Shown: positions 1 to 64,000 of the stretch, piece by piece | Position numbering within the stretch: the first letter of the stretch is position 1 | How the letters are laid out: the number at the start of each line of letters is the position of its first letter | Source: an uncultured bacterium | GTDB taxonomy: Bacteria; Auribacterota; JAFGBW01 | Assembly: GCA_964443875.1 (NCBI GenBank) | Contig: CAYUET010000001.1 | Location: forward strand, 134,992-198,991 | Direction of reading: 5' to 3' | Length of the DNA stretch: 64,000 nt | Made by a program: the position numbers and the translations under genes | The notes under the pieces: generated by a model | The model's input: the letters and a program-made list of their open reading frames with translations, nothing else | The model's database searches: none | Told to the model about the DNA's origin: nothing

Positions 1-16
1 GAAATACGGTAAGAAT

Positions 17-1996
17 TTGGCTGAAATGGAAGAGCTGAAAACACTTGAAGTGCAATTTTCCAAAACATCCAGTGACCTTGAAGAGACCAAATCCAAACTC
101 TCAATTCTTGAACTGGAAATCCGCACGGCAAGGGAGATCGAAGAAAAAAGAAAACAGAAAGTTGAAGAACTCATTTTAAAGGGAAAAGATGCTCTCGACG
201 GCAAGCGCTTGGAGGAAGCTCTGGATCATTATCTTCATGTCCTGGAAGAGGATCATAAAAATCCGCGAGCCATTCATTATGTTCAGGAAATTAAAACACT
301 GTTAAAAGAACAGGACGCTGAGACAAAGCGAAGAGAGGAAGATGCCCGGAAGATTGCCCAGGAAGCACGCAAGTGTTTTGAAATGGGGAAAAAATACTAC
401 CGGGAGAATAATTTTGAAAAAGCACTGGAAAGCGTCAACACCGCTCTTTCCATCGGTGGAAAAAATTCAGAATTTCTGGATTATAAGGAAAAATGTGAAT
501 TAAGAATTCATGAGATTGAGGAAAATCTCAATCGGGCCAAAAGAGAAATTGAGGAGAAAAAACGTCTTGTTTCTGAATACCAGCTCACGGCGAATACTCA
601 TTTCCGAAAAAAGGAATACGATTCCGGCATACTGCTTCTCGAAAAAGCCCTTTATCTGATCCCGGATAATAAAGAAGTTCAGGAATCCCTCAGACAGGCT
701 GAAAATAAATACAAGGAATTTCTGCAGGTTCAGGAAAAAGACGTCCAGCTGAAAAAACAGAAGCAGGAACAGCTGCGAGAGCTTGAAGTCAAGGCTCTGG
801 AGATGGTCCGGAATGAGGATTATGAGAATGCGATTAAATGCATAGAGCAGGGATTGAAAATATGTCCGGAAAGGGATGACTTCGCATTGTTTTTAAAAGA
901 ACTTAATGAGAAATATCTTACTCACAAAAAATTCTGCGAGGAAAAAGAAGAGAAACAGAATAAGGCAAAACAGGAACGGCAGAATCTTTTAAAGGAATAT
1001 TATGCAAAGGCTCTTCAGGCGTTCATGGTTTGTGACCTCGATCTTGCAGCCAATTATTTCGGAAATGTCATGGTTCTGGATCCTCATTATGAACAGGTTG
1101 AGACTTACCTTCAGAAAATTTCTGATTTGAAAAAAAATATTGAAGCGGAGAAAAAAGAAGCCGAGTTAAAAGCTTTTGAAAAACAGGAGGCCCTTGAAAA
1201 AATCAGAGAGGAAGAAAAAAACAGGAAGAATCAGGAGCTGGTAGAGCTTTTTTCTTCCGCTCTTAAATTAGCAAGTGAAGAAAATTATGAAGGCGCCTTA
1301 ACCCGCTTTGAAAAATGTTATGCCCTTGATCCCTTCAATGAAACCTTCAGGAAAGAAGTTGAAAACACCCGGAAATTCCTCAATGAAAAACGTGTCAGGG
1401 AAAGGCTGGAAAAAGCCAGAGAGGAGGAAAGACGGGAGGAGGAGAAATCCAGGCAGCTTAAAATTCAATTTCATCTGGAGCAGGCGGAAAGCTATTTGAA
1501 TAACAATCACGCCTTGAAGGCAAAAGAGGAATGGGATAAAATTCTTTCTTTGGATTCCTGTAATCAAAAAGCCAGGGACGGCCTGCTTAAATGTGAAAAT
1601 TTTCTCCTTGCAGAAGAACAGAAATGCCTCAGAGAGGAGCAGCTCAAAAAAGAAATCGTCTCCAGAATTGAAAAGATAAACTTTGAAGCCAAATTGCTTC
1701 TTAAAGAGGATAAGTTTTATGAAGCCATTAATCTTTATGAATCAGCCCTGAACCTGGATTCCGGAAATAATGATGCTAAAAACGGAATCCTGGAATGTAA
1801 ACAGTTTCTGTTAAACAAAAACACCTGCGATGAATTAAAAAGCAATGTGGAAAGACTTTTACAGGCTCAGGTCAACCGTCTTGATGAATTGAAACAGACT
1901 ATTTCTGAGGGAGCAAAATTTTATCAGGAAAAGGATTATTCAAAAGCTTTGGGAATCTGGAACAGTATTACTCATCAGCTAAAAAAACAGGATTAA
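17..1996 (+). CDS. Lys/Glu-rich coiled-coil TPR-repeat protein. The reading frame is open back to the window edge, so the true start may lie upstream.
   Basis: 659-aa ORF. Recurring A-x-x-Y-x-x-A-L-x-L-D-P TPR-like motifs (ALDHYLHVLEED, NAIKCIEQGLKICPE, ALTRFEKCYALDPF) alternate with long K/E-rich coiled-coil stretches. No stop codon between position 2 and 17 in this frame. The stop lies 4 nt before the next start. Confidence 0.6.
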   Translation: MAEMEELKTLEVQFSKTSSDLEETKSKLSILELEIRTAREIEEKRKQKVEELILKGKDALDGKRLEEALDHYLHVLEEDHKNPRAIHYVQEIKTLLKEQDAETKRREEDARKIAQEARKCFEMGKKYYRENNFEKALESVNTALSIGGKNSEFLDYKEKCELRIHEIEENLNRAKREIEEKKRLVSEYQLTANTHFRKKEYDSGILLLEKALYLIPDNKEVQESLRQAENKYKEFLQVQEKDVQLKKQKQEQLRELEVKALEMVRNEDYENAIKCIEQGLKICPERDDFALFLKELNEKYLTHKKFCEEKEEKQNKAKQERQNLLKEYYAKALQAFMVCDLDLAANYFGNVMVLDPHYEQVETYLQKISDLKKNIEAEKKEAELKAFEKQEALEKIREEEKNRKNQELVELFSSALKLASEENYEGALTRFEKCYALDPFNETFRKEVENTRKFLNEKRVRERLEKAREEERREEEKSRQLKIQFHLEQAESYLNNNHALKAKEEWDKILSLDSCNQKARDGLLKCENFLLAEEQKCLREEQLKKEIVSRIEKINFEAKLLLKEDKFYEAINLYESALNLDSGNNDAKNGILECKQFLLNKNTCDELKSNVERLLQAQVNRLDELKQTISEGAKFYQEKDYSKALGIWNSITHQLKKQD

Positions 1997-2000
1997 TTCC

Positions 2001-4163
2001 ATGCCAGAGGGCGAAAGCAATAAAAATCAAAAGGGCGGGGAAAGCAGGAATCTGGATTCTCTTAAAAATGTCAATCTGGATGCCATTTCTTCCTCTTTAA
2101 ATGAAGCCTCTGCAGAAATAAATGAAAAGCAGAAAGAACTTGACGGACTTGAGGAGCAGAAAAAAAAGGTTCTTGAAAAGCTGAATCAGAAAATTTCCCT
2201 AATCAAAAAGCAGACCGATGATGCTTTTCAGAAAATGAAAAATTTTTCCTGGGACGAGGCTCTCTTATGCTGGAATAAAGTTCTTGAAATTGATCCTGAA
2301 AATGAAGAGGCAAAGAAAGGATTGACCGAGTGTCAGGCTCAAAAAGAAGCCGCCCCGAAAACACCTGTTGCCGCAACCTCTTCTCCCGGAACCTTGAACC
2401 AGGAGGATCTGGATAAGCTTCTTTCGGAAGGCCGGGCGGCTTCCGGAATCGGCGGGGTTATGAGCCAGGAGGAGCTGGATAAATTACTTTTTTCCGGAGG
2501 ATTAACCCCTTCTTCAGAGCCTGCAAAAGAGGCCCCTGTTTCTCCGTCTGAAGAAAAGCCTTCTGAGACTTTAAGCCAGGAAGAACTGGATAAACTGATT
2601 TTCGGAGACAATCCTCCTCCTAAAACTGATAGTGGAAAACTTACTGTGGATAAGGGAAAGGAGCCTTCTTCTTTGACTCCGGAAGCTCATGCGGATAAAC
2701 CTATGTCGCAGGATGAACTGGATGCCATGCTGAACAATTTTTCCAAAGAAGGCATTCCTGAGATTTATTCACAATCGGGGAAGGAAACGAAAAACGAAGG
2801 TAGTAAAAAAGAACCTCAGGAACCTGAGATGCTTTCTCAAAACCAGATTGATGCCCTTCTGGGGATTGCAACACCCGCAAGCGAACCTTCTGCTGATTTA
2901 AGTGGCGAGATGATGACTCAGGAGGAACTGGATAAATTTTTAAATCCTTCTCCGGCCGCTGTTCCGGCCAAGGAAACAGTTTCACCGCAGACAAAAGAGC
3001 CTCCCTCTGAACCTCCTAAGGCAGAACAATCGACACCAGCAGAGGTCTGGAAGCTAAATACAAACGATGCGGATCTCTTTCAGTTAGGCTCGGCATTAAG
3101 TTCTCTGGCGTATATCGTGCCGATTAAAAATATCGTTGAGGATCCTTTATCCGAGCTTCATCCGCCTGAAAACATTCATTATGCGGAAGTGATGGATGAC
3201 TCAAAAAATATCGATGAAGTATTTAAGGAAATGGCTACAAGCACCGGTCTTGATTTGAACGAGGTTTCTAAAATGGGGGATACCATTGCCGCAAATGTGT
3301 CTCAGGAAATGAAATCCATTCCCTTAGAAATGACTACGGAAGGGGCTGAATCTCCGGTTTCTGAAAGTGTTGCTCTTGCCGCCAGAAAAACAAAGCCCGG
3401 CTTGACTGAAATACTGTCCGATGTCAAGATGGTGAAGGATTCCGGGGGTTCTCTGAAATTTTTCTATGTCTTAAAATGGCTTGTTGTTGTTTTAGGATTC
3501 GGTTTTGTCTGCACGCTGACTTCCACATTGATTTTATATTCAAGATTAACGGATTCTGTCCGGGGAAAACCAGTGATAAAAACAGAGGTATCTTCCGATG
3601 CAATAATAGAAGCTATCCTGACAGAAGGTAATAAATATTTAGAGGAAGGGGAGTATCAAAAGGCCTGGGATATTCTTTTTTCCATCTCTGATCAGTACCC
3701 CTCAACGTCTAGTATGATTAATAATTTTTATAAAGCTGCAGATTTGTTTAATGATAAATGTAAAAATAGAGAAGATCTGGTTCAGGAGGATTATCTTAAA
3801 ATTTCCCGTTTGTATGAACAGATTGTCGATCAGTTTCAGGGTAGTAATAAAACAGAAAGAGCAAGTTACCTTGCGGCTGAAAATTATTATATGGCAGGTA
3901 TTTATCATAAATCTTATGAAATGTATTTTAGAATTGTATCTAGAAATCCTGAATCGGATTATTATCAGTCTGCTTTGCTGCAATGTGCAAAAATATTACT
4001 CATTGAGAATAAATTTAAAGAAGCCAGAGATGCTTATCTTAAGGTGGTTCAGGAGTTTCCAGATACAGCTGCCGCAAGGATGTCCCAGCTGGATATCGCC
4101 AAAACCTATCAGCTTGAAGCCTTGAATATTAAAAATCAGTTTCATTTTTCAGAAAAACGCTAA
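2001..4163 (+). CDS. Membrane-anchored protein with six tandem FliM/FliY-type CheY-P docking-like motifs, one TM helix and a C-terminal TPR-like domain
   Basis: Motif copies: aa 132-141 LNQEDLDKLL, 154-163 MSQEELDKLL, 191-200 LSQEELDKLI, 235-244 MSQDELDAML, 278-287 LSQNQIDALL, 305-314 MTQEELDKFL. They are separated by P/S/E/K-rich low-complexity linkers. A hydrophobic helix lies at about aa 488-513 (FFYVLKWLVVVLGFGFVCTLTSTLILY). The C-terminal ~200 aa are TPR-like (YQKAWDILFSISDQYP, YLAAENYYMAGIYHKSYEMYFRIVSRNPES, ARDAYLKVVQEFPD). Confidence 0.7.
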   Translation: MPEGESNKNQKGGESRNLDSLKNVNLDAISSSLNEASAEINEKQKELDGLEEQKKKVLEKLNQKISLIKKQTDDAFQKMKNFSWDEALLCWNKVLEIDPENEEAKKGLTECQAQKEAAPKTPVAATSSPGTLNQEDLDKLLSEGRAASGIGGVMSQEELDKLLFSGGLTPSSEPAKEAPVSPSEEKPSETLSQEELDKLIFGDNPPPKTDSGKLTVDKGKEPSSLTPEAHADKPMSQDELDAMLNNFSKEGIPEIYSQSGKETKNEGSKKEPQEPEMLSQNQIDALLGIATPASEPSADLSGEMMTQEELDKFLNPSPAAVPAKETVSPQTKEPPSEPPKAEQSTPAEVWKLNTNDADLFQLGSALSSLAYIVPIKNIVEDPLSELHPPENIHYAEVMDDSKNIDEVFKEMATSTGLDLNEVSKMGDTIAANVSQEMKSIPLEMTTEGAESPVSESVALAARKTKPGLTEILSDVKMVKDSGGSLKFFYVLKWLVVVLGFGFVCTLTSTLILYSRLTDSVRGKPVIKTEVSSDAIIEAILTEGNKYLEEGEYQKAWDILFSISDQYPSTSSMINNFYKAADLFNDKCKNREDLVQEDYLKISRLYEQIVDQFQGSNKTERASYLAAENYYMAGIYHKSYEMYFRIVSRNPESDYYQSALLQCAKILLIENKFKEARDAYLKVVQEFPDTAAARMSQLDIAKTYQLEALNIKNQFHFSEKR
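2394..2942 (+). repeat. In-frame array of six ~30-nt coding repeats (consensus CAGGAGGAACTGGATAAACTGCTT, encoding SQEELDKLL) spaced 60-130 nt apart
   Basis: Direct reading of the nucleotide and protein sequence. Copies begin at about 2394, 2460, 2571, 2703, 2832 and 2913. Confidence 0.85.
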
Positions 4164-4177
4164 CATTTCATTCGAAT

Positions 4178-4193
4178 TGGAATAAGATTTGCA
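4178..4193 (+). promoter_or_regulatory. Candidate sigma-54 (-24/-12) promoter TGGAATAAGATTTGCA, 49 nt upstream of the TPR lipoprotein start
   Basis: Matches the GG-N10-GC spacing of the TGGCACG-N4-TTGCA consensus: T1 G2 G3 A5 T12 T13 G14 C15 A16 conserved. A sigma-54 activator is encoded 4.4 kb downstream. Confidence 0.45.
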
Positions 4194-4241
4194 TAATTAA
4201 TTTGTTGTTTAAAAATACAACAATTTACTTCAACGGAAAAA

Positions 4242-6815
4242 ATGAAAATAGTTCGTCTTACAATTATCACTCTTTTATGTTTTATGTTTTCCTGCGGAAG
4301 TCTTTTTTCTTTTCAAATTTTTAAACCTAAAGCTAAAAATGCCAATGAACAGAAACAGCCCAAGAAAAAACTTTTTGGAGACTCCAAAAAGGTTAAATAC
4401 AAAAATATTCTGAAAGAAGCGGAAAAAGCCTATAATAACCAGGAATATGAGACGGCGCTAACTCTTTATCGCAAAGTATTGGTGATAAAACCTAAAAATG
4501 AACTGGCTATCCAAAGAATCAATGAGATCAATAAATGGACGGCATTGCTTGATAAAAAATTAAAGGCCAAGGATAAAAAATATAAATCAAGAATTAAAAA
4601 AATTAAATCCATTTCGTCAAAAAAAACAGTGGAAGCCAAAAAACTCGGTCAGCAGAAAATAAAATTGGAACAGAATATTGCCCTTGAAAAAAAGAAGCAA
4701 AAGCACTGGATGTCGGCTGCAACTTATTCCAATATGCTTTATGAGGCGGCTCTGTCACTTTCTCAGAAGGATTTCAAAAAAGCCCATTCTCTTACCACTA
4801 AAATCCTTATGGCAAGGCCCGATTCCATTGAAGCCAGGGATCTTTTGCATCGCATTTCAAATGCCGAGGATGAGTGGTATGAAATTCAAAAATTAAAGAC
4901 TGCTTTGGAGGATACCCAGAAAAAGTTAATCGAAGAAGCAAAAAAAAAGGCTGAAGAGAAAGCGATAGAAAAAAAAGAAGAGGAAAGGAAAAAACAAATA
5001 AAAGAGTCATCTCCTGAAAAAAAAGGGGAGACTCCTCCTGTTCTCGATAGCGAGGATATGATTGCTAAAAAAATCAAATCAGCCCTTGATGAAATTGTCG
5101 GCGGACGTTTTACTGCAGCCGATTTTATCACGGATACCCATAAACTTAAAGAAGTTGAGATGGATTTTTTAAATGAACAGTCTGTGGTCATTTACCAGAA
5201 GTCCGTCCAGGAATACGAAAAGGATGAAAAGGCGGGGAATTTGCTGAATTATAACATCAGGGATCTTAAAAATTACAAAAAAAGAATTTCTGAAGCGTAT
5301 TATTGGATAGGGAAATATTACGCAGGAAAAAACAAGACAAAAGAGGCGATTCAAAATTTTAAAATCCTTCAGGAAAAATTCAAGGATTCTGATTATCTTC
5401 ACTCTTCTTTGTATGCACTTGGGATTATTTATTTAAACAGCAATGAGTTAAAAACAGCGTTGAAATATTTTGAGGGAGTTGTGGATATCCCCAAGATCCT
5501 GGATAACACTGAAAGCTTGTCACAGGCTCAGGTTCTGCAGGAGGAGCATGAAAAAACAGTTCTGAATTCCTATCAGAAAATCGGACAGATTTATCACAGG
5601 CTTAAAAATTATGCTCTGGCCGTTGAAACCTACAGAAGTATTTCCGACAAATATCCTGAAAATGCATCGCTTCAGCTGGAAGGCGAAATTCTTACCGGCG
5701 AAACTTATTTGGATCAGGCCTTATATGAAAAGGCCCTGGAATTATATACGGAGGTTCTGGATAAGGCGACAGATCCCCGGCAGATTGAAAGGGCTCAATA
5801 CAACAGGGCGGCGGCTTTTCTCGGGCTTTCAAAATTTGAGCTGGCAAGAACGGATCTTCAAAGTATTATTACAGAAAACCCTCTCAACACCCTTCAATCC
5901 GATGCCGCCTATCTTCTGGCGGAAAGTTTTTTTATTCAGAACAATTTTCCAAAAGCCATTATTTTTTTCAACAAAGCACTGAATGAATACCCGGATTCCG
6001 ATAAAAAATTCCGTGCAAAAATTCTTCTCGCCAAATCCTATTCAAAATCAACGCTTTTTGAAAAAGCCATACCTTTGTTTGAAGACATTATTGACCGCCG
6101 GATCAAGGAATGGACTCCGGATGCCTTTTGCGAACTGGGTGAGATTTATCTTCAACAGCTGAAATATTCCGACTCCAGAAATGCCTTTTCCGAGCTGATT
6201 ACTTCTTTCCCTGACCATGTGCTGACGAAAAAAGCCAGGTTTCTGGTGGGGGATACTTTTTTTTCCGAGAAAAAATATTCTCCGGCTGAAAAACAGTACA
6301 GAACAGCGTTAAGGTCGGATTCGCTGACTCTGGAGGGGCATATCGCAAAATACAGAATTTCCTTTTGTCTGAAAGAATTAAAGAAAGACGAGCTTTATGA
6401 AAAATATACCGGAGATCTTTTAACTCTTGATGATTATTCCAGAAAAATCTGGGACCAGGATAAGAATCCCCAGAGGGCGGAGTTTAAAAAATATTATTAT
6501 AAGCTTCTGTTTGATTATGGCTGCTGGACTATGGAAAAGAAAAAATACAACAAGGCTGAAAAAATACTTAAAAGGGTGGTTTCGGAATTTTCAGAAGGTG
6601 AGGATTCCCACCAGGCGGATTATCTTATCGGAAAAATATACGAACTTAAAAACTTGAAACAGAAAGCACTGGAACATTACGGGACTGTTTCCAGCTATCA
6701 GGACTTCTGGGGCGAGCAGGCAGGATTTCAATTAAAAAAACTGGAATGGGAAAAAAAATATCAGAACCAGGCTGAAGAATTGAAAGGAATGACCTCTGAA
6801 TCCAAATCAAATTAA
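4242..6815 (+). CDS. Large TPR-repeat lipoprotein or secreted protein with a Lys-rich coiled-coil N-terminal region
   Basis: 857 aa. N-terminus MKIVRLTIITLLCFMFSCGS looks like a signal peptide with a lipobox-like F-S-C. Numerous TPR-like repeats run through the C-terminal 600 aa (YEKALELYTEVL, AAYLLAESFFIQNNFPKAIIFFNKALNEYPDS, AFCELGEIYLQQLKYSDSRNAFSELITSFPD). Confidence 0.65.
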   Translation: MKIVRLTIITLLCFMFSCGSLFSFQIFKPKAKNANEQKQPKKKLFGDSKKVKYKNILKEAEKAYNNQEYETALTLYRKVLVIKPKNELAIQRINEINKWTALLDKKLKAKDKKYKSRIKKIKSISSKKTVEAKKLGQQKIKLEQNIALEKKKQKHWMSAATYSNMLYEAALSLSQKDFKKAHSLTTKILMARPDSIEARDLLHRISNAEDEWYEIQKLKTALEDTQKKLIEEAKKKAEEKAIEKKEEERKKQIKESSPEKKGETPPVLDSEDMIAKKIKSALDEIVGGRFTAADFITDTHKLKEVEMDFLNEQSVVIYQKSVQEYEKDEKAGNLLNYNIRDLKNYKKRISEAYYWIGKYYAGKNKTKEAIQNFKILQEKFKDSDYLHSSLYALGIIYLNSNELKTALKYFEGVVDIPKILDNTESLSQAQVLQEEHEKTVLNSYQKIGQIYHRLKNYALAVETYRSISDKYPENASLQLEGEILTGETYLDQALYEKALELYTEVLDKATDPRQIERAQYNRAAAFLGLSKFELARTDLQSIITENPLNTLQSDAAYLLAESFFIQNNFPKAIIFFNKALNEYPDSDKKFRAKILLAKSYSKSTLFEKAIPLFEDIIDRRIKEWTPDAFCELGEIYLQQLKYSDSRNAFSELITSFPDHVLTKKARFLVGDTFFSEKKYSPAEKQYRTALRSDSLTLEGHIAKYRISFCLKELKKDELYEKYTGDLLTLDDYSRKIWDQDKNPQRAEFKKYYYKLLFDYGCWTMEKKKYNKAEKILKRVVSEFSEGEDSHQADYLIGKIYELKNLKQKALEHYGTVSSYQDFWGEQAGFQLKKLEWEKKYQNQAEELKGMTSESKSN

Positions 6816-6822
6816 AGATCTT

Positions 6823-7221
6823 ATGGAGGGGCTTCATAAGGAAATTGAAATGTATTCAGAAATACGTTCTTTTTCCCTGAAGGAAAATACGCTTCTGAAG
6901 AAATCCGCACCGCTCAAAACAGTATACAGTTTTATTCCTTATAAAGTAAAAATACTGGAAGATATTCAGCACACGGAAGAAAGGATCGCTTCGTTGAAAA
7001 CCCTGTGGATGGAATGCCGGGAACAGAAAATTCCTCTTCCCGGGGAATTGAATGTTCTGCTGAAAACAATTGAAAAGATACTCGGGGAAACCATAGAGCT
7101 CGATGAGCAGAATAAAAATTTAATGAGCCGGTATATCCGTGGACTCGGGCATTTCAATACAGCCTCGGATCCTGAATTGAATTACAGCAGGGCGGTAAAT
7201 GCGTATAAAGGGAAGTATTGA
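6823..7221 (+). CDS. Hypothetical 132-aa protein located between the TPR lipoprotein and the flagellar two-component system
   Basis: ORF with no recognisable motifs. Its size and position would fit a small flagellar chaperone or regulator, but there is no sequence support for that. Confidence 0.35.
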   Translation: MEGLHKEIEMYSEIRSFSLKENTLLKKSAPLKTVYSFIPYKVKILEDIQHTEERIASLKTLWMECREQKIPLPGELNVLLKTIEKILGETIELDEQNKNLMSRYIRGLGHFNTASDPELNYSRAVNAYKGKY

Positions 7222-7248
7222 TTATTTATGAAGGGAAGTCTATAATTC

Positions 7249-8598
7249 ATGCATACCCCCGAGGTTCAAAATTCAGGAAAGAAACGCTTCATGAAAAAAT
7301 TTTTTGAAACACCGGAACAGAATTTAAATCAAACGATACAGAAAGCATTTGAAGAGTTTAATGAAAAAAGTCAGAAACTGACCAATGCCTATAATGATCT
7401 GAAAAAAGAAGTGGCCAGGGTTAATCTCGAGCTGGAAAATAAAAACAGGGAACTCGAAAATAAAAACAGGGAACTGGACCGGGCAAAAGTTTTTCTCGAC
7501 AGTGTGTTTCAGGGCATGATCAACGGCATTATGGTTTTGGATAAAGAGGCGAAAATCATCAAGGTCAATGAGTCGCTTTTAAAACTGATCAAAAAAGAAG
7601 AAACGGATCTTCTGTGCAGAAATATTCATGAAATTAATGAATTAAAACCTTTTTTGCGATTTTTTGAATCTTCCAAACATTCGGATTCTAAAACCATCTA
7701 CAGCGCATGCCGTTTGACCATTGAAAACGAGGTTTTATGGCTGGAACTTTCAGGATCCGGTGTCGGAGAGGATTTTATTCTTGTGGTTCATAATTTGACC
7801 GAAGTCAGGGATTTAAGAAAACAGCTTGTCCAGAATGCTTCCATGGCAGGTCTGGGCGAAATGGCGGTTACCGTTGCACATGAAATCCGCAACCCGCTGG
7901 GGGGGATTGAAGGTTTTGCCTCTCTTTTGAAAAGGGATCTGGCCGATAATCCCAAACATCTTCAGCTTCTTGAGAAAATCATCAGCGGGGTCAGGCATCT
8001 GAACCAGTTTATCGGCGGATTATTGACATTTTCAAAGCCTATTCCCATTCATCCCCGTGCTGTTGATCTGAATTTGGCAATCCACAAAGCGATTCATTAT
8101 TCAGGAAAAAATGAAGAATTGGATAAATATCCACAGGTTTCAATCCTCACCCAGACAGACGAAGAAATTCATCTTTCAACAGACCCGGATCTCATTCAGC
8201 AGTTACTGATTAATCTTTTACTCAATGCTTTTCAGATTATGAACAATGAAGGTACTGTAAAAATTTTTCTTAAATCCGTAGAGCATCTTGGGGATTATAA
8301 AGATACTACCGCATTAAAAACCATAAAAAGTCTTAATTATGATCCTCTCAAAAAGGGGATTTTAATTTCTGTATCCGACTCAGGTCCGGGAATAACGCCG
8401 GAAATAGGTAAAAAATTATTTTCGCCTTTTTTTACGACAAAAGCGTTTGGAACAGGGATAGGTCTTTCAATGGTTCATAAAATTGTTGATACCCTTGAAG
8501 GAAAAATTGATACTTATTCAAAAAGTGAATTAGGAGGAGCGGAATTCAGAATTCTGCTGCCGGAGCTTGCGATGATTGAACCTCAAAAACAGGATTAG
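7249..8598 (+). CDS. Soluble PAS-domain sensor histidine kinase, FlgS/FlrB/FleS-like by context
   Basis: No TM segments. PAS-like segment (LDSVFQGMINGIMVLDKEAKIIKVNESL). H-box HEIRNPLGGIEGFASLL. HATPase_c G-boxes (DSGPGITPEIGKKLFSPFFTTK, GTGIGLSMVHKIV). Sits immediately upstream of the sigma-54 response regulator and the flagellar rod genes. Confidence 0.8.
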   Translation: MHTPEVQNSGKKRFMKKFFETPEQNLNQTIQKAFEEFNEKSQKLTNAYNDLKKEVARVNLELENKNRELENKNRELDRAKVFLDSVFQGMINGIMVLDKEAKIIKVNESLLKLIKKEETDLLCRNIHEINELKPFLRFFESSKHSDSKTIYSACRLTIENEVLWLELSGSGVGEDFILVVHNLTEVRDLRKQLVQNASMAGLGEMAVTVAHEIRNPLGGIEGFASLLKRDLADNPKHLQLLEKIISGVRHLNQFIGGLLTFSKPIPIHPRAVDLNLAIHKAIHYSGKNEELDKYPQVSILTQTDEEIHLSTDPDLIQQLLINLLLNAFQIMNNEGTVKIFLKSVEHLGDYKDTTALKTIKSLNYDPLKKGILISVSDSGPGITPEIGKKLFSPFFTTKAFGTGIGLSMVHKIVDTLEGKIDTYSKSELGGAEFRILLPELAMIEPQKQD

Positions 8599-8601
8599 AA
8601 A

Positions 8602-9963
8602 ATGACTATTAGAAAAGTACTGGTTGTGGATGATGAACCTCTGATGAGGGATTTTGTCGGTGAAACCCTTCTTCGAATGGGTTGTGAAGTCAAGTTTGCC
8701 TCGGAGGGACTTGCGGCGATAAGATTGCTTGAAAATGAAAATTTTGATCTTGTTTTCAGTGATATGAAGCTTCCGAAATTATCCGGGCTTGAAGTGCTGA
8801 AAAGCACAAAAGAATTAAGCCCAAAAACAGAAGTTGTCATTATGACAGCATATGGAACCATTGAAACAGCCATAGACGCCATGAAATCCGGCGCATCGGA
8901 TTATCTTTTAAAGCCTTTTACACCTGAACAGGTGGAGCTAGTAGTGGATAAAATTTCATCCAGCGTTTCTCTGAAGGCGGAAAATGAGTATCTTCGCCGG
9001 GAAGTGAATGAAAATTACGGTTTTGGAGAAATCATAGGTCAGTCAGAGCCTCTTCAGGATATTTACAACCTAATCAAAAAAGTTGCAGAGTCCAAAGCCA
9101 GTGTTTTGATAAGCGGAGAGACCGGGACAGGTAAGGAGCTTATTGCAAGGGCCATTCATTACAACAGCGACAGAAAAAATAAACCTTTTATCAAGTTTAA
9201 TTGCGCAGCTTTACCTGAAAATCTTATTGAAAGCGAGCTTTTCGGACATGAAAAGGGCGCTTTTACAGGCGCAAATATCTTAAGGCAGGGAAGGTTTGAG
9301 CTTGCTGACGGAGGAACCATTTTTTTGGATGAAATATCTGAAATTGATATTTCTCTTCAGCCGAAATTGTTAAGGGTACTTCAGGAAAGGGAGTTTGAAC
9401 GGGTCGGATCAGCCAGAAGCATAAAGGTGGATGTAAGAATTTTAGCCAGCACAAACCGCGATTTAAAGGCGGAAATTGAAAAAGGAACTTTCAGGGAAGA
9501 TCTGTATTATCGTCTGAATGTTGTTCCTGTTCATCTGCCTCCCCTGAGGGAAAGAAAAGGGGATGTCCTTCTTTTGTCTGAAAAGTTTTTAAAACGTTTT
9601 TCCCAGGAAAACAAAAAACAGGCAAAATCCTTTACGAAAGAGGCTCTGGATCTTTTAGAAAAATATCCCTGGCCCGGGAATGTTCGCGAGTTGGAAAATG
9701 TTATTGAAAGAGCTGTTGTTATGGATCGAAGCAATGTTATTGAACCTAAGGATTTGGGGATATCTCTTGAAGCTTCGGATTCTTTTATGCATCAGGCTAA
9801 AACAGATAAGCCTACCGGACAGACTTTGGCTGAGATGGAAAAAGATCTTATCGTAAGCACTCTGGATCACTACCAGGGGAACAGGACAAAAACAGCGGAT
9901 GTGTTAGGCATAAGTATCCGGACTTTAAGGAATAAACTACATGAATACCATCTCATGTCCTAG
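8602..9963 (+). CDS. NtrC-family sigma-54-dependent response regulator (REC + AAA+ + Fis-type HTH), FlgR/FlrC/FleR-like flagellar activator by context
   Basis: REC domain (VLVVDDEPLMRDF...D54-like FSDMKLP). AAA+ Walker A GETGTGKE. The GAFTGA sigma-54 contact loop is present (EKGAFTGA). C-terminal HTH (TADVLGISIRTLRNKL). Confidence 0.85.
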   Translation: MTIRKVLVVDDEPLMRDFVGETLLRMGCEVKFASEGLAAIRLLENENFDLVFSDMKLPKLSGLEVLKSTKELSPKTEVVIMTAYGTIETAIDAMKSGASDYLLKPFTPEQVELVVDKISSSVSLKAENEYLRREVNENYGFGEIIGQSEPLQDIYNLIKKVAESKASVLISGETGTGKELIARAIHYNSDRKNKPFIKFNCAALPENLIESELFGHEKGAFTGANILRQGRFELADGGTIFLDEISEIDISLQPKLLRVLQEREFERVGSARSIKVDVRILASTNRDLKAEIEKGTFREDLYYRLNVVPVHLPPLRERKGDVLLLSEKFLKRFSQENKKQAKSFTKEALDLLEKYPWPGNVRELENVIERAVVMDRSNVIEPKDLGISLEASDSFMHQAKTDKPTGQTLAEMEKDLIVSTLDHYQGNRTKTADVLGISIRTLRNKLHEYHLMS

Positions 9964-10090
9964 GTATTTTTTACCTTTAAAAATAGAAGCAGGGAAAAAT
10001 ATGCCCTTTTGGAATTGCGGTGATTTAGGGTGTTTTTGTTGTAATGATCTAAATTAGAATAGATTAAGTATATTTTGTCTGATGAATTAA

Positions 10091-10106
10091 TGGTATGTTA
10101 TTTGCA
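10091..10106 (+). promoter_or_regulatory. Sigma-54 (-24/-12) promoter TGGTATGTTATTTGCA upstream of flgB
   Basis: 10 of 12 defined consensus positions match TGGCACG-N4-TTGCA, with exact GG-N10-GC spacing. It lies 29 nt upstream of the GTG start of flgB, which is preceded by an AAAAGGAAAAG Shine-Dalgarno. Confidence 0.6.
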
Positions 10107-10134
10107 TTATAGATATTAAAAAAGGAAAAGTGTT

Positions 10135-10512
10135 GTGATTCTGAACAGTTTATTTAATAACAAAATAAATACCATACTTAAAAAGGTGATGGATTGCAAT
10201 GTGCAGAAGCATGCGGTTATTACCAATAATATTGCCAATATTGAGACCCCGGGTTTTACTGCAAAACGTTTTGAATTTGAAGAGGCTCTGCAAAATGCTG
10301 TTCATACTGGAAACATAGACATCATTCAAAATGCATCCGGTGAAGTGGTTAATAATTATGATAATCCTTACCGCATGGATATGAATAATGTCGATATTGA
10401 AAAAGAACTTCTTTCAATGGAAGAAAACCGTATGCAGTATGAAACAATCGGAACGCTTTTAAAGAAAAAATTGCTGAAATGGAATAAAATAATTGAGGGA
10501 GTAAAAGGCTAA
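10135..10512 (+). CDS. flgB: Flagellar basal-body rod protein FlgB
   Basis: 125 aa, GTG start. Conserved rod N-terminal motif (VITNNIANIETPGFTAKRFEFEE). Position as the first gene of the flgBC-fliE operon. Confidence 0.8.
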   Translation: MILNSLFNNKINTILKKVMDCNVQKHAVITNNIANIETPGFTAKRFEFEEALQNAVHTGNIDIIQNASGEVVNNYDNPYRMDMNNVDIEKELLSMEENRMQYETIGTLLKKKLLKWNKIIEGVKG

Positions 10513-10940
10513 TGTCCATGTTTGATTCCATAAAGATAAGTGCTTCTGCTTTAAGTGCTGAACGTGTAAGAATGAATGTGATTGCCAATAACCTGGCAAA
10601 CATCAATACCACAAAAGGTCCGGACGGAGAGCCTTATAAGAGAAAATACGTTGTTTTTGAAACATTGTTAAATAATTCTTTGACCGATTCCGATGAGATA
10701 AGAGAGAATGGAGTTGCGATTTCTGATATTGCTGAAGATCAGAGACCTTTCAGGAGGGTTTATAAGCCAGGACATCCTGATGCAGACAAAGACGGATACC
10801 TGTCTCTTCCCAACATTGATATGGTTGAAGAAAATGTGGATTTACTGGCATCTTCAAGAGCTTATGATGCCAACTTGAGTGCCATGAAGGCTTCCAAATC
10901 CATGCTGCGAAAAATGATTGAACTTTTATCCATGGAATAA
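10512..10940 (+). CDS. flgC: Flagellar basal-body rod protein FlgC
   Basis: 142 aa. MSMFDSIKISASALSAERVRMNVIANNLANINTT N-terminus and LASSRAYDANLSAMKASKSMLRKMIELL C-terminus are typical FlgC. Confidence 0.85.
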   Translation: MSMFDSIKISASALSAERVRMNVIANNLANINTTKGPDGEPYKRKYVVFETLLNNSLTDSDEIRENGVAISDIAEDQRPFRRVYKPGHPDADKDGYLSLPNIDMVEENVDLLASSRAYDANLSAMKASKSMLRKMIELLSME

Positions 10941-10955
10941 CAGGAGTACTAACGG

Positions 10956-11282
10956 ATGAGTGAGATTGACCCTGCTAACATTTCAAAGATTGATATCTCA
11001 AAAATTTATGAGAATCAGAAAAAGAATATGCTTGAAGGAAACCGGGAAACCAATTCCACGGGTTTCAAAGATATTCTCGGGGGTTTTATGAATGATGTCA
11101 ATGAGCTTCAGATCAAAGCTGATGATAAACTTGAAAAATTGGCAACAGGGGAAATCAAGGACTTGCATGAGGTTATGATTGCAGCTACCGAAGCCGACAC
11201 TTCTTTTAAAATCATGATGGAAATAAGAAGTAAATTGATGAGTGCTTACAAGGAAATCTCGAAAATGGGTGGAGGAGCCTAA
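10956..11282 (+). CDS. fliE: Flagellar hook-basal body protein FliE
   Basis: 108 aa. FKDILGGFMNDVNELQ...KLATGEIKDLHEVMIAATEADTSFKIMMEIRSKL matches the FliE family pattern. Confidence 0.8.
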   Translation: MSEIDPANISKIDISKIYENQKKNMLEGNRETNSTGFKDILGGFMNDVNELQIKADDKLEKLATGEIKDLHEVMIAATEADTSFKIMMEIRSKLMSAYKEISKMGGGA

Positions 11283-11347
11283 GATATCCGATATAATTTA
11301 ATGTAATTTTTTAATATAAAGTTCCAGCTTGATGAAATGGGGGAGGT

Positions 11348-13006
11348 ATGGAATTTTTTCAGAAACTAAAAAGTCAGATCACTGATTTTCTTAAAGTTGT
11401 TGATCCGGGAACCAAATTATTAGCCTTTATGATGATAGGCGTTTTGTTTATTTCTGTTATCATTGCGGTTTTTATGAACAGGACACCCGACTTTACATTG
11501 CTTTTCAGCAATATCACTGAATCAACAGCCGCTGATATTGTCAAAACTCTTGATGATAACAATGTTGAGTATGAATTAAAAAACAACGGCAAAAATATTT
11601 ATGTCAAAAAAGACAAAGCTAACCGAGTCAGGCTTCTTTTAAAAGCAAAAGGGCTGCCTAAAGACGGAGACAGGGTTGGTTTTGAAATTTTTGATAAAAC
11701 AAATCTAGGGGTTACAGATTTTGTTCAGAATGTTCAGCATCATCGTGCACTTGCCGGAGAGCTTGAAAGAACAATAAGCGGGATTAGGGGGGTTGAAGGA
11801 GTAAGGGTTCATATCGTTATTCCTGAAGAAAAACTGTTTGAGAAGGAAAAGACCTCCGCCTCCGCCACCATTATGCTTACCCTCCATCATGAGGGCGCTC
11901 TTGATGCTTCTCAGATTGATGGTATACGTCAGCTCACCTCTTCTTCCATAGAAGGGATGAAGCCTAAAAATGTGACTGTGGTGGATAATTTTGGAAATGT
12001 ACTGGCTTCCGTCGAAGACAGCAGTGATGAAGGACTGTCCGGAATTTCTTCCCGAATGGCCCTTCAAAAAAGCGTTGAATCCTATTACATTAAAAAGGTT
12101 CAAACCCTTTTAGATTCCGTTTTAGGAGGCAGTAATTCCGTTGTCCGGATCGATGCGCTTCTTGATTTTGATAAAATTGAAGAAACTGAAGAAAAATATG
12201 ATCCTGAATCTGCAGTGGTGAGAACTGAAACAATTACCTCAGAAAAAGCTTCAGGTGCAACGAGTTCTGCAAAAGGCCCTCCCGGAGTCCAGAGCAACAT
12301 GTCTCCAGCCAATAAATCGGGGGGAGGTTCTTCTCAGGAAAACCAGACAAGCCGTGAAGTATTGAACAATAAATATGAGATCAATAAAAAAGTCAGTCAT
12401 ATCATTAAAAGTATCGGAGATGTTAAAAAACTTACGGTTTCCGTTTTTCTGAAACAAAAAGCTAAAACCGATAAGAATGGCGATCCGGTGATAGGGGAAG
12501 ATGGAAAAGTTATTTTTGAACCCCGACCCCCCGAAGAAATCAAAAATTTCAATGAAATTGTTAATAACGCCATCGGTTTTGATGAAAAACGCGGGGATAA
12601 GGTCGTCATAAAAGAAGTTCCTTTTGATAAAAAGGGGGATGAAGCGTTCTTTAAAAAGGAAAGTTTTGTTTCAAGAGATATCCATTCGGCAATCGCTCCG
12701 GGTCTTAAATTTATTCTATTATTCGGATTGATTTTTTTATTTTTGACTCTTCTTAAAAAACGTCTTAATCATGAAGGATATTCCTCCGTCCAGACAAAAC
12801 ATATTCATGAAAGCGGCAGAGGGGCAACAGGGAATAAAATGGCTCAGATTGCTGAAGTTTATGATGCCGGAGAACTATCGGTCATCAAAGAAAAAGGACT
12901 TAAAGCTGTAGAAAAGGGCGCTTTTGTTGAAAGTGAAATTTCAAAACTTGTTGAGAACTTTCCTACTGAAACAGAACTTGTATTAAAGAACTGGCTTAAG
13001 GATTAA
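11348..13006 (+). CDS. fliF: Flagellar MS-ring protein FliF
   Basis: 552 aa. N-terminal TM helix (LLAFMMIGVLFISVIIAVFM) and a second TM near aa 450 (FILLFGLIFLFLTLL). Internal YscJ/FliF-like region. Sits between fliE and fliG. Confidence 0.8.
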   Translation: MEFFQKLKSQITDFLKVVDPGTKLLAFMMIGVLFISVIIAVFMNRTPDFTLLFSNITESTAADIVKTLDDNNVEYELKNNGKNIYVKKDKANRVRLLLKAKGLPKDGDRVGFEIFDKTNLGVTDFVQNVQHHRALAGELERTISGIRGVEGVRVHIVIPEEKLFEKEKTSASATIMLTLHHEGALDASQIDGIRQLTSSSIEGMKPKNVTVVDNFGNVLASVEDSSDEGLSGISSRMALQKSVESYYIKKVQTLLDSVLGGSNSVVRIDALLDFDKIEETEEKYDPESAVVRTETITSEKASGATSSAKGPPGVQSNMSPANKSGGGSSQENQTSREVLNNKYEINKKVSHIIKSIGDVKKLTVSVFLKQKAKTDKNGDPVIGEDGKVIFEPRPPEEIKNFNEIVNNAIGFDEKRGDKVVIKEVPFDKKGDEAFFKKESFVSRDIHSAIAPGLKFILLFGLIFLFLTLLKKRLNHEGYSSVQTKHIHESGRGATGNKMAQIAEVYDAGELSVIKEKGLKAVEKGAFVESEISKLVENFPTETELVLKNWLKD

Positions 13007-13008
13007 AT

Positions 13009-14025
13009 ATGGAACTATCCGATTTAACCCCCAGACAAAAAGCGGCTATTTTTGTGTTGGCGATAGGAAAGGAAAAAGCCGCAAAGATTTTTAAAAATCT
13101 GGAAGACCATGAAATCGATAAACTTACTCTTGCCATTACCGATATCAGTCTGATTGAGCCTAAAGTAAAGGAAGAGGTGCTGAAGGAATTTTTTCAAATT
13201 GTGGTTGCTACCCGAGGAGGGGTGGTAGGGGGAGATTCAACGGCAAAGGAATTTCTTGAAAACAGCCTTGGACGAAATGAGGCCAGCGATTACCTTACCC
13301 GTTTGAATCTCGGAAAAAAAGGGGAATCCGATATCTATAACATTTTAAAATCCGTGGATACGGCACAGTTAGCCAACTTTCTTCACTCTGAACAGCCTCA
13401 AACCATAGCTCTCGTTGTTTCTCATCTGGAACCGGCAAAAGCCGCCCAGGTTTTAGGTAGTCTGACCACGGAAGAACAAACCCAGGTCATGATGAGGATT
13501 GCAACCATGTCAGAGACTTCCCCTGAAATCGTATCCAAAGTTGCCTCGGTTGTCAAAAGGCAGCTTTCAGCCTCCATTGGACAGCAGTTGAAATCCGCAG
13601 GCGGTGTGAAATCTGTTGCTGAAATTTTAAACTTTGTAGACCGGGCCACTGAAAAAAGTATTGTCACTTCCATGGAGGAAAAGAATAAAGAGCTGGCGGA
13701 TGAAGTGAAAAAACTCATGTTTGTATTTGAAGATCTTACGCTGATTGAAGACCGTTCCATGCAGCGTGTATTAAAGGAAATTGATACTTCAGAACTCTCC
13801 CTTGCCCTTAAATCTGCAAAAGAGGAAGTTAAAACTAAAATTTTTAATAATATTTCCAAACGGGCGGCGGAGTTGATCAAGGAGGAAATCGAGTACATGG
13901 GGCCTGTTCGCCTGAAAGATGTCGAGGATGCCCAGCAGCGCATTGTCAATGTTGTACGCAGGCTTGAAGAAGAGGGTGAAATCGTCATTGCTGGCAGGGG
14001 CGGAGCCGGAGAAAAATTTGTGTAA
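13009..14025 (+). CDS. fliG: Flagellar motor switch protein FliG
   Basis: 338 aa. Typical FliG segments (LTPRQKAAIFVLAIGKEKAAKIFKNL, MFVFEDLTLIEDRSMQRVLKEIDTSELSLALK, RAAELIKEEIEYMGPVRLKDVEDAQQRIVNVVRRLEEEGEI). Confidence 0.85.
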   Translation: MELSDLTPRQKAAIFVLAIGKEKAAKIFKNLEDHEIDKLTLAITDISLIEPKVKEEVLKEFFQIVVATRGGVVGGDSTAKEFLENSLGRNEASDYLTRLNLGKKGESDIYNILKSVDTAQLANFLHSEQPQTIALVVSHLEPAKAAQVLGSLTTEEQTQVMMRIATMSETSPEIVSKVASVVKRQLSASIGQQLKSAGGVKSVAEILNFVDRATEKSIVTSMEEKNKELADEVKKLMFVFEDLTLIEDRSMQRVLKEIDTSELSLALKSAKEEVKTKIFNNISKRAAELIKEEIEYMGPVRLKDVEDAQQRIVNVVRRLEEEGEIVIAGRGGAGEKFV

Positions 14026-14028
14026 AAT

Positions 14029-14625
14029 ATGACTACTCTTCATTTAAAAATTAAGGAAGCTGTTGTTCGCAAGGAAAAAATTCCTATTGATATCCCCCGT
14101 CTCTTACAGGAAGAAGCCCTTCAAAAATATATTGAGGAAAGAGAAAGAAAAGCATTTGAAAAAGGTTTTGCTGAAGGAAGCAAAAAGGGGGCCCAGAAAA
14201 GAAATGAAGAAGTAACCCCTCTGATCAAGGCGCTTGAGGAAATTCTTGAAAAATTTAAATCCACTAAAGAAGATATCGCCAGCCAGGCGGGAAAAGAAGC
14301 TCTTCAGCTTGCTCAGACTGCTTTCAGAAAATTAAACGGGGAGTACAATGAAACCTTTAACCCCAAAATCATTGATATCATTCAGCCTGTTTTACAGAAA
14401 ATTCCGAATGCCACCCGGTTGATCATAAAATTGAATCCCCAGGACTTTAAAATTTTCTCAGAATTTAAAGATAACCTGATAAAAATCGGCCAGCTTGCGG
14501 ATTGTGAAATTGTTCAGGATTCCCAAATTACCAAAGGGGGGTGTTTCATTGAAACAGATATCGGCATGATTGATGCCACTCTTGAAACACGGGTGGAAAA
14601 AATCAGTGATTCTTTCAAGGAATGA
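14029..14625 (+). CDS. fliH: Flagellar assembly protein FliH
   Basis: 198 aa. Position between fliG and fliI, with its stop overlapping the fliI start. Charged coiled-coil N-terminus typical of FliH. Confidence 0.6.
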   Translation: MTTLHLKIKEAVVRKEKIPIDIPRLLQEEALQKYIEERERKAFEKGFAEGSKKGAQKRNEEVTPLIKALEEILEKFKSTKEDIASQAGKEALQLAQTAFRKLNGEYNETFNPKIIDIIQPVLQKIPNATRLIIKLNPQDFKIFSEFKDNLIKIGQLADCEIVQDSQITKGGCFIETDIGMIDATLETRVEKISDSFKE

Positions 14626-15953
14626 CCGGAATGACCGCCATGATTGATTTTACATCCTACAGAAAGAAAATTGAAAAGACAAATCCCTGTCAGTTGCTCG
14701 GCAGAATTCTCCATATCAACGGAATGCTGATGGAATCAAGCGGCCCTCCGGGAGCGATAGGGGATTTATGCACCATTATTGATCCTCAGACACAGGAACC
14801 TCATCTTGCGGAAATTATCGGTTTTAAACAGGATAAGTATTATCTGATGACTTATGGGGGTGAAATGACCGGAATTGCTCCGGGCACTCCCGTATACTCC
14901 ACAGGGGAATCCTTGCAGATCCCGGTCGGAGAATCCCTGAAGGGCAGGATTATCAACGGAATAGGACAGCCGATTGACGGCAGGGGAGACATTCTTGCTG
15001 AAAAATATCTTCCCTTATTGCGTCCAGCTCCCGACGCCTTGAAACGGAAAAGAATCGATACGCCCTTTCATGTGGGGATAAGGGCTATTGACGGCTGTCT
15101 CCCCATTGGGCTAGGTCAGCGCGTTGGAATTTTTTCTGGTTCCGGTGTTGGAAAATCCACCCTTCTGGGAATGATGGCCAGAGGCTCGGATGCAGAGATC
15201 AACGTTATCTGCCTTTTGGGAGAAAGAGGAAGGGAAGTCCGGGAATTTATTGAAAAGGATCTGGGCGAAGAAGGTATGAAAAAATCCGTGGTGATTGTGG
15301 TTACCTCTGACCAGCCTGCTCTCATGAAAATAAAAGGGGCGTATGTGGCAACAACCATTGCGGAATATTTCAGGGATAAAGGAAAACTTGTTTTATTTAC
15401 CATGGATTCTCTTACCCGTTTTGCCATGGCCCAAAGAGAGGTCGGGCTTTCTCTTGGAGAACCCCCCACAACAAAAGGCTACACCCCGAGTGTTTTTGCC
15501 CTGCTTCCCAAACTTCTGGAACGGACAGGAATGGGGGAAAATGGGGCTATTACCGCTTTTTACACGATTCTTGTTGATGCGGATGACTTTAATGAACCGA
15601 TTTCCGATTCCTCTCGTGCGATTTTAGACGGACATATTGTCCTGAGCCGCCGTATCGCCTCCATGAATCATTATCCTTCGATTGACGTTCTTGAAAGCGT
15701 TTCCCGTCTTGCGGATGCGGTTGCCAGTGACGAGCAGATGTTCATGCTTCGTAAAATAAAGGAATTGATGGCTGTCTACGAAGAGGCCAGGGATCTGATT
15801 AATATCGGGGCTTATGCCAAAGGGGCTAATCCCAAAATAGATGAAGCCATTTCAAAAATTGATGCCATTAACCAGTTTTTAAGGCAGAATATGTATGAGC
15901 AGACTTCTTTTGAAACAGTCATGGAAACAATGAAAAAGATTACCTCCAAATGA
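14622..15953 (+). CDS. fliI: Flagellum-specific ATP synthase FliI
   Basis: 443 aa. Walker A GSGVGKSTLLGMMAR. F1/T3SS ATPase-like sequence throughout. Overlaps fliH by 4 nt. Confidence 0.9.
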   Translation: MTGMTAMIDFTSYRKKIEKTNPCQLLGRILHINGMLMESSGPPGAIGDLCTIIDPQTQEPHLAEIIGFKQDKYYLMTYGGEMTGIAPGTPVYSTGESLQIPVGESLKGRIINGIGQPIDGRGDILAEKYLPLLRPAPDALKRKRIDTPFHVGIRAIDGCLPIGLGQRVGIFSGSGVGKSTLLGMMARGSDAEINVICLLGERGREVREFIEKDLGEEGMKKSVVIVVTSDQPALMKIKGAYVATTIAEYFRDKGKLVLFTMDSLTRFAMAQREVGLSLGEPPTTKGYTPSVFALLPKLLERTGMGENGAITAFYTILVDADDFNEPISDSSRAILDGHIVLSRRIASMNHYPSIDVLESVSRLADAVASDEQMFMLRKIKELMAVYEEARDLINIGAYAKGANPKIDEAISKIDAINQFLRQNMYEQTSFETVMETMKKITSK

Positions 15954-16396
15954 AAAAATTCAAATTCAAACTCAAGGCGGTTTTAAGGGAGCGGGAAATC
16001 CGTGAAGATGAGAAAAAAAGGGATTTCGGTGTTGCCATGGGAAAACTTCAGAAGGAAAAAGATATTTTGTCCGGATATCAGCAAAATAAGGAAGACTCTT
16101 TTGATTTTTTAAAACTTCACAAACAACAGGAGTTTCCGAATATCGGAACACTCCGTTTATATGAAACGTATCTGCTTCATCTGAATAAAAAAATCAATCT
16201 TCAATGTGCAACCATTCTGCAGGCCGCCTCCAATGTATCTGCAGCCCGACAGAGACTGCTCGAAGCGACCCGGAGGAAAAAGATACTTGAAACTCTGAAG
16301 GATCATCAGAAACAAAGATATTATCTGGAAGCTGAGAAACAGGATTTAAAAGAAATGGATGAATATAATGTTTTAAAGGCGGTACATCATGAATAA
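15950..16396 (+). CDS. fliJ: Flagellar export protein FliJ
   Basis: 148 aa coiled-coil. N-terminus KFKFKLKAVLREREIREDEKKRDFGVA resembles FliJ family starts. Follows fliI with a 4-nt overlap. Confidence 0.65.
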   Translation: MKKFKFKLKAVLREREIREDEKKRDFGVAMGKLQKEKDILSGYQQNKEDSFDFLKLHKQQEFPNIGTLRLYETYLLHLNKKINLQCATILQAASNVSAARQRLLEATRRKKILETLKDHQKQRYYLEAEKQDLKEMDEYNVLKAVHHE

Positions 16397-17018
16397 TATC
16401 CTTAAACTTCTGGGAATTGCTGCTGCTGTTGTTATAATTATTCTTCTTATTGTTATCTTTACTGTACCTTCGTTAAAAAAGACTGTATTCGGTTCACCGG
16501 AAGAAGAAGCCCTGAAAACTAAAGAAGAGACTGCTGTAAAAGCTTCAATTCCAGTTATTAAAGATACTTATATTCCCAATAAGGAAGTTTTAGAGCTGGC
16601 TGAAACGCTAAAACAAAGGGAAGTTAAATTAAAAGAAAATGAAGAGCGTGTTCAGCGTCAGATGGTTTTAATGGAAAAAGAAAAACAGGAACTTGTCAAA
16701 ATAAGAAATGAAATACAGACTTTGCATCAGACCATTGCAGCCAATATCACTAAAAACGTTGAGTATTACATTCCTTTGATAAAAGAGGCTGAAAAGAAAA
16801 ATCTTAAGAAAATGGCTAAAATGTTTGAAACACTTTCTCCTGAAAACGCCAATCCCATTATGGCTCGTATGCCGGATCAGACCCTGGTGATTGTCCTGTC
16901 TTTTATGAAACCCCGAAATTCAGCGAAATTGCTGGCAGGGTACGCGGCCTACAACGCGGATAGTCCCAGAAGGGCGGCTGAACTTACTGAAAAACTCAGA
17001 AATCTGGTCATCCAATAA
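16389..17018 (+). CDS. MotE/YlxF-like flagellar protein (N-terminal TM, coiled coil, MgtE_N-like C-terminal domain)
   Basis: 209 aa. TM LLGIAAAVVIIILLIVIF. C-terminal block (MAKMFETLSPENANPIMARMPDQTLVIVLSFMKPRNSAKLLAGY) resembles the MgtE_N fold found in MotE/YlxF proteins that follow fliJ in Bacillus-type fla operons. Confidence 0.45.
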   Translation: MNNILKLLGIAAAVVIIILLIVIFTVPSLKKTVFGSPEEEALKTKEETAVKASIPVIKDTYIPNKEVLELAETLKQREVKLKENEERVQRQMVLMEKEKQELVKIRNEIQTLHQTIAANITKNVEYYIPLIKEAEKKNLKKMAKMFETLSPENANPIMARMPDQTLVIVLSFMKPRNSAKLLAGYAAYNADSPRRAAELTEKLRNLVIQ

Positions 17019-17111
17019 ATTTCCGCTTTACAAAAATCCTGTAAGCTGGTAATAATACGCCTCCAAAATTATTTTTACATCAAACTTGCATAATAAAAGA
17101 GGGTTGAAGCA

Positions 17112-17336
17112 ATGGTAAAACGATTTTCCATCCAGGAACTTGCCAGAAAAACAAACAATATTTATGCCTTGGTTCGTACATTGGCAACACGTGCCGTTGA
17201 TTTAAACAGAGGTGCTCAGCCACTCCTTCTTAAACCCAAGAGTAAAAATTCAACCACCATTGCTTTGGAAGAAATGATGGCTGGTAAACTGAATATTAAA
17301 ACTCAGGTTTTCCCGGAACAAAACGAAGAAAATTAA
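17112..17336 (+). CDS. rpoZ: DNA-directed RNA polymerase omega subunit
   Basis: 74 aa. NNIYALVRTLATRAVDLNRGAQPLL and STTIALEEMMAGKL align by eye with the E. coli RpoZ blocks [25 protein letters not shown] and TTVIALREIEEGL. Confidence 0.65.
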   Translation: MVKRFSIQELARKTNNIYALVRTLATRAVDLNRGAQPLLLKPKSKNSTTIALEEMMAGKLNIKTQVFPEQNEEN

Positions 17337-17398
17337 TTCTTTTTTTATTCTCGATAATAACCCGGGATTAATAGAATTATCCTTTTAAAGAGGAAAAT

Positions 17399-18775
17399 GT
17401 GATATCCGATATCGAGAAAACGCTTTCTTTGTTTCTTGATCAAAGAAATATTGCCGATACTTCCGTATTAGTCGCTTTTTCCGGCGGGGTTGATTCTTCT
17501 GTTCTTCTTTCTGCTTTAAATACAGTTAAGACACAGAGCAGGATAAGGCTTGTTGCCTGCCATATCAATCATTCACTCCGTGCCGAAGAAAGTGATCAGG
17601 ATGCTTTATTCTGTATGGATTTCTGTAACAACAGGGGGATTCCTTTTTTTAATTATAAAGCCGATGTCTCAGAATATTCACGGAATAAAAAGCTGTCTCT
17701 TGAATCAGCCGGGAGGGAAATCCGTAAAGCCCTTCTGACTGAAAAAGCAAAAGAGATGGACTGCCGCTATATTTTTCTGGCCCATCATCAGGATGATCAG
17801 ATTGAAACTTTGTTATTCAGATTTTTCAGAGGCTCAGGACTTTACGGAATGCAGGGAATTCAGCCTTTTTCATTAAAAGATTCTGTTTATTGGTGCAGGC
17901 CTTTACTGGATATTTCAAAAAATTTAATTCTTCAATATGCCCGGACAAAACAGATTCAATGGAGAACAGACTCCTCAAATAACAGCCTTGAATACTCCAG
18001 AAATAAAATTCGTAATGAGCTGATCCCTGTCATACAAAAACATTTTGATTCTTTTCCTGAGAGTCTGTTAAGGTTCCGGCGCTTATCCCAGGGATTAATG
18101 CATGAGTTTTACTCACTCCTTTCTCAATCCTGGCATGATCTTTTTTTCTTCAAACCCGGTCATATTTTTATTATGACAGATCCATTAAAGAATACGGCAC
18201 CCCATCTTTTTTCGGAATTATTAAGAAAATTTCTAAAAGAATCTCAGTTAAGTCATTATCTTCCGGATTATGAATTCTGCATTAAATTACATGGGTTATC
18301 CGTCAAAAAAACAGGAAACAGGCTGGAACTCTCTTCAGGGCTGAAGGCTTTAAAAGACCGGGGATGGATTCATGTCTACTCTTCTGATTCAGGGGAGAGA
18401 ATCCCTCTCCGCACAAAAACGGAAATCAGGGATGATTTGGAAACGCAGTTGCCTTATAAAGAAGCTGAGCCGAGTCTGTATAAAGATCTTGTTTTAAATA
18501 AGATGATTGAGTTTTCCTATGCCTTGAAAACAAACTGGAAAAATTCAGACATGGAGATAAAAATTACGGATTCAATGAATCTTAATCAGGTTAAACTTGC
18601 AGGAAAAAATCTTAAAAAATTATTTTCTGAAAAAAAAGTTCCCTATGCCCTGATGGGTTCAATTCCTTTAGTTTTCCTGAATAATGAATTAATTTTAATA
18701 CCTGGAATCGCCGGAGATCCCCGCCATATAACTTCCCGCGGCAGGGGGATGAAAGTTATCTATAATTTCTTATGA
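17399..18775 (+). CDS. tilS: tRNA(Ile)-lysidine synthetase TilS
   Basis: 458 aa. PP-loop SGGVDSS (VLVAFSGGVDSSVLLSAL) at the N-terminus. Overall length and organisation match TilS. Confidence 0.85.
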   Translation: MISDIEKTLSLFLDQRNIADTSVLVAFSGGVDSSVLLSALNTVKTQSRIRLVACHINHSLRAEESDQDALFCMDFCNNRGIPFFNYKADVSEYSRNKKLSLESAGREIRKALLTEKAKEMDCRYIFLAHHQDDQIETLLFRFFRGSGLYGMQGIQPFSLKDSVYWCRPLLDISKNLILQYARTKQIQWRTDSSNNSLEYSRNKIRNELIPVIQKHFDSFPESLLRFRRLSQGLMHEFYSLLSQSWHDLFFFKPGHIFIMTDPLKNTAPHLFSELLRKFLKESQLSHYLPDYEFCIKLHGLSVKKTGNRLELSSGLKALKDRGWIHVYSSDSGERIPLRTKTEIRDDLETQLPYKEAEPSLYKDLVLNKMIEFSYALKTNWKNSDMEIKITDSMNLNQVKLAGKNLKKLFSEKKVPYALMGSIPLVFLNNELILIPGIAGDPRHITSRGRGMKVIYNFL

Positions 18776-20391
18776 TTATTAAAAGCGGTTTTTCCTCTTA
18801 TTTAAAATTTTGTTATTCGTGGTACAGAAAAGAAATCGGATATTCTTTATTGTTTTTAAGTTTTCTTGGGGGAATTTTTGAATTTTTAACTCCTTTTGTC
18901 AGTCAGTTTTCATTAGACAGACTGTTGCCGGGCAATAATCACAGCCTCTTTTTCAAATTCATCGGCATTGCCGGATTTTTGTATTTATTGAATGGAACAA
19001 TCAGCGGGTTAAGCGGATGGATAACCGTCCGCAAAAGAATCAAGATTTTCAGCAAAATCAAGAATCTTCTCATCACCAATCTTCTCAGGGATTGTAATTC
19101 AATTAATTCCAGCGCTTATTATTGCAATTTGATTGAAACGGAGTCAGCAGGGGCCTTTATTCCTTTTTTTAAAACCCTTGATCTGAGTATGAAGTCCTTG
19201 ATTATCCTGACTTTTGGATCTTGTATTATTTTTTATTATTCTTCATCCCTTTTAGGGATAATACTTCTTTTACTGGGACTTTATGCTCTGTTTTTTCGTA
19301 AATCAGAAGAAAAAACTTTTTTAATTCTTGAATCCCTTAAAACAATCCAGCAGGATTTCCGGGAATTTTTAACGGATGGTTTGAAAAAAAAATCCGTTTT
19401 AAACCATTTTAATGCCGGTTTCTGGTTTTTAAAACACCTTGAAGAATTTGAACGTAAACGTAATGAACTTGAATTTCTGTTTTATTCCAAAAAACAGACC
19501 ATTATTCTGGCAAGAAATCTTTTTTCATTCAGTTCCAAATTTTTAATAAGCTGTTATCTCGCCAATCAATGTATTTCAGGTGTGCTGACTTTAGGAGAAA
19601 CTTCATTGCTCGGGCTTATTCTTTTAAAATTTACTCTGGTTATGAATCATATGACTTCCATTTATCAAGATCTTCTTAATGGTTTTGAATGTTATACCAA
19701 ATTCAAGAATCTGTTAACCCCGGCCTCTCCTCAGATAAATGGTAGGGCTATAGAGACCATTGAACGCATTGAACTTCAGAATATCAGTCTTAGAATCCCT
19801 CAAAAGGAAATATTCGACTCCGTGTTTATGACCTTCCGAAAAGGAAATAAATACCTTATTAAAGGAGAAAGCGGAATTGGAAAAACGACGTTTTTACAGT
19901 TGTTGACCGGGGAGAGAAAACCGGATTCCGGAAGGATCCTCTTTAATGACATTCCTTCAGATCAATGCGCTTATTCCTCTGTATTTCAACATATTAGACT
20001 TATTCCTCAAAAGAATGATTTTTTTAAAGTGCCCTGTATGGAAAATATTATTTTTTCAAATGATTCAAATCCTGAACTGATAAAAGAATTTAAAAAAGCA
20101 GGGTTGAATTATTTCAAGCTGGATGAAATGTTTTATCAGGGCGATACTGAAAAGATCTCTTTAGGTGAAGCAAGGCGACTGGTCATACTCCGAAGTATTT
20201 TTAAAAAGGGGGAATGGCTTATTATGGATGAACCGGATTATGCTTTAAGTGTAAATCTTGCGTCTAAAATCATCAGTAATTTAATAAAAACCTCGGGTAG
20301 TATCATTCTATTTACCCATAGAGATATTTTTGACTGCTATTTTGACGAAATCTATGAAATCAGAAATAAAAAACTCAATCGCTGTACTTGA
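18772..20391 (+). CDS. ABC-transporter-like fused permease/ATP-binding protein
   Basis: 539 aa. N-terminal ~300 aa carry multiple hydrophobic helices. C-terminal NBD has Walker A GESGIGKTT and Walker B LIMDEPDYALS. No peptidase domain. Confidence 0.6.
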   Translation: MIIKSGFSSYLKFCYSWYRKEIGYSLLFLSFLGGIFEFLTPFVSQFSLDRLLPGNNHSLFFKFIGIAGFLYLLNGTISGLSGWITVRKRIKIFSKIKNLLITNLLRDCNSINSSAYYCNLIETESAGAFIPFFKTLDLSMKSLIILTFGSCIIFYYSSSLLGIILLLLGLYALFFRKSEEKTFLILESLKTIQQDFREFLTDGLKKKSVLNHFNAGFWFLKHLEEFERKRNELEFLFYSKKQTIILARNLFSFSSKFLISCYLANQCISGVLTLGETSLLGLILLKFTLVMNHMTSIYQDLLNGFECYTKFKNLLTPASPQINGRAIETIERIELQNISLRIPQKEIFDSVFMTFRKGNKYLIKGESGIGKTTFLQLLTGERKPDSGRILFNDIPSDQCAYSSVFQHIRLIPQKNDFFKVPCMENIIFSNDSNPELIKEFKKAGLNYFKLDEMFYQGDTEKISLGEARRLVILRSIFKKGEWLIMDEPDYALSVNLASKIISNLIKTSGSIILFTHRDIFDCYFDEIYEIRNKKLNRCT

Positions 20392-20397
20392 GGAGAA

Positions 20398-20688
20398 TTA
20401 ATCGAATTTATATATGATTTCGTCTGGTTTGGAATAACCTAATTTATTGCGGGCTAATTTTTCAATGTAAAGAGGATTGCTTTTTAAGGCGATTTCTTTT
20501 TTTCTTATGGCTTCAATATCCGCTTCAACGGACAAGATTTTTTCCCGGAGCTGTTTTTGTTTATTAAGAAGTGTCATTCGTTCTTTGATTTTCGGAAAAA
20601 AAAGAATGGTAATCACGGCCACGGAAATGACCAGGACAGAAAATAACTGTACACGTTTAAGAAATTGCTTAAAGCCGTCAGCGGTCAT
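20398..20688 (-). CDS. ftsB: Septum formation initiator family protein (FtsB/DivIC-like)
   Basis: 96 aa. Single N-terminal TM, coiled coil, and C-terminal ...LARNKLGYSKPDEIIYKF resembling the FtsB LGYxxPGE motif. Confidence 0.55.
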   Translation of the reverse strand: MTADGFKQFLKRVQLFSVLVISVAVITILFFPKIKERMTLLNKQKQLREKILSVEADIEAIRKKEIALKSNPLYIEKLARNKLGYSKPDEIIYKFD

Positions 20689-21185
20689 TTTTCGTCATTA
20701 TCAAAGAGGTCGAAATCAGAATCATCATCATTATTGTTTTCTTCAGGTGTTTCCTTATTGATGATGGAAGCCACATTGTCAAGCTTTTCAAAGATTTCTT
20801 TTTTGATGTAAATCGGGGCATTATTTTGTTTGGCAATCGCAATACAATCGCTTGGACGGGCATCAATTTCAATGATGTTTTTTCCGAGAGAATTCTGCTC
20901 TTTAAGCATTAAACGGGCAAAATAGGTATTATCTTTTATGTCGTTGATGATGGTATATTCTACAGATATTCCGAAGCCTTTGAAAATATTCGTAATCAAG
21001 TCATGAGTAAGAGGCCGGTTCTTTTTTACACCTTCCATGGTCATTAATATTGCCGCACCTTCATTGGGGCCGACATAAATAACAAATACTTTTTCCGCAT
21101 TTCCAAGGCAGATAGCACAGCCTGTAGGAGATGGAAGTACTTTCACAACGTCAATTGCAACAAAATTATTTTTATTAAAATCCAT
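20685..21185 (-). CDS. Bifunctional nuclease family protein (DUF151/BFN domain) with an acidic C-terminal tail
   Basis: 166 aa. The IDARPSDCIAIA motif is characteristic of DUF151. Tail is NNNDDDSDFDLFDNDEK. Confidence 0.6.
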   Translation of the reverse strand: MDFNKNNFVAIDVVKVLPSPTGCAICLGNAEKVFVIYVGPNEGAAILMTMEGVKKNRPLTHDLITNIFKGFGISVEYTIINDIKDNTYFARLMLKEQNSLGKNIIEIDARPSDCIAIAKQNNAPIYIKKEIFEKLDNVASIINKETPEENNNDDDSDFDLFDNDEK

Positions 21186-21474
21186 AGTTATAAAATTAAA
21201 TCAAAGATACCTGCTACCGTAAAGGAAATTCATTTTTTAAAGTCAATTATATCAAAAAAAAAGAAATGTATAACTCAATTAAATTTATTAGTAACACTTA
21301 TTTAATCTATTCAGAATAAATAATATAGATGTAAATACGAACTATCAATAATATTACATAAGTAATATTATGCGACATTATTATTTAAGGAAATAAATCT
21401 CGTTAAATGAATAAAACTATTGAATTTTTATAATTTAATAATTACTATTTAGAAAATTTATAAAAGGTTGAAAT

Positions 21475-22113
21475 ATGAGCAGCACTTCCATTTTTAAAAA
21501 AATTCTGTTTGCAGATGATGATGATGCATTCCGTTTTACCATTAAAGAATATTTTGCTGATTCTCCATGGACGATTGATATGGCTGAAAACGGAGTTGTT
21601 GCTCTGGATAAGGCTCTGGCCTGTCATTATGACCTGATTATTCTGGATATCAATATGCCTTTTATGAAAGGCAATGAAACAGTAAAAGAAATCAAAAAAA
21701 AATGGCCTAAAGTAAGAGTTTTAGCTTTTACTGCCTATGCTTCTCATGATGTGATCGATCAGTATCTGAAAGATGGTTTTGATGATGTTATTTCCAAACA
21801 TACAGATCTTGATTTATTTCAAAAAATAATATCCCAGCATTTGAGGATGGACTCCCCTGCCCAGGAATCAGCCGCTGCTGTTAAAAAAGAAACAGATTTA
21901 GCTTTTGAATCGATTTCTGAAGAACCTAAACAACAAGTTCTAAGTTCTGAAATATCTGATTTTTCAATAATTAATGACGGACAACAGAATCCTTCAGATT
22001 TTTTAATTAAAAGGATTCAGGAACTTGAACAGGAAAAGAATGCTTTGATGGAAGAAAATCTTCAATTAAAACAAAGAATAGCGATGCTTCAAAAATTGAT
22101 TAAACCCGTCTGA
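21475..22113 (+). CDS. Single-domain response regulator (REC) with a C-terminal coiled-coil/leucine-zipper extension and no recognisable output domain
   Basis: 212 aa. ILFADDDDAFRF...LIILDINMPFMKGNETVKEIKKKWPKVRVLAFTAY is a CheY-like receiver. The C-terminal 60 aa form a heptad coiled coil (IQELEQEKNALMEENLQLKQRIAMLQKLI). Confidence 0.75.
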   Translation: MSSTSIFKKILFADDDDAFRFTIKEYFADSPWTIDMAENGVVALDKALACHYDLIILDINMPFMKGNETVKEIKKKWPKVRVLAFTAYASHDVIDQYLKDGFDDVISKHTDLDLFQKIISQHLRMDSPAQESAAAVKKETDLAFESISEEPKQQVLSSEISDFSIINDGQQNPSDFLIKRIQELEQEKNALMEENLQLKQRIAMLQKLIKPV

Positions 22114-23119
22114 TAAAGTTTTCTGATTTTAAATCACGGGTCATTAATTCTTTGACGGCCTCCAGAGGATGAAGTTTTTCAAAAAGCACTTTATAGACTG
22201 TCTCTACAATAGGCATTTCAACCCCCTGTTTTTTCGCAAGAGATTTGGCTGATTTAACCGTATCGATTCCTTCAATAACTGTTTTTATGCTTTTTTTGGC
22301 TTCATCAAAAGATAATCCCTGTCCTAAAAGTTTTCCAAAGCTGAAATTTCTGCTTTGATCAGAAAGCGCAGTAAGCATCAGATCTCCGATTCCGGCAAGA
22401 CCGAAAAATGTTTCAATATTTGCACCTAAAGAAATTCCAAGCCTTACAATTTCAGCATTTCCACGTGTAATTAAAGCGGCGGAAGTATTAATGCCATACC
22501 CTATTCCTCTGGAAATCCCCGAAGCAATCGCAATAACATTTTTAACAGCCCCGGCAAGCTCAACACCGATAACGTCGGTGTTTGTATAAACCCTGAACCA
22601 GTTATTCCCGAATAAATGCTGTACTTTCTTGGCTGTTTCAATACCGGATGAAGCCGCTACAATGGCTGTCGGGATTTTTTTTATCACTTCAGTCGCATAG
22701 CTCGGCCCGGATAAAACGGCATATTGATGAAGATTGTATTCAGGTATAGCTTCTTTTAAAAGATCTATAATGAATTTGGTATTTTCGACATCTATTCCTT
22801 TTGAACAATTAACAAGAATTTGATGAGGTTTTAAATAAGATTTTATCGATTTCCAGAAATGCTTATAAATCTGGGAGGGGATAACCGTTATAATAAAATC
22901 ACTTTCATCAAAGGCTTCGGGTAAGGAATAGACAAAGGTGAATGTACTCTCATTAATTGATAAGCCAGGAAGATTTTTGTGTTTGTATGTTGACTGTATC
23001 TCCTGAAGGATTTCGGGGTATGCATCCCATAACTTTACGTTATGACCGTTATTCGACAAAACATATGCCAAAGCAGTCCCCCAGCTTCCAGCACCCAAGA
23101 CACTTAGATTTTTTTTCAT
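22100..23119 (-). CDS. gpsA: NAD(P)H-dependent glycerol-3-phosphate dehydrogenase
   Basis: 339 aa. Rossmann motif VLGAGSWGTALA. GpsA-like sequence throughout. Confidence 0.85.
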   Translation of the reverse strand: MKKNLSVLGAGSWGTALAYVLSNNGHNVKLWDAYPEILQEIQSTYKHKNLPGLSINESTFTFVYSLPEAFDESDFIITVIPSQIYKHFWKSIKSYLKPHQILVNCSKGIDVENTKFIIDLLKEAIPEYNLHQYAVLSGPSYATEVIKKIPTAIVAASSGIETAKKVQHLFGNNWFRVYTNTDVIGVELAGAVKNVIAIASGISRGIGYGINTSAALITRGNAEIVRLGISLGANIETFFGLAGIGDLMLTALSDQSRNFSFGKLLGQGLSFDEAKKSIKTVIEGIDTVKSAKSLAKKQGVEMPIVETVYKVLFEKLHPLEAVKELMTRDLKSENFIRRV

Positions 23120-23187
23120 ATTTTTATTTCTTTTTCGAAAAACAATTTTACACTTACCTGTTTTTTAGATTATAATTAATATATATT

Positions 23188-24171
23188 ATGAATACTTCAA
23201 CTATTATTTTTATTTCGATAGGCGTTTTGTTTATTCTGTTTTTATTTTTCCTTTATTTTAAAAGAATTGCAAAAAGAAAAAAAGTGGAAATGGGATTGGC
23301 AGAAGGCCCTGCAACACAGATGGAGTTGGAAAACGACCCTGAACTGCGGCAGACTTATATCGATTTCAAAGAGCTTATGTTCAGCACTCTTTCTCTTAAA
23401 TATGAGAATATTAAGGTTATTGCTTCCGGCGGAATGGGCATTATTGTTACCGCTATTGATAAAAAAGATAAAAAAAAGGTAGCCATAAAAACCATATCCC
23501 CCAAGTTGCATAAGCATCCCAAGGCCATTAAATTCTTTTTCCAGGAATGTCAGGCTATTCAAAAAATGAATCACCCCAATATTGTAAGAATCTATGATTC
23601 TGCAGATGAAGGTTTTTTATACTATGTCATGGAGTTCCTTGAGGGGGAAACCCTGGAAGAAAAAATTAATCGAGAAGGAGTCCTCCCGGTTTCTCAGATC
23701 GTCAGAATCGGCACCCAGGTTGCACGAGCGTTACAACATTGCCATTCAAATGGAATTGTGCACAGGGATATAAAACCTTCCAATATTTTTATTACCAAAA
23801 ACGATATCTGTAAAATTATTGATTTTGGAGTGGTTAAAATGCTTGACGCTGAGACGCATGAAACCGGCGCTATCGGGTCTCCCCATTATGCGGCCCCTGA
23901 ACAGCTTCAGGCAGGAAAAATTTCGGGAAAGAGCGATGTCTATTCACTGGGCGTGTGTCTTTATAAAATGGCTTCAGGCCAATATCCCTATTCTGTAAAC
24001 GATCTAGTAACGAAAGTCTTTGAGAAGCCTAAAAATCTGAAGGATATTTGCCCTTCAGTATCTGATGAACTGATTGAAATCATCAATGAATGTATTGCCA
24101 TTGATCCTTCGCAACGATGCGAGGCAACAAAATTATGGGCAAAACTCAAAAAAATCAATATCGGTGAATAA
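23188..24171 (+). CDS. Membrane-anchored eukaryotic-like Ser/Thr protein kinase
   Basis: 327 aa. N-terminal TM (IIFISIGVLFILFLFFLYF). Kinase subdomains: VAIK lysine, HRDIKPSNIF catalytic loop, DFG, GSPHYAAPE. Confidence 0.8.
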   Translation: MNTSTIIFISIGVLFILFLFFLYFKRIAKRKKVEMGLAEGPATQMELENDPELRQTYIDFKELMFSTLSLKYENIKVIASGGMGIIVTAIDKKDKKKVAIKTISPKLHKHPKAIKFFFQECQAIQKMNHPNIVRIYDSADEGFLYYVMEFLEGETLEEKINREGVLPVSQIVRIGTQVARALQHCHSNGIVHRDIKPSNIFITKNDICKIIDFGVVKMLDAETHETGAIGSPHYAAPEQLQAGKISGKSDVYSLGVCLYKMASGQYPYSVNDLVTKVFEKPKNLKDICPSVSDELIEIINECIAIDPSQRCEATKLWAKLKKINIGE

Positions 24172-24217
24172 AAATATTTTAAAATTAAAATTCAAAAATT
24201 AAATTTTTAATTTATGA

Positions 24218-24415
24218 TTAAACGACGTCTCCGCGGATCCCTGTGCCCCTTTTGATAACACCGGATTTGCATTCCTTGCAGATTCTCTCGTGTTTTCCTA
24301 TGGCCGCAAAAGATCTTTGACAGCATAGGCAGTTCCTCATGACAATTTTTACTTCAGGGAGTCCTGCTTCTTTTTTCTTTTTATTGATTTTGATCAATTC
24401 TTCTAAATCAGCCAT
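24218..24415 (-). CDS. Small Cys-rich (zinc-ribbon-like) hypothetical protein
   Basis: 65 aa containing CLCC...C-x2-C (CLCCQRSF...CKECK). Called on ORF evidence only. Confidence 0.3.
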   Translation of the reverse strand: MADLEELIKINKKKKEAGLPEVKIVMRNCLCCQRSFAAIGKHERICKECKSGVIKRGTGIRGDVV

Positions 24416-24596
24416 AATAGTCCTACCTCTTTTTTATAATGATTAGGCTCGATAAAGTAAAAAATAAAAACATATGGCAGTAAATCACATATTTTTAAAA
24501 AAATCAATAGTTTTTTTTTAGGATTTTTAAAGATGTTGATCAGTTATCATGTTTTATAGCATTTAGTTATAGTTGAAATATTAAATTAATTCTTTA

Positions 24597-25580
24597 ATGA
24601 TAAATAAACATATTTTATTTTTATTTTTCTTTTTTATAGGAAGGAATAAAAAAATCCGGTATAGAGTATCCATGAAATATCAATGGAAAATCGATAAATC
24701 AAGCGCACAGACAAGTGTTTTGAATTTTATCAGCGGACATATCAAGGAAATTTGTTCAAAAAGACAGTTAAAAAATAGTATTGAGCACGGAGCGTTGAGA
24801 CTTAACGGAAAAATTGAAACTTTCAGTTCCTGTAAGCTTAAAAACGGTGATTCAGTTCAGTTTAATTATGTACAGGAAATAAAAAAACGCCTGGTTATTT
24901 TGCCTGAAATGATTCTTTACGAAGACCAGCATCTCCTGGCAATCAATAAACCCCCCGGCTTTGCCTCCACCCCTACGGACTCAAAATTCCCGGATCTGGA
25001 AACCAGTATAAAAAACCATTTTAAACTGAGTTATCTTAAAATGATCCACAGGCTCGACAAAGACACCTCCGGTGTTTTGCTGGCTGCAAAAAATGAAGAG
25101 ACTTTCAACCTTTATGTCCGGTATTTCAGGGAAAAAAGAATCAATAAAAAGTATATTGCCTATGTCCATGGAGTTCCTGAAAACGAAAGAGGAACAATTT
25201 CTTCTTCTCTGGGGCTTATCAAAAAGACTGAACATACTGAAAAATGGGGAAATGTGAACCCGGATAAGGGAAAGTCCGCAGTGACCCTCTATCACCTTTT
25301 GAAATCCTACCGTTCAGTTTCCTTGCTGGAATTAACTCCTCTGACAGGCCGGACTCATCAGATCCGCGTTCATCTTGCAAGCCTTGGTTTTCCTATTATA
25401 GGGGATGTGGTCTATGGAAATAAGGAAGGAAATGAATTTTCAACACAAGTCACAAGACAAATGCTTCATTCAATTTCCATTATTGTTCCTCATCCTTCCA
25501 ATAAGGATTCAGCAATAGAAATTGAAGCCCCCTTGCCTGAAGATTTTATTCAATTCAAAAAATTTATCCAGAAAAATTAA
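24597..25580 (+). CDS. RluA-family 23S rRNA pseudouridine synthase (RluC/RluD-like). The true start is probably the ATG at 24663.
   Basis: Catalytic motif HRLDKDTSGVLLAAKN. The N-terminal S4-like region and overall length fit the family. The first 22 codons of the tracked ORF are AT-rich, low-complexity and unlikely to be coding. Confidence 0.8.
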   Translation: MINKHILFLFFFFIGRNKKIRYRVSMKYQWKIDKSSAQTSVLNFISGHIKEICSKRQLKNSIEHGALRLNGKIETFSSCKLKNGDSVQFNYVQEIKKRLVILPEMILYEDQHLLAINKPPGFASTPTDSKFPDLETSIKNHFKLSYLKMIHRLDKDTSGVLLAAKNEETFNLYVRYFREKRINKKYIAYVHGVPENERGTISSSLGLIKKTEHTEKWGNVNPDKGKSAVTLYHLLKSYRSVSLLELTPLTGRTHQIRVHLASLGFPIIGDVVYGNKEGNEFSTQVTRQMLHSISIIVPHPSNKDSAIEIEAPLPEDFIQFKKFIQKN

Positions 25581-27334
25581 TCGTTTTCTTTTAATTCCTT
25601 TTCGATTTCCTTCATCAGAGGCTGGATCATTTTTTCCGAAAAATCAAAAATAAGACCTGTTGATTCAAATAATTTGGGGAGGGGTTCTGTTGCGCCTAAA
25701 GACAAGCCCTGCTTATAATATTTAATCGCTTCCTTGGGTTCTTTTTTGTATCTCATCCATAATTGCAGAGCTCCAAGCTGAGCTATTCCGTATTCAATGT
25801 AATAAAAGGGATATTCAAATAAATGCAGCTGTCTCTGCCAGAGATTGCTGTGTTCATTTTCTAGCCCTTCCCAATCCAGTAAATAACCGCCAAAACGTTT
25901 TCTTATGGAAACCCATACCTGATTTCTCTGCTCCACACTATGTTTCGGATTGCTGTAAATCCAGTGTTGAAAAGCATCTATGGTTGCGATCCAGGGAAGA
26001 ATGGAGATAATCTCCTCCAAAAGTTCTGTTCTGGCTCTTTTTACATCTTCTTCATTATAAAAATGATTTAGAAAATGACTGCCGATGAGTTCCATGCTCA
26101 TGGAAGCCACTTCACAGAATTCAATAGGCGGTTCCCTGTCGTCCATTAAGGGCTTTGAAGCGGCCGCTAAAACATGAAAGGCATGACCGCTCTCATGAAG
26201 CAATGTTCTGATATCCGAATCCAGACCCACAGCATTAAGAAAAATAAAGGGTTTACGCGTTTCTGAAAGAGTGGATTGATAAGCTCCAGGGGCCTTTCCT
26301 TTGCGGCTTATAAGATCAAGAACCTCCCATTTTCTGAAAAGTCCGAAATAATTCCCCAGTTCTCCGTCAATACTGTTGAATATTTGCTGTATCCCGTTTT
26401 CAAATGCAGGGATATCCTCAAAGGGTTTTAAAGGCGGACGATTTTTTATATCCACTTCCGTGTCCCAGGGTTTTATGCTTTTATAGGCCAGATTTTTTAT
26501 CCTCCGGTTATAGACCTTTGCCAGCAAAGACACTACGCATTCTTCAACCGATTTATGGAATTTAAGACAGTCCTCAGGGGTGTAATCAAAACGGTTAAAC
26601 GCTTTGAACTGGTATTCCATAAAATTTTTAAATCCTGCATTTCTGGCAATGGCAGTACGCAATTCGACGAGTTCATTAAACAGGGTATTCATTTTTTCTG
26701 AATCCTTCAGGCGTCTCGCCGTGATTGCTCTCCAGGCTTTTTCCCTCAGCTCCCTGTCGGGTTCATGGAGATATTTCCGCATCATCTGAAGGGTTTGTTC
26801 CTGCCCGTCAAATTCAACGGTCATAGCACCGCATAAGGCCTGATATTCCTGGCATAACAGGGCTTCCCGGGTTTGAAATGGAATATTTTCTTTCCGGAAT
26901 AATTCCAGACTGTTCTTTTTTTTTAAAAAAATCATACCATGATGACCGGGGTTTATCTTCAGCAACTCCATGGTGTTGAGATATTTCTTGTCCAACTCCT
27001 GAGATAATTCCTTAAGAGAGGGAATAATATTTTCAATATAGTTCTTATATTTTTCAGCATATTCCTGATTGTCGGTCTGACAGGTCATCTGAATATAAAG
27101 AAAAGTTCTGACCTGGTCAGCAGCAGCCTCCATTTCAGAGCGGTCTTTAAGCCATTGTTCAAGGGCCGGTTCATTCAGGATTTCCCGACGGAGCAGGGCA
27201 TGGTAATAGCACATCAATTCTTCAAGATTTTCTAAAATGGCCTCCCTGGAAACAAAACTTCTTTCCTCATAGGGATTTAATTTTTTTAATTGATCAAGAA
27301 TAGTCATGAACACTTCCTTAAACCGGCACTGCAT
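25577..27334 (-). CDS. pepF: M3-family oligoendopeptidase F
   Basis: 585 aa. Zinc-binding HESGHAFH (HExxH). Length and composition fit PepF. Confidence 0.75.
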   Translation of the reverse strand: MQCRFKEVFMTILDQLKKLNPYEERSFVSREAILENLEELMCYYHALLRREILNEPALEQWLKDRSEMEAAADQVRTFLYIQMTCQTDNQEYAEKYKNYIENIIPSLKELSQELDKKYLNTMELLKINPGHHGMIFLKKKNSLELFRKENIPFQTREALLCQEYQALCGAMTVEFDGQEQTLQMMRKYLHEPDRELREKAWRAITARRLKDSEKMNTLFNELVELRTAIARNAGFKNFMEYQFKAFNRFDYTPEDCLKFHKSVEECVVSLLAKVYNRRIKNLAYKSIKPWDTEVDIKNRPPLKPFEDIPAFENGIQQIFNSIDGELGNYFGLFRKWEVLDLISRKGKAPGAYQSTLSETRKPFIFLNAVGLDSDIRTLLHESGHAFHVLAAASKPLMDDREPPIEFCEVASMSMELIGSHFLNHFYNEEDVKRARTELLEEIISILPWIATIDAFQHWIYSNPKHSVEQRNQVWVSIRKRFGGYLLDWEGLENEHSNLWQRQLHLFEYPFYYIEYGIAQLGALQLWMRYKKEPKEAIKYYKQGLSLGATEPLPKLFESTGLIFDFSEKMIQPLMKEIEKELKEND

Positions 27335-27566
27335 GAATTACTTTTCTCCATGTTGTGTGCCTTTTCCATATTTCGTTCAATATAAAAGTTTAATCTCATT
27401 GGGTTTTATTCCTCGCAATGACGTATTTGATACCTCGCAGCTTGCTGCGGGGTAATTCATTTTTTTAAAATAACAAAAAAGTCATCATTTTTATTGCATT
27501 CTGAACAACTTTAATGAAATGTAATATACAGAGTTCCTTATAAATAAGGTTAAACCTTATAGCAGA

Positions 27567-29804
27567 TTAATCCATTTGTGTAATCATAAAATTAACACGG
27601 TCGGAATGTCCTGCCTTATCGGATACAGCCAGGGTATGCGCGCCTTTTTTCAGGGATAAGCTGCAGAAAGGTTTTGAAGTCCGGGCAATGAGCTGCCCGT
27701 CAAGAAACCAGAATAATTCCTCAAAGGAATAATCCGCCTCAACGTTACATTCCATATTTTTGGGCATAAGCGGATCCTTCGAGACAGGAAGAAGGTATTC
27801 AGATCCATTAACAGGAAAACGAATATTTAATTTTGGTTTTATGGAAGCCTCTGTTTTATTCAGCAGGAAGCTTCTGATATTTTCAGGGAACACTGTTTCA
27901 ACGCGTTGAGTTTCCGGGTTTAATCTGTGGACCGTACAAACGGCTTCAGAACTGATTCCCCTGATTCTTTCATCCTTGATGAATTCCCCGCAGTAATGCC
28001 CTGCGGGAGCGCCTGAAAGCGCACATACTTTCTGTGAAAAAACAGAGTCAGGTTTTTCCCAGTGCCCAATATTTCTGTTTAAGGAAACGAGTTGTTGTAT
28101 TTCCAGGGCAAGAGGTAAAGCAATTTCAGCTCCCAGAAGAATATTCTGGCCTTCACCTGAAAGATGCCCGCACCATACGCCCAAGATATAGTCCGGGGTA
28201 AGAACCATTGCCCAGGCATCACGGTGATTCCAGCTGGTGCCTGTTTTATAGCCAGGTTTAAATTCCTCTCCGGGTTCTGAAATCCCCAGGGATCTAAGAG
28301 TAAGATAGGAAGACCCTTCCGGATAGATTCTTACTCCTTTATTTTTAGGCTCATCGGCCAGCACCTTTAAAGCTTTCCATAGTCCCTTTCTGGGAAAAAC
28401 AGCATAGGCGTTGGCAAGATCTGTCAGTTTCATTTCCTCAGTGCCAAGCGCAAGGGAGAGTCCCAGACGCTTATCTGCGGAAATAACATTCAATCCCATA
28501 TCGTGAAGATCTTTTGAGAACTCACTTACCCCGATCTTTTTCAGAAGGGTTACTGCCGGAATATTCCTGGATTTGGAAAGGGCATCTTTTGCTGAAACAA
28601 TTCCGAGAAAGGAACGGTCGGAGTTGGAAGGATGATATCCATTCCATGTCATGGGAATATCATAGAGAAGGGATGCCGGAGTTAAAAAACCCTGTGAAAA
28701 GGACCGGGCGTAAATAAAGGGTTTTAAAAGCGAACCGGGCTGACGCTTAGACAGCGCCGCATTGACATAGCCAGTCAGGGGATGGGCTGGATTAAGGGAT
28801 CCGATCAGGGCGGCAATAGAACTGTCCTCAACACGCAGGATTACAGCCGCATATCCGTCAATGCCTTTTTTATTAAACATCAGGCGTTTTTCCTTAACAT
28901 GTTCAATCAGCAGATGCTGAAGGTCATAATCTAAAGTAGTTTTATAAATCCCCCCCTTGTGGCCGGTAATCTGTTTTATCCATTCTGAAAAATGAATGGA
29001 AAAATGGGATTCAGAAAAAAAAGAAGAATTTTTACGGACTAAATTTATTTTTTGAACGATAGCCTGCTGATATTCTTCAGGAGATATGAAGGAATCCTCC
29101 AGCATTCTTTTAAGAACATAATCCCTTCTTTTTAACGCCCTGGGTAATTGCCTGTAAGGATAATAACGTGTAGGAGCCTGGGGAAGACCGGCCAGCAAAG
29201 AAGCTTCATTAAGATTTAAGTCTGAAGCCGTTTTATTGAAATACTTTTGGGCTGCGGCTTCAATACCGCAGATATTTCCACCATAAGGGGCAATATTAAA
29301 ATAAATTTCAAGAATCTTATTTTTGGAATACAGGCCTTCGAGCTGAAGGGCGCGGAATATTTCAATCAGCTTGTTATAATAATTTCTCTCCCTGGGCCAC
29401 AGCATACGGATCACCTGCATGGTGAGTGTTGAAGCGCCTGAAAAACGTCTGCCTTTGGTGATGTTCTGACCTGCAGCACGGAACAGAGAGAAAAAATCCA
29501 CTCCCGGATGCTCCCAGAATCGTTTATCCTCAGCAGCAAGAGTTGCCTGAACAACAGATTCAGAAATCCGGTTCAGGGAAGTCTTTATCTTCCATGTGCC
29601 GTTTTCACTGACATACCAGGCCAGAAGATTTTTTCCTGTCTTGTCTTTAACACAGGTACTCTGAAGAGAAAACTGCTCTTCCAGATACTGAAGCGGAAAT
29701 GGAAAAAGACAGGACAGGAAAAACAGAAGCAGAACAAGAAAAATAGAACACAAAAATATTCCCAGAAAAATTTTAAAAATTAATTTCAGGAAACCCACAT
29801 TCAT
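27567..29804 (-). CDS. pbpC: Penicillin-binding protein 1C (transglycosylase / PbpC-type)
   Basis: 745 aa. GT51 motifs EDKRFWEHPGVD and GASTLTMQ. N-terminal TM. Overlaps by 4 nt with the upstream alpha-2-macroglobulin gene, the conserved yfhM-pbpC arrangement. Confidence 0.85.
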   Translation of the reverse strand: MNVGFLKLIFKIFLGIFLCSIFLVLLLFFLSCLFPFPLQYLEEQFSLQSTCVKDKTGKNLLAWYVSENGTWKIKTSLNRISESVVQATLAAEDKRFWEHPGVDFFSLFRAAGQNITKGRRFSGASTLTMQVIRMLWPRERNYYNKLIEIFRALQLEGLYSKNKILEIYFNIAPYGGNICGIEAAAQKYFNKTASDLNLNEASLLAGLPQAPTRYYPYRQLPRALKRRDYVLKRMLEDSFISPEEYQQAIVQKINLVRKNSSFFSESHFSIHFSEWIKQITGHKGGIYKTTLDYDLQHLLIEHVKEKRLMFNKKGIDGYAAVILRVEDSSIAALIGSLNPAHPLTGYVNAALSKRQPGSLLKPFIYARSFSQGFLTPASLLYDIPMTWNGYHPSNSDRSFLGIVSAKDALSKSRNIPAVTLLKKIGVSEFSKDLHDMGLNVISADKRLGLSLALGTEEMKLTDLANAYAVFPRKGLWKALKVLADEPKNKGVRIYPEGSSYLTLRSLGISEPGEEFKPGYKTGTSWNHRDAWAMVLTPDYILGVWCGHLSGEGQNILLGAEIALPLALEIQQLVSLNRNIGHWEKPDSVFSQKVCALSGAPAGHYCGEFIKDERIRGISSEAVCTVHRLNPETQRVETVFPENIRSFLLNKTEASIKPKLNIRFPVNGSEYLLPVSKDPLMPKNMECNVEADYSFEELFWFLDGQLIARTSKPFCSLSLKKGAHTLAVSDKAGHSDRVNFMITQMD

Positions 29805-32800
29805 TTCTTTGAGGATAGAATCGATATTTTCCTGCGCCCGTTCATACTGTAAAGCCCGGGATCATACATGCAGCTGGCTTCGGAAGCTGGCCATATAAAA
29901 TCACCCTGCGTGACCGCGCGAACCAGATACCTGTATTCATTGTAAGGCTTGGCGGTGGAAAAAAACAAAACCAGTCTGTCATCTTTCATTTCACGGTGCA
30001 GAACATTTAAAGAATTACCTCCCTTTTGTGCGAGCGTTGCAGCTCCAAGATCAGGGTTTTCAATTTCCAGTCCGGCAGGTAAAAGATCAAGCAGCAGCAT
30101 GTTGGATAAGGAACGTTGAGACTGAAGGGTATATCGGATCTGATAAAGTTTTCCCTGAACAAGTGAATCTGTTTTTGCGGGTGTGAGGCCGTCACTTTCA
30201 AATATTTCTCTTCTTAAGACAAGCCCTGAATCTTTTTCTTCAGATACTTCTTTTTGTGGTATTCCCTGAGAAGAAAGAAAGATATAGCCTAAAGCCTTAT
30301 CCTGTGAAGGATTAAGTGTAACCGTATAATGTTCATTTTCAACAAGATTATCCAGAGTCAAACCCTTTTGGGTATCAAATTCTTTTTCGTTTCCATCCGG
30401 GCATTGGATGCTCCCTTTGAGTATTGCCGTGGAAGAAAATTTCCGGGCATATTTTCCAAGAGCCATGACGGCAAAGGCATTCTCCTGGGTTGATCCGAAG
30501 GAATTATTTACAGCAAAGGTCTTTAATTTTTCAACGATTCCCGGAATCTGCGCGTTTTGCGGATTGATGTCCAGCAATAAGGAAAGTTGCAGGGATAATT
30601 CGCGAACCTGAGAATTCAAAAATCCTTCGGGTTTGTACCCCGTTGTCAGTGCCCTGTTTTCACCGATCCATTTTTCAGCTTCCTTCATTTCTCCGGAGGC
30701 CATGAATGCTCCCGCCAGATAAAAATAAACTGTTGATGAAAGGGTTTTGCCTTTATTTTCAAGTTCTGCAATTTTTTCTTCCAGAGTGGTTATCCATGAA
30801 TACGGGGTTTCTCCGGATTTTGCCAGGACATAGCACGCATAAGCGGCTTCCTGGAGAAAAGGATACTGGCTGTTTTCATTTTCATAGGTTATCCAGAATT
30901 GAAGTTGATTTTTTAAATACTGAAGAGAAGACTCATATAAAGAGCCAGTATCATAGCCCCCCTTTCTGGCTTCTGCCAGAAAGTCAGCCGCATAAATGGA
31001 TCCGAAAGCATCAGGATCCGCCATTCCAGGCCACATTCCAAAGCCGCCGCCATAGGTCTGCATCATAGTTAAGCGTATAATTCCATCCGCAAATAACTGT
31101 TCAATATCTTCGCTTAAAACAATTCCGGAATCTGACTCTGAAATCCAGTCTTTCAAATAAATCAGAGGAAACAGTTTAGATAGGGTTTGTTCAAGGCATC
31201 CATAAGGATAATCCAGAAGCGTATTGAGGGAAGAAGTTAATTCCACAAGACTGTTTCCTCCCACCGTTAAATTCCCTTTAAAAGTATTGGGAACAGAAGA
31301 GGAATCAATAGTAATTTCTTTTGTCTCTCCCGGTTTTAAAATCCAGGATTGAGCTTTTTTCAGATATCCGGAGGAAGGCCTGACAGGAATTTCAGCAGAC
31401 TCGCTGTATTCAAGATCTCCCATCTTTAAAGAAAAGGAGAATACGGCATTTCCGATATTCTGTACCTCTAAAGGGATAAAAACTGTTTTTTCCTCACCTG
31501 AATTCATTGAAACAGAAGGTATTGCTTCTTTTATTTTAACAGGTCCTTTAACCTCGCAGAGGATATTGACCTTCCCGGATTCAGGACTTTTATTAAAGAG
31601 GGTAACAGGCAAAATAAACGCATCCCCGGAACTTAAAAAACGGGGCCAGGATATTCGAGCCATTAAGGGATTTTTAACAGTTAAAGGCGTATCGGATGCC
31701 CCGAATAGATTGCCGGATACAGCGACTGCCATTACTCTCAGTTCGCCGATAAATTCAGGAAGCTCACATCGAAATCCTATTCTTCCATTTTCATCCGTAG
31801 TGAAAGGCCCCTGCCATAAAACCGGCGTAACAACTTTCCGTGAGAAAAGCGGAGATATGATGCCGGTATCCCCCAGATCCCCCCCTTCTCCTCCTCCGGG
31901 TGCGGTTTCATTGACATATTTCCATTTTTCAAAAACAGGAGTCAGTCTGGAATAAAAATCATATTCTTTTACATCCAGACTTCTCAAGGAATAGAAATAA
32001 TCCCAGGGCGAAGGGGTCTTGTATTTTTTAATAGAAAGAACACCTTCATCAACAAGAAACAAAATCACTGAAGCATCCTTCACAGGAGTTTCTTTATTTT
32101 TTACCGTAATATTCACTTCCAGTTCTTTCTTCGGGGAGATTTCCTTAAGTGTTTCAATTTCGACATTTAAACAGCGGTCAGAGGAATCCATCTCCAGCGT
32201 GATCTGCCCGGTTGCCCGGTGAGGTTGCCAGTCATCCTCAGGTCTTACCGGTCTTATCAAGGTAACGGTTGCATAAACATTGGGTCTCCAGGATTCAGAA
32301 GCAATCCACTGGGTTTCTCCTTTGCCTTCTTTAATTTCTATGACTTTGGAATCTAGTACGGAATCCTTTTCAATGCAGACAAGGGCTTTGCCGTCAAAAA
32401 GGGAAAAAACAGATAAATATACAGGCTCTCCTGGTTTATATTTCTTTTTATCCAGTTTTAAAGACAGCTTGTCCGGATCTGCGGTTGTCCATTTCGCTTC
32501 CCTGCCCTGGACAAAGAAATCATAGGTCAAGGGGCAATTCTTCTGACTATCAATAAACAGACGGTAATTACCTGCTGTTGTCATGGGGAAAGCAATATCC
32601 GCAGTACCCTCTTTTAAATTAACGGACTGATGGGAGAGTTCTTCTTCCTGCCTTGTCCATTCATATTGAAGCCTTCCTCCTCCCATTTGCTTTAAAAGAT
32701 TAAAATAATTCACCTTAAAAAGATAAGCCGTAACCGGGGTATCCACTTTTTCCAATTTTCCATCCGTCTGAACATTCGCGACATGAAAGCGGATATCCTT

Positions 32801-35194
32801 TCCGGCAACAGGGGTCTCTTTAAAACATTCAACACCCATATAAGAATCATAGATATGAAATACTTTTTCATTTTTTTCAATCAGGGCTCTGCCCCCTTTT
32901 TCTCTGGCTTCAATTTCAATAGTCCCGTTGTAAACTCCTGAAGTTGAAATATTGGGGACCTGTAAGATAAAGCCCGTATCCCCCTTTTCATCCAGAGTCT
33001 GTTCAGAAAGTTCGAAGGATTGAGTGGAAAAATTTACCCGGTCATCCCCGAATTTATAATGCCCGTATTCAGGGTGTTTGAAAGGTCCTGATTCATATCT
33101 GATTCTGCAGGCTGAAATTAACCCTTTTGCAGGTTCTCCGAATAAATGTTCCACATGAACTTTGGCTGAAAGATCGCCGTCAATATACAAAGGATCCTCC
33201 GGAAACTGTACTTTAAGGCGCAGAGTTTGGGGAAGGAAATCAGATACCTGGAAACTGGTCTCCCCTAAAACCTGATCTGTGCCCGGAATGAAAAACTGAA
33301 TGCGGTAAATACCGCTGGGAGTGTTTTCAGGAATTCGGATTTCAGTAGTCGTTATCCCGGAAATATCGGTTATACAGTTCTGATTCAGCATTTCTTTTCT
33401 GTTGGGTTTGCGAAGACTTAAGGTTAAAGGAATCGATGGAGGAGCAATAAACCGGTTATCACGGAGGGTTGCTGAAACTTTAACGGTTTCTCCTGCGCGG
33501 TAAAGATTCCGGTCTGTATAGGTAAAGACTTCATAGCCCTTTTTAAGGTAAGGACGTCCCTGATTCCCCTCTTTAAAACGGTCTACATAGTTTTCAGAAA
33601 AGGAAATAAAGCTCAAGTCATCATCTTTTGATACAACCAGAAGTCCGGGATTTTCACCCCTGGGCAAAGATTTTAATTCAAAAGAGGCAAGTCCCTTTTC
33701 ATCGGTTATTCCTTCTCCGATTTTTTGTCTGCGGTCACTGTAAAGTGAAAGTTTGGCTTCTTTAACAGGTTCTGCTGAAGACAGGGAAGTTACCCATACA
33801 AAAGCTTTATTATCCGACAAACGGACAGAAACTCCCAGATCAGTAATCACCAGAATGGTCTGGTCGCTTACCCAGTATTCTTCGCCTTTAAGACCAAGGC
33901 TGAAAACCCCGATTTTATTATCCGGCATGAAACGATTCAGATCCAGAAGCGTTTCAACCGCCTCGTTCTTTTTGTTGTTGATTCTGACTTCTATTTCAGG
34001 CAATCCCTGTGCAAGCATTTCATTCATATAATAGCTTCCCTGAAGAACGTATTCCACGATGTTTCCGGCATAGAGCCTGTTTATAAGCACTTTAACTGAG
34101 CTTGTGTTATAGGTTTGTATAGGGACTTTTAAGATATTATTCGGAGATAAAAAACCGCCTTCAAATATAAAACGCTGGGATTTGGGTTTATCCGGAAACC
34201 ATACGGTTCTTATCAGATCTTTTTCCAGCATTCCTGCGGCACCGGCGGGCAACCCTTTTTTCAAGGTAACAAGATATCTCTGTCCGGGCTTGAAATCCCC
34301 TGTAAGAAGCATCCCTCTCTCATAGGATTCTACGCTGAAAGGAAGCGAAGGGGTAACAGAGATGAAGTTTTTAGCGACGGAAAGATCAATAGGTGAATTC
34401 ATGTCAATTTCAATAGAGCTGTTAGAATCATAATTCACAGGGTTCATTTTTGTAAACACAAGCTCTCGGGGAAGCAAAACCTCGGCTGAGTAATCCTTTT
34501 CCAGGCCTAAGGCACCTTCAGTACCGGCAAGCCCTTTGGCAATACTGACAGCTATTTTATTCCATTGTGCAAAAGAAATCCTTACATAAAGGTTTTTGTC
34601 AGGTTTTCCGCCTAACACCTGAAAAGAAACGGGTTTCTGATTAGGGTAGAAAATTTTTAAACGTTCTTTTAATTCCAGAGGGTTTACCGGGGTGTTGAAA
34701 GTGAACAATACCAGAGAAGAATTATTAGCCTCTATTTTTGCCTGATGGACAGAAACAACCTCCAGAGGTGTTGTAGAAAAATAATAAAAGGACATGGCGG
34801 GCGATTCTCCTTTTTTTCCACGGAGCTCAGGAGATAACAGAACCTGGTATCGGGTCGCCCTTTTCAGTTTTTCAAAAAGCTGGTATTTAATCTGATTGTC
34901 CTGAGCCAGATAGGCTTTTCCCGCTGTTTCAGGAATAAGCATAAGGCTTTTTTCATTAACAGTCTCAGGGTTGAGAGTGCAACTCAGCTGCAGAGTTAAA
35001 AGGCTTGCAGATTCAGGATTCAGAACTCCCTGAGGATCCATCTGTTTCACCATAATTTTTTCTGAAGGCCTGAAGAAATTTTTGATCTGATGATAAAATA
35101 AAAACAAAGCTCCAATATTGATCGCCAGAAAAATAAAGGGCCAGAAATTAAAACGTTTAGGCGTAGTCTGGAGGGTGGCAGAGGGAGTTGTCAT
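29801..35194 (-). CDS. Bacterial alpha-2-macroglobulin family protein with an intact thioester motif
   Basis: 1797 aa. N-terminal TM/signal anchor. Thioester CLEQ motif within DYPYGCLEQTLSKLFP, encoded at about 31187-31198. Paired with pbpC. Confidence 0.85.
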   Translation of the reverse strand: MTTPSATLQTTPKRFNFWPFIFLAINIGALFLFYHQIKNFFRPSEKIMVKQMDPQGVLNPESASLLTLQLSCTLNPETVNEKSLMLIPETAGKAYLAQDNQIKYQLFEKLKRATRYQVLLSPELRGKKGESPAMSFYYFSTTPLEVVSVHQAKIEANNSSLVLFTFNTPVNPLELKERLKIFYPNQKPVSFQVLGGKPDKNLYVRISFAQWNKIAVSIAKGLAGTEGALGLEKDYSAEVLLPRELVFTKMNPVNYDSNSSIEIDMNSPIDLSVAKNFISVTPSLPFSVESYERGMLLTGDFKPGQRYLVTLKKGLPAGAAGMLEKDLIRTVWFPDKPKSQRFIFEGGFLSPNNILKVPIQTYNTSSVKVLINRLYAGNIVEYVLQGSYYMNEMLAQGLPEIEVRINNKKNEAVETLLDLNRFMPDNKIGVFSLGLKGEEYWVSDQTILVITDLGVSVRLSDNKAFVWVTSLSSAEPVKEAKLSLYSDRRQKIGEGITDEKGLASFELKSLPRGENPGLLVVSKDDDLSFISFSENYVDRFKEGNQGRPYLKKGYEVFTYTDRNLYRAGETVKVSATLRDNRFIAPPSIPLTLSLRKPNRKEMLNQNCITDISGITTTEIRIPENTPSGIYRIQFFIPGTDQVLGETSFQVSDFLPQTLRLKVQFPEDPLYIDGDLSAKVHVEHLFGEPAKGLISACRIRYESGPFKHPEYGHYKFGDDRVNFSTQSFELSEQTLDEKGDTGFILQVPNISTSGVYNGTIEIEAREKGGRALIEKNEKVFHIYDSYMGVECFKETPVAGKDIRFHVANVQTDGKLEKVDTPVTAYLFKVNYFNLLKQMGGGRLQYEWTRQEEELSHQSVNLKEGTADIAFPMTTAGNYRLFIDSQKNCPLTYDFFVQGREAKWTTADPDKLSLKLDKKKYKPGEPVYLSVFSLFDGKALVCIEKDSVLDSKVIEIKEGKGETQWIASESWRPNVYATVTLIRPVRPEDDWQPHRATGQITLEMDSSDRCLNVEIETLKEISPKKELEVNITVKNKETPVKDASVILFLVDEGVLSIKKYKTPSPWDYFYSLRSLDVKEYDFYSRLTPVFEKWKYVNETAPGGGEGGDLGDTGIISPLFSRKVVTPVLWQGPFTTDENGRIGFRCELPEFIGELRVMAVAVSGNLFGASDTPLTVKNPLMARISWPRFLSSGDAFILPVTLFNKSPESGKVNILCEVKGPVKIKEAIPSVSMNSGEEKTVFIPLEVQNIGNAVFSFSLKMGDLEYSESAEIPVRPSSGYLKKAQSWILKPGETKEITIDSSSVPNTFKGNLTVGGNSLVELTSSLNTLLDYPYGCLEQTLSKLFPLIYLKDWISESDSGIVLSEDIEQLFADGIIRLTMMQTYGGGFGMWPGMADPDAFGSIYAADFLAEARKGGYDTGSLYESSLQYLKNQLQFWITYENENSQYPFLQEAAYACYVLAKSGETPYSWITTLEEKIAELENKGKTLSSTVYFYLAGAFMASGEMKEAEKWIGENRALTTGYKPEGFLNSQVRELSLQLSLLLDINPQNAQIPGIVEKLKTFAVNNSFGSTQENAFAVMALGKYARKFSSTAILKGSIQCPDGNEKEFDTQKGLTLDNLVENEHYTVTLNPSQDKALGYIFLSSQGIPQKEVSEEKDSGLVLRREIFESDGLTPAKTDSLVQGKLYQIRYTLQSQRSLSNMLLLDLLPAGLEIENPDLGAATLAQKGGNSLNVLHREMKDDRLVLFFSTAKPYNEYRYLVRAVTQGDFIWPASEASCMYDPGLYSMNGRRKISILSSKK

Positions 35195-35504
35195 AGGATT
35201 TTCTTTCTTGAAAAATTTTTATATAAAAGCCGGTTTTACCAGCCTGATGATAACAAAATGAATTGGCGGAAATATAATACAACCCTTTTAAATTGGCTAA
35301 TAAATAATAAGATACTTTAAGCATTATTATGCAGACAGTAAGGTTGCTTCATCAAGAGTGTTGAAGGATATGAATCGTGGAAAATGAATTTAAGTAATAT
35401 TAAACAAAATCCCCTTACAGGAGATCCACCTCTTCAAGGGATGAATTTGACTGAATTTTTTTACTTATGTACACGATTTGAATTTATTAATCATTAGAAT
35501 AATA

Positions 35505-35578
35505 CACCCCCAACGGGGATCGAACCTGTGACCTCAAGATTAGGAATCTTGCGCTCTATCCAACTGAGCTATGGGGGC
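35505..35578 (-). tRNA. tRNA-Arg (anticodon CCT)
   Basis: Reverse complement folds as a cloverleaf: acceptor GCCCCCA, D-arm GCTCAGTTGGATAGAGC, anticodon stem-loop CAAGA-TTCCTAA-TCTTG, T-arm GGTTCGATCC. No encoded CCA. Confidence 0.7.
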
Positions 35579-35680
35579 GTAATATTATATTTTTCAACAA
35601 CAGAGCGTGTTTTTATAGCAAAAGGCGTATGACGGTGCAACTGCAAAATAGGATAAAAAATCAACAAAAAAACAGCAATT

Positions 35681-36724
35681 TTATCCTTGATTATTTTCAT
35701 TCAATTTAAAGTCCTCTGCCTCAGGTTTCTCTGTGGACATCAATATCCCTCTCTCTTTCTCAGTAAGAAAGCATCCCAGAATACAATGAGGCTTGCAGGT
35801 CCAGTCACAGGGTTCAATATGAATGATCACTTTTGAACTTGGAAAATGATTTTTGATTGCTGCAGTAATTTTATCACTGATACTATGTGACAGACCGACT
35901 GAACAATCAGCTTTAAAAATCAGGTGGAATTCAATAAAGCGGGTTCCCCCGGATTTGCGTGTGCGCAGTCTGTGAAATCCCCGTGCATTTGATTTATATT
36001 TCATAATGTATTCATAAATCCATTTTTCTTCATTTTCAGGTAGTCTCACATCTACAAGGTCCTTTGCAGATTGCAGAGTCAATTCATAGGCGGCCTTGAC
36101 AATAAGCAAGGCAACTCCGATGGCTGATACAGAATCAATCCATTGCAAATCAACGCCGGGAAAAAACCATTTCCCTGCCCATATAAAAAAAAGTCCAACC
36201 ATGACCCCTCCGGAAGTATAGACATCCGTCATCAGATGCCAGCCGTCTGCCTGGAGAGCTATGGAGTCCGTTTCTTTTCCGACTTTAAAAAGTTTTTTTG
36301 AAACAATGAAATTAACCAGAGATGAAATCAGCATGATAAGAATACCCAGTTCCGCCTTTTCAATGGGTTTAGGATATATCAATTTATGAATCGCTTCATA
36401 TATAATCCAGATTGCTGCTAAAAAAATCAGGAGAGCTTCAATTGTCCCGGATATGTTTTCAAATTTCCCATGCCCATAAGGATGGTCCTTGTCCGGAGGC
36501 TGACCGGATGTTTTAACGGCAAAATAAGCAATCAGGGCAGCAACGAGATCTATGGCGGAATGAATCGCTTCAGAAATAACAGAGACTGAAGTGGTGATGA
36601 TTCCAATACATAATTTCAACAATACAAGGGAGGCGTTGGAAATAACGGACAAAATAGCCACTTTTGATTTTTTATTATTATCCATATAAAAATAATTATT
36701 AATAAAATGAATTTGTTCAAGCAA
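35681..36724 (-). CDS. Cation diffusion facilitator (CDF) family metal efflux transporter with a Cys/His-rich C-terminal tail. The start may be the second Met at 36685.
   Basis: Six hydrophobic helices. HSAIDL-type motif and PYGHGKFE region. C-terminal cytoplasmic domain. Tail is IHIEPCDWTCKPHCILGCF. Confidence 0.7.
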   Translation of the reverse strand: MLEQIHFINNYFYMDNNKKSKVAILSVISNASLVLLKLCIGIITTSVSVISEAIHSAIDLVAALIAYFAVKTSGQPPDKDHPYGHGKFENISGTIEALLIFLAAIWIIYEAIHKLIYPKPIEKAELGILIMLISSLVNFIVSKKLFKVGKETDSIALQADGWHLMTDVYTSGGVMVGLFFIWAGKWFFPGVDLQWIDSVSAIGVALLIVKAAYELTLQSAKDLVDVRLPENEEKWIYEYIMKYKSNARGFHRLRTRKSGGTRFIEFHLIFKADCSVGLSHSISDKITAAIKNHFPSSKVIIHIEPCDWTCKPHCILGCFLTEKERGILMSTEKPEAEDFKLNENNQG

Positions 36725-37162
36725 AATATTATTGCGTTTACTGAAAATTTTTTATGGATTTATATCCGTCCAATCATATCTTCTATCTGCAGAGACTTGA
36801 TAAAAAATAAGTGAACAGCATGAGGTGCGGATAAAATAATTTTTTTACATTATTTATCGGTTTTTTTTAAATTTATATTGCGGAATCAATTGAAGTATTT
36901 CTTTAAATAAGATATTAGTGATCTGCAAAGCCTGAATCCTTCTTGTTTATTGGTTTTGTTTCATACACCCAGTAAAGATTAACGGCCTTTTAGGCTTTTT
37001 TATATATTATCATGCCCCGGTGTTAAGATTTAGAATTTTTATAAAATAATTGATTGCTATCCCTTAGGCCAATTAAAGATATTAAAAATATGTTTTAGTT
37101 TTTTAAATATTTTGAGGAATTAAAAAATTTATCTGATTTAAGAATTAAGGAGATTTAGTCCT

Positions 37163-38680
37163 ATGCTGAACAAGATTGGATTTGATAATGAAAAATATAT
37201 TAAGGAACAATCCGCTGAAATTTTAAAACGAATTGACCAATTCGGAGAGAAGTTATTTTTGGAATTCGGGGGAAAACTCCTTTATGATTATCATGCGGCA
37301 CGTGTACTTCCCGGCTATGATCCCAATGTCAAAATGCGCCTTCTAAAAAAACTTAAGGATAAAATCGATATTATTCTTTGCATTTACGCAGGTGCCATTG
37401 AGCATAAAAAAATGCGGGCTGATTTCGGCATCTCCTATGACGTCGATGCATTTAAGCTTATTGATGATCTTCGTGAATGGGGAATAGAAGTCACTGCGGT
37501 TGTAATAACCCGCTTTGAAGATCAGCCGGCCGCGATCCAGTTCAAAAATAAACTGGAACGCCGGGGTATCAAAGTTTACACCCACAGATTTACAAAAGGC
37601 TATCCTATCAATGTGGAAATGATTGTGAGTGACGAAGGCTATGGAGCCAATACGCATATTGAAACAACAAAGCCCATTGTCATCTTTACCGGCCCCGGCC
37701 CCGGGAGCGGCAAACTTTCAACAGCGCTCTCCCAGCTCTATCACGAACGCAAACGCGGAGTCAAGGCAGGCTATGCCAAGTTTGAGACTTTCCCGATCTG
37801 GAACATCCCGCTTAAGCATCCGGTCAATGTGGCTTATGAATCAGCAACAGCCGATTTGCGAGATATCAACATGATCGATTCTCATCACCTCGAGGCATAT
37901 AATGAAAAAACCGTGAACTACAATCGCGATGTCGAAGCCTTTCCACTTTTACGGAGGATTATCGAAAAAATCACAGGAAGACCCTGTATCTATAAATCAC
38001 CCACGGATATGGGGGTAAACAAGGCGGGATTCGGAATTGTTGATGACGAGGTGGTCCGGAAGGCCTCCATTCAGGAAATCATCAGACGCTATTTCCGTTA
38101 TTCATGCGAATATGCCATGGGGGTTACAGATAAGGGAACTGTTGAGCGGGCTGAACTTATAATGAAAGAAATCGGAGCAACTCCTGAAGACCGCCCGGTA
38201 GTGCTGCCTGCACGAAAAGCTTCCGAAGACGCCTGTATTTCCGGTAAAGGCAATGCTGGTATTTTCTGCGGTGCAGCCCTTGAATTGGCGGACGGCACTC
38301 TACTCACGGGAAGAAATTCCCAGACTATGCATGCGGCCTCATGCCTTATTCTGAATGCTGCAAAATATCTTGCAGGCATTCCTGCAACTATTGATCTCAT
38401 TCCAAAAAATATCATTGAATCCCTGAACCATTTTAAACGTGATGTGCTTAATGGAAAACGTCTAAGCCTTGACCTTGAAGAAACCCTGATTGCCCTCAGT
38501 ATAAGCGGCACTACTAATCCGTCTGCCCAGGCAGCCATAGAAAAACTTAAAGAAATTCGAGGGTGTGATGTTCATATCACACATATTCCGACCTCGGGAG
38601 ATGAAGCCGGTTTAAGAAAACTCGGGCTCAATCTGACCTGCGATCCGGAATTTTCCACCCGGGCTCTTTTTCTGAACTAA
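37163..38680 (+). CDS. UPF0371/DUF1846 family protein
   Basis: 505 aa. The N-terminus FDNEKYIKEQSAEILKRIDQF...LFLEFGGKLLYDYHAARVLPGYDPN matches the conserved start of the DUF1846 family as I recall it. Confidence 0.5.
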   Translation: MLNKIGFDNEKYIKEQSAEILKRIDQFGEKLFLEFGGKLLYDYHAARVLPGYDPNVKMRLLKKLKDKIDIILCIYAGAIEHKKMRADFGISYDVDAFKLIDDLREWGIEVTAVVITRFEDQPAAIQFKNKLERRGIKVYTHRFTKGYPINVEMIVSDEGYGANTHIETTKPIVIFTGPGPGSGKLSTALSQLYHERKRGVKAGYAKFETFPIWNIPLKHPVNVAYESATADLRDINMIDSHHLEAYNEKTVNYNRDVEAFPLLRRIIEKITGRPCIYKSPTDMGVNKAGFGIVDDEVVRKASIQEIIRRYFRYSCEYAMGVTDKGTVERAELIMKEIGATPEDRPVVLPARKASEDACISGKGNAGIFCGAALELADGTLLTGRNSQTMHAASCLILNAAKYLAGIPATIDLIPKNIIESLNHFKRDVLNGKRLSLDLEETLIALSISGTTNPSAQAAIEKLKEIRGCDVHITHIPTSGDEAGLRKLGLNLTCDPEFSTRALFLN

Positions 38681-38922
38681 CACCGGATTTCTTTACAACA
38701 AAAGGAAAGAGAAATATGAATAAATTCATCCTATTTTAAAATAGGATGAGATGTATTTATTTTTTCGGTTTTTTGATGAGAAACAGGCTGGTTATTCTTA
38801 TTAAAAAATCCGGAAAGAATTATTGTTTGATGAAACAACTAATTTTTTAAAAACAAATAAATAAATGAACCTGTTTATTTTAGGAAAAACTTAAAAAACA
38901 TAATAAGGCGTTAAATAAAAAA

Positions 38923-38995
38923 TGGGCCCACTTGGATTCGAACCAAGGACCAACGGTTTATGAGACCGCTGCTCTAACCGACTGAGCTATAGGCC
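38923..38995 (-). tRNA. tRNA with CAT anticodon, probably tRNA-Ile2 (lysidine) rather than elongator tRNA-Met
   Basis: Reverse complement is GGGCCTATAGCTCAGTCGGTTAGAGCAGCGGTCTCATAAACCGTTGGTCCTTGGTTCGAATCCAAGTGGGCCCA. Anticodon loop CTCATAA. C4:G69 and C5:G68 in the acceptor stem are TilS determinants in E. coli tRNA-Ile2. It lies 8 nt downstream of rpoD, as ileX does in E. coli. Confidence 0.6.
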
Positions 38996-39002
38996 CGCTC
39001 TA

Positions 39003-40760
39003 TTATCCGGCGTTAATTCCGGCCAGCAAATCCGGACTGATATCTTCTAAAAAGCCTTTGAGTTTCTTACTGCGTATGGGATGTCTCATTTTTCTGAGGG
39101 CTTTAGCTTCAATCTGTCTGACACGTTCTCGGGTAACGGCAAATTCCTTCCCCACTTCTTCAAGTGTCCTGGGAGTACCGTCTCCTATTCCAAAACGAAG
39201 CATTAAAACTTTTTTTTCTCTTGGAGTCAAAGTGGATAACACTTCCTCCATTCTTTCTCTGAGCAGAGACTGTCCTGTAAGTTCCGAAGGAGTGTCACTG
39301 TTTTTATCTTCAATAAAATCTCCAAAATGGCTGTCCTCACCCTCTCCGATAGGAGATTGAAGAGAAATGGGATGTTGAGCCATTTTTAAAATATTTCTTA
39401 TTTTTTCAACAGGAATTTTCATCCCTTCAGCTAAATCTTCAGGCGAGGCTTCTTTACCTTTTTCCTGTACTAATTTTTTAGAGGCCCGGACAATCTTATT
39501 GATCGTTTCAATCATGTGAACCGGAATTCGGATGGTTCTTGCCTGATCTGCAATCGAACGTGTAATGGCCTGTCTGATCCACCAGGTCGCATAGGTGCTG
39601 AACTTATAACCGCGCTGATATTCAAATTTATCAACCGCTTTCATAAGTCCTATATTGCCTTCCTGAATCAGATCCAGAAAAGAAAGGCCACGGTTTGTAT
39701 ATTTTTTAGCAATGGAAATCACGAGCCTTAAGTTGGATTCAATCATTTCCCTTTTAGCTTCACGTGCTTCGTAGGCCCATTTGGCGATTTCATTGGCCTT
39801 TTTTATATAATCATCCGATTCCATGCGGACGGAAATTTCAAAACGGCGTAACTTCCGTTTATGATTTTTCAGTTCGTTTTTTATGGCCTGGCTTTTTGAG
39901 TTTTTAGCCTTCTCAATATCGTTTACAATTTCAATCATTTTAAATTTTGTATCATCAACCACATCAGCAAAATCCTCAATGGCCTTCTGTTTGAAATAGA
40001 ATTTCTTCAGAAGTTCTGACATTTTATGATTAACCCCATTGAATTCCTTACCAAGCTTTTCCTGTTTGGCTTTTGTATTTTCTGATTTCAGCATTTCCTC
40101 GAAAAAATTATTCAGCTCAGTATCATGTTTAACAAGGGCCTCAAGATAGTCTTTCAGTTTTTCAATAAATTTTTCTCTGTTAACAAATTTTGAATCCTGA
40201 ATAATCCTGTCAAAACGCTCTTTTCCACTGATGATTTTTTTGGCAAGGTTAAGCGCTTCTTTCGGCACCTGACCAAAAAGAAAAATATTTTCTTTTAAAT
40301 TATTTTCAGTTTCTTCAATTCTTTTGCAGATTTCAACTTCCTGCTCACGGGTCAAAAGAGGTACTGATCCCATCTGTTTTAGATACATACGGACAGGATC
40401 ATCAAGAACATCAGCCTGAGCTGAGGCTTTTTTGCTTTTCTTGATTTTAGAACGGCCTTCTCCGCCTTCGTCGCCGGATTCATCCACTATTTCGATATCG
40501 TGCTGTTCACAGACACTGAAGATTTTATCCAGCTCCTGGGGTGAAACATCTTTGTTGGATAAGGCATTATTAATTTCATCATAGGTTAAAAAACCCTCCT
40601 GTTTGCCTTTCTTAACAAGAAGCTCCAGACATAAATCGAAATCATTTTTCTCCCGATGATCATGCTTATCACCATTTTTAACGGGATGTGCATTATGATT
40701 ATTATTGTTATGTTTATTATCTTTAGCTGGCCGGGAATTTTGTTTTGATTTTTTCACCAT
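39003..40760 (-). CDS. rpoD: RNA polymerase primary sigma factor (sigma-70)
   Basis: 585 aa. Region 2 ([44 protein letters not shown]). Region 4 ([25 protein letters not shown]). Basic/His-rich N-terminus. Confidence 0.9.
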
Positions 40761-41078
40761 TTCTCTCCGCTTGTTGACAATCTGTACTTGTCATTGCCTA
40801 ATTCATTTTTTTCAAAAAGAGGTCAGATTTAATAACTTTTTTACATAATAGTCAAACAAATTTAATTCTTTAGGGTAACATTTTTAAAATTAAAGGCTAT
40901 AGCTGATTAGAATTTAAAAACCAGAACTTTTCAAATCTAAGGGCTATACTAATCTCCCTGCTTTCAGCGGTACAGAATATTTATTGTCTGCCTTTTTTAT
41001 TTAAATATAAATGATTGAAAATTGGTTCTGATTTGGTAAATTAAATCGATTTTCAAAAACCGTATTAAGGAGTTTTTT

Positions 41079-41546
41079 ATGCCTGAAACAAAATGCGCTG
41101 TTTTAAAAATCGTCATGGGGGATGCTACCGGAAAAAAAGAATTTCCCATCATTACAGAACTGATGATAGGCAGGGATGCTAAAAATGATATAGTCATCCC
41201 TAACCCTAATGTTTCACGAAAACATGCGAAAGTTTTTAAAGATGAAGCAGGTCTATGCTGGCTTGAAGATCTCGGAAGCCATAACGGCACCCTTTTAAAC
41301 GGGCGTCTGGCACGCAAGGAAAAATTACAGGAAAATGATATCATCCTTATTGCGGATACAGAGCTTACCTTTTTCGGCAATGCCGAGATTCCTGTTGCGA
41401 CTAATAATAAAAAAGTCACGGAAGAGGATTTAGGGGTAATCGGCTGCAACAGCACTGCTTTTATTGACCTTTCTGAATTAAAAAAAGAAACCATGGAAGA
41501 TTTGCGAAAAAAGAAGCCGAGTATTACAGATCATTGGAAAGAGTAA
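41079..41546 (+). CDS. FHA-domain protein
   Basis: 155 aa. FHA core GR-x(n)-VSRKHA...G-SHNGT-LNG (LMIGRDAKNDIVIPNPNVSRKHAKVF...LEDLGSHNGTLLNGRL). Confidence 0.75.
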   Translation: MPETKCAVLKIVMGDATGKKEFPIITELMIGRDAKNDIVIPNPNVSRKHAKVFKDEAGLCWLEDLGSHNGTLLNGRLARKEKLQENDIILIADTELTFFGNAEIPVATNNKKVTEEDLGVIGCNSTAFIDLSELKKETMEDLRKKKPSITDHWKE

Positions 41547-44089
41547 TAACAGTCAATTCTCTTTTAAAGGGTTGCTCAGTGACTCAAGATAATAAAAATC
41601 TAAAACCAGAAAATCTCCAATCTAACAGTCTTTCCCCGGAATCTGACCCAAAGGCGGACATAACCCAGACCTTATCCAGTCCCCTTGTTCCAAAATCCGT
41701 CGAAGAAATCGACAAGACCAGCGATTTTGCAGCCGTTCCTTTAAAAAATCCGAATGAAGAGCTGAAGGCAACGGCCTCTCTATCTACTCCCCTCATTACC
41801 CCAAAAAACGCATCTCCGGAACAGACCCTTGTTTCTGCTGTTTCTCCCCATAAAGAAATCTGCCCCGGAACCGAAGCTCTTTCAATAGCGGAATCAAAAT
41901 CCTCTCTGATAATGTCAAGGCAATCGCGTTCACTTTCAATCAAAAGAACATTCGGGAATAAGTTCAAATCTCTGATCAGCATTGCGGGGTATCATAGACC
42001 TGTTTTTTACTGGCTTATTTTTTTAGCTGCTCTATTAGGCCTGTTTTATCATCTTTCTTTTATTGATAATTTTGAATCCGCTGCTTATGACCGGATGTAT
42101 AAGTTTAAGAATGATATTCCTGTGTCCCAGAATATTATTATAGCGGAGATAAATGACGACTGTAAAAATTTATATGGAAAAATGGGGGCCTGGCCCTGGT
42201 CCAGAAAAATACATGCCCAGGTTATCAGCAACCTCCGGGAATTTTTCAAGCCTTTAAGAATTGGAGTGGATATCCTTTTTCTAGATCCTTCCAATGACAG
42301 TGTATCAGATTTTGCCCTTGCCAGAACAATTAAAAAAGCGGGTAATGTTTATCTGCCTTACATCTTTGAATTTTCCGAAGAAACAGGCAAGTCTTTTTCA
42401 GAGCGGATCCAGGGAATACTGGAACCCTGGGATAAAATTAAAAACAGCTCTGTTTCCCTGGGTTTTATCAATTTTACGGAAGATAAGGACGGGAAACTCC
42501 GCAGAATTCCCCTTCTGATTCCTTATCAGAAGGAATTTAAAATACACCTTGCGTTCAAAATGCTTCTGGATCATCTGAATGTCACACTTTCAGATTTAAA
42601 AATAGAAAAGGGGAATTCAATTTCTTTTACAGATAAAAACAATACGAATTACAGCATACCCATCGATAACGATTATCAAATGCTCCTCTGCTGGCCAGGT
42701 GCCTGGCAAAAAACGTTCAGACATGTCTCCTGTCTGGATATCATTCAGGTTACAGCCGCACAAAAACTTGAGGGGATAAAATCCGCTATTGATCCCACCC
42801 AGTACAAGGATTCCTTCATACTTATCGGGGACACCACAACCGCCTCTGTGGATATGCGCCCCACCCCCTTTGATAAACGCTGTCCCCTTGTCAATGTTCA
42901 TGCGGTGTTAATCAATCAGATGCTTCATCATTATTTCATCCGTAGCATTTCTCCTGTCTTTGGTTTTTCATTCTCTTATCTGGTAGGGATTATGGTTGTT
43001 TATTTTGCTTTAACTTTCTCACCTCTTAAAACTTTGATTTCAAGCACCATTCTATTTATCCTTATCTTCTCCATTTCTTTGATTTTTCTCATTTATTGTA
43101 ATCTCTGGCTGGGCCCTGTTAAGCCCCTTTTAATTATTTTAATCACCCTGGTTTTCATAACCAGCTACAGCCATATCCGGTTTAAAGATCACGTGGATTT
43201 AAAACTATCCTTTGAGCAAAAGCTTTCCATGGCAGATGCGCGGCTGCCTCAATTTCGCCATAACCTGAAAATCGGTGAGTATTCGAACATCCAGGAATTA
43301 GGCCGGGGAGGCATGGCTGTTGTTTATCGGGGAACCTCAAAAAAAGGGAAGGATTTTGCCATAAAAGTCATAAGCCCTGAATGTCTTGCCAGGGACAAAC
43401 TTTTTAAATACCGGTTCAAAAGAGAAATTGAAACCATGAAAAAAGTCGACAGTCCCTTTGTGATTCATATCTATGACCATGGAAATTATCAGGGAGTTCT
43501 TTATTATGTCATGGAACTTTTTCCTGCCGGAGACCTTGCAGATAATATTCTCCGTCTCTCCAAGATAACGGACTGGAAATGGATCATTGATTTTTTTACT
43601 CAGCTGACAGAAGGATTAAAGGCTATCCACGATGTGAAGCTCATTCACCGGGATATCAAACCCGCCAATATCATGATGAATGATCAGAATGTTGTAAAAA
43701 TTGCAGACTTTGGTCTTGCGAAACCTGTTGAGGAAGGTCAGATCCTTACCTCTGTGGGACAGGTGTTGGGCACTCCGGCCTATCTGGCCCCGGAACTCTG
43801 CACCGGTGAATCTCCCGGTTATGCAGCGGATATTTACGCCATGGGAATTGTTTTTTATGAAATCATATCCGCCTACAGACCCTTCCAGGAATTCAGCAAT
43901 ATGGCCGCTTTGATCCAGGCAAAATTAAAAGCGCCTATTCCTTCAATAAAACTCAGAAGATATGATATTCCCGATCCGCTGGCTATAATCATCGATAAAA
44001 TGATCGCCTTCAATACTTCTGACCGCTATTCTTCCTGCAATGATATTCTCAGGGATCTGAATTCGTTCAAGACTTCATTAAAGGCTTAG
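41534..44089 (+). CDS. CHASE2-type membrane sensor fused to a Ser/Thr protein kinase
   Basis: 851 aa. N-terminal TM, an extracytoplasmic ~300-aa domain, then 3 TM helices (aa ~475-545). C-terminal kinase: AIK lysine, HRDIKPANIM, DFGLAK, GTPAYLAPE. Overlaps the FHA gene by 13 nt. Confidence 0.7.
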   Translation: MERVITVNSLLKGCSVTQDNKNLKPENLQSNSLSPESDPKADITQTLSSPLVPKSVEEIDKTSDFAAVPLKNPNEELKATASLSTPLITPKNASPEQTLVSAVSPHKEICPGTEALSIAESKSSLIMSRQSRSLSIKRTFGNKFKSLISIAGYHRPVFYWLIFLAALLGLFYHLSFIDNFESAAYDRMYKFKNDIPVSQNIIIAEINDDCKNLYGKMGAWPWSRKIHAQVISNLREFFKPLRIGVDILFLDPSNDSVSDFALARTIKKAGNVYLPYIFEFSEETGKSFSERIQGILEPWDKIKNSSVSLGFINFTEDKDGKLRRIPLLIPYQKEFKIHLAFKMLLDHLNVTLSDLKIEKGNSISFTDKNNTNYSIPIDNDYQMLLCWPGAWQKTFRHVSCLDIIQVTAAQKLEGIKSAIDPTQYKDSFILIGDTTTASVDMRPTPFDKRCPLVNVHAVLINQMLHHYFIRSISPVFGFSFSYLVGIMVVYFALTFSPLKTLISSTILFILIFSISLIFLIYCNLWLGPVKPLLIILITLVFITSYSHIRFKDHVDLKLSFEQKLSMADARLPQFRHNLKIGEYSNIQELGRGGMAVVYRGTSKKGKDFAIKVISPECLARDKLFKYRFKREIETMKKVDSPFVIHIYDHGNYQGVLYYVMELFPAGDLADNILRLSKITDWKWIIDFFTQLTEGLKAIHDVKLIHRDIKPANIMMNDQNVVKIADFGLAKPVEEGQILTSVGQVLGTPAYLAPELCTGESPGYAADIYAMGIVFYEIISAYRPFQEFSNMAALIQAKLKAPIPSIKLRRYDIPDPLAIIIDKMIAFNTSDRYSSCNDILRDLNSFKTSLKA

Positions 44090-44127
44090 TATTTCCTAGG
44101 CAAACGTAAAATCATATCTATCATGCA

Positions 44128-45168
44128 TTATGTCCGGATGGATACAAAAAAGGTCAGATTATTAACATCCAGCTCAATCTCTTTGTTGTACCTGTCATTG
44201 GAATCGCCTTCATTCGTTTGAGTTTGTTTAATGTCTTCAATGGTCACATCAGCAGAGATAATCTGGTATTTTATCCCGGCTAGAAATGAAGAGGATTTAA
44301 AAACAGGAAACTCCCAGTAAAATTTGAATTCATGTTTAGTGTAATTCAAATCAATATCTTTTGCATGCTGCACATTGAGGATAGCAAAATCATCGGTGGA
44401 ACCCTCCCAGTTGTAATTCACAATATTAAAATTAAAAACAAAATCATATTCAGTGTTATTATGAGTCAAAAATTCAAAAACACATTCCCCGCCAAATCCT
44501 ATTTCAGGCATTCCGGCCCCAAACCAGCCTTCCGCTTTTCCCCCGATTACGTATTCGTTGGGATTGTTTTCATTCAAGGTAATACCGTGAGGCTCCCCGG
44601 CATCAATTTTGATTTTTCCGGCAACGGAATAAAGGCCAAGGTTGAACCAGGGAGTAAAATGCATGGCCTCCGTTACCTGAAGGAAAAAAGGAGTGATGTA
44701 CGTATTAAGTTCCAGGATTGCTCCTTTGATATCCGTTGAAATACCCAGGCCCTCCGGAATCAGCATGTATTGATAGGTCTGACCGTTATAGTCGACTTCC
44801 TCCATGGCAATGGCAAAATCTCCGCCTGCTATGATATCCTCCTTGGGATTGAAATAATCAAGTTCCAGAGCAACAGAAAGGTATTTCCATTTCTTTTCCA
44901 TCTGGAATCCATAAATTGCATATTTATCATCAAAGCCAAGATCCTCAAAAGAATAAAATTCAAGATATCGTGCGTAATTATTGCGTGTTTCCGAGACTTC
45001 TGCTTTAAAATCAGTCATCCAGCCGTAGTTCAGATTAAAAGTGAAACTGTTTTTTTCCTTTTCAAACATCTGGGGATAATAACGGCCCCAGTCCATTTCC
45101 AATGCTGAAAGATTACTCATTACACAAAAAATAGATATTGCGAGCCATGCATTTTTTTTAACAAACAT
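44128..45168 (-). CDS. Secreted or outer-membrane hypothetical protein, possibly a beta-barrel
   Basis: 346 aa. N-terminal signal peptide (MFVKKNAWLAISIFCVMSNLSALE). Alternating hydrophobic/aromatic beta-strand-like pattern, rich in Y/F/N/G. Confidence 0.4.
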   Translation of the reverse strand: MFVKKNAWLAISIFCVMSNLSALEMDWGRYYPQMFEKEKNSFTFNLNYGWMTDFKAEVSETRNNYARYLEFYSFEDLGFDDKYAIYGFQMEKKWKYLSVALELDYFNPKEDIIAGGDFAIAMEEVDYNGQTYQYMLIPEGLGISTDIKGAILELNTYITPFFLQVTEAMHFTPWFNLGLYSVAGKIKIDAGEPHGITLNENNPNEYVIGGKAEGWFGAGMPEIGFGGECVFEFLTHNNTEYDFVFNFNIVNYNWEGSTDDFAILNVQHAKDIDLNYTKHEFKFYWEFPVFKSSSFLAGIKYQIISADVTIEDIKQTQTNEGDSNDRYNKEIELDVNNLTFFVSIRT

Positions 45169-45282
45169 CTTAAGTTTTTCTCCTTAAAAACTGTGTCTTG
45201 TTCTAGGTGATTTTAATAATGATTTCATATACCATATTCAGGCATATGCCCAGTTCATTTTTAAGTTATTTTTATTGAGCGC

Positions 45283-45311
45283 TTGACCGGTTATCTTACC
45301 TCTGTTATAGT
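45283..45311 (+). promoter_or_regulatory. Sigma-70-like promoter (TTGACC, 17-nt spacer, TATAGT) ending 8 nt before the trpB ATG
   Basis: Near-consensus -35 and -10 hexamers with a 17-nt spacer, read directly from the sequence. It implies a leaderless or near-leaderless trpB mRNA if functional. Confidence 0.4.
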
Positions 45312-45319
45312 TTCTAGCC

Positions 45320-46492
45320 ATGAAAAATAAAACTGCAAAATTTTATTTCGGGGAATATGGCGGACGTTATGTGCCTGAAACCCTGATTCCAGCCCTTGAG
45401 GAAACCGCTAAAGCCTTTGAAAAAATGAAAAGCGACAAGGCCTTTAATGCGGAATACCGTCAGATCCTCAAAGACTTCGTCGGAAGGGAAACTCCTTTAT
45501 TTTATGCACCCCACCTTTCTGAACGCTATCATGCCAAAATTTATTTAAAAAGAGAAGACCTCTGTCATACCGGTTCTCATAAAATCAACAATGCCGTGGG
45601 GCAGGCCCTGCTTGCCCGGTATATGAAAAAGAAAAAGCTGATCGCAGAAACCGGAGCCGGACAGCACGGAGTAGCGACAGCAACCGTAGCGGCCTATTTC
45701 GGCTTTGAATGTAAAATTTTTATGGGTACCGAAGACATGAGGCGTCAGGCCATCAATGTCCACCGCATGCAGCTTTTGGGTTCAGAAGTTCAGGGTGTGG
45801 ATTCAGGTTCCAAAACCCTGAAGGACGCCATCAATGATGCCCTGCGTTTCTGGACTCTCCATGTCGAGGATACTCATTATCTTTTCGGTTCTGTTCTCGG
45901 TCCCTACCCCTTTCCGAAAATGGTCCATCATTTTCAACAGGTCATCGGACTGGAAACTAAAAAACAGATTCTTGAAAAAGAAGGAAGCCTTCCGGATTAT
46001 ATTATTGCCTGCGTCGGCGGCGGAAGTAATTCCATGGGGATTTTTTCACCTTTCGTCGGCAATAAAAAAGTGCGTTTGATCGGGGTGGAAGCCGGAGGAA
46101 AAGGAAATAAGACAGGTCAGCATGCGGCCCGCTTTATACATCCTGAAAAAGGCGTCCTGCATGGAACCTATTCCTACCTCATTCAGAAAAACGGCCAGAT
46201 TCAGCTCACCCATTCCATTGCCCCTGGTCTTGATTATGCTTCCATCGGCCCTGAACATGCTGATCTTTATGACAAGAAACTGGCTACCTATGATCACATC
46301 ACGGATAAAGAAGCTGTTTTCGGCTTTAAACTTTTATCCTCTACAGAAGGAATTATTCCGGCGCTTGAATCCTCTCATGCCGTAGGCTATCTAGAAAAAA
46401 TCAAGTCCGAGATCAAAGGGAAATGCGTAGTTGTCAATATCAGCGGACGCGGAGACAAGGATCTCTTTACCGTAGAAGACTATAAGGCTTAA
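45320..46492 (+). CDS. trpB: Tryptophan synthase beta chain
   Basis: 390 aa. [14 protein letters not shown]-terminus. PLP-lysine motif [18 protein letters not shown] loop. Confidence 0.9.
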
Positions 46493-46497
46493 GGACC

Positions 46498-47304
46498 ATG
46501 AAAAACCGGATTGATATTACCTTTTTAAATCTTAAGAAAAATAAAAAAAAGGCTTTTGTTGCCTATATTACTGCAGGAGATCCTAACCTCGATGCTACCC
46601 TTTCCATCATGCACTTGTTTGTGCAAAAAGGAGTGGATATTATTGAGCTTGGAGTTCCTTTTTCCGATCCCATCGGTGATGGACCTGTAAATCAGGCAGC
46701 CGCCCAAAGGGCCATCCATTCAGGGACAACACTGGCGAAAATTTTTCAGATGATAAAAAATTTCAGAAAAACCTCCAATACCCCGGTTGTGCTCTTCAGT
46801 TATCTGAATCCCATTCATGAATTCGGAATAGATCATTTCACTCAGGCTGCTAAAAATGCGGATATTGATGCGGTGCTTCTGGTAGACGGTCCTTTTGATA
46901 TGTGTTCAGATCTTAAGCAAAATCTGAACAGGGAAGGTATTCATGCCGTTTATCTGGCCGCCCCTACGACTTCCATCGAAAGACTGAAAGAAATTACCCG
47001 CAATACGGGCGGATTTCTCTATTATATTTCAAGCCTTGGAGTAACAGGAATACGCAAATCCTTCAGCAGGGATATTGGTTTAAAACTGAAAGAAATACAA
47101 TTTTTGACAGACAAACCGATCTGTGTGGGCTTCGGAATCTCCACTCCCCAGGATGCGCAGAAAATGGCCCGTTTCTGCAGTGGAGTCATTGTGGGCTCCG
47201 CCTTTGTCAATATCATTTCAGAACACCAGACTGACATAAAAACCATGCTCAGCAAACTTGACTCTTTTACTCATTCCATGGTTTCTTCTGTTAAAGCCCT
47301 CTGA
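46498..47304 (+). CDS. trpA: Tryptophan synthase alpha chain
   Basis: 268 aa. Follows trpB by 5 nt. AYITAGDP...IELGVPFSDPIGDGP and GFGIS motifs are typical TrpA. Confidence 0.85.
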   Translation: MKNRIDITFLNLKKNKKKAFVAYITAGDPNLDATLSIMHLFVQKGVDIIELGVPFSDPIGDGPVNQAAAQRAIHSGTTLAKIFQMIKNFRKTSNTPVVLFSYLNPIHEFGIDHFTQAAKNADIDAVLLVDGPFDMCSDLKQNLNREGIHAVYLAAPTTSIERLKEITRNTGGFLYYISSLGVTGIRKSFSRDIGLKLKEIQFLTDKPICVGFGISTPQDAQKMARFCSGVIVGSAFVNIISEHQTDIKTMLSKLDSFTHSMVSSVKAL

Positions 47305-47390
47305 AATTGATAAAAAAATCCATTGAAAAAATAATAAAATAAGCTAAGTTAGCACGTTTATAATAACCAACACATGGGAGTTTTGAATTC

Positions 47391-48410
47391 ATGAAAAAAG
47401 AAAAATATGTTGTTGCAGTAGTCGGTGCTACAGGTGCCGTCGGCAATGAAATGCTTAACACTCTGGAAAGAAGAAAATTTCCTATCTCCCAGCTGATACC
47501 TCTTGCTTCAGCAAAATCAGCCGGCAAAACGCTTCTTTTTAAAAAGAAAAAATATGAAATCAAGGAATTAAAAGAAGATTCTTTTGAAGGTGTTGACATT
47601 GCTTTGTTTTCAGCGGGTTCTTCTGTTTCACAGAAATTTGCTCCTATCGCTGCAAAAGCCGGAGCTATTGTCGTAGATAACACTTCAGCTTTCCGTATGG
47701 ATCCTGAAATACCTCTGGTTGTTCCTGAAGTCAATGCGGAAGACATTCGGAAACATAAAGGAATTATAGCAAATCCCAACTGCTCTACCATTCAGATGCT
47801 TTTACCGGTTAATGCCATTAATAAGAAATACAAAATCAAGCGCCTTGTTGTTTCCACCTATCAGTCTGTATCTGGGGCCGGACAAAAAGGGATTAATGCC
47901 CTTTTAAACGAATCCATGCAGAAACTTCAGGGGGAAAAAATTCTGAACAAGACTTTAGGTAAACAGATCGCTTTCAATCTGATTCCGCAGATTGATATCT
48001 TTACAGAAAGCGGATTTACGAAAGAAGAATTGAAGATGGTGAATGAAACCAAAAAAATTCTTCATGATGAAGATATTCTGGTCAATGCAACCTGTGTCAG
48101 GGTGCCTGTACTACGGGGGCATTCCGAATCTCTGAACCTTGAACTTGAAAACCCATTTGATCTTGAAGAGCTTAAAAATGAAATAGCGAAGGTTGATAAT
48201 CTGATTATTGAAGATGATCCCGCCAACGGTATTTATCCGATGCCAATCAATTGTGAAGGCCGTTTTGAAACCTTTGTAGGCCGTATCCGTAGAGACCCCA
48301 CCCTTCCCAGCGGAGTTAATCTATGGGTTGTTAGCGATAACCTTTTGAAAGGCGCCGCATTTAATGCAGTTCAAATTGCGGAATGCCTTCTCCAAATGGA
48401 TGTGATCTGA
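47391..48410 (+). CDS. asd: Aspartate-semialdehyde dehydrogenase
   Basis: 339 aa. VAVVGATGAVG NAD-binding N-terminus. Active-site NPNCSTI (Cys nucleophile). Confidence 0.85.
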   Translation: MKKEKYVVAVVGATGAVGNEMLNTLERRKFPISQLIPLASAKSAGKTLLFKKKKYEIKELKEDSFEGVDIALFSAGSSVSQKFAPIAAKAGAIVVDNTSAFRMDPEIPLVVPEVNAEDIRKHKGIIANPNCSTIQMLLPVNAINKKYKIKRLVVSTYQSVSGAGQKGINALLNESMQKLQGEKILNKTLGKQIAFNLIPQIDIFTESGFTKEELKMVNETKKILHDEDILVNATCVRVPVLRGHSESLNLELENPFDLEELKNEIAKVDNLIIEDDPANGIYPMPINCEGRFETFVGRIRRDPTLPSGVNLWVVSDNLLKGAAFNAVQIAECLLQMDVI

Positions 48411-48435
48411 TTTAACTGTCTGTTTAAAAGTATTA

Positions 48436-48475
48436 CCCTTCAGGGATTCCTCTTTAAAAAAAGATCCCTGAAGGG
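48436..48475. terminator. 12-bp perfect inverted repeat (CCCTTCAGGGAT / ATCCCTGAAGGG) with a 16-nt A/T-rich loop, 26 nt after the asd stop
   Basis: Read directly from the sequence. It is not followed by a clean T-tract on the + strand, so it is an atypical terminator or a protein-binding palindrome. Confidence 0.35.
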
Positions 48476-48690
48476 ATTCATTCCGCTTGAACGATATGAT
48501 TATACATCCGACAGTTTGTTTGTACTGCTTAATTTGCTGAATAAAAAAATGGGATCATTTCATAATTACTGTATAGATAATGGATTACGGAGTATTTTTC
48601 TTTAAAAAGAAACCCATTTACAACAGTTTTTACTTGACAAACTTTTAAAATAGTTAATTATTCCATTTCTTTTAAATTAAATCATTTAAG

Positions 48691-49491
48691 ATGGAGAAAA
48701 ATATGTCGTCTGAAAAAACTCTTTCGTATGAAGATTGCGTTCAAACAGATTCCCTTTTTTATAAGTTTTTTAAAAATCATAAATTTCCGGTCCTGATTCT
48801 CCATTATAAGACATTCAAAGTTTTGGACACAAACAGCAAAGCGATGGATTTTTTTCAGTTCACCAACGGCGAAATTAAGAAGAAATATCTTTATTCGTTT
48901 GCCCAGGAAAAAGAACACGAGGAATGGAAAAACAAGATCGACCTGCACAAAACAAAATCCAGCTTCACCCTTCAGATGCCCATGATTCCTAAAAACAAAA
49001 ACGCAATCACATGCGCTGTTTGCATGGAAGAAATCAATATCGGAAAATGCGCGGTGTGGGCTGCTGTGATCGATAACGAAAATTCTGAGAAAATAGCCCT
49101 TGAAATAAAGCTGAAGGACCAGAACAAGGATTTGACGGATCAGCTGAAAAAACTGGTCGATATCAACAGAAAAATGGTAAATTCCTACGAAAACATCAAA
49201 CGTCAATATCAGGAATTACTGGAATATCAGGAAGAAAATGTTAAAACAGAAAGGCATAAAACCATTGGTGAAATGACAGAAGTCCTCCAGGATAAGATTA
49301 ACAAGCCTTTGAATCGGATTCTGGATGATGTACAGAAAATTCATGATTCAGAAAAGAAGCTTGATTCTTCTGTCGTTAAAAGGTTAAAATTAATTGAAGA
49401 GTCCGCGGAAAACGTTTTAAGGATAATCGACAGAATCTCAGAAGTTAGAGACATTAAAAAAATGAAATACATTGAACTCAATAATATGTAA
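48691..49491 (+). CDS. Hypothetical coiled-coil protein with a PAS-like N-terminal region and a DHp-like helix but no ATPase domain
   Basis: 266 aa. FPVLILHYKTFKVLDTNSKAMDFF is PAS-like. A long heptad coiled coil from aa ~130 includes ERHKTIGEMTEVLQDKINKPLNRIL, reminiscent of a histidine-kinase H-box helix. Confidence 0.35.
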   Translation: MEKNMSSEKTLSYEDCVQTDSLFYKFFKNHKFPVLILHYKTFKVLDTNSKAMDFFQFTNGEIKKKYLYSFAQEKEHEEWKNKIDLHKTKSSFTLQMPMIPKNKNAITCAVCMEEINIGKCAVWAAVIDNENSEKIALEIKLKDQNKDLTDQLKKLVDINRKMVNSYENIKRQYQELLEYQEENVKTERHKTIGEMTEVLQDKINKPLNRILDDVQKIHDSEKKLDSSVVKRLKLIEESAENVLRIIDRISEVRDIKKMKYIELNNM

Positions 49492-49512
49492 ATTGAGATG
49501 AAAAATCTCTGA

Positions 49513-50886
49513 TTGGGTAATATGATTTCCAAACAGTCTCAGTATTTATTTGTTAATTTCAAGAAAAGCAATTTAAAAATTCCTTTTCATAAAAGAGAAT
49601 TTAATCATATATTTCTTATCTCTGCGGATTTTCCTGCACAAAAATACGGCGAAATTCTTGAAAAAATTTTCACCTTTCAGAATATTTCTCAGCGTCCTTT
49701 GCAGATCCTGCTGGTTTTTTTTACCGGAAGCCCCCCCCCTCTTCGCAATCAGACGCCTTTACAGGCTTTATGGAATTATTTTTCATCCAAACCCGGAGGA
49801 ACGGATTCAATAATTTTTTCCCTTCTGGAAATAGGCGGGGAAAATTCTCCGGTTCAGTTTTCGGAAAGGATGCATCTGGTTTTTCAATTTTTAAAACCCA
49901 TGCGTTTTGAAAATGTTCTTTTTTACACCGCTTCAGATCCTGAACTTTTTCCTGCACAAAAAATCGGTCTTTTCCTGGAAAGTTCCCATACCAACCGTGC
50001 GGATTTTAATTTTGCCGCCTATATCCTTCCTTTTTACAAAGGAGCTATGATTAACTTCTGGATGATGCCCTTAAGCGCGTTATTCGGCCGGAAAATTCGT
50101 AATGTAGCCATTCAGGATTTTATTTTTTCAAAACATTGTCTCCAGTTCTGGCTGAAACAAAAATGGCCGGATTGCGAATATCGCGATAATCTGATTTTCT
50201 TTTTAACCCTTTCCGCTTTTACTTCCGGACTAAAAATAAATGAATTTTTTCTGGGTGAAAAAAAACAGCAGTTTGAACTGAACCCCAAAGAATCAATTGA
50301 ACTGATTCATACCGGTCTCGGGCTTGTTGAACGGTATAAAACGTTCATCAAACACTGCCTTATGCTTCTCCCCTGTCATACAAAGGGAGCCTCTTCCATT
50401 CCCTTTTCCCTGTATGACTGTGGGGATCTTTCCGTTTTTGTTAATGCCTATGAACAATCCAGATCCCCTTTTGGAAAGAACTTTTTTACTCTGGCGAAAA
50501 AAAATCTGCCTCAGAAACTATATCAGAATCTTTTTACCTATTTTCATACGACACTTACATCTGATAATGTTTTTCAGCCTGATGATTCCTGGAATATTCT
50601 TTTACTTTCGCTTATTAATCTTTATCTGCACAATAAATCCTCTGCACAGAAAGCCCGTTTGTTTGAAATTATTTTTCACCTTTTCGGATTCAAAATCCGT
50701 CACTGGGCCTCAGAGATAAAAATACTGATTCAGGCAACAAAAGAAAAAGCACAGGCAGATGAACTCCGCGGATGTCCATGGATCAATGGAGAAAAAGGAC
50801 AATTCTGGCATATTCATGACAATTACGAAAAGAAACTCAACGACTCCATTTGCCGGCTGCATTCCATGAAGACAGAGTTTTTCTAA
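49513..50886 (+). CDS. Hypothetical 457-aa protein with no recognisable motifs
   Basis: Long ORF with a plausible start 22 nt after the upstream gene. Aromatic-rich with no TM segments. No family recognised by eye. Confidence 0.35.
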   Translation: MGNMISKQSQYLFVNFKKSNLKIPFHKREFNHIFLISADFPAQKYGEILEKIFTFQNISQRPLQILLVFFTGSPPPLRNQTPLQALWNYFSSKPGGTDSIIFSLLEIGGENSPVQFSERMHLVFQFLKPMRFENVLFYTASDPELFPAQKIGLFLESSHTNRADFNFAAYILPFYKGAMINFWMMPLSALFGRKIRNVAIQDFIFSKHCLQFWLKQKWPDCEYRDNLIFFLTLSAFTSGLKINEFFLGEKKQQFELNPKESIELIHTGLGLVERYKTFIKHCLMLLPCHTKGASSIPFSLYDCGDLSVFVNAYEQSRSPFGKNFFTLAKKNLPQKLYQNLFTYFHTTLTSDNVFQPDDSWNILLLSLINLYLHNKSSAQKARLFEIIFHLFGFKIRHWASEIKILIQATKEKAQADELRGCPWINGEKGQFWHIHDNYEKKLNDSICRLHSMKTEFF

Positions 50887-51016
50887 AAGTTTTCATCTTC
50901 ACTGTCCGTTCTCTTCAAAAAAATACGTCTCTGTCAAACGGGCATGGCCCCTGTTTTTTGACGCTTTCGCGTAAAATTCGGGGTGTGATTTTTTACTCAT
51001 ATCATCCAATCCTGAT

Positions 51017-52801
51017 TCATTTAGGAGCTTCTTTTTTTCTTAAACGGATATTTTTAGGGGTAATTTCAACCAGTTCATCGTCATTGATATAGGAAATGCA
51101 TTCCTCCAGATTCATGAGTGTCGGAGGCACCAAAAGAACGTTTTCATCCGACCCTGCGGCACGGACATTGGTTAGTTTTTTACCCTTGGCCGGATTAACC
51201 ACGATATCGTTTTCACGGCAGTTTTCGCCGATAATCTGGCCGGTATAAACTGAAATTCCAGGACCTAAAAAAAGTTTACCCCTCGCCTGAAGATTGAAAA
51301 GTGCATAGGCAACAGTTTCACAGGTTGATTTATTGACCAATACACCATTTTTCCGGTTGGAGGGAATATCCCCTGCATATTCATCATAACCCCAGAAAAT
51401 ATAATTCATAACCCCCATCCCTTTGGTATCAGTCATAAAAATTGAGCGATAACCCAAAAGCCCGCGGGTTGGGATTTTATATTTTAATCGGGTCATTCCT
51501 TCGTCACTGAACATTTCAAGCATCTGAGCCTTACGCATTCCAAGTTTTTCAATCACCGGGCCCATGTAATTTTCAGAAACATCAATAATGACTTCTTCAA
51601 AAGGCTCCATTATTTTTTCACCTTCCTGATGAAAAATCACCTGAGGCGCTGTCACCTGAAGCTCATAGCCCTCTCTTCTCATTTTTTCAATCAAAACGGA
51701 AAGATGAAGCTCTCCGCGGCCCGAGACTTTAAAGCCCGGAGTCCCCTTCAGTTCTTCAACATGAAGAGCGACATCGCAAAGAATTTCCTTTTTTAAACGC
51801 TCCAGCAAATGTCTCGAGGTGCTGAAACTTCCTTCCTTTCCTGCAAACGGAGAATCATTGGGAATAAAATTCATGGTAATCGTAGGAGGATCGATTGCAA
51901 GCATAGGCAAAGGAACCGGATTTACCGGATCAGTATACGTCTCCCCGATCTGAATCGCTTCATAACCCGCTACAGCCACGATTTCGCCAAGTTCTGCAAA
52001 ATCAACCGGTTTTTTCTGGTTGCTTTCAAAGGTGTACAGTTTGGTAATTCTTGTCGCTTCTTTCTTGCCGTTGAAATCGCAAATCACAACACTCTGATTG
52101 ATCGTCGCTTTTCCTGAAGTGATTTTACCGATTCCAAGACGTCCCAAAAAAGGAGAATGATCAATGGAGCTCACCTGAAGCTGCAAAGGTCCGTTAGGAT
52201 CCCCCTTGGGATAAGGAATGGACTTTATAATTTCATCATAAAGAGGACCCAGATCTTTAGGGGAATCATGGAGGTGTTTCAAGGCATAACCGTCTTTTGC
52301 TGATGCAAAAATGATAGGAAAATCCAGAATATGATCCGGAGCTTTGAGCTGAACGAAAAGATCAAAAACCTGATCCACCACCCATTCAGGCCGCGCGTTA
52401 GGCTTATCGATTTTATTAATGACCACGATGATCGGAAGCATGCGGGCCAGGGCTTTTTTCAAAACAAAATAGGTTTGAGGCATCGGCCCTTCCTGCGCAT
52501 CCACAAGAAGCAGGGCCCCATCAACCATTTGCAATACCCGTTCAACCTGACCGCCAAAATCAGCATGTCCTGGAGTATCTACAATATTAAAAAGATGATC
52601 TTTATATTTAAAAGACCCGTTTTTGGAGGCAATGGTAATCCCGCGTTCACGTTCCTGATCCATAGAGTCCATCAGGCGTTCTTCCACCACCTGATTATCA
52701 CGAAACATTCCGCTTTGTTTAAACAGTTTATCTACCAGGGTTGTCTTTCCATGGTCAACGTGAGCGATAATCGCTATATTTCTAATCTGGGTCTGCAACA
52801 T
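51017..52801 (-). CDS. typA: Translational GTPase TypA/BipA
   Basis: 594 aa. G1 AHVDHGKTTLVD. G3 DTPGHADF. NKIDK. EF-G-like domain order. Confidence 0.9.
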   Translation of the reverse strand: MLQTQIRNIAIIAHVDHGKTTLVDKLFKQSGMFRDNQVVEERLMDSMDQERERGITIASKNGSFKYKDHLFNIVDTPGHADFGGQVERVLQMVDGALLLVDAQEGPMPQTYFVLKKALARMLPIIVVINKIDKPNARPEWVVDQVFDLFVQLKAPDHILDFPIIFASAKDGYALKHLHDSPKDLGPLYDEIIKSIPYPKGDPNGPLQLQVSSIDHSPFLGRLGIGKITSGKATINQSVVICDFNGKKEATRITKLYTFESNQKKPVDFAELGEIVAVAGYEAIQIGETYTDPVNPVPLPMLAIDPPTITMNFIPNDSPFAGKEGSFSTSRHLLERLKKEILCDVALHVEELKGTPGFKVSGRGELHLSVLIEKMRREGYELQVTAPQVIFHQEGEKIMEPFEEVIIDVSENYMGPVIEKLGMRKAQMLEMFSDEGMTRLKYKIPTRGLLGYRSIFMTDTKGMGVMNYIFWGYDEYAGDIPSNRKNGVLVNKSTCETVAYALFNLQARGKLFLGPGISVYTGQIIGENCRENDIVVNPAKGKKLTNVRAAGSDENVLLVPPTLMNLEECISYINDDELVEITPKNIRLRKKEAPK

Positions 52802-53011
52802 ATATAAATCCTCGGCTTTCTTTGTAAAAAAGGCGCTATATATACTAAATCTGAGTTTTTTGGCTAGTCTTTTCTGAATAAATATGTGTTATATTAAAGT
52901 TTAATATTTATAACACAGGTTAAATAATTGATTAGGGAATATCTGATTTTCTGTTTTTATCAACAGCTCCAAAATATTTAATCTTTCATTAACAGGATTC
53001 AGAGGAATATT

Positions 53012-53299
53012 TTATTTTTCGGTGAGTATGGCGATTCCTTTTTCCGAAAGGGTATAAAAAGGTTCTGTCTCATAAAAATTGGAGCTGAGGCCTGGAACGA
53101 TTATAAAATCCAAAGTCAGGCGGTGCAGATCTTCCAGTATTAATTTCCTGTCCAGAGACCCTGTTGCTGTGCAGAAATCTTCAACCTTATGTTCAAAAAA
53201 TTCCGCCACATCCTGCCTGTGAAAACTCATTTTCTTTTCCTGAAGAACCTTTTCCTTTAAAAATCTCAATATTTCGGCCCTTATTTTTGCCTGTTCCAT
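53012..53299 (-). CDS. Hypothetical small protein (95 aa)
   Basis: ORF only. Co-directional with and 26 nt downstream of the glycosyltransferase gene. Confidence 0.3.
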   Translation of the reverse strand: MEQAKIRAEILRFLKEKVLQEKKMSFHRQDVAEFFEHKVEDFCTATGSLDRKLILEDLHRLTLDFIIVPGLSSNFYETEPFYTLSEKGIAILTEK

Positions 53300-53324
53300 A
53301 TTTTTTATTCCTTATTCGGGTTAA

Positions 53325-54296
53325 TTATTGAAAATGAAAAAAATCCCGTTCCTGCTTCAAATCCAGAGATTCAAGCCATTCCTGAATAATTTCTCTGCTT
53401 CCACGGGTCATAAGGGCATTGATCAAAAAAGGCTTGTCTTTGAGAATTTCAAAAGTCTCTCTGCTGATGACAGGACGGTTATAAATCTCTTTTCCAATTT
53501 TTTTTGGATCAATATCAATAAACCCTTTTAAAGAATAGCCTTTCCGGATAAGCCATCTGGCCATTTTTCTTCCCCCTTCACCCGCTCCGATAATCATAAA
53601 GGGAGTTTCCCTGTTTAACGGAAAATATTCCGTTTTTAAAGCCCGAAAGGCTTCTTCAGCATAGCGTTTGTCCTTTCTTGAAAGACGTGTTGGGGAATCC
53701 CTCCAGTACAGCAGTGTTTCTGGAACCCTGCCCAGAGCGCAGGCTTTATGTGAACGCAGAAAAAATTCATAATCCTCAGGAAAATCCCCCTCTTTATAAA
53801 ATCCATTTTTTATATAAACACTCCGCTTGAGCATCCATGTCGGATGAATCATAGGGCATTCGATGTATCTTGAAAGGCTGAGATCCGTCAAAGAATTATG
53901 CCAGGCCACATACGCCTGATAGCCTTTATTATCGTTGCTTCCACCGAAAAGTTCAACATTACAGGAAACCCAATCCAGTTTATTCGACTCGGCATATTCA
54001 AACTGCTTTTCAAGACGATCAGGAGCCATGAGGTCATCCCCGTCAAACCGTGCGATCCAGGTTGCAGAACATAGCTCCAGCCCTTTGTTCAGGGCATGAA
54101 CAATACCTTTATGAACCAGCCTGTGAATTTCAATGCGGGAATCCTTGGGAAGCCCTTCCAGGGAATCATCTGTCGAACCGTCATCCATCACAACCACCCT
54201 AAAATCCTTAAAACTCTGTGATAATAATGATTTTAATGCTTCTGAAAGATAAGGGCCGTTGTTATAGTTTGGTAAAAGAACATCAATCAAAGCCAT
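53325..54296 (-). CDS. Family-2 glycosyltransferase
   Basis: 323 aa. IDVLLPNYNNGPYL...VVVMDDGSTDDS (DxD/DDG region) and a downstream FDGDD motif are typical of GT2. Confidence 0.7.
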   Translation of the reverse strand: MALIDVLLPNYNNGPYLSEALKSLLSQSFKDFRVVVMDDGSTDDSLEGLPKDSRIEIHRLVHKGIVHALNKGLELCSATWIARFDGDDLMAPDRLEKQFEYAESNKLDWVSCNVELFGGSNDNKGYQAYVAWHNSLTDLSLSRYIECPMIHPTWMLKRSVYIKNGFYKEGDFPEDYEFFLRSHKACALGRVPETLLYWRDSPTRLSRKDKRYAEEAFRALKTEYFPLNRETPFMIIGAGEGGRKMARWLIRKGYSLKGFIDIDPKKIGKEIYNRPVISRETFEILKDKPFLINALMTRGSREIIQEWLESLDLKQERDFFHFQ

Positions 54297-54316
54297 GAGA
54301 GCTGTTTTGTCCTGGT

Positions 54317-55549
54317 TTATTGAGACATGGAGGAAATGAGAGAAACCAGCGGTAAAAACATGGCAATCACAATAAACCCTACAATGCCGGCCAGGGTAAT
54401 AATCAGAGCAGGTTCAATAAGCGAGGTTACCGCAGACACGGCTGAATCTACATCATCTTCATAGCTCTCAGCAATCTTGATGAGCATTTCAGACATGCGC
54501 CCTGTTTCTTCACCGACACTCACCATGCTGAGCACCATGGGAGGAAAAATATTCGCCTGGGTCAGAGGATGAACCATGGACTCCCCTTCCTTCAGATTAT
54601 CATGAACAAGGGTAATCGCGTTTTCAACAACAGCATTTCCGACTGTCTCACGGGTGATATTCAGGGCTTCCAAAATCTGAACACCGCTGTTAATCAGGGT
54701 TCCAAGAGTACGGGTGAATCGGGATACAGCCACTTTGCTGAACAAATCGCCAATGACGGGCATTTTATAGAGTATGGAGTGAACCATGTGTCTTCCTGCT
54801 TTATTGGCCATGGTAAATCTGAAAGCCACAACAACAGCGGCCAGAAAAACAAAAGGGAGATACCATTGATTCCGGATAAAACCGCTCATATCGATCAGAA
54901 ACTGGGTCATAAAGGGAAGCTGAAGATCCATTTCCAGAAACATCTTGGAAAATTTAGGAATAATGAACACAATCAGCCCATAGACAACAACCCCTGCAAC
55001 CAAAAGAACGAAAGAAGGATACACCATGGAAGATTTGACCTTCTTCTTCAATTTTGAACTTTTTTCATAATAGTCTGCCATCTGAAGCAGAACCTTGTCA
55101 AGAACGCCTCCGACTTCACCGGCATGGATCATGTTGATAAACAAAGGGGAAAAAACATCTTCATAATCCTTCATGGAGACTGAAAGGGAATTTCCGCTTT
55201 CAACGGAATCAGAAATGTTTTTTAAAACAGTACCCATGGGCCTGTTTTTGTTCTGTTTTTCAAGGACTCTCAGCCCCCTTAAAATGGGGAGTCCGGCATC
55301 GACAAGGGTTGCAAACTGACGCATGAAGGTCACCAGGTCTTTTTCTTTTACCTTTTTAAAAAAACTGAAAAAACTTTTATCCAGGATAGGCGCGGAGGAT
55401 GTTTTGGTTTCTTTTCCTTCAGTGACGGATGTGGGAAAATAACCCATTTCCCGGATCTTATTAATGGCGCTTATTTTAGATTCCGAAGTAATAGATCCTG
55501 AAATTTCCTTCCCCTTGTTATCCATGGCTTCATAAAAGAATTCAGGCAT
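54317..55549 (-). CDS. pilC: Type II secretion / type IV pilus platform protein (GspF/PilC family)
   Basis: 410 aa. Two repeated T2SSF domains with three TM helices. Typical GspF/PilC layout and the LPLV..L-type C-terminus. Confidence 0.7.
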   Translation of the reverse strand: MPEFFYEAMDNKGKEISGSITSESKISAINKIREMGYFPTSVTEGKETKTSSAPILDKSFFSFFKKVKEKDLVTFMRQFATLVDAGLPILRGLRVLEKQNKNRPMGTVLKNISDSVESGNSLSVSMKDYEDVFSPLFINMIHAGEVGGVLDKVLLQMADYYEKSSKLKKKVKSSMVYPSFVLLVAGVVVYGLIVFIIPKFSKMFLEMDLQLPFMTQFLIDMSGFIRNQWYLPFVFLAAVVVAFRFTMANKAGRHMVHSILYKMPVIGDLFSKVAVSRFTRTLGTLINSGVQILEALNITRETVGNAVVENAITLVHDNLKEGESMVHPLTQANIFPPMVLSMVSVGEETGRMSEMLIKIAESYEDDVDSAVSAVTSLIEPALIITLAGIVGFIVIAMFLPLVSLISSMSQ

Positions 55550-55630
55550 AAAATTTATCCTTTGCGTTTAGAGTCAAAGTTTTAATTTATAACTTTATAT
55601 AATCATTCTGCATTTTTGTTAATAATAAAA

Positions 55631-56815
55631 TTATTTTCCGTATTTTTTTGTATCCGGAACAAAAGCCAGCATAACCATTCCTGCGAGGGTTAAAACAAGA
55701 GAAAAAATAAAGGGGGCAGGAGCCCCCCATTTCTCCCAAAGTACACCGGCTAAAAAGGAAGCAGGCAGGGCACAGACACCAACAATCATTTGAAATCCGC
55801 CAAGAATGCTCGCCCTGTATTCCTCCGGGGCCATTTCCGCAACCATGGTCTTCTGGCTTGGTTCCAAAGCCGCCTTGTGTAAGCCGTAAAAAACAAAATA
55901 AAGAATAATCATCCAGGTGCTTCTAAACAGCAGAAAGCCAAGGCATAAAACCATCCAAAACAAATAGGCAATCATCAAAACCTGTTTTCTTCCGATTTTA
56001 TCGGCCAGTTTTCCGAAAGGGAGGGCAAAAAAAGCGGCTGAAAGCGTATAGATAAGGTAAAGTGCCGGAATAAAGGCCGTTTTAATCCCGGTTTCATGGG
56101 CATAGAGAAGCAGAAACGAATACGTGAAGGCCCCCAGAGATAAAAAAATATTCAAAAAGAAAAAGAATTTCAGATTCCTGTTGAGATTACGGAGGGAAAG
56201 TCCCTTATAAATTCCGGATTTGACAGGTTTCTCTTCAATATTTTTGATAATAAAAATCACTCCGATAAGTGAAGGTACGGCCGAAAGAATAAACAGATTT
56301 CTGTACCCCAGATATTTAAACAGAACAAGGCAGAGTATAATTCCAACAACAGCCCCCCAATGATCCATGGTCTTTAAAAATCCAAAATTCTTCGCCCTGT
56401 TATCCCGGCTGGATAGTTCCGCAATAAGCGCATCTCGGGGAGCAGAACGGATTTTCCCGACTCTGTCGAGCACTTTAAAAGGAATCAGCATGAGCCACAC
56501 CGTGCTCAAGGCATATCCGATCCTTGAAACTGCACTGAAAAAATATCCTGTCCAGACAAAGATTTTTCTTTTCTGCGTTTTATCAGACCAGTATCCGGAA
56601 ACAACTTTGGCAACGGAAACAATGGCTTCGCCCAAACCGTCGACAAAGCCGAGTGCCGCCATATTGGCGTGCAGAACATTACTGATGAATAAAGGCCAGA
56701 TGGGGTAAATCATATCTGACCCCATATCGTTTAAAAAAGACGCCCATCCGAAAGTATGTATGATTTTTTTAGATTTTTTTTCTTCTTCAGAAACGTTATT
56801 ATTATTGGAAGTCAC
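55631..56815 (-). CDS. MFS transporter
   Basis: 394 aa. ~12 hydrophobic helices. MFS-like loop motif between TM2 and TM3 (GYWSDKTQKRKIF). Confidence 0.65.
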   Translation of the reverse strand: MTSNNNNVSEEEKKSKKIIHTFGWASFLNDMGSDMIYPIWPLFISNVLHANMAALGFVDGLGEAIVSVAKVVSGYWSDKTQKRKIFVWTGYFFSAVSRIGYALSTVWLMLIPFKVLDRVGKIRSAPRDALIAELSSRDNRAKNFGFLKTMDHWGAVVGIILCLVLFKYLGYRNLFILSAVPSLIGVIFIIKNIEEKPVKSGIYKGLSLRNLNRNLKFFFFLNIFLSLGAFTYSFLLLYAHETGIKTAFIPALYLIYTLSAAFFALPFGKLADKIGRKQVLMIAYLFWMVLCLGFLLFRSTWMIILYFVFYGLHKAALEPSQKTMVAEMAPEEYRASILGGFQMIVGVCALPASFLAGVLWEKWGAPAPFIFSLVLTLAGMVMLAFVPDTKKYGK

Positions 56816-56930
56816 AATTATTTTATCTCAAAAAAGTATTTACTCATTTTGTTTAATAGGATTAACATTAAAGCTTCCTGAAAAATAAGTAAATTTTTAT
56901 AATTGTCAAATTCAATTAGGAGTATCGGGA

Positions 56931-57935
56931 ATGATTATCGGATTAACTGGAAAAAACGGTTCAGGCAAAGGAACGGTTGCTGAAATATTAAAATCACGGG
57001 GTTTCCAATATTATTCCCTGTCAGACTCGCTGAGAAATGAACTGAACAGACAAAAAAAAGCCATTACCCGTGAAGCCCTCATTGAAACGGGCAACAGACT
57101 CAGACAGGATTTTGGGCCTTCTGTGCTTGCCGATCGCATTATTGAAAAAATTGATCCGGATAAAAATTATGTCATTGACTCCATCCGCAATCCCTTTGAA
57201 GTCAAAAATCTTCAAAAGATAAAAGGTTTTTTTCTGTTTGCCGTGGAGGCCCCTGTCAACATCCGTTTTGAACGCTGCAGAAAAAGAGCCCGTGAAGGGG
57301 CCGAAATGACCCTTGCTGAATTTAAAAAAATTGAGGCCAGGGAAGTTAAAAGTGCTGATCCCCATGCCCAGCAGCTGAAAGCCACTATTCATCTTGCGGA
57401 TTTTATTGTCAAAAACGGAAGCACCCTTGATAAACTTGAAAAACTGGTGATCGACTATTTAAAAAAAATTGTTTCCAGTGTAAAACGTCCGGGATGGGAT
57501 GAATACTTCATGAATATCGCCCGTGTCGTGGCACAGCGCTCAAACTGCGTCAAAAGACATGTTGCTGCCATCATTGTCAAAGACAAACGCATCATTTCCA
57601 CAGGGTATAACGGTACTCCCCGAGGTGTTAAAAACTGCAACGAAGGCGGCTGCCCCCGCTGCAACAGCTTTGGCCATTCCGGAGCAAACCTCGGAGAATG
57701 TCTTTGTTCCCATGCCGAAGAAAATTCCATCACCCAGGCTGCCTATCATGGGGTTTCCATCAAAGGGGCCTCCATCTATACCACTTTTTCGCCCTGCCTG
57801 ACCTGTACCAAGATGATTATTAATTCAGGCATTGCAGAAGTGATTTATGACTCCGAATATTCGCTGAGCCGGATCGAACTGGCACTCCTTAAGGAAGCCG
57901 GAATTAAAGTCCGTTCCATCAAACGCATGAATTAA
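56931..57935 (+). CDS. Fusion of a P-loop (d)NMP-kinase-like domain with a dCMP/cytidine deaminase domain (ComEB-type)
   Basis: 334 aa. N-terminus MIIGLTGKNGSGKGTVAEIL (Walker A) followed by a ~170-aa kinase-like fold. C-terminal zinc-deaminase motifs CSHAEENSI and PCLTCTKMI. Confidence 0.7.
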   Translation: MIIGLTGKNGSGKGTVAEILKSRGFQYYSLSDSLRNELNRQKKAITREALIETGNRLRQDFGPSVLADRIIEKIDPDKNYVIDSIRNPFEVKNLQKIKGFFLFAVEAPVNIRFERCRKRAREGAEMTLAEFKKIEAREVKSADPHAQQLKATIHLADFIVKNGSTLDKLEKLVIDYLKKIVSSVKRPGWDEYFMNIARVVAQRSNCVKRHVAAIIVKDKRIISTGYNGTPRGVKNCNEGGCPRCNSFGHSGANLGECLCSHAEENSITQAAYHGVSIKGASIYTTFSPCLTCTKMIINSGIAEVIYDSEYSLSRIELALLKEAGIKVRSIKRMN

Positions 57936-57945
57936 GTTCTTATAC

Positions 57946-58995
57946 ATGGAATACTGTCTTGATTCATTTGATTATCCTCTTCCGGAGGAATTGATTGCCC
58001 AGAATCCCCCTTCAACGCGTGGAGATTCCAGGCTGCTGATTGCTTTGAATCAGGATTATCGGATTTCACCTTTTAAAGACATTCTTAATCATCTGGATGA
58101 AAAGGATGTCCTGGTCGTGAATATATCCCGAGTGATTAAATCCAGGATTTTTGGTGTCTGTGAAAGAACAGGAAAAAGACATGAAATGCTTTTTGTTCAC
58201 AGAAATCCGGACAGTTCATGGAAGGCCATGCTCTTTAATGCTAAAAAAATAAAGGAGAATGACCGGCTGATTCTGGACGAAGACTGCAGGGTCAGGCTGC
58301 TTAAAAAAGAAATGCATCTTAACCATGTGGCCATTGAGGGGAATAAAGACCTTATGACGGTTCTGGAGGAGAAAGGATTGATCCCCCTTCCTCCTTATAT
58401 CGTCAGGCCCAACAAACAGCATACGGCTGAAGATGCTGTCCGCTATCAGACCGTCTACTCCAAAGACAAGGGGTCCTGCGCAGCTCCAACCGCAGGGCTT
58501 CATTTTACCGACGAGTTGATCTCCTCGATTAAAAAGAAAGGTGTAGAAATAAAAGAAGTCCTGCTTCACGTCGGCCCCGGAACTTTTCTCCCTGTAAAAA
58601 CCCAGGATATCCGGGAACACACCATGCACAGTGAATGGATTGAGGTTTCGCAGGAAACAGCCGATGCACTCAACACAGCCACGGGCAGAAAAAAAAGAAT
58701 TGTCTGCGTGGGAACAACCTCCCTTCGCTCTCTGGAATCCTGTTATAAAGATGGACGAATTGCTGCCTTTAAGGGTTTTACCGATATTTACATACATCCG
58801 CCGAGAATCATCCAGAGTGCAGACAGACTGATCACCAATTTTCACCAGCCCAAATCCACACTCATGATGCTGGTGAGCGCTTTTAGCGGGAATGCTTTTA
58901 TTAAAAAGGCCTATGCCTATGCCATTCAGAATAAAATGCTTTTTTTTTCATACGGAGATGCGTTGCTTCTTCAGAATCAGTTTAAATCCAGTTAA
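57946..58995 (+). CDS. queA: S-adenosylmethionine:tRNA ribosyltransferase-isomerase
   Basis: 349 aa. FDYPLPEELIAQ N-terminus, PLPPYI, and GLHFTDELI motifs are typical QueA. Confidence 0.85.
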   Translation: MEYCLDSFDYPLPEELIAQNPPSTRGDSRLLIALNQDYRISPFKDILNHLDEKDVLVVNISRVIKSRIFGVCERTGKRHEMLFVHRNPDSSWKAMLFNAKKIKENDRLILDEDCRVRLLKKEMHLNHVAIEGNKDLMTVLEEKGLIPLPPYIVRPNKQHTAEDAVRYQTVYSKDKGSCAAPTAGLHFTDELISSIKKKGVEIKEVLLHVGPGTFLPVKTQDIREHTMHSEWIEVSQETADALNTATGRKKRIVCVGTTSLRSLESCYKDGRIAAFKGFTDIYIHPPRIIQSADRLITNFHQPKSTLMMLVSAFSGNAFIKKAYAYAIQNKMLFFSYGDALLLQNQFKSS

Positions 58996-59052
58996 ATCGA
59001 TCCTGAAATTTTCTCGACACCCGGAAAACTTTTGCGTTATCCTTAAGATCAA

Positions 59053-59667
59053 ATGAAAATTAAAGGATTTACTCTCATCGAAGTTCTTGTCGTTATTTCA
59101 ATTCTTGTCATACTTATTTCTCTTTTTCTGAAAAACCTTTCCGGAATTCAGACGAATGCCCTGAAAACTGTCTGCGCAAAGAATATAAAAGTTCTTACTC
59201 AAAACTTATGTCTTTATACTTCCCAATACGAAGGCTATTTAAAAAACTGCACACAGACAACACCAGCTTCTGATATCTACGGATATCTTTTCAGAAGAGA
59301 CGGATGGAATGATCTTAAAAATCTGATTTGTCCCTGTGCTGAAAATCAAACACTCCCAACCACCCCGAATGGATATGGATCCCCCCTGAAATTACCTGAA
59401 GGAGTCACCCTTTCAGATTACTGGATTGTTTTTTCCGGAAATGCTGATCCAAAATTCATAAACACTTTTACCGTCCCTGCCACCAATACCCTTATCATTG
59501 AAAAATTCAATACCGTAACGAACACATGGGATTCAACCTGTAATCATAAAACCGGCGGGAATATCGGACGGCTGAACGGAAGTGCTGAATACGCAACCGT
59601 AATTCCTTTCAATAAAAGCTTAACCGGAACAAAGGTTGAAATTAAAGGTGAAAACTGTGCAAAATAA
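59053..59667 (+). CDS. Prepilin-type N-terminal cleavage/methylation domain protein (type IV pilin or pseudopilin-like)
   Basis: 204 aa. N-terminus MKIKGFTLIEVLVVISILVILISLFL is the class-III signal peptide (G|FTLIE) plus hydrophobic helix. Confidence 0.7.
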   Translation: MKIKGFTLIEVLVVISILVILISLFLKNLSGIQTNALKTVCAKNIKVLTQNLCLYTSQYEGYLKNCTQTTPASDIYGYLFRRDGWNDLKNLICPCAENQTLPTTPNGYGSPLKLPEGVTLSDYWIVFSGNADPKFINTFTVPATNTLIIEKFNTVTNTWDSTCNHKTGGNIGRLNGSAEYATVIPFNKSLTGTKVEIKGENCAK

Positions 59668-59673
59668 AACAAC

Positions 59674-61080
59674 TTACCTTTTGTAGGCTTTTTCAATTTT
59701 TTCTGCAATATCGCGGTAACTTACATCTTCCTGATAGATACTTTTAAAATGAAGAAGAGCTTCTTCCATCTGACCGTTGCTTTCAAAAGCGCAGGCCAGG
59801 TTATACAAAATCTCTTTCTTCTGTTCATCCATATGCTTAAGGAAACCCGCTGCATTTTTAAACTGCATGATGGCCATGTCATACATTTCTTTCCGGACAA
59901 AAATCAGCCCCATTTTATTCATCGACTCTACAGCCAAATCCTGTACTTTGGAACAGACCTGATATAATTTAAGAGCTTCGTCATTTTCGTTCAGTAAAAA
60001 ATAAATTTTAGCCAATTTTATTTTTATTTCCGTACTTGTAGGGAAAGCCTGTAAAAAGGCCATATACAAACTTTTCCGGTATTCATGAATTTCTTTCTGC
60101 CTATGTCCTTCATCCCTGTAGCGTTCTGCATTTTTAAGGGATTCTTCTTCAAAAAGATTTTCCTGCAGCTCCATTTTTTCAAGCTGAAGGTTGATATCCC
60201 CCATGGCAAAAGCGGAAATATCTTCCAGGACGGATAAGGCGTTTTTTTTATCGTTGTTTTCCTTGTAATAATTCAAAAGATCATATTTTAAGGGAATATT
60301 GGAAGGTTCTTTAGTAATTTCTTTTTTCTTTTCCTCGATCAAAAAACTGATTTCTTTCTCCGTGCGGTTAACCTTCATCTCAATTTGTGATTTAAGGAGG
60401 GAAGTCTTGTCTTTAATGGAACCCTGGTATCCCTGTCCGCGAAGTCTGGATTCGTCAATGGAAGTAAGGGCAAGAATATCCCGGAGCCGTTTTTCAGCAT
60501 ATTGTTCAAAAGGCTTTATATCCAGAACTTTTTTAAAGGCTATTCTTGCTTTGCTTCCATTATCAACGGAGACATAAAGATCGCCCATTTTTTTCAGGAT
60601 CTCGACATTATTTTTATGAGTCCGGATATATTGCTCCAGGAGCATTGCGGCATTTCCGGAAAGATTGTGCTTTTCATAAATTTTTGAAAGTTTTAAAAGA
60701 GCAAAAGATGAGTCCGGATCATTTTTAATAATCTGTTCATAGACCTCATAAACCGCTTCAGGATGTCCTTCCTCTTCCTTTATTTGAAGAGTCTTAAAAT
60801 AAAGAGGTAAATTGGAAAAAAAGGCTTTTATTTCACAGGCAAGTTTGTTCGGAGACAGATTCTTATATCCCAGAGAAGAAAGAATCATCTTTTGAAGATA
60901 CTCCATCTGCTCCTTTCGGTTGATGGAATAAATCTCACAATACAATTCAGCTGCCCATTGGTAATTCTGCTTATTGTAGGCAGCTTCCGCTTTTCGTATC
61001 AGTTCGGCCATTCTTTTATGATCCGCTTCTGAAGTGACCGGTATCTGTTCCTGAGAAGAAGGAGACGTTTCATTTGTCAT
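59674..61080 (-). CDS. TPR-repeat protein
   Basis: 468 aa. Multiple TPR-like repeats (WAAELYCEIYSINRKEQMEY, AMLLEQYIRTHKNNVEILKKMGDLY, ALKLYQVCSKVQD). Confidence 0.6.
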   Translation of the reverse strand: MTNETSPSSQEQIPVTSEADHKRMAELIRKAEAAYNKQNYQWAAELYCEIYSINRKEQMEYLQKMILSSLGYKNLSPNKLACEIKAFFSNLPLYFKTLQIKEEEGHPEAVYEVYEQIIKNDPDSSFALLKLSKIYEKHNLSGNAAMLLEQYIRTHKNNVEILKKMGDLYVSVDNGSKARIAFKKVLDIKPFEQYAEKRLRDILALTSIDESRLRGQGYQGSIKDKTSLLKSQIEMKVNRTEKEISFLIEEKKKEITKEPSNIPLKYDLLNYYKENNDKKNALSVLEDISAFAMGDINLQLEKMELQENLFEEESLKNAERYRDEGHRQKEIHEYRKSLYMAFLQAFPTSTEIKIKLAKIYFLLNENDEALKLYQVCSKVQDLAVESMNKMGLIFVRKEMYDMAIMQFKNAAGFLKHMDEQKKEILYNLACAFESNGQMEEALLHFKSIYQEDVSYRDIAEKIEKAYKR

Positions 61081-61673
61081 TTTTTTAAAGCCTTTAAATA
61101 ATTTTCAACATATTTACCCAATATATCTGTTTCAAGATTGATTATCGTATTTTTCTGCCAGCCTTGAATATTTGTATTTTCATAAGTAAAGGGTATGATG
61201 TCCACGGATAATCGGTCTTTTTTTAAATCAGAAATGGTAAGGGATATTCCGTCCAGCGCAATAGATCCCTTGGGGACAAGCCCCATTGGACGTGAGGAGG
61301 GAACTTTTACCCAATAACGCCAGCCTTCGCCTTTTTTTTCTGTGCCCACACAGGTGACGGTTGCATCCACATGCCCCTGGACAATATGCCCTCCGAATTC
61401 ATCCTTCATTTTCATTGCCCCTTCAAGATTCACGATCTGTCCTTTTTTCAAAAGACCAATATTGGTCACTAAAACCGTCTGCTTCTGGCAAAAAAAGACA
61501 GGCAGATTTTTTTTAAGACGGGCTACGGTAAGGCAGACGCCATTCACGGCAATGCTGTCCCCCAGTTTAATTTTTCCCCACTTTTTAGAGGGTCTTATTG
61601 TTAACGTGACCTGTCCCTCATTGTGTTTAGCTTCTTCGATATGCCCTAAAGACTTGATGATTCCTGTAAACAT
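61077..61673 (-). CDS. ribE: Riboflavin synthase alpha subunit
   Basis: 198 aa. MFTGII N-terminus. Duplicated lumazine-binding halves (GDSIAVNGVCLTV / GSIALDGISLTI). Confidence 0.85.
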   Translation of the reverse strand: MFTGIIKSLGHIEEAKHNEGQVTLTIRPSKKWGKIKLGDSIAVNGVCLTVARLKKNLPVFFCQKQTVLVTNIGLLKKGQIVNLEGAMKMKDEFGGHIVQGHVDATVTCVGTEKKGEGWRYWVKVPSSRPMGLVPKGSIALDGISLTISDLKKDRLSVDIIPFTYENTNIQGWQKNTIINLETDILGKYVENYLKALKK

Positions 61674-62767
61674 GTCTGATACCTCAAATATATATCGTTT
61701 TCAAATTGTTTTGTTTCCATTGGCTTCAAAAACCGTTTATCGCGGATTCCCCATAAGGGGCTGATTCCGCTCCATCCGTATTGGGAATGGCCTAAAAGAA
61801 CCGGAGCGACAAAAAGATGAATTTCATGAAAAAATTTATTTTTCAGAAAATGTCCTGTAATGCGTCCGCCTCCTTCAAGTAAAAGATTATGATACCCTCT
61901 TTTCTTTAAAGAAGTCAAACCTCGTTTTAGTGAAAATAGGCCCCCTTTTTCACAAAGGAGGAGATGACAATTAGGATTTTTAATCCTGCCTTCAAGGACT
62001 TCAATTCCTCTTTGCGTGGTCATAACGATAACCTCCCCTTCAGTCGGTTTTAACAACAGAGAATGCTTAAGGTTGAGAGATCCTGAAGACGAAAAGATTA
62101 TCTTGGCAGGATCTTTAAAACCGGAATCTTCCGGAAGTCTGATTTTCAGAGAAGGATTGTCTGTATTAAAGGTATTTGCACCAACAGCAATTGCATCACA
62201 ATGTTTTCGAATCGATTGAACAAAGGTTCTTGAGGCTTCTGAGGTAATCCATTGAGAACGTCCATCCTTATCACAGATTTTACCGTCCAGAGAAATTCCG
62301 GCTTTAATCTGAATATAGGGAATGGGATTTTTAAGCCCCCAGATAAAGGGACGGTTCAGACTATCCTGCTGTGTCTGGTAATCGACAAAAACCGTTTCAA
62401 TGTTTTTGTCTTTAAGAACGGCAATCGCCTTGTTCTGATTTTTAGGATTAGGATCCCGTGCGCCGAAAAAAACACGTTTAATCCCGTAACGGATAATAGC
62501 ATCCGTACAGGGGGGCGTCTTTCCATGTGTTGAACAGGGCTCAAGAGTGACATATAAATCCGAGTCTTTAGCCATTTCACCTGCTTCCAGCAGGGCATTA
62601 ATCTCTGCATGATTTTCACCGCAAACGGCATGAAACCCCTTTCCAATAATTTTCCCGTTTTTGACCACAACAGCCCCGACACAGGGGTTTGGATGAACTC
62701 TGTTACCTGCCAGTGCCGCAAGATCAAAGGCCTTTTTAAAATAATATGGCCCCCTGTCCCCGGTCAT
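61646..62767 (-). CDS. ribD: Bifunctional riboflavin biosynthesis deaminase/reductase
   Basis: 373 aa. Deaminase zinc motifs HAEINAL and PCSTHGKTPPC. C-terminal reductase domain. Overlaps ribE by 28 nt. Confidence 0.85.
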   Translation of the reverse strand: MTGDRGPYYFKKAFDLAALAGNRVHPNPCVGAVVVKNGKIIGKGFHAVCGENHAEINALLEAGEMAKDSDLYVTLEPCSTHGKTPPCTDAIIRYGIKRVFFGARDPNPKNQNKAIAVLKDKNIETVFVDYQTQQDSLNRPFIWGLKNPIPYIQIKAGISLDGKICDKDGRSQWITSEASRTFVQSIRKHCDAIAVGANTFNTDNPSLKIRLPEDSGFKDPAKIIFSSSGSLNLKHSLLLKPTEGEVIVMTTQRGIEVLEGRIKNPNCHLLLCEKGGLFSLKRGLTSLKKRGYHNLLLEGGGRITGHFLKNKFFHEIHLFVAPVLLGHSQYGWSGISPLWGIRDKRFLKPMETKQFENDIYLRYQTCLQESSSL

Positions 62768-63684
62768 GGGGTATTCCTTAAAGAAACAGAACCAAAAGAT
62801 TCGGACAGAGAATTGTCCTGTATCAAATTAAGGCAAAGCTGATATTCCTTCATTCTTGAATAAGATTTAAATAACTGAACGGCCTGATTTAAATCTTTTA
62901 CTGCATCAATTGTATTTCCTGTTTTTAAAAGAAGCTGTCCCCTTTCAAAAAAAGTATCCGCCATTTTCGGATTATTCAGGATAACCGTATTGAAATCATT
63001 CAGTGCTTTTTCCTTTAAATCAAGATGAACAAAACAAACCCCTCGGTAATGGACAGGCCAGTAGTACCCTGGATTATGGGCAATCACTTCATCATAATCT
63101 CTGAGGGCCTGTTGCCATTTTCCTGATTCCCTCCAATAATTTGCCCTTTTTTCATACGCCGGATAAAAAGAGGGATGACGCGAAATAAAATCATTCAAAA
63201 CATCAACCCCCTGCTGTATTCCATGCCGATAACGCAAAGAATCGGATTCATCCAGAATATAATATTCCCTGTCCCCTGATTTTTTCAAGATTTCTGATCT
63301 TAAAAGATAAGGCCGGAAAAAATCCCGTTTCAACTCAATGGCTTTTGTGCAATAGTCATAGGCAAGTTTATATTTTTCAAGGGATGACAACCCTGAGGCA
63401 CAGGCTTCCCAGGATCTGAAATCATGAGGCCGGAGTTTTAAAGCATGTTCAAAATCCTGCATGGCTTCAGACAGTCGCCCCTTTTGTAAAAAAATATATC
63501 CCCTGTCCAGGACGGAATAATAATAATCCTTATCCAGGGACAGGGATTTTGAGAAGCAGCAAAGCTGAACCGCAGAGGCCCCTGAAAAAGTTCCTGCAAG
63601 CCAATACCAAAAATTCAACGGAAAAAGAGCAAGCAGGATTACAGGTGTGAAAATGAGAAGAAAACGATATACTATTTTTTTCAT
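62764..63684 (-). CDS. TPR-repeat protein with an N-terminal TM anchor
   Basis: 306 aa. N-terminal hydrophobic helix (IVYRFLLIFTPVILLALFPL). TPR-like repeats (AMQDFEHALKLRPHD, ALRDYDEVIAHNPGY, ALNDFNTVILNNPKM). Confidence 0.6.
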   Translation of the reverse strand: MKKIVYRFLLIFTPVILLALFPLNFWYWLAGTFSGASAVQLCCFSKSLSLDKDYYYSVLDRGYIFLQKGRLSEAMQDFEHALKLRPHDFRSWEACASGLSSLEKYKLAYDYCTKAIELKRDFFRPYLLRSEILKKSGDREYYILDESDSLRYRHGIQQGVDVLNDFISRHPSFYPAYEKRANYWRESGKWQQALRDYDEVIAHNPGYYWPVHYRGVCFVHLDLKEKALNDFNTVILNNPKMADTFFERGQLLLKTGNTIDAVKDLNQAVQLFKSYSRMKEYQLCLNLIQDNSLSESFGSVSLRNTP

Positions 63685-63817
63685 ATGTATTTTATTTATC
63701 CTTCATGTCATTATTAATCGATAATTGTAAAATTAACAATTTAAAATTGACACAGGTATGGAAGTTCCCTAAAAACCTTATTTTAAATCCATGATCCTAA
63801 TCCGGAGGTTTTTTAAT

Positions 63818-64000
63818 ATGCAAAAAGTAAAATCCAAATCTGAAAAACTGACTTCCAGCCCTGCATGGAAAGCTTTGAAAAAGCACTCTGAAACCATGCA
63901 TAAAATCCATCTCAGGGAGTTATTCAAAGATAAAAGCCGTTTCAAAAAATTTTCCATTGAAGATTTTTCCTTTTTTCTGGATTACTCAAAAAATATTATT
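63818..64000 (+). CDS. pgi: Glucose-6-phosphate isomerase, 5' end only (continues beyond the window)
   Basis: The first 61 codons (LTSSPAWKALKKHSETMHKIHLRELFKDKSRFKKFSIEDFSFFLDYSKN) match the conserved Pgi N-terminus pattern (AWQALQKH...LFAKD..RF.KFS......DYSKN). Confidence 0.7.
   Translation, partial: MQKVKSKSEKLTSSPAWKALKKHSETMHKIHLRELFKDKSRFKKFSIEDFSFFLDYSKNII

Follow-up and report, generated by a model that had tools for sequence, protein, structure and literature searches.

CheY-P is thought to act on FliM or FliY through a single N-terminal peptide and to be removed through a similar peptide of CheZ. The EIDAL motif is a binder of both CheY-P and FlhG (PMC6946799; bioRxiv 10.1101/2022.04.21.489128; PMC6700473), and the FliM N-terminus is disordered before CheY-P binding (PMC6700473). 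At the membrane, HubP recruits FlhG, FlhF and chemotaxis proteins (PMC12918733; bioRxiv 10.1101/2022.04.21.489128), and the cytoplasmic regions of HubP/FimV are acidic (PMC12918733), as is the tail of one of the proteins described here. Among the described motor scaffolds, PflA needs an N-terminal beta-sandwich for PflB binding, PflA/PflB may, according to one suggestion, derive from YbgF of the Tol-Pal system (PMC12222027), and the collars of spirochetes include exported TPR proteins (PMC8609358).

The locus compared with these systems lies in a 64-kb stretch of DNA (hereafter the window), in which three consecutive large + strand TPR/coiled-coil genes (g1, g2 and g3) were found upstream of a flagellar cluster, as a preliminary description had reported. 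The same description had placed them immediately 5' of a two-component system; the upstream position holds, but a 132-aa gene (6823..7221) intervenes between g3 and the kinase. The gene order after g3 is thus the 132-aa gene, a soluble PAS histidine kinase and a sigma-54 response regulator, followed by flgB to fliJ. The genes and promoters are:

2..1996, + strand: g1, predicted cytoplasmic coiled-coil/TPR protein (ORF from position 17, frame open back to base 2; 5' end beyond the window)
2001..4163, + strand: g2, predicted bitopic membrane protein of 720 aa (sequence, profile searches, AF2 model)
4178..4193, + strand: sigma-54-type promoter of the g3 operon, TGGAAT-N5-TTGCA, TGGAATAAGATTTGCA, 49 nt before the g3 ATG
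4242..6815, + strand: g3, exported TPR protein of 857 aa, probably a lipoprotein (sequence, profiles, AF2)
4242..4295, + strand: g3 signal peptide with a lipobox-like FSC (Cys18), from the sequence; lipidation probable
6823..7221, + strand: 132-aa gene of the g3 operon, faintly FlgN-like (Pfam FlgN E 0.022, under the cut-off); position kept in L001, L002 and L003
7249..8598, + strand: soluble PAS-HisKA-HATPase histidine kinase without a transmembrane (TM) segment, putative FlgS/FlrB-like role (domain profiles)
8602..9963, + strand: NtrC-family sigma-54 activator response regulator, REC-Sigma54_activat/AAA+-HTH_8 (domain profiles)
10091..10106, + strand: sigma-54-type promoter before flgB, TGGTAT-N5-TTGCA, 29 nt before flgB; kept in L001, L003, L004 and L005

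The sigma-54 match that had been noticed before g3 is present and is kept in two diverged orthologous loci (L006 and L008), despite an otherwise rearranged intergenic region, and a similar promoter also stands at the operon head in L006. The pattern TGG-N8-TTGCW matches only twice in the window, before g3 and before flgB, both times on the + strand and in intergenic DNA, although this count is not above chance (2 found vs 5.4 expected). A single operon of all three genes was rejected because of the conserved promoter between g2 and g3 and because an orthologous locus, L009, has no g3 downstream; a longer operon that begins further upstream ends with g1 and g2, while g3 heads its own transcription unit. 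The "three-gene module" of the preliminary description therefore stands as three adjacent genes and falls as one unit of transcription. A terminator scan between g2 and g3 returned no convincing candidate, so read-through from the upstream operon may occur. The link to the flagellar regulon that had been drawn is borne out by the conserved flgB-like promoter and by the location of the genes just before the kinase/regulator pair and flgB. As in a FlgS/FlgR-type system, a soluble kinase and a sigma-54 activator adjoin sigma-54-type flagellar promoters. The regulator was also considered as an equivalog of Campylobacter FlgR and rejected (365 bits vs a cut-off of 750); it is an NtrC-family member instead. 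The gene after fliJ is weakly FlbB-like (NF047368, E 8e-6, 25.7 bits vs a cut-off of 110). Matches to spirochete-type models (FlbB, LipL71 and Leptospira kinase families) all lie far under their cut-offs and were not used as taxonomy.

The description of gene 1 as a coiled-coil TPR protein agrees with its composition, which is E-, K- and L-rich with isolated TPR units, though the 5' end is cut by the window edge. An ortholog at full length (L006, 7891..9996; 84% identity) has 701 aa and no signal peptide. Some 8-9 units make up the protein, and in every one a long K/E-rich helix accompanies an isolated TPR helix pair. In the operon of a relative, a 1135-aa TPR gene that is paralog-like to g1 (g0) lies upstream; the TPR units of g0 and g1 are isolated pairs, and one region of a single NCBIfam model (NF042912) matches g0, g1 and g2 alike.

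In the predicted topology, g2 starts on the cytoplasmic side with a coiled coil and a TPR unit, continues into a disordered acidic tail, crosses the membrane once and ends in the periplasm with a YbgF-like TPR domain; this agrees with the cytoplasmic repeat region, TM segment and TPR domain of the preliminary description, the repeats being six EIDAL-like motifs. Its features are:

2052..2351, + strand: aa 18-117, long helix and one TPR unit of the g0/g1 repeat type (AF2 helices 18-79, 84-97 and 102-117; NF042912)
2394..2423, + strand: motif 1, LNQEDLDKLL (predicted helix 134-142)
2460..2489, + strand: motif 2, MSQEELDKLL (predicted helix 156-164)
2571..2600, + strand: motif 3, LSQEELDKLI (predicted helix 193-201)
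2703..2732, + strand: motif 4, MSQDELDAML (predicted helix 237-249), kept in the distant ortholog P0032
2832..2861, + strand: motif 5, LSQNQIDALL, nearest to LSQAEIDALL of FliM (predicted helix 280-286), kept in P0032
2913..2942, + strand: motif 6, MTQEELDKFL (predicted helix 307-314), kept in P0032
3060..3311, + strand: aa 354-437, conserved segment on the predicted cytoplasmic side near the membrane, without a known family (conserved in all four orthologs)
3453..3548, + strand: TM helix, aa 485-516 (hydropathy maximum; AF2 helix 485-516)
3594..4139, + strand: predicted periplasmic TPR domain, aa 532-713, YbgF/CpoB- and BamD-like (profile and PDB matches)

The protein has no signal peptide and a single strong hydrophobic segment. 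Since the 484-aa N-terminus is hydrophilic and without a signal peptide, an N-in orientation is predicted, which would put about 480 of the 720 residues on the cytoplasmic side and about 200 in the periplasm. Residues 118-531 are predicted to be disordered (pLDDT below 50) in an AF2 model that is itself of low confidence (pLDDT 44, from a three-sequence alignment), and the cytoplasmic disordered tail has a net charge of -34 and a pI of 4.4. The best-conserved part across orthologs (P0028 and P0029 at about 70% identity, P0032 at 40%) is the TPR domain, which matches TIGR02795 (YbgF; E 7e-15, 55.6 bits, under the 90.1 cut-off), TIGR03302 (E 2e-5, also under the cut-off) and the PDB entry of YbgF, 2xev (E 0.0015). 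The segment at aa 354-437 matches only orthologs among 1.84 billion representatives.

The six motifs of the tail follow the pattern [LM]SQxE[LI]DxLL, lie at aa 132, 154, 191, 235, 278 and 305 of g2, and are the sole matches to it when the six-frame ORFs of the window (39,568 aa) are searched. When the orthologs are compared, the motifs are kept while the linkers diverge, with motifs 4-6 surviving in the 40%-identical P0032. The AF2 model places short helices on all six and a few further short helices elsewhere in 118-531. The pattern, the disordered surroundings and the predicted short helix are all shared with FliM/FliY, but in those C-ring proteins a single copy lies at the very N-terminus, whereas g2 has six internal copies in a membrane-anchored TPR protein without CheC or SpoA domains; the C-terminal CheY-binding peptide of CheZ is also akin to the motifs, with a weak NCBIfam match. 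A profile of the motifs, searched against 177,635 PDB sequences, had residues 6-19 of FliM (LSQAEIDALLNGDS) as its best, weak match (E 0.12), and three of the four NCBIfam matches to the repeat region at E<=10 were the FliY N-terminus, CheZ and the FliM N-terminus (E 0.1-0.2), none of these direct matches being significant alone. It is the agreement among individually weak matches that supports a FliM-N-type identity. The g2 motifs usually have K for the A of FliM, and L for its I. The motif is short, and amphipathic helices of the LDxLL type are common. No cheY, fliM or flhG gene lies within the window, so that the lineage's own FliM motif fell outside the comparison. When the repeat region by itself was used to query a word index, no match came back, not even g2; low-complexity handling is the probable cause, and the result was discarded as uninformative.

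Further multi-motif proteins were matched by the g2 tail, namely P0031 (E 5e-15), P0030 (3e-11) and P0034 (1e-3). Against curated models, P0031 matches the FliY N-terminus (2.3e-9) and FliM (0.011), and P0034 matches the FliY N-terminal model (E 3e-4), so the tail is linked to FliY/FliM transitively, through proteins that resemble both. P0030 and P0031 each have a PseD/Maf-like gene for flagellin modification on one side and a REC-HD_5 regulator gene on the other, the gene of P0033 starts 30 nt past an MCP gene, and P0034 is without motility neighbours; TPR partners are absent near P0030, P0031 and P0033. Together with g2, these four proteins might form a class of multivalent docking proteins that has so far gone unrecognised: disordered chains with between 3 and about 30 FliM-N-type motifs would capture phosphorylated CheY-like receivers or FlhG, and the g2 array, fixed to an envelope-spanning TPR/coiled-coil lattice co-expressed with the flagellum, would give the cell a platform fixed in space that buffers or recruits its motility signal, apart from the C-ring. 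We consider this grouping a speculation that is less likely than not to hold. No proteins with multiple EIDAL motifs were found in the literature searched, the coverage of which was incomplete, so novelty is unproven.

Gene 3 was rightly described as an 857-aa TPR protein with signal-peptide/lipoprotein-like features: it has a signal sequence and a heavy TPR content, and the cysteine of its lipobox-like [FL]SCG is kept in the orthologs. The AF2 model is wholly alpha-helical, without strands, and starts with one TPR unit and long helices, after which about 13 repeats form a confidently modelled TPR superhelix (aa about 340-850). A homolog search returned g3 itself and generic TPR proteins, and Foldseek against PDB returned only generic TPR superhelices. 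For the periplasmic TPRs of both g2 and g3, the best curated profile matches are YbgF/CpoB and BamD (PDB 2xev, 6g5s).

We tentatively propose, at somewhat less than an even chance, that these genes encode an envelope-spanning scaffold that is co-regulated with the flagellum and tethers CheY-like or FlhG proteins. The scaffold would be lineage-specific and share sigma-54-driven expression with the flagellum, with g0 and g1 as its putative cytoplasmic coiled-coil/TPR components and g2 as a candidate single-pass inner-membrane adaptor, whose N-terminal unit of the g0/g1 type suggests co-assembly with g0/g1. The YbgF-like periplasmic domain of g2 may serve as an anchor in the envelope, probably together with the TPR lipoprotein g3 and a LysM lipoprotein of the operon (a LysM lipoprotein is encoded, with REC and STAS proteins, in the g2 operon of L006). 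By analogy with FliM, the tail motifs would bind phosphorylated CheY-like receivers and/or the MinD-like ATPase FlhG, and the array could concentrate, tether or buffer motility regulators at one set place in the envelope, for which the flagellar pole or the surroundings of the motor are plausible. Its function would then be akin to that of a HubP/FimV-type landmark or a CheY-P sink, rather than to that of a PflA/PflB homolog. Counting against the proposal are the weakness of each direct FliM, FliY and CheZ match, the L009 pair without g3 or flagellar genes downstream, the lack of motility neighbours around P0034, the low confidence of the g2 model and the abundance of TPR proteins in the genome. 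If this is true, many-peptide proteins, one of them membrane-anchored to periplasmic TPRs and transcribed with the flagellum, would add a new layer of motility control as a localised sink, reservoir or recruitment platform for CheY-like/FlhG proteins, with a bearing on the spatial shaping of signals and on flagellar number and placement in little-studied phyla.

The proposed scaffold resembles HubP/FimV-type landmarks more than stator scaffolds. HubP/FimV and g2 alike cross the membrane once, with a domain for anchoring in the periplasm and, in the cytoplasm, a TPR element and a long, acidic, repeat-bearing region, but the orientation of g2 is reversed, with the N-terminus predicted to be cytoplasmic and the cytoplasmic TPR unit N-terminal. 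The periplasmic domain of HubP/FimV is LysM, whereas that of g2 is TPR and LysM is found only on the separate lipoprotein of the L006 operon; the repeats also differ, being EIDAL-like motifs in g2 and acidic repeats in HubP. Neither a FimV C-terminal domain nor FimV-family similarity was found in g2 with Pfam and NCBIfam.

An alternative that we regard as unlikely is a periplasmic stator or motor scaffold like PflA/PflB of Campylobacterota or the spirochete collar, in which the TPRs of g3 and g2 would ring the motor and position MotAB, the cytoplasmic parts being accessory. Its attraction lies in g3 heading the operon of the flagellar kinase/regulator pair under a conserved flgB-like sigma-54 promoter, and in the topologies, which are as the preliminary description had predicted: an exported TPR superhelix and a TM-anchored protein with periplasmic TPRs, beside sigma-54-controlled flagellar genes, are common to g3/g2 and PflA/PflB. 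The TPRs of g2 and g3 are also most like YbgF, the suggested origin of PflA/PflB (PMC12222027), and the weakly FlbB-like gene after fliJ recalls the collar (FlbB, FlcA, FlcB), which likewise has motor-associated exported TPR proteins (PMC8609358). The likeness ends with the details. A long exported TPR superhelix (about 16 TPR in PflA, about 13 in g3) is generic and common to many unrelated proteins, and g3 is without the N-terminal beta-sandwich and linker of PflA. PflB has a short N-terminal segment and a TM before a large periplasmic TPR region (residues 113-820, about 700 aa), whereas g2 has 484 aa before the TM and only about 200 of its 720 residues in the predicted periplasm; the cytoplasmic g0 and g1 have no Pfl counterpart. 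No PflA/PflB match for g1-g3 was seen in Pfam, NCBIfam, PDB sequences or Foldseek-PDB, libraries in which the presence of PflA/PflB is unconfirmed, and single-sequence and profile searches (Pfam, NCBIfam, PDB) gave only generic TPR, YbgF or BamD matches, without similarity to flagellar scaffold proteins. No match of g1-g3 to collar models was seen, and in L009 the g1-g2 pair occurs without g3 or flagellar genes downstream. A PflA/PflB reading of g1-g3 is not supported, and the alternative of a chemotaxis-related scaffold, also raised in the preliminary description, fits better given the six FliM-N-type docking motifs. Limited to g3, a stator-scaffold role is compatible with the tethering scaffold proposed above. 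As a caution, a TM-plus-TPR gene paired with an exported-TPR gene near flagellar genes need not mean PflA/PflB.

TPR domains typically bind short acidic peptides, and four TPR-bearing proteins are encoded alongside the motif array, and the N-terminus of g2 shares the g0/g1 unit type. The motifs might thus serve another partner, either the g0/g1 TPR units or a generic helix-binding domain, and drive a multivalent lattice or condensate beneath the membrane, a reading that the marginal direct match to FliM also favours. We hold it to be decidedly unlikely: P0030, P0031 and P0033 stand beside REC, MCP or flagellin-modification genes without TPR partners, curated models of the FliY N-terminus recognise P0031 and P0034, and the TPR pairs of g0/g1 are isolated, whereas peptide grooves would usually need arrays of at least three repeats.

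Very unlikely is that the genes encode ordinary envelope-maintenance TPR proteins (CpoB/YbgF- or BamD-like) that are chance neighbours of flagellar genes in a TPR-rich genome, as the best curated matches (YbgF, BamD, CpoB), the frequency of TPR genes in the window and the L009 pair without flagellar neighbours would allow, for the g3 promoter is conserved and flgB-like, the flagellar two-component genes belong to the g3 operon, g2 bears the EIDAL-like array, g1-g3 have neither tol-pal nor bam genes next to them, and g3 exceeds the YbgF cut-off (TIGR02795, 135.6 vs 90.1 bits) only by the summing of five repeat stretches in 857 aa, in an architecture unlike that of CpoB (about 13 repeats and an N-terminal coiled region, without tol-pal context). 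Two more TPR genes lie in the window (59674..61080 and 62764..63684), and TPR proteins are common in the genome, so TPR content alone is unremarkable.

The g2/g1/g3 protein family is very rare and lineage-specific. Scans of genome contigs gave no match for g3 and, for the g2 alignment, one irrelevant archaeal coiled-coil match; scans of metagenomes with the g2 C-terminus and the g1 alignment gave no matches. Where orthologs do occur, that of g1 lies directly 5' of that of g2 in both L006 and L009 (48% identity for g1 in L009), and the g1-g2 pairing is kept at 48%/40% identity. The source of L009 is a black bog soil dataset that served in a magnetic-enrichment study.

The three large genes were confirmed by the ORF listing as consecutive + strand genes upstream of the two-component system and flgB, as had been described, and their families are of the TPR class only (Pfam, NCBIfam), with YbgF/CpoB and BamD as best models for the portions of g2 and g3 that lie in the periplasm.

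17..1996, + strand: g1 as listed; frame open back to base 2
2001..4163, + strand: g2, 720 aa; starts 4 nt past the end of g1
4178..4193, + strand: sigma-54-type site TGGAATAAGATTTGCA, 49 nt before g3
4242..6815, + strand: g3, 857 aa
6823..7221: 132-aa gene downstream of g3; Pfam FlgN match (E 0.022) below cut-off
7249..8598: soluble PAS-HisKA-HATPase kinase gene downstream of g3
8602..9963: REC-AAA+-HTH_8 sigma-54 activator gene downstream of the kinase gene, with flgB, flgC, fliE, fliF, fliG, fliH, fliI and fliJ beyond it
10091..10106, + strand: sigma-54-type site TGGTATGTTATTTGCA, 29 nt before flgB
L006 1942..9996: upstream part of the operon in a relative, corresponding to DNA left of the window edge

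As the g1 frame is open to base 2 and its full-length ortholog has 701 aa (L006 7891..9996), about 40 codons are cut off by the window edge. The DNA upstream of the window was shown by a relative's contig, L006 (from one sample with L003, which runs on into flgB): its genes are, in order, those for a LysM lipoprotein, a 429-aa REC protein, a STAS protein (123 aa), the coiled-coil/TPR protein g0 (1135 aa), g1, g2 and g3. Upstream of the LysM gene, at a distance of 39 nt, it has a third sigma-54-type site (TGGTATTCTTTTTGCA). The lipoprotein has an LLGGC lipobox and a weak LipL71-like match, the C-terminal 300 aa of the REC protein are without assigned family, and the REC and STAS genes together suggest a partner-switching element. 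This gene order and the sigma-54-type sites place g1 and g2 at the tail of a six-gene operon and g3 at the head of a second one (g3, the 132-aa gene, kinase and regulator), so that the "three-gene module" of the preliminary description holds for adjacency, but not as a single unit. Both operons are apparently sigma-54 dependent, like flgB. TGG-N8-TTGCW was matched twice in 64 kb, each time on the + strand and within a short stretch between genes, a count not above chance (5.4 expected); the previously reported match before g3 is present and kept in two orthologous loci with proteins only ~70-80% identical, one of which has a 130-nt insertion immediately upstream of the site. No convincing terminator was found between g2 and g3. 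The best sigma-70-like match of the first 10.6 kb (TTGATT-17-TATAAT, 10/12, 7218..7246), at the 27-nt gap before the kinase gene, could allow basal two-component expression independent of sigma-54.

The cytoplasmic region of g2 carries six copies of [LM][SNT]Q-x-[ED]-[LI]-D-x-[LMF]-[LI] (aa 132, 154, 191, 235, 278, and 305; the fifth is LSQNQIDALL); the six-frame ORFs of the window (39,568 aa in total) contain no other match to this pattern. In the orthologs P0028 and P0029 (~70% identity) and P0032 (40%), the linkers have diverged but the motifs persist, the most distant, P0032, keeping exactly motifs 4-6; AF2 predicts disorder across residues 118-531 and places short helices on the six motifs and at a few other points, and the motif region has a strongly acidic composition (net charge -34, pI 4.4), all of which argues for functional short motifs. 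Between the array and the TM helix lies a conserved cytoplasmic segment (aa 354-437; 3060..3311) that had no family match and, among 1.84 billion representatives, matched g2 orthologs only. With the 211 aa of the repeat region as query, a word-indexed protein search gave zero matches and missed even g2; such an index seems to lose queries that are repetitive or of low complexity. An exhaustive HMMER search with a longer segment spanning this region found six proteins. Among the 1.84 billion representatives, the g2 tail matched in the exhaustive search just six proteins, i.e., two orthologs and four other multi-motif proteins.

When the motif profile was compared with 177,635 distinct PDB sequences, the best match, at only E 0.12, was FliM residues 6-19 (LSQAEIDALLNGDS), the CheY-P binding peptide. 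Searching 18,950 NCBIfam models with the repeat region gave four weak matches, three of them to the FliY N-terminus (0.096), CheZ (0.15), and the FliM N-terminus (0.22). These direct matches are not significant one by one, but the exhaustive search adds transitive support: P0031, a 1000-aa protein with many motifs of SQDDIDALL type, fits the curated model of the FliY N-terminus with E 2.3e-9 and that of FliM with 0.011, and P0034, another multi-motif protein, the FliY model with E 3e-4. LSQxEIDALL/EIDAL is the CheY-P binding site; FlhG binding requires this motif, which by itself suffices for it (PMC6700473; PMC6946799; bioRxiv 10.1101/2022.04.21.489128). No published description of multi-EIDAL proteins was found in a literature search of incomplete coverage.

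On two unrelated contigs, P0030 and P0031 (L007 7944..13423; L010 7932..13936) have on one side a flagellin-modification gene of PseD/Maf-like type (NF050051, E 2e-27) and on the other a gene for a REC-HD_5 response regulator; with a common globular N-terminal domain and no TM segment they form a second multi-EIDAL class, P0030 having 14 motifs and P0031 many more of the same type. The gene for P0033 (220 aa, about five EIDAL-like motifs) follows a methyl-accepting chemotaxis protein gene at a distance of 30 nt (L013 2..1275), and a REC protein is encoded in the g2 operon of L006; P0034 alone is without receiver-domain, chemotaxis or flagellar neighbours. This recurrent pairing fits a receiver-docking role. 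No cheY, fliM or flhG was found within the 64-kb window. A 212-aa protein (21475..22113; position kept in L003) with a REC domain, acidic linker and C-terminal coiled coil is a possible CheY-like partner.

Neither g0 nor g1 has a signal peptide, and both consist of repeated units in which a long K/E-rich helix comes after a single TPR helix pair. Residues 1-117 of g2 make up one unit of this kind, and the same segment of one NCBIfam model matches all three, which suggests that g2 may co-assemble with g0/g1. We tentatively propose, as a reading somewhat short of even odds, an envelope-spanning scaffold co-expressed with the flagellum, for which we infer binding, topology and localisation of the parts: g0 and g1 would form a cytoplasmic lattice, g2 an adaptor in the inner membrane, and the TPRs of g2 and g3 would extend into the periplasm together with the wall-contacting LysM lipoprotein, while the six EIDAL-like helices would capture CheY-like receiver domains and/or FlhG. 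The g1-g2 adjacency is kept in the distant relative L009 (48% and 40% identity), where no g3 or flagellar genes follow, which weakens an obligatory link to the flgB locus. Of the three proteins, g3 is the most conserved (78-80% identity), with the [FL]SCG cysteine retained. The proposed scaffold is close in logic to the landmarks HubP and FimV; these recruit FlhG and combine one TM segment with an anchor in the periplasm, an acidic region of repeats and a TPR element (PMC12918733). Membership of g2 in that family was rejected, as it lacks the LysM and FimV domains and its orientation is reversed.

The chemotaxis-related scaffold of the preliminary description fits better, the cytoplasmic repeats of g2 being the EIDAL-like array; its PflA/PflB analogy was not supported. 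PDB sequence searches with single sequences and the ortholog profile returned only designed/consensus TPRs, subunits of APC and IFT, and weak matches to YbgF/CpoB, and Foldseek of the g3 model against the PDB only generic TPR superhelices (Ctr9, OGT, APC, Ski3). As modelled by AF2 (pLDDT 74.6), g3 consists of alpha-helices throughout (signal helix, linker without order, a single TPR unit plus long helices, confident ~13-repeat TPR superhelix) and has no beta-sandwich, whereas PflA combines an N-terminal beta-sandwich and a linker wrapping PflB with 16 TPRs (PMC12222027). PflB is periplasmic from residue 113 on (PMC12222027), while the single TM helix of g2 is preceded by 484 residues and followed by only ~200. 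The likeness therefore goes no further than topology and TPR content; a stator scaffold proper in the periplasm, compatible with the envelope-spanning reading as far as g3 is concerned, is unlikely. Slightly less probable still, the motifs could serve another partner, e.g., the TPRs of g0/g1, with which g2 has its N-terminal unit in common; the FliY matches of P0031 and P0034 point elsewhere. That these are unrelated envelope TPR proteins is improbable. Two more TPR genes occur elsewhere in the window, so that the presence of TPRs is by itself nothing unusual here.

Only 1-5 members each were present in the 90% clusters of TypA, TrpA and Asd, searches with g3 and with the g2 alignment gave no relative among 185,579 species representatives, and no further relatives came from the four sequence-collection scans that include these two; the lineage is very sparsely sampled. 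The distant relative L009 comes from black bog soil, in a dataset that a magnetic-enrichment study had used.

After fliJ, a 209-aa gene (16389..17018) with an N-terminal hydrophobic segment has weak matches to the spirochete collar protein FlbB (NF047368, E 8e-6, 25.7 bits vs. a cut-off of 110) and MgtE_N, and may encode an FlbB/YlxF-type motor accessory protein. TPR genes are frequent in this genome, the two additional ones mentioned above lying near a T2SS/T4P platform protein F gene and a pseudopilin-like gene (N_methyl) (54317..55549, 59053..59667, 59674..61080, 62764..63684). Two eukaryote-type Ser/Thr kinase genes were also present (23188..24171 and 41534..44089), one fused to a CHASE2 sensor domain. 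On the - strand (27567..35194), a bacterial alpha-2-macroglobulin gene (1797 aa) adjoins a PBP1C-type transglycosylase/transpeptidase gene, a classic periplasmic defence pair.

Follow-up and report, generated by a model that had tools for sequence, protein, structure and literature searches.

The 64-kb window, that is, the whole stretch of DNA that was analysed (64,000 nucleotides), encodes a protein with six copies of a FliM_N-like motif, followed by a single transmembrane helix and a TPR domain (Table 1), at the head of a co-directional flagellar gene cluster. In our judgement, there is about an even chance that this protein is anchored in the membrane near the flagellar base and serves as a multivalent docking platform for phosphorylated CheY (CheY-P). 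A short motif of FliM and FliY, of which CheZ has a related form, binds phosphorylated CheY at its alpha4-beta5-alpha5 face. If each of the six helices is a CheY-P-binding motif of the FliM/FliY/CheZ type, the array would be a multivalent capture platform. According to the proposed mechanism, the target would be a bitopic inner-membrane protein, the periplasmic YbgF-like TPR domain of which holds it in the envelope, probably at the flagellar basal body or close by, while a cytoplasmic part of approximately 485 residues displays the six FliM_N-type docking helices on flexible linkers rich in proline, serine and glutamate (P/S/E). Such an array could capture CheY-P multivalently and thereby concentrate, buffer or sequester it near the membrane and the motor, and this local capture might tune motor switching. 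We infer that the N-terminal side is cytoplasmic, that CheY-P is the client of the array, that the protein sits at the motor and that it has the physiological effect proposed.

The ATG of the target is the earliest start codon following an in-frame stop, and AGGA is located 8 nt upstream of it. The initial annotation had described six tandem peptides of the FliM/FliY type in this protein. This was confirmed: the pattern [LM][SNT]Q[EDN][EDQ][LI]D[KA][LMF][LI] matched six times at residues 132-314, against approximately 0.001 occurrences expected by chance (20,000 shuffles of the target protein: mean 0.0011, maximum 2). All six copies fit the class LSQ-x-E-[IL]-D-x-L-L, with conserved Q and D and hydrophobic residues at positions 1, 6, 9 and 10, whereas position 8 is K in four of the six copies and A in classical FliM. 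The copies are encoded with differing codons and Tandem Repeats Finder detected no DNA repeat in the array; the repetition is thus at the peptide level, and a recent tandem duplication of DNA was ruled out as its origin.

Table 1. Features of the target protein and its gene neighbourhood in the window (AF2, structure model; TM, transmembrane).
Feature	Residues	Position	Strand	Basis or remark
Coiled-coil/TPR protein upstream of the target		17..1996	+	TPR matches; likely cytoplasmic partner
Target ORF, predicted bitopic membrane protein with six-copy FliM_N-like motif array	720 aa	2001..4163	+	ATG start
N-terminal long helix and TPR-like hairpin	26-117	2076..2351	+	AF2 helices; TPR_2/TPR_19 matches at aa 82-115
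Disordered P/S/E-rich region bearing the six motifs	119-345	2355..3035	+	Composition; pLDDT
Motif copy 1, LNQEDLDKLL	132-141	2394..2423	+	Pattern match; AF2 helix 135-141; lost in orthologue P0003/L084
Motif copy 2, MSQEELDKLL	154-163	2460..2489	+	Pattern match; AF2 helix 156-163
Motif copy 3, LSQEELDKLI	191-200	2571..2600	+	Pattern match; AF2 helix 193-200
Motif copy 4, MSQDELDAML	235-244	2703..2732	+	AF2 helix 237-245; kept in distant orthologue L083
Motif copy 5, LSQNQIDALL	278-287	2832..2861	+	AF2 helix 280-286; kept in distant orthologue L083
Motif copy 6, MTQEELDKFL	305-314	2913..2942	+	AF2 helix 307-314; kept in distant orthologue L083
Conserved middle region, no recognised fold	346-470	3036..3410	+	70% identity with L002
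Single TM helix	~486-513	3456..3539	+	Hydropathy peak 2.35; AF2 helix 487-518
C-terminal YbgF/BamD-like TPR domain	~530-713	3588..4139	+	TIGR02795, TPR_14 and TPR_21; Foldseek
Downstream TPR protein	857 aa	4242..6815	+	Lipoprotein-type signal peptide; TPR and YbgF matches
Small FlgN-like helical protein	132 aa	6823..7221	+	Weak FlgN match, E 0.022
Cytoplasmic PAS histidine kinase and sigma-54 response regulator (FlgS/FlgR-like pair)		7249..9963	+	
flgB, flgC, fliE, fliF, fliG, fliH, fliI, fliJ and FlbB-like gene		10135..17018	+	Family matches

The AF2 model was built on four sequences and had a mean pLDDT of 51.5, that is, low overall confidence. Its N-terminal helices (26-80, 84-97 and 102-117) reached a pLDDT of about 80-86, and this part of the protein was 81% identical to that of the L002 orthologue. 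Across residues 119-345, pLDDT was < 50 except in the motif helices, an indicative value given the low depth of the model, and six short helices coincided with the six motifs. Together with the composition of this region (E 13%, S 12%, P 12%), the low pLDDT bore out the disordered P/S/E-rich linkers reported from the sequence at the outset; the transmembrane helix and TPR-like domain that had been placed after the peptides were likewise recovered by hydropathy, the AF2 model and TPR matches. The middle region matched no Pfam or NCBIfam family; it had a weak match in P0108, and its AF2 helices (356-370, 404-413 and 419-437) were of low confidence. In the Foldseek comparison, the C-terminal domain resembled the YbgF TPR structure 2xev with a TM-score of 0.87 and an rmsd of 2.1 A. 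The YbgF model TIGR02795 scored 55.6 bits on the target, below its cut-off of 90.1, and membership in YbgF/CpoB, the Tol-Pal TPR protein that is soluble in the periplasm and has an N-terminal coiled coil, was therefore rejected in favour of TPR similarity at the fold level only.

The target has no signal peptide, and 485 residues lie before its sole membrane helix. Lysine and arginine residues within 15 residues of this helix numbered 2 versus 4, for which the positive-inside rule is ambiguous. The N-terminus of FliL is cytoplasmic, and arrays located N-terminal of a membrane helix should thus be cytoplasmic as well. By analogy with the array-TM-FliL relatives, the target may have an N-in topology, and its C-terminal TPR domain would then be periplasmic.

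No match to FliM, CheZ or FliY was obtained when the whole target was compared with Pfam and NCBIfam, because those models give a 10-residue peptide little weight. Comparison of the repeat region with PDB chains, in a library without peptides of < 20 residues, returned noise only. A profile was built solely from the six target copies and applied to a control set of 3,640 ORFs with only two FliM N-termini. These two were ranked first and second (Salmonella FliM_N, 13.7 bits; L040 FliM N-terminus, 11.7 bits), with the next match at 6.0 bits; the Salmonella N-terminus, SILSQAEIDALLNG, is seen directly in PDB 8umd. Among 1.84 billion proteins, the same profile retrieved 287 multi-copy proteins (E <= 0.001), and at least 91 protein clusters had three or more motif copies. 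The consensus from 520 copies was [LIVM]SQ[DE][DE][IL]D[AK]LL, with Q at position 3 in 99% and D at position 7 in 85% of the copies. The Pfam domains co-occurring with arrays included FliMN_C (7), CheC (6), CheX (6), FliM (3) and FliL (2). For example, P0057 is a FliM with five N-terminal copies, P0099 is a FliY with four, and the standalone CheC/CheX proteins P0088 and P0130 bear their arrays at the C-terminus; the annotation of CheC/CheX proteins is that of chemotaxis phosphatases with CheY-P as substrate. In addition, one array copy in P0016 was matched by positions 186-202 of the 203-position Pfam CheZ model. The top ranks of the FliM N-termini and the presence of arrays on FliM, FliY and CheC/CheX support the assignment of the repeat peptide to the FliM_N/FliY_N class, as initially proposed.

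The same survey bears on whether the repeats could be generic acidic amphipathic helices within a linker, acting as spacers or in self-association or condensates with no specific client, in which case their likeness to FliM_N would be convergent. Most profile matches were without any Pfam domain and some carried unrelated domains (LRR, ankyrin, EF-hand or protein kinase), and L087 and L083 had no flagellar context, all of which is consistent with this explanation. It is nevertheless very improbable in view of the conservation of Q3 and D7 across the 520 copies, the ranking of FliM N-termini above all other controls, the arrays on FliM, FliY and CheC themselves and the flagellar context of six of the eight loci examined.

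Identity with orthologues was 87% in the motifs versus 47% in the linkers, the latter value with L002, and amino-acid and synonymous changes occurred at 8:16 in the motifs versus 84:30 in the linkers (Fisher p = 2.7e-4). Conservation is selective for the motifs, and the disordered linkers that carry them diverge. Repeat number does vary among homologues, with 3, 5, 6 and 6 copies across the target and its orthologues. The distant orthologue in L083 retained the upstream partner gene and had no flagellar neighbours. Scanning genome contigs with an alignment of the orthologues gave no relative, and the sole match in the metagenome-contig scan was a false positive (an archaeal coiled-coil protein beside RFC genes). 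A homologous-protein search with the 203-residue array region alone gave no match, and the full protein retrieved itself. A FliF-based scan yielded 80 loci of <= 38% identity, and no multi-motif protein was encoded within 10 kb of fliF in any of them. The lineage is thus deep-branching, and proximity of the target gene to fliF is not a general rule.

The layout of an array, a single membrane helix and a C-terminal domain was found in 36 proteins, some with FliL or TPR domains, and the array class is widespread in uncultured phyla, such as Hydrogenedentota and Vulcanimicrobiota. The array clusters are apparently undescribed, as a literature search found no paper on such motif arrays. The initial annotation knew of no described protein with this arrangement; the layout is not unique to the target. 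We tentatively suggest, at somewhat less than even probability, that the target and at least 36 proteins with an array, a single membrane helix and a periplasmic domain (TPR, FliL or others) form a so far undescribed class of multivalent CheY-P traps close to the flagellum. Such traps could raise or buffer local CheY-P around the C-ring, or compete with FliM, and might add a layer of adjustable control that links chemoreceptor array and motor, for which copy number (3 to > 10) would act as an evolutionary dial. The arrival of CheY-P at the flagellar switch and its retention there are usually described with one FliM_N tether per FliM subunit. Tandem arrays of this tether on membrane proteins beyond the C-ring would, if CheY-P binds to them, be a new means of shaping signal concentration locally, as well as gain and adaptation, at the motor. 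Given that the class includes FliM, FliY and CheC variants with 3-5 copies, these provide natural experiments on valency.

Several known systems share parts of this architecture. Like the target, FliM_N ('EIDAL') and the FliY N-terminus carry LSQxE[IL]DxLL, with the same invariant and hydrophobic positions, as a short helix inside a disordered segment. However, they classically have a single copy, which starts off the chain of a C-ring protein, whereas the target has six internal copies in a membrane protein. No FliM middle, CheC-like, FliMN_C (SpoA) or FliN domain was found in the target in Pfam or NCBIfam (E <= 0.1), while the controls P0057 and P0099 did match switch-protein domains, and a switch (C-ring) protein identity was thus ruled out. 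The C-terminal peptide of CheZ is similar in that a docking peptide on a flexible linker recruits CheY-P, but CheZ bears one peptide per chain on a phosphatase, and the target has neither a catalytic domain nor a CheZ match. The target also lacks the C-terminal periplasmic FliL domain (PF03748), which the array relatives P0035 and P0094 carry, and does not belong to FliL. HubP/FimV are likewise anchored in the membrane and have TPR-like elements, and their long cytoplasmic region, which is acidic and rich in repeats, recruits flagellar and chemotaxis ATPases (PMC12826062, PMC8789113). They differ in having an N-terminal periplasmic LysM domain and the reverse order of parts, and with no LysM or FimV match in the target, this identity was also rejected. 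The repeats of HubP/FimV are not known to be FliM_N-like. ZomB/MotV, a membrane-anchored non-core protein, contains TPR/MIT-like helical repeats and influences, through FliM and FliG, the switching of flagellar direction (PMC8789113). Compared by description, it differs from the target in having its helical repeats in the cytoplasm and in lacking an array of docking motifs. Campylobacter PflA/PflB, the spirochaete collar protein FlcA and YbgF/CpoB resemble the predicted organisation of the target in combining a membrane helix or lipid anchor with periplasmic TPRs and in their link to flagellar genes. We know of no large cytoplasmic docking array in these proteins (PflB and FlcA were compared by description), and the NCBIfam scan of the target gave no collar or Pfl match.

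In the window, the TAA of the upstream coiled-coil/TPR gene lies at 1994-1996, which confirmed the 4-nt gap to the target start noted earlier. The 5' end of this gene is probably outside the window, as its orthologue has 701 residues. Its orthologues in L002 (84% identical) and L083 (48%) are each encoded directly upstream of the target orthologue; the gene order in L002 is LysM, REC (429 aa), STAS, TPR1135, TPR701 and the target orthologue. The downstream 857-residue TPR protein, with the N-terminus MKIVRLTIITLLCFMFSCGS, is a possible periplasmic partner of the target, and its gene adjoins the target orthologue also in L002 and L084. The flagellar neighbourhood that had been recognised was confirmed from the FlgN-like gene through fliJ and the FlbB-like gene (ORF 16389-17018; weak collar_FlbB match, 25.7 bits vs. 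110). None of the scanned ORFs of the window was cheY, fliM or fliN, in agreement with the initial annotation, and none was flhG. The Rfam scan gave two tRNAs only, and hence no rRNA as a taxonomic marker.

This gene context is relevant to FlhG, the main rival client to CheY-P. In polar flagellates, FlhG docks on the N-terminal EIDAL motif of FliM, and in Bacillus on that of FliY, and it is thus documented as a second client of the same motif (PMC12826062). The array might recruit or sequester this MinD-like ATPase for flagellar number and placement, serving as a membrane landmark or an assembly buffer. That the target gene keeps company with early flagellar genes and the sigma-54 kinase/regulator pair rather than with chemotaxis genes is in line with this possibility, as is the location of the P0035 and P0053 genes directly after flhF-flhG-fliA. 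The motif itself does not separate FlhG from CheY-P; however, flhG is missing from the scanned ORFs of the window, and standalone proteins of the CheC/CheX type, which carry the annotation of CheY-P phosphatases and are not known to meet FlhG, have arrays as well. We therefore consider FlhG an unlikely client. If it is the client, the arrays would represent a new means of positioning or counting flagella.

Capture of CheY-P has also to be weighed against docking of the cluster's own receiver protein (the 429-residue REC protein or the FlgR-like sigma-54 regulator), by which the array would scaffold a flagellar two-component checkpoint. The L002 cluster does include the REC protein upstream of the target orthologue, and the window lineage and Hydrogenedentota-type contigs share a recurrent module of an array-TM-TPR protein, a small protein and a PAS kinase. 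The array-TM-TPR protein P0009 precedes the same kinase/regulator pair in L085 (regulator 53% identical), whereas P0024 in L088 is followed by the kinase only, with no response regulator encoded there, so that the sigma-54 regulator accompanies the module in the window and L085 but not in L088. A REC-HD-GYP gene follows P0004, which also fits a receiver as client. Nevertheless, the best PDB matches of the cluster REC proteins were OmpR/Spo0F-type receivers, and both the L002 REC protein and the window REC protein at 21475-22113 were rejected as CheY-like since their matches were not specifically CheY. We know of no precedent for FliM_N-type peptides binding NtrC-type receivers. Furthermore, L007 has the equivalent module of TPR protein, small protein, kinase and regulator without any array, and docking of the cluster's own receiver appears decidedly unlikely. 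The small protein upstream of the kinase in L007 is a homologue of the FlgN-like protein encoded in the window.

A pattern search recovered all six copies of the FliM/FliY-type peptide that the initial annotation had described in the membrane protein (see table), against a mean of 0.0011 expected by chance from 20,000 shuffles of the same protein. Codons differ between the six copies and Tandem Repeats Finder detected no DNA repeat across the array; thus, the repetition is kept at the peptide level. The control set for an HMM built only from the six 30-aa units comprised the Salmonella FliM N-terminus (PDB 8umd) and 3,640 ORFs (100 aa or longer) of the window and 87 loci; the array proteins themselves were set aside before ranking. 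The Salmonella FliM_N, the FliM peptide that docks phosphorylated CheY (CheY-P), ranked first (13.7 bits), followed by the L040 FliM N-terminus (11.7 bits), from the sole FliM gene identified among these loci, and the next best control ORF scored 6.0 bits. As the control set contained no other FliM N-termini, their ranking indicates that the motif is specifically FliM_N-like, in agreement with the kinship first proposed.

The membrane helix and TPR-like domain reported to follow the peptides were likewise recovered by hydropathy (one helix, aa ~486–513), Pfam and NCBIfam (one TPR at aa 82–115 and a C-terminal TPR domain, on which the YbgF model TIGR02795 scored 55.6 bits, under its cut-off) and AlphaFold2. 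The AlphaFold2 model, made from four orthologues, had low overall confidence (mean pLDDT 51.5) but a clear layout: a confident long helix and TPR hairpin (aa 26–117), a stretch disordered save six short helices exactly on the six motifs (aa 119–345), a conserved middle region that is poorly predicted, a membrane helix (aa 487–518) and a TPR domain (aa 532–713). This domain superposed on that of YbgF (2xev, TM-score 0.87) and also on BamD, both periplasmic families. Because the protein lacks a signal peptide and its sole membrane helix comes after 485 residues, an N-in, C-out topology seems reasonable, although the charges flanking the helix are ambiguous as to orientation. The upstream coiled-coil TPR gene stops four bases ahead of the ATG (stop 1994–1996), as noted initially, and AGGA sits 8 nt 5' of the ATG, which makes translational coupling plausible. 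In each of the other three contigs, this partner gene likewise adjoins the orthologue. The target's N-terminal helix/TPR unit is similar to units repeated within the partner, and it matched the partner gene at the locus of the distant orthologue P0108 (L083; tblastn E 6e-4), hinting at a common origin or hetero-oligomerisation.

Only four members of this family were found in searches of 5.8 and 1.84 billion proteins; P0002, P0003 and P0108 are 71%, 69% and about 37–40% identical to the window protein, respectively. Repeat number, which the initial annotation had suggested comparing, did vary: six copies in the window protein and P0002, five in P0003 (copy 1 decayed) and three in P0108 (copies 4–6 kept). 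Between the window and the contig of a close orthologue (L002), identity was 87% in motif residues versus 47% in linkers, and amino-acid to synonymous changes were 8:16 in motif codons versus 84:30 in linker codons (Fisher p = 2.7e-4).

Among 1.84 billion representative proteins, the six-unit profile matched 287 (E ≤ 0.001), 62 of them at E ≤ 1e-10, and a single protein had as many as 25 matched stretches; at least three strict copies were present in 91 of the best 149 matches. The consensus of 520 copies was [LIVM]-S-Q-[DE]-[DE]-[IL]-D-[AK]-L-L (Q 99%, D 85%). In a word-indexed protein collection, the array region alone (203 aa) matched nothing at E ≤ 0.001, its parent included, whereas the full-length query found the parent; low-complexity or bias handling probably suppresses array-only queries. 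Pfam matches alongside the arrays show an enrichment of CheY-P-binding and flagellar families (FliMN_C 7, CheC 6, CheX 6, FliM 3, FliL 2). About nine array proteins are TPR proteins, and one array copy matched the C-terminal CheY-binding peptide of the Pfam CheZ model. Whereas a single FliM_N copy is classical, tandem arrays occur on a true FliM from Vulcanimicrobiota (P0057, five N-terminal copies), FliY (P0099, four N-terminal; P0111, three internal), standalone CheC/CheX proteins (P0088 and P0130, four or five C-terminal) and a CheC protein (P0092, three N-terminal). The target layout (array, one membrane helix, C-terminal domain) recurred in 36 of the 91 proteins with at least three copies; the domain after the helix is FliL in P0035 and P0094, and a TPR domain with weak similarity to that of the target in P0009, P0024 and P0079.

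We infer all functions of the array from sequence, and the reading with the best support is a membrane-anchored platform for multivalent docking, with CheY-P as putative client, which it may concentrate, buffer or sequester; the presumably periplasmic TPR domain would hold the platform in the envelope and six FliM_N helices would be displayed in the cytoplasm. The case for CheY-P rests most strongly on the presence of these arrays on FliM, FliY and, above all, standalone CheC/CheX proteins, which carry an annotation as CheY-P-directed chemotaxis phosphatases. FlhG, which binds the same FliM_N-type motif on FliM and FliY (PMC12826062) and whose gene adjoins two array genes, is the chief competing candidate for the client. 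Both of these array genes (P0035, P0053) occupy one slot, with flhA-flhF-flhG-fliA before it and a 99-aa gene, DUF6115/DUF2802 and fliK after it, giving arrays a second conserved flagellar setting.

The target heads a co-directional cluster (TPR lipoprotein, FlgN-like, PAS kinase, sigma-54 regulator, flgB, flgC, fliE, fliF, fliG, fliH, fliI, fliJ, FlbB-like), in keeping with the flagellar neighbourhood originally ascribed to it; cheY, fliM and fliN, already reported as missing, and flhG were not found among the window ORFs scanned. Distant lineages share a module comprising a TPR envelope protein (with an array in some cases, without one in others), a small helical FlgN-like protein, a cytoplasmic PAS kinase and a sigma-54 regulator. 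In the window, flgB comes immediately after this module. At the P0009 locus, the genes after the array protein (10 copies, TM, TPR) encode a small protein, a homologous PAS kinase and a sigma-54 regulator sharing 53% identity with its window counterpart, and the gene past the regulator is not FlgB; P0024 (Hydrogenedentota) precedes a small protein and the same kinase type, with no response regulator after the kinase. The module may be a FlgS/FlgR-like flagellar checkpoint with envelope input. The recurring array-TPR, small protein and kinase arrangement suggests a third possible client, a cluster-encoded receiver protein or FlgR-like regulator; however, this is weakened by the same module without an array in locus L007 and by cluster REC proteins that are not CheY-like. 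In L002 the cluster extends further upstream, with genes for four proteins: LysM, REC (429 aa, its C-terminal part uncharacterised), STAS and TPR (1135 aa); the window begins inside the gene next after this stretch, leaving these four genes outside. The very acidic P0004 and P0005 both lie past an MGMT-like gene and a ~690-aa MptE-like (Maf-type) gene, and no flagellar neighbours were found at the P0038 or P0108 loci.

Coordinates of array genes, related modules and other window genes
Feature	Locus	Position	Strand	Remarks
Upstream partner	Window	17–1996		Coiled-coil TPR
Target ORF	Window	2001–4163	+	720 aa
N-terminal helix/TPR unit	Window	2001–2351
Motif copy 1	Target	aa 132		LNQEDLDKLL
Motif copy 2	Target	aa 154		MSQEELDKLL
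Motif copy 3	Target	aa 191		LSQEELDKLI
Motif copy 4	Target	aa 235		MSQDELDAML
Motif copy 5	Target	aa 278		LSQNQIDALL
Motif copy 6	Target	aa 305		MTQEELDKFL
Module	Window	4242–9963
Module	L007	3658–8787		No array
Module	L085			P0009 locus
Module	L088			P0024 locus; no regulator
Upstream cluster extension	L002	1996–7850
P0035	L086	4714–6411		8 copies, TM, FliL
P0053	L090	9001–11406		14 copies
P0004	L001	7944–12226		13 copies; REC-HD-GYP gene next
P0005	L089	6932–12003		25 matched stretches
FlbB-like gene	Window	16389–17018		209 aa
Ser/Thr kinase	Window	23188–24171	+
PBP1C/alpha-2-macroglobulin	Window	27567–35194	-
Ser/Thr kinase	Window	41534–44089	+	851 aa
T2SSF protein	Window	54317–55549	-
Prepilin-type protein	Window	59053–59667	+

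Across 185,579 species genomes, no FliF exceeded 38% identity to the window FliF (best matches: uncultured MAGs, Candidatus Auribacter and Aerophobetes), which by this measure places the organism in a poorly sampled deep lineage. No multi-motif protein was encoded within 10 kb of fliF in 80 fliF loci. The full-text literature searched returned papers on the single FliM_N peptide and FlhG and no description of tandem arrays; the motif is already known, but multiplied copies, whether on non-switch membrane proteins or on FliM, FliY and CheC, appear to be undescribed there.

Past fliJ, the window encodes a protein with one N-terminal membrane helix that weakly matched the spirochaete periplasmic-flagellum collar protein FlbB (25.7 bits, cut-off 110), and its homologues likewise follow fliJ in three other loci (L003, L004, L005). 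Elsewhere, a PBP1C-type penicillin-binding protein adjoins a 1797-aa bacterial alpha-2-macroglobulin, a known periplasmic defence pairing. Two eukaryotic-type Ser/Thr protein kinases are present, the larger with a long N-terminal region lacking a family match. A T2SS/type IV pilus platform protein lies near a protein with a prepilin-type N-methylation motif, so a pilus or pseudopilus is probably made by this organism as well.
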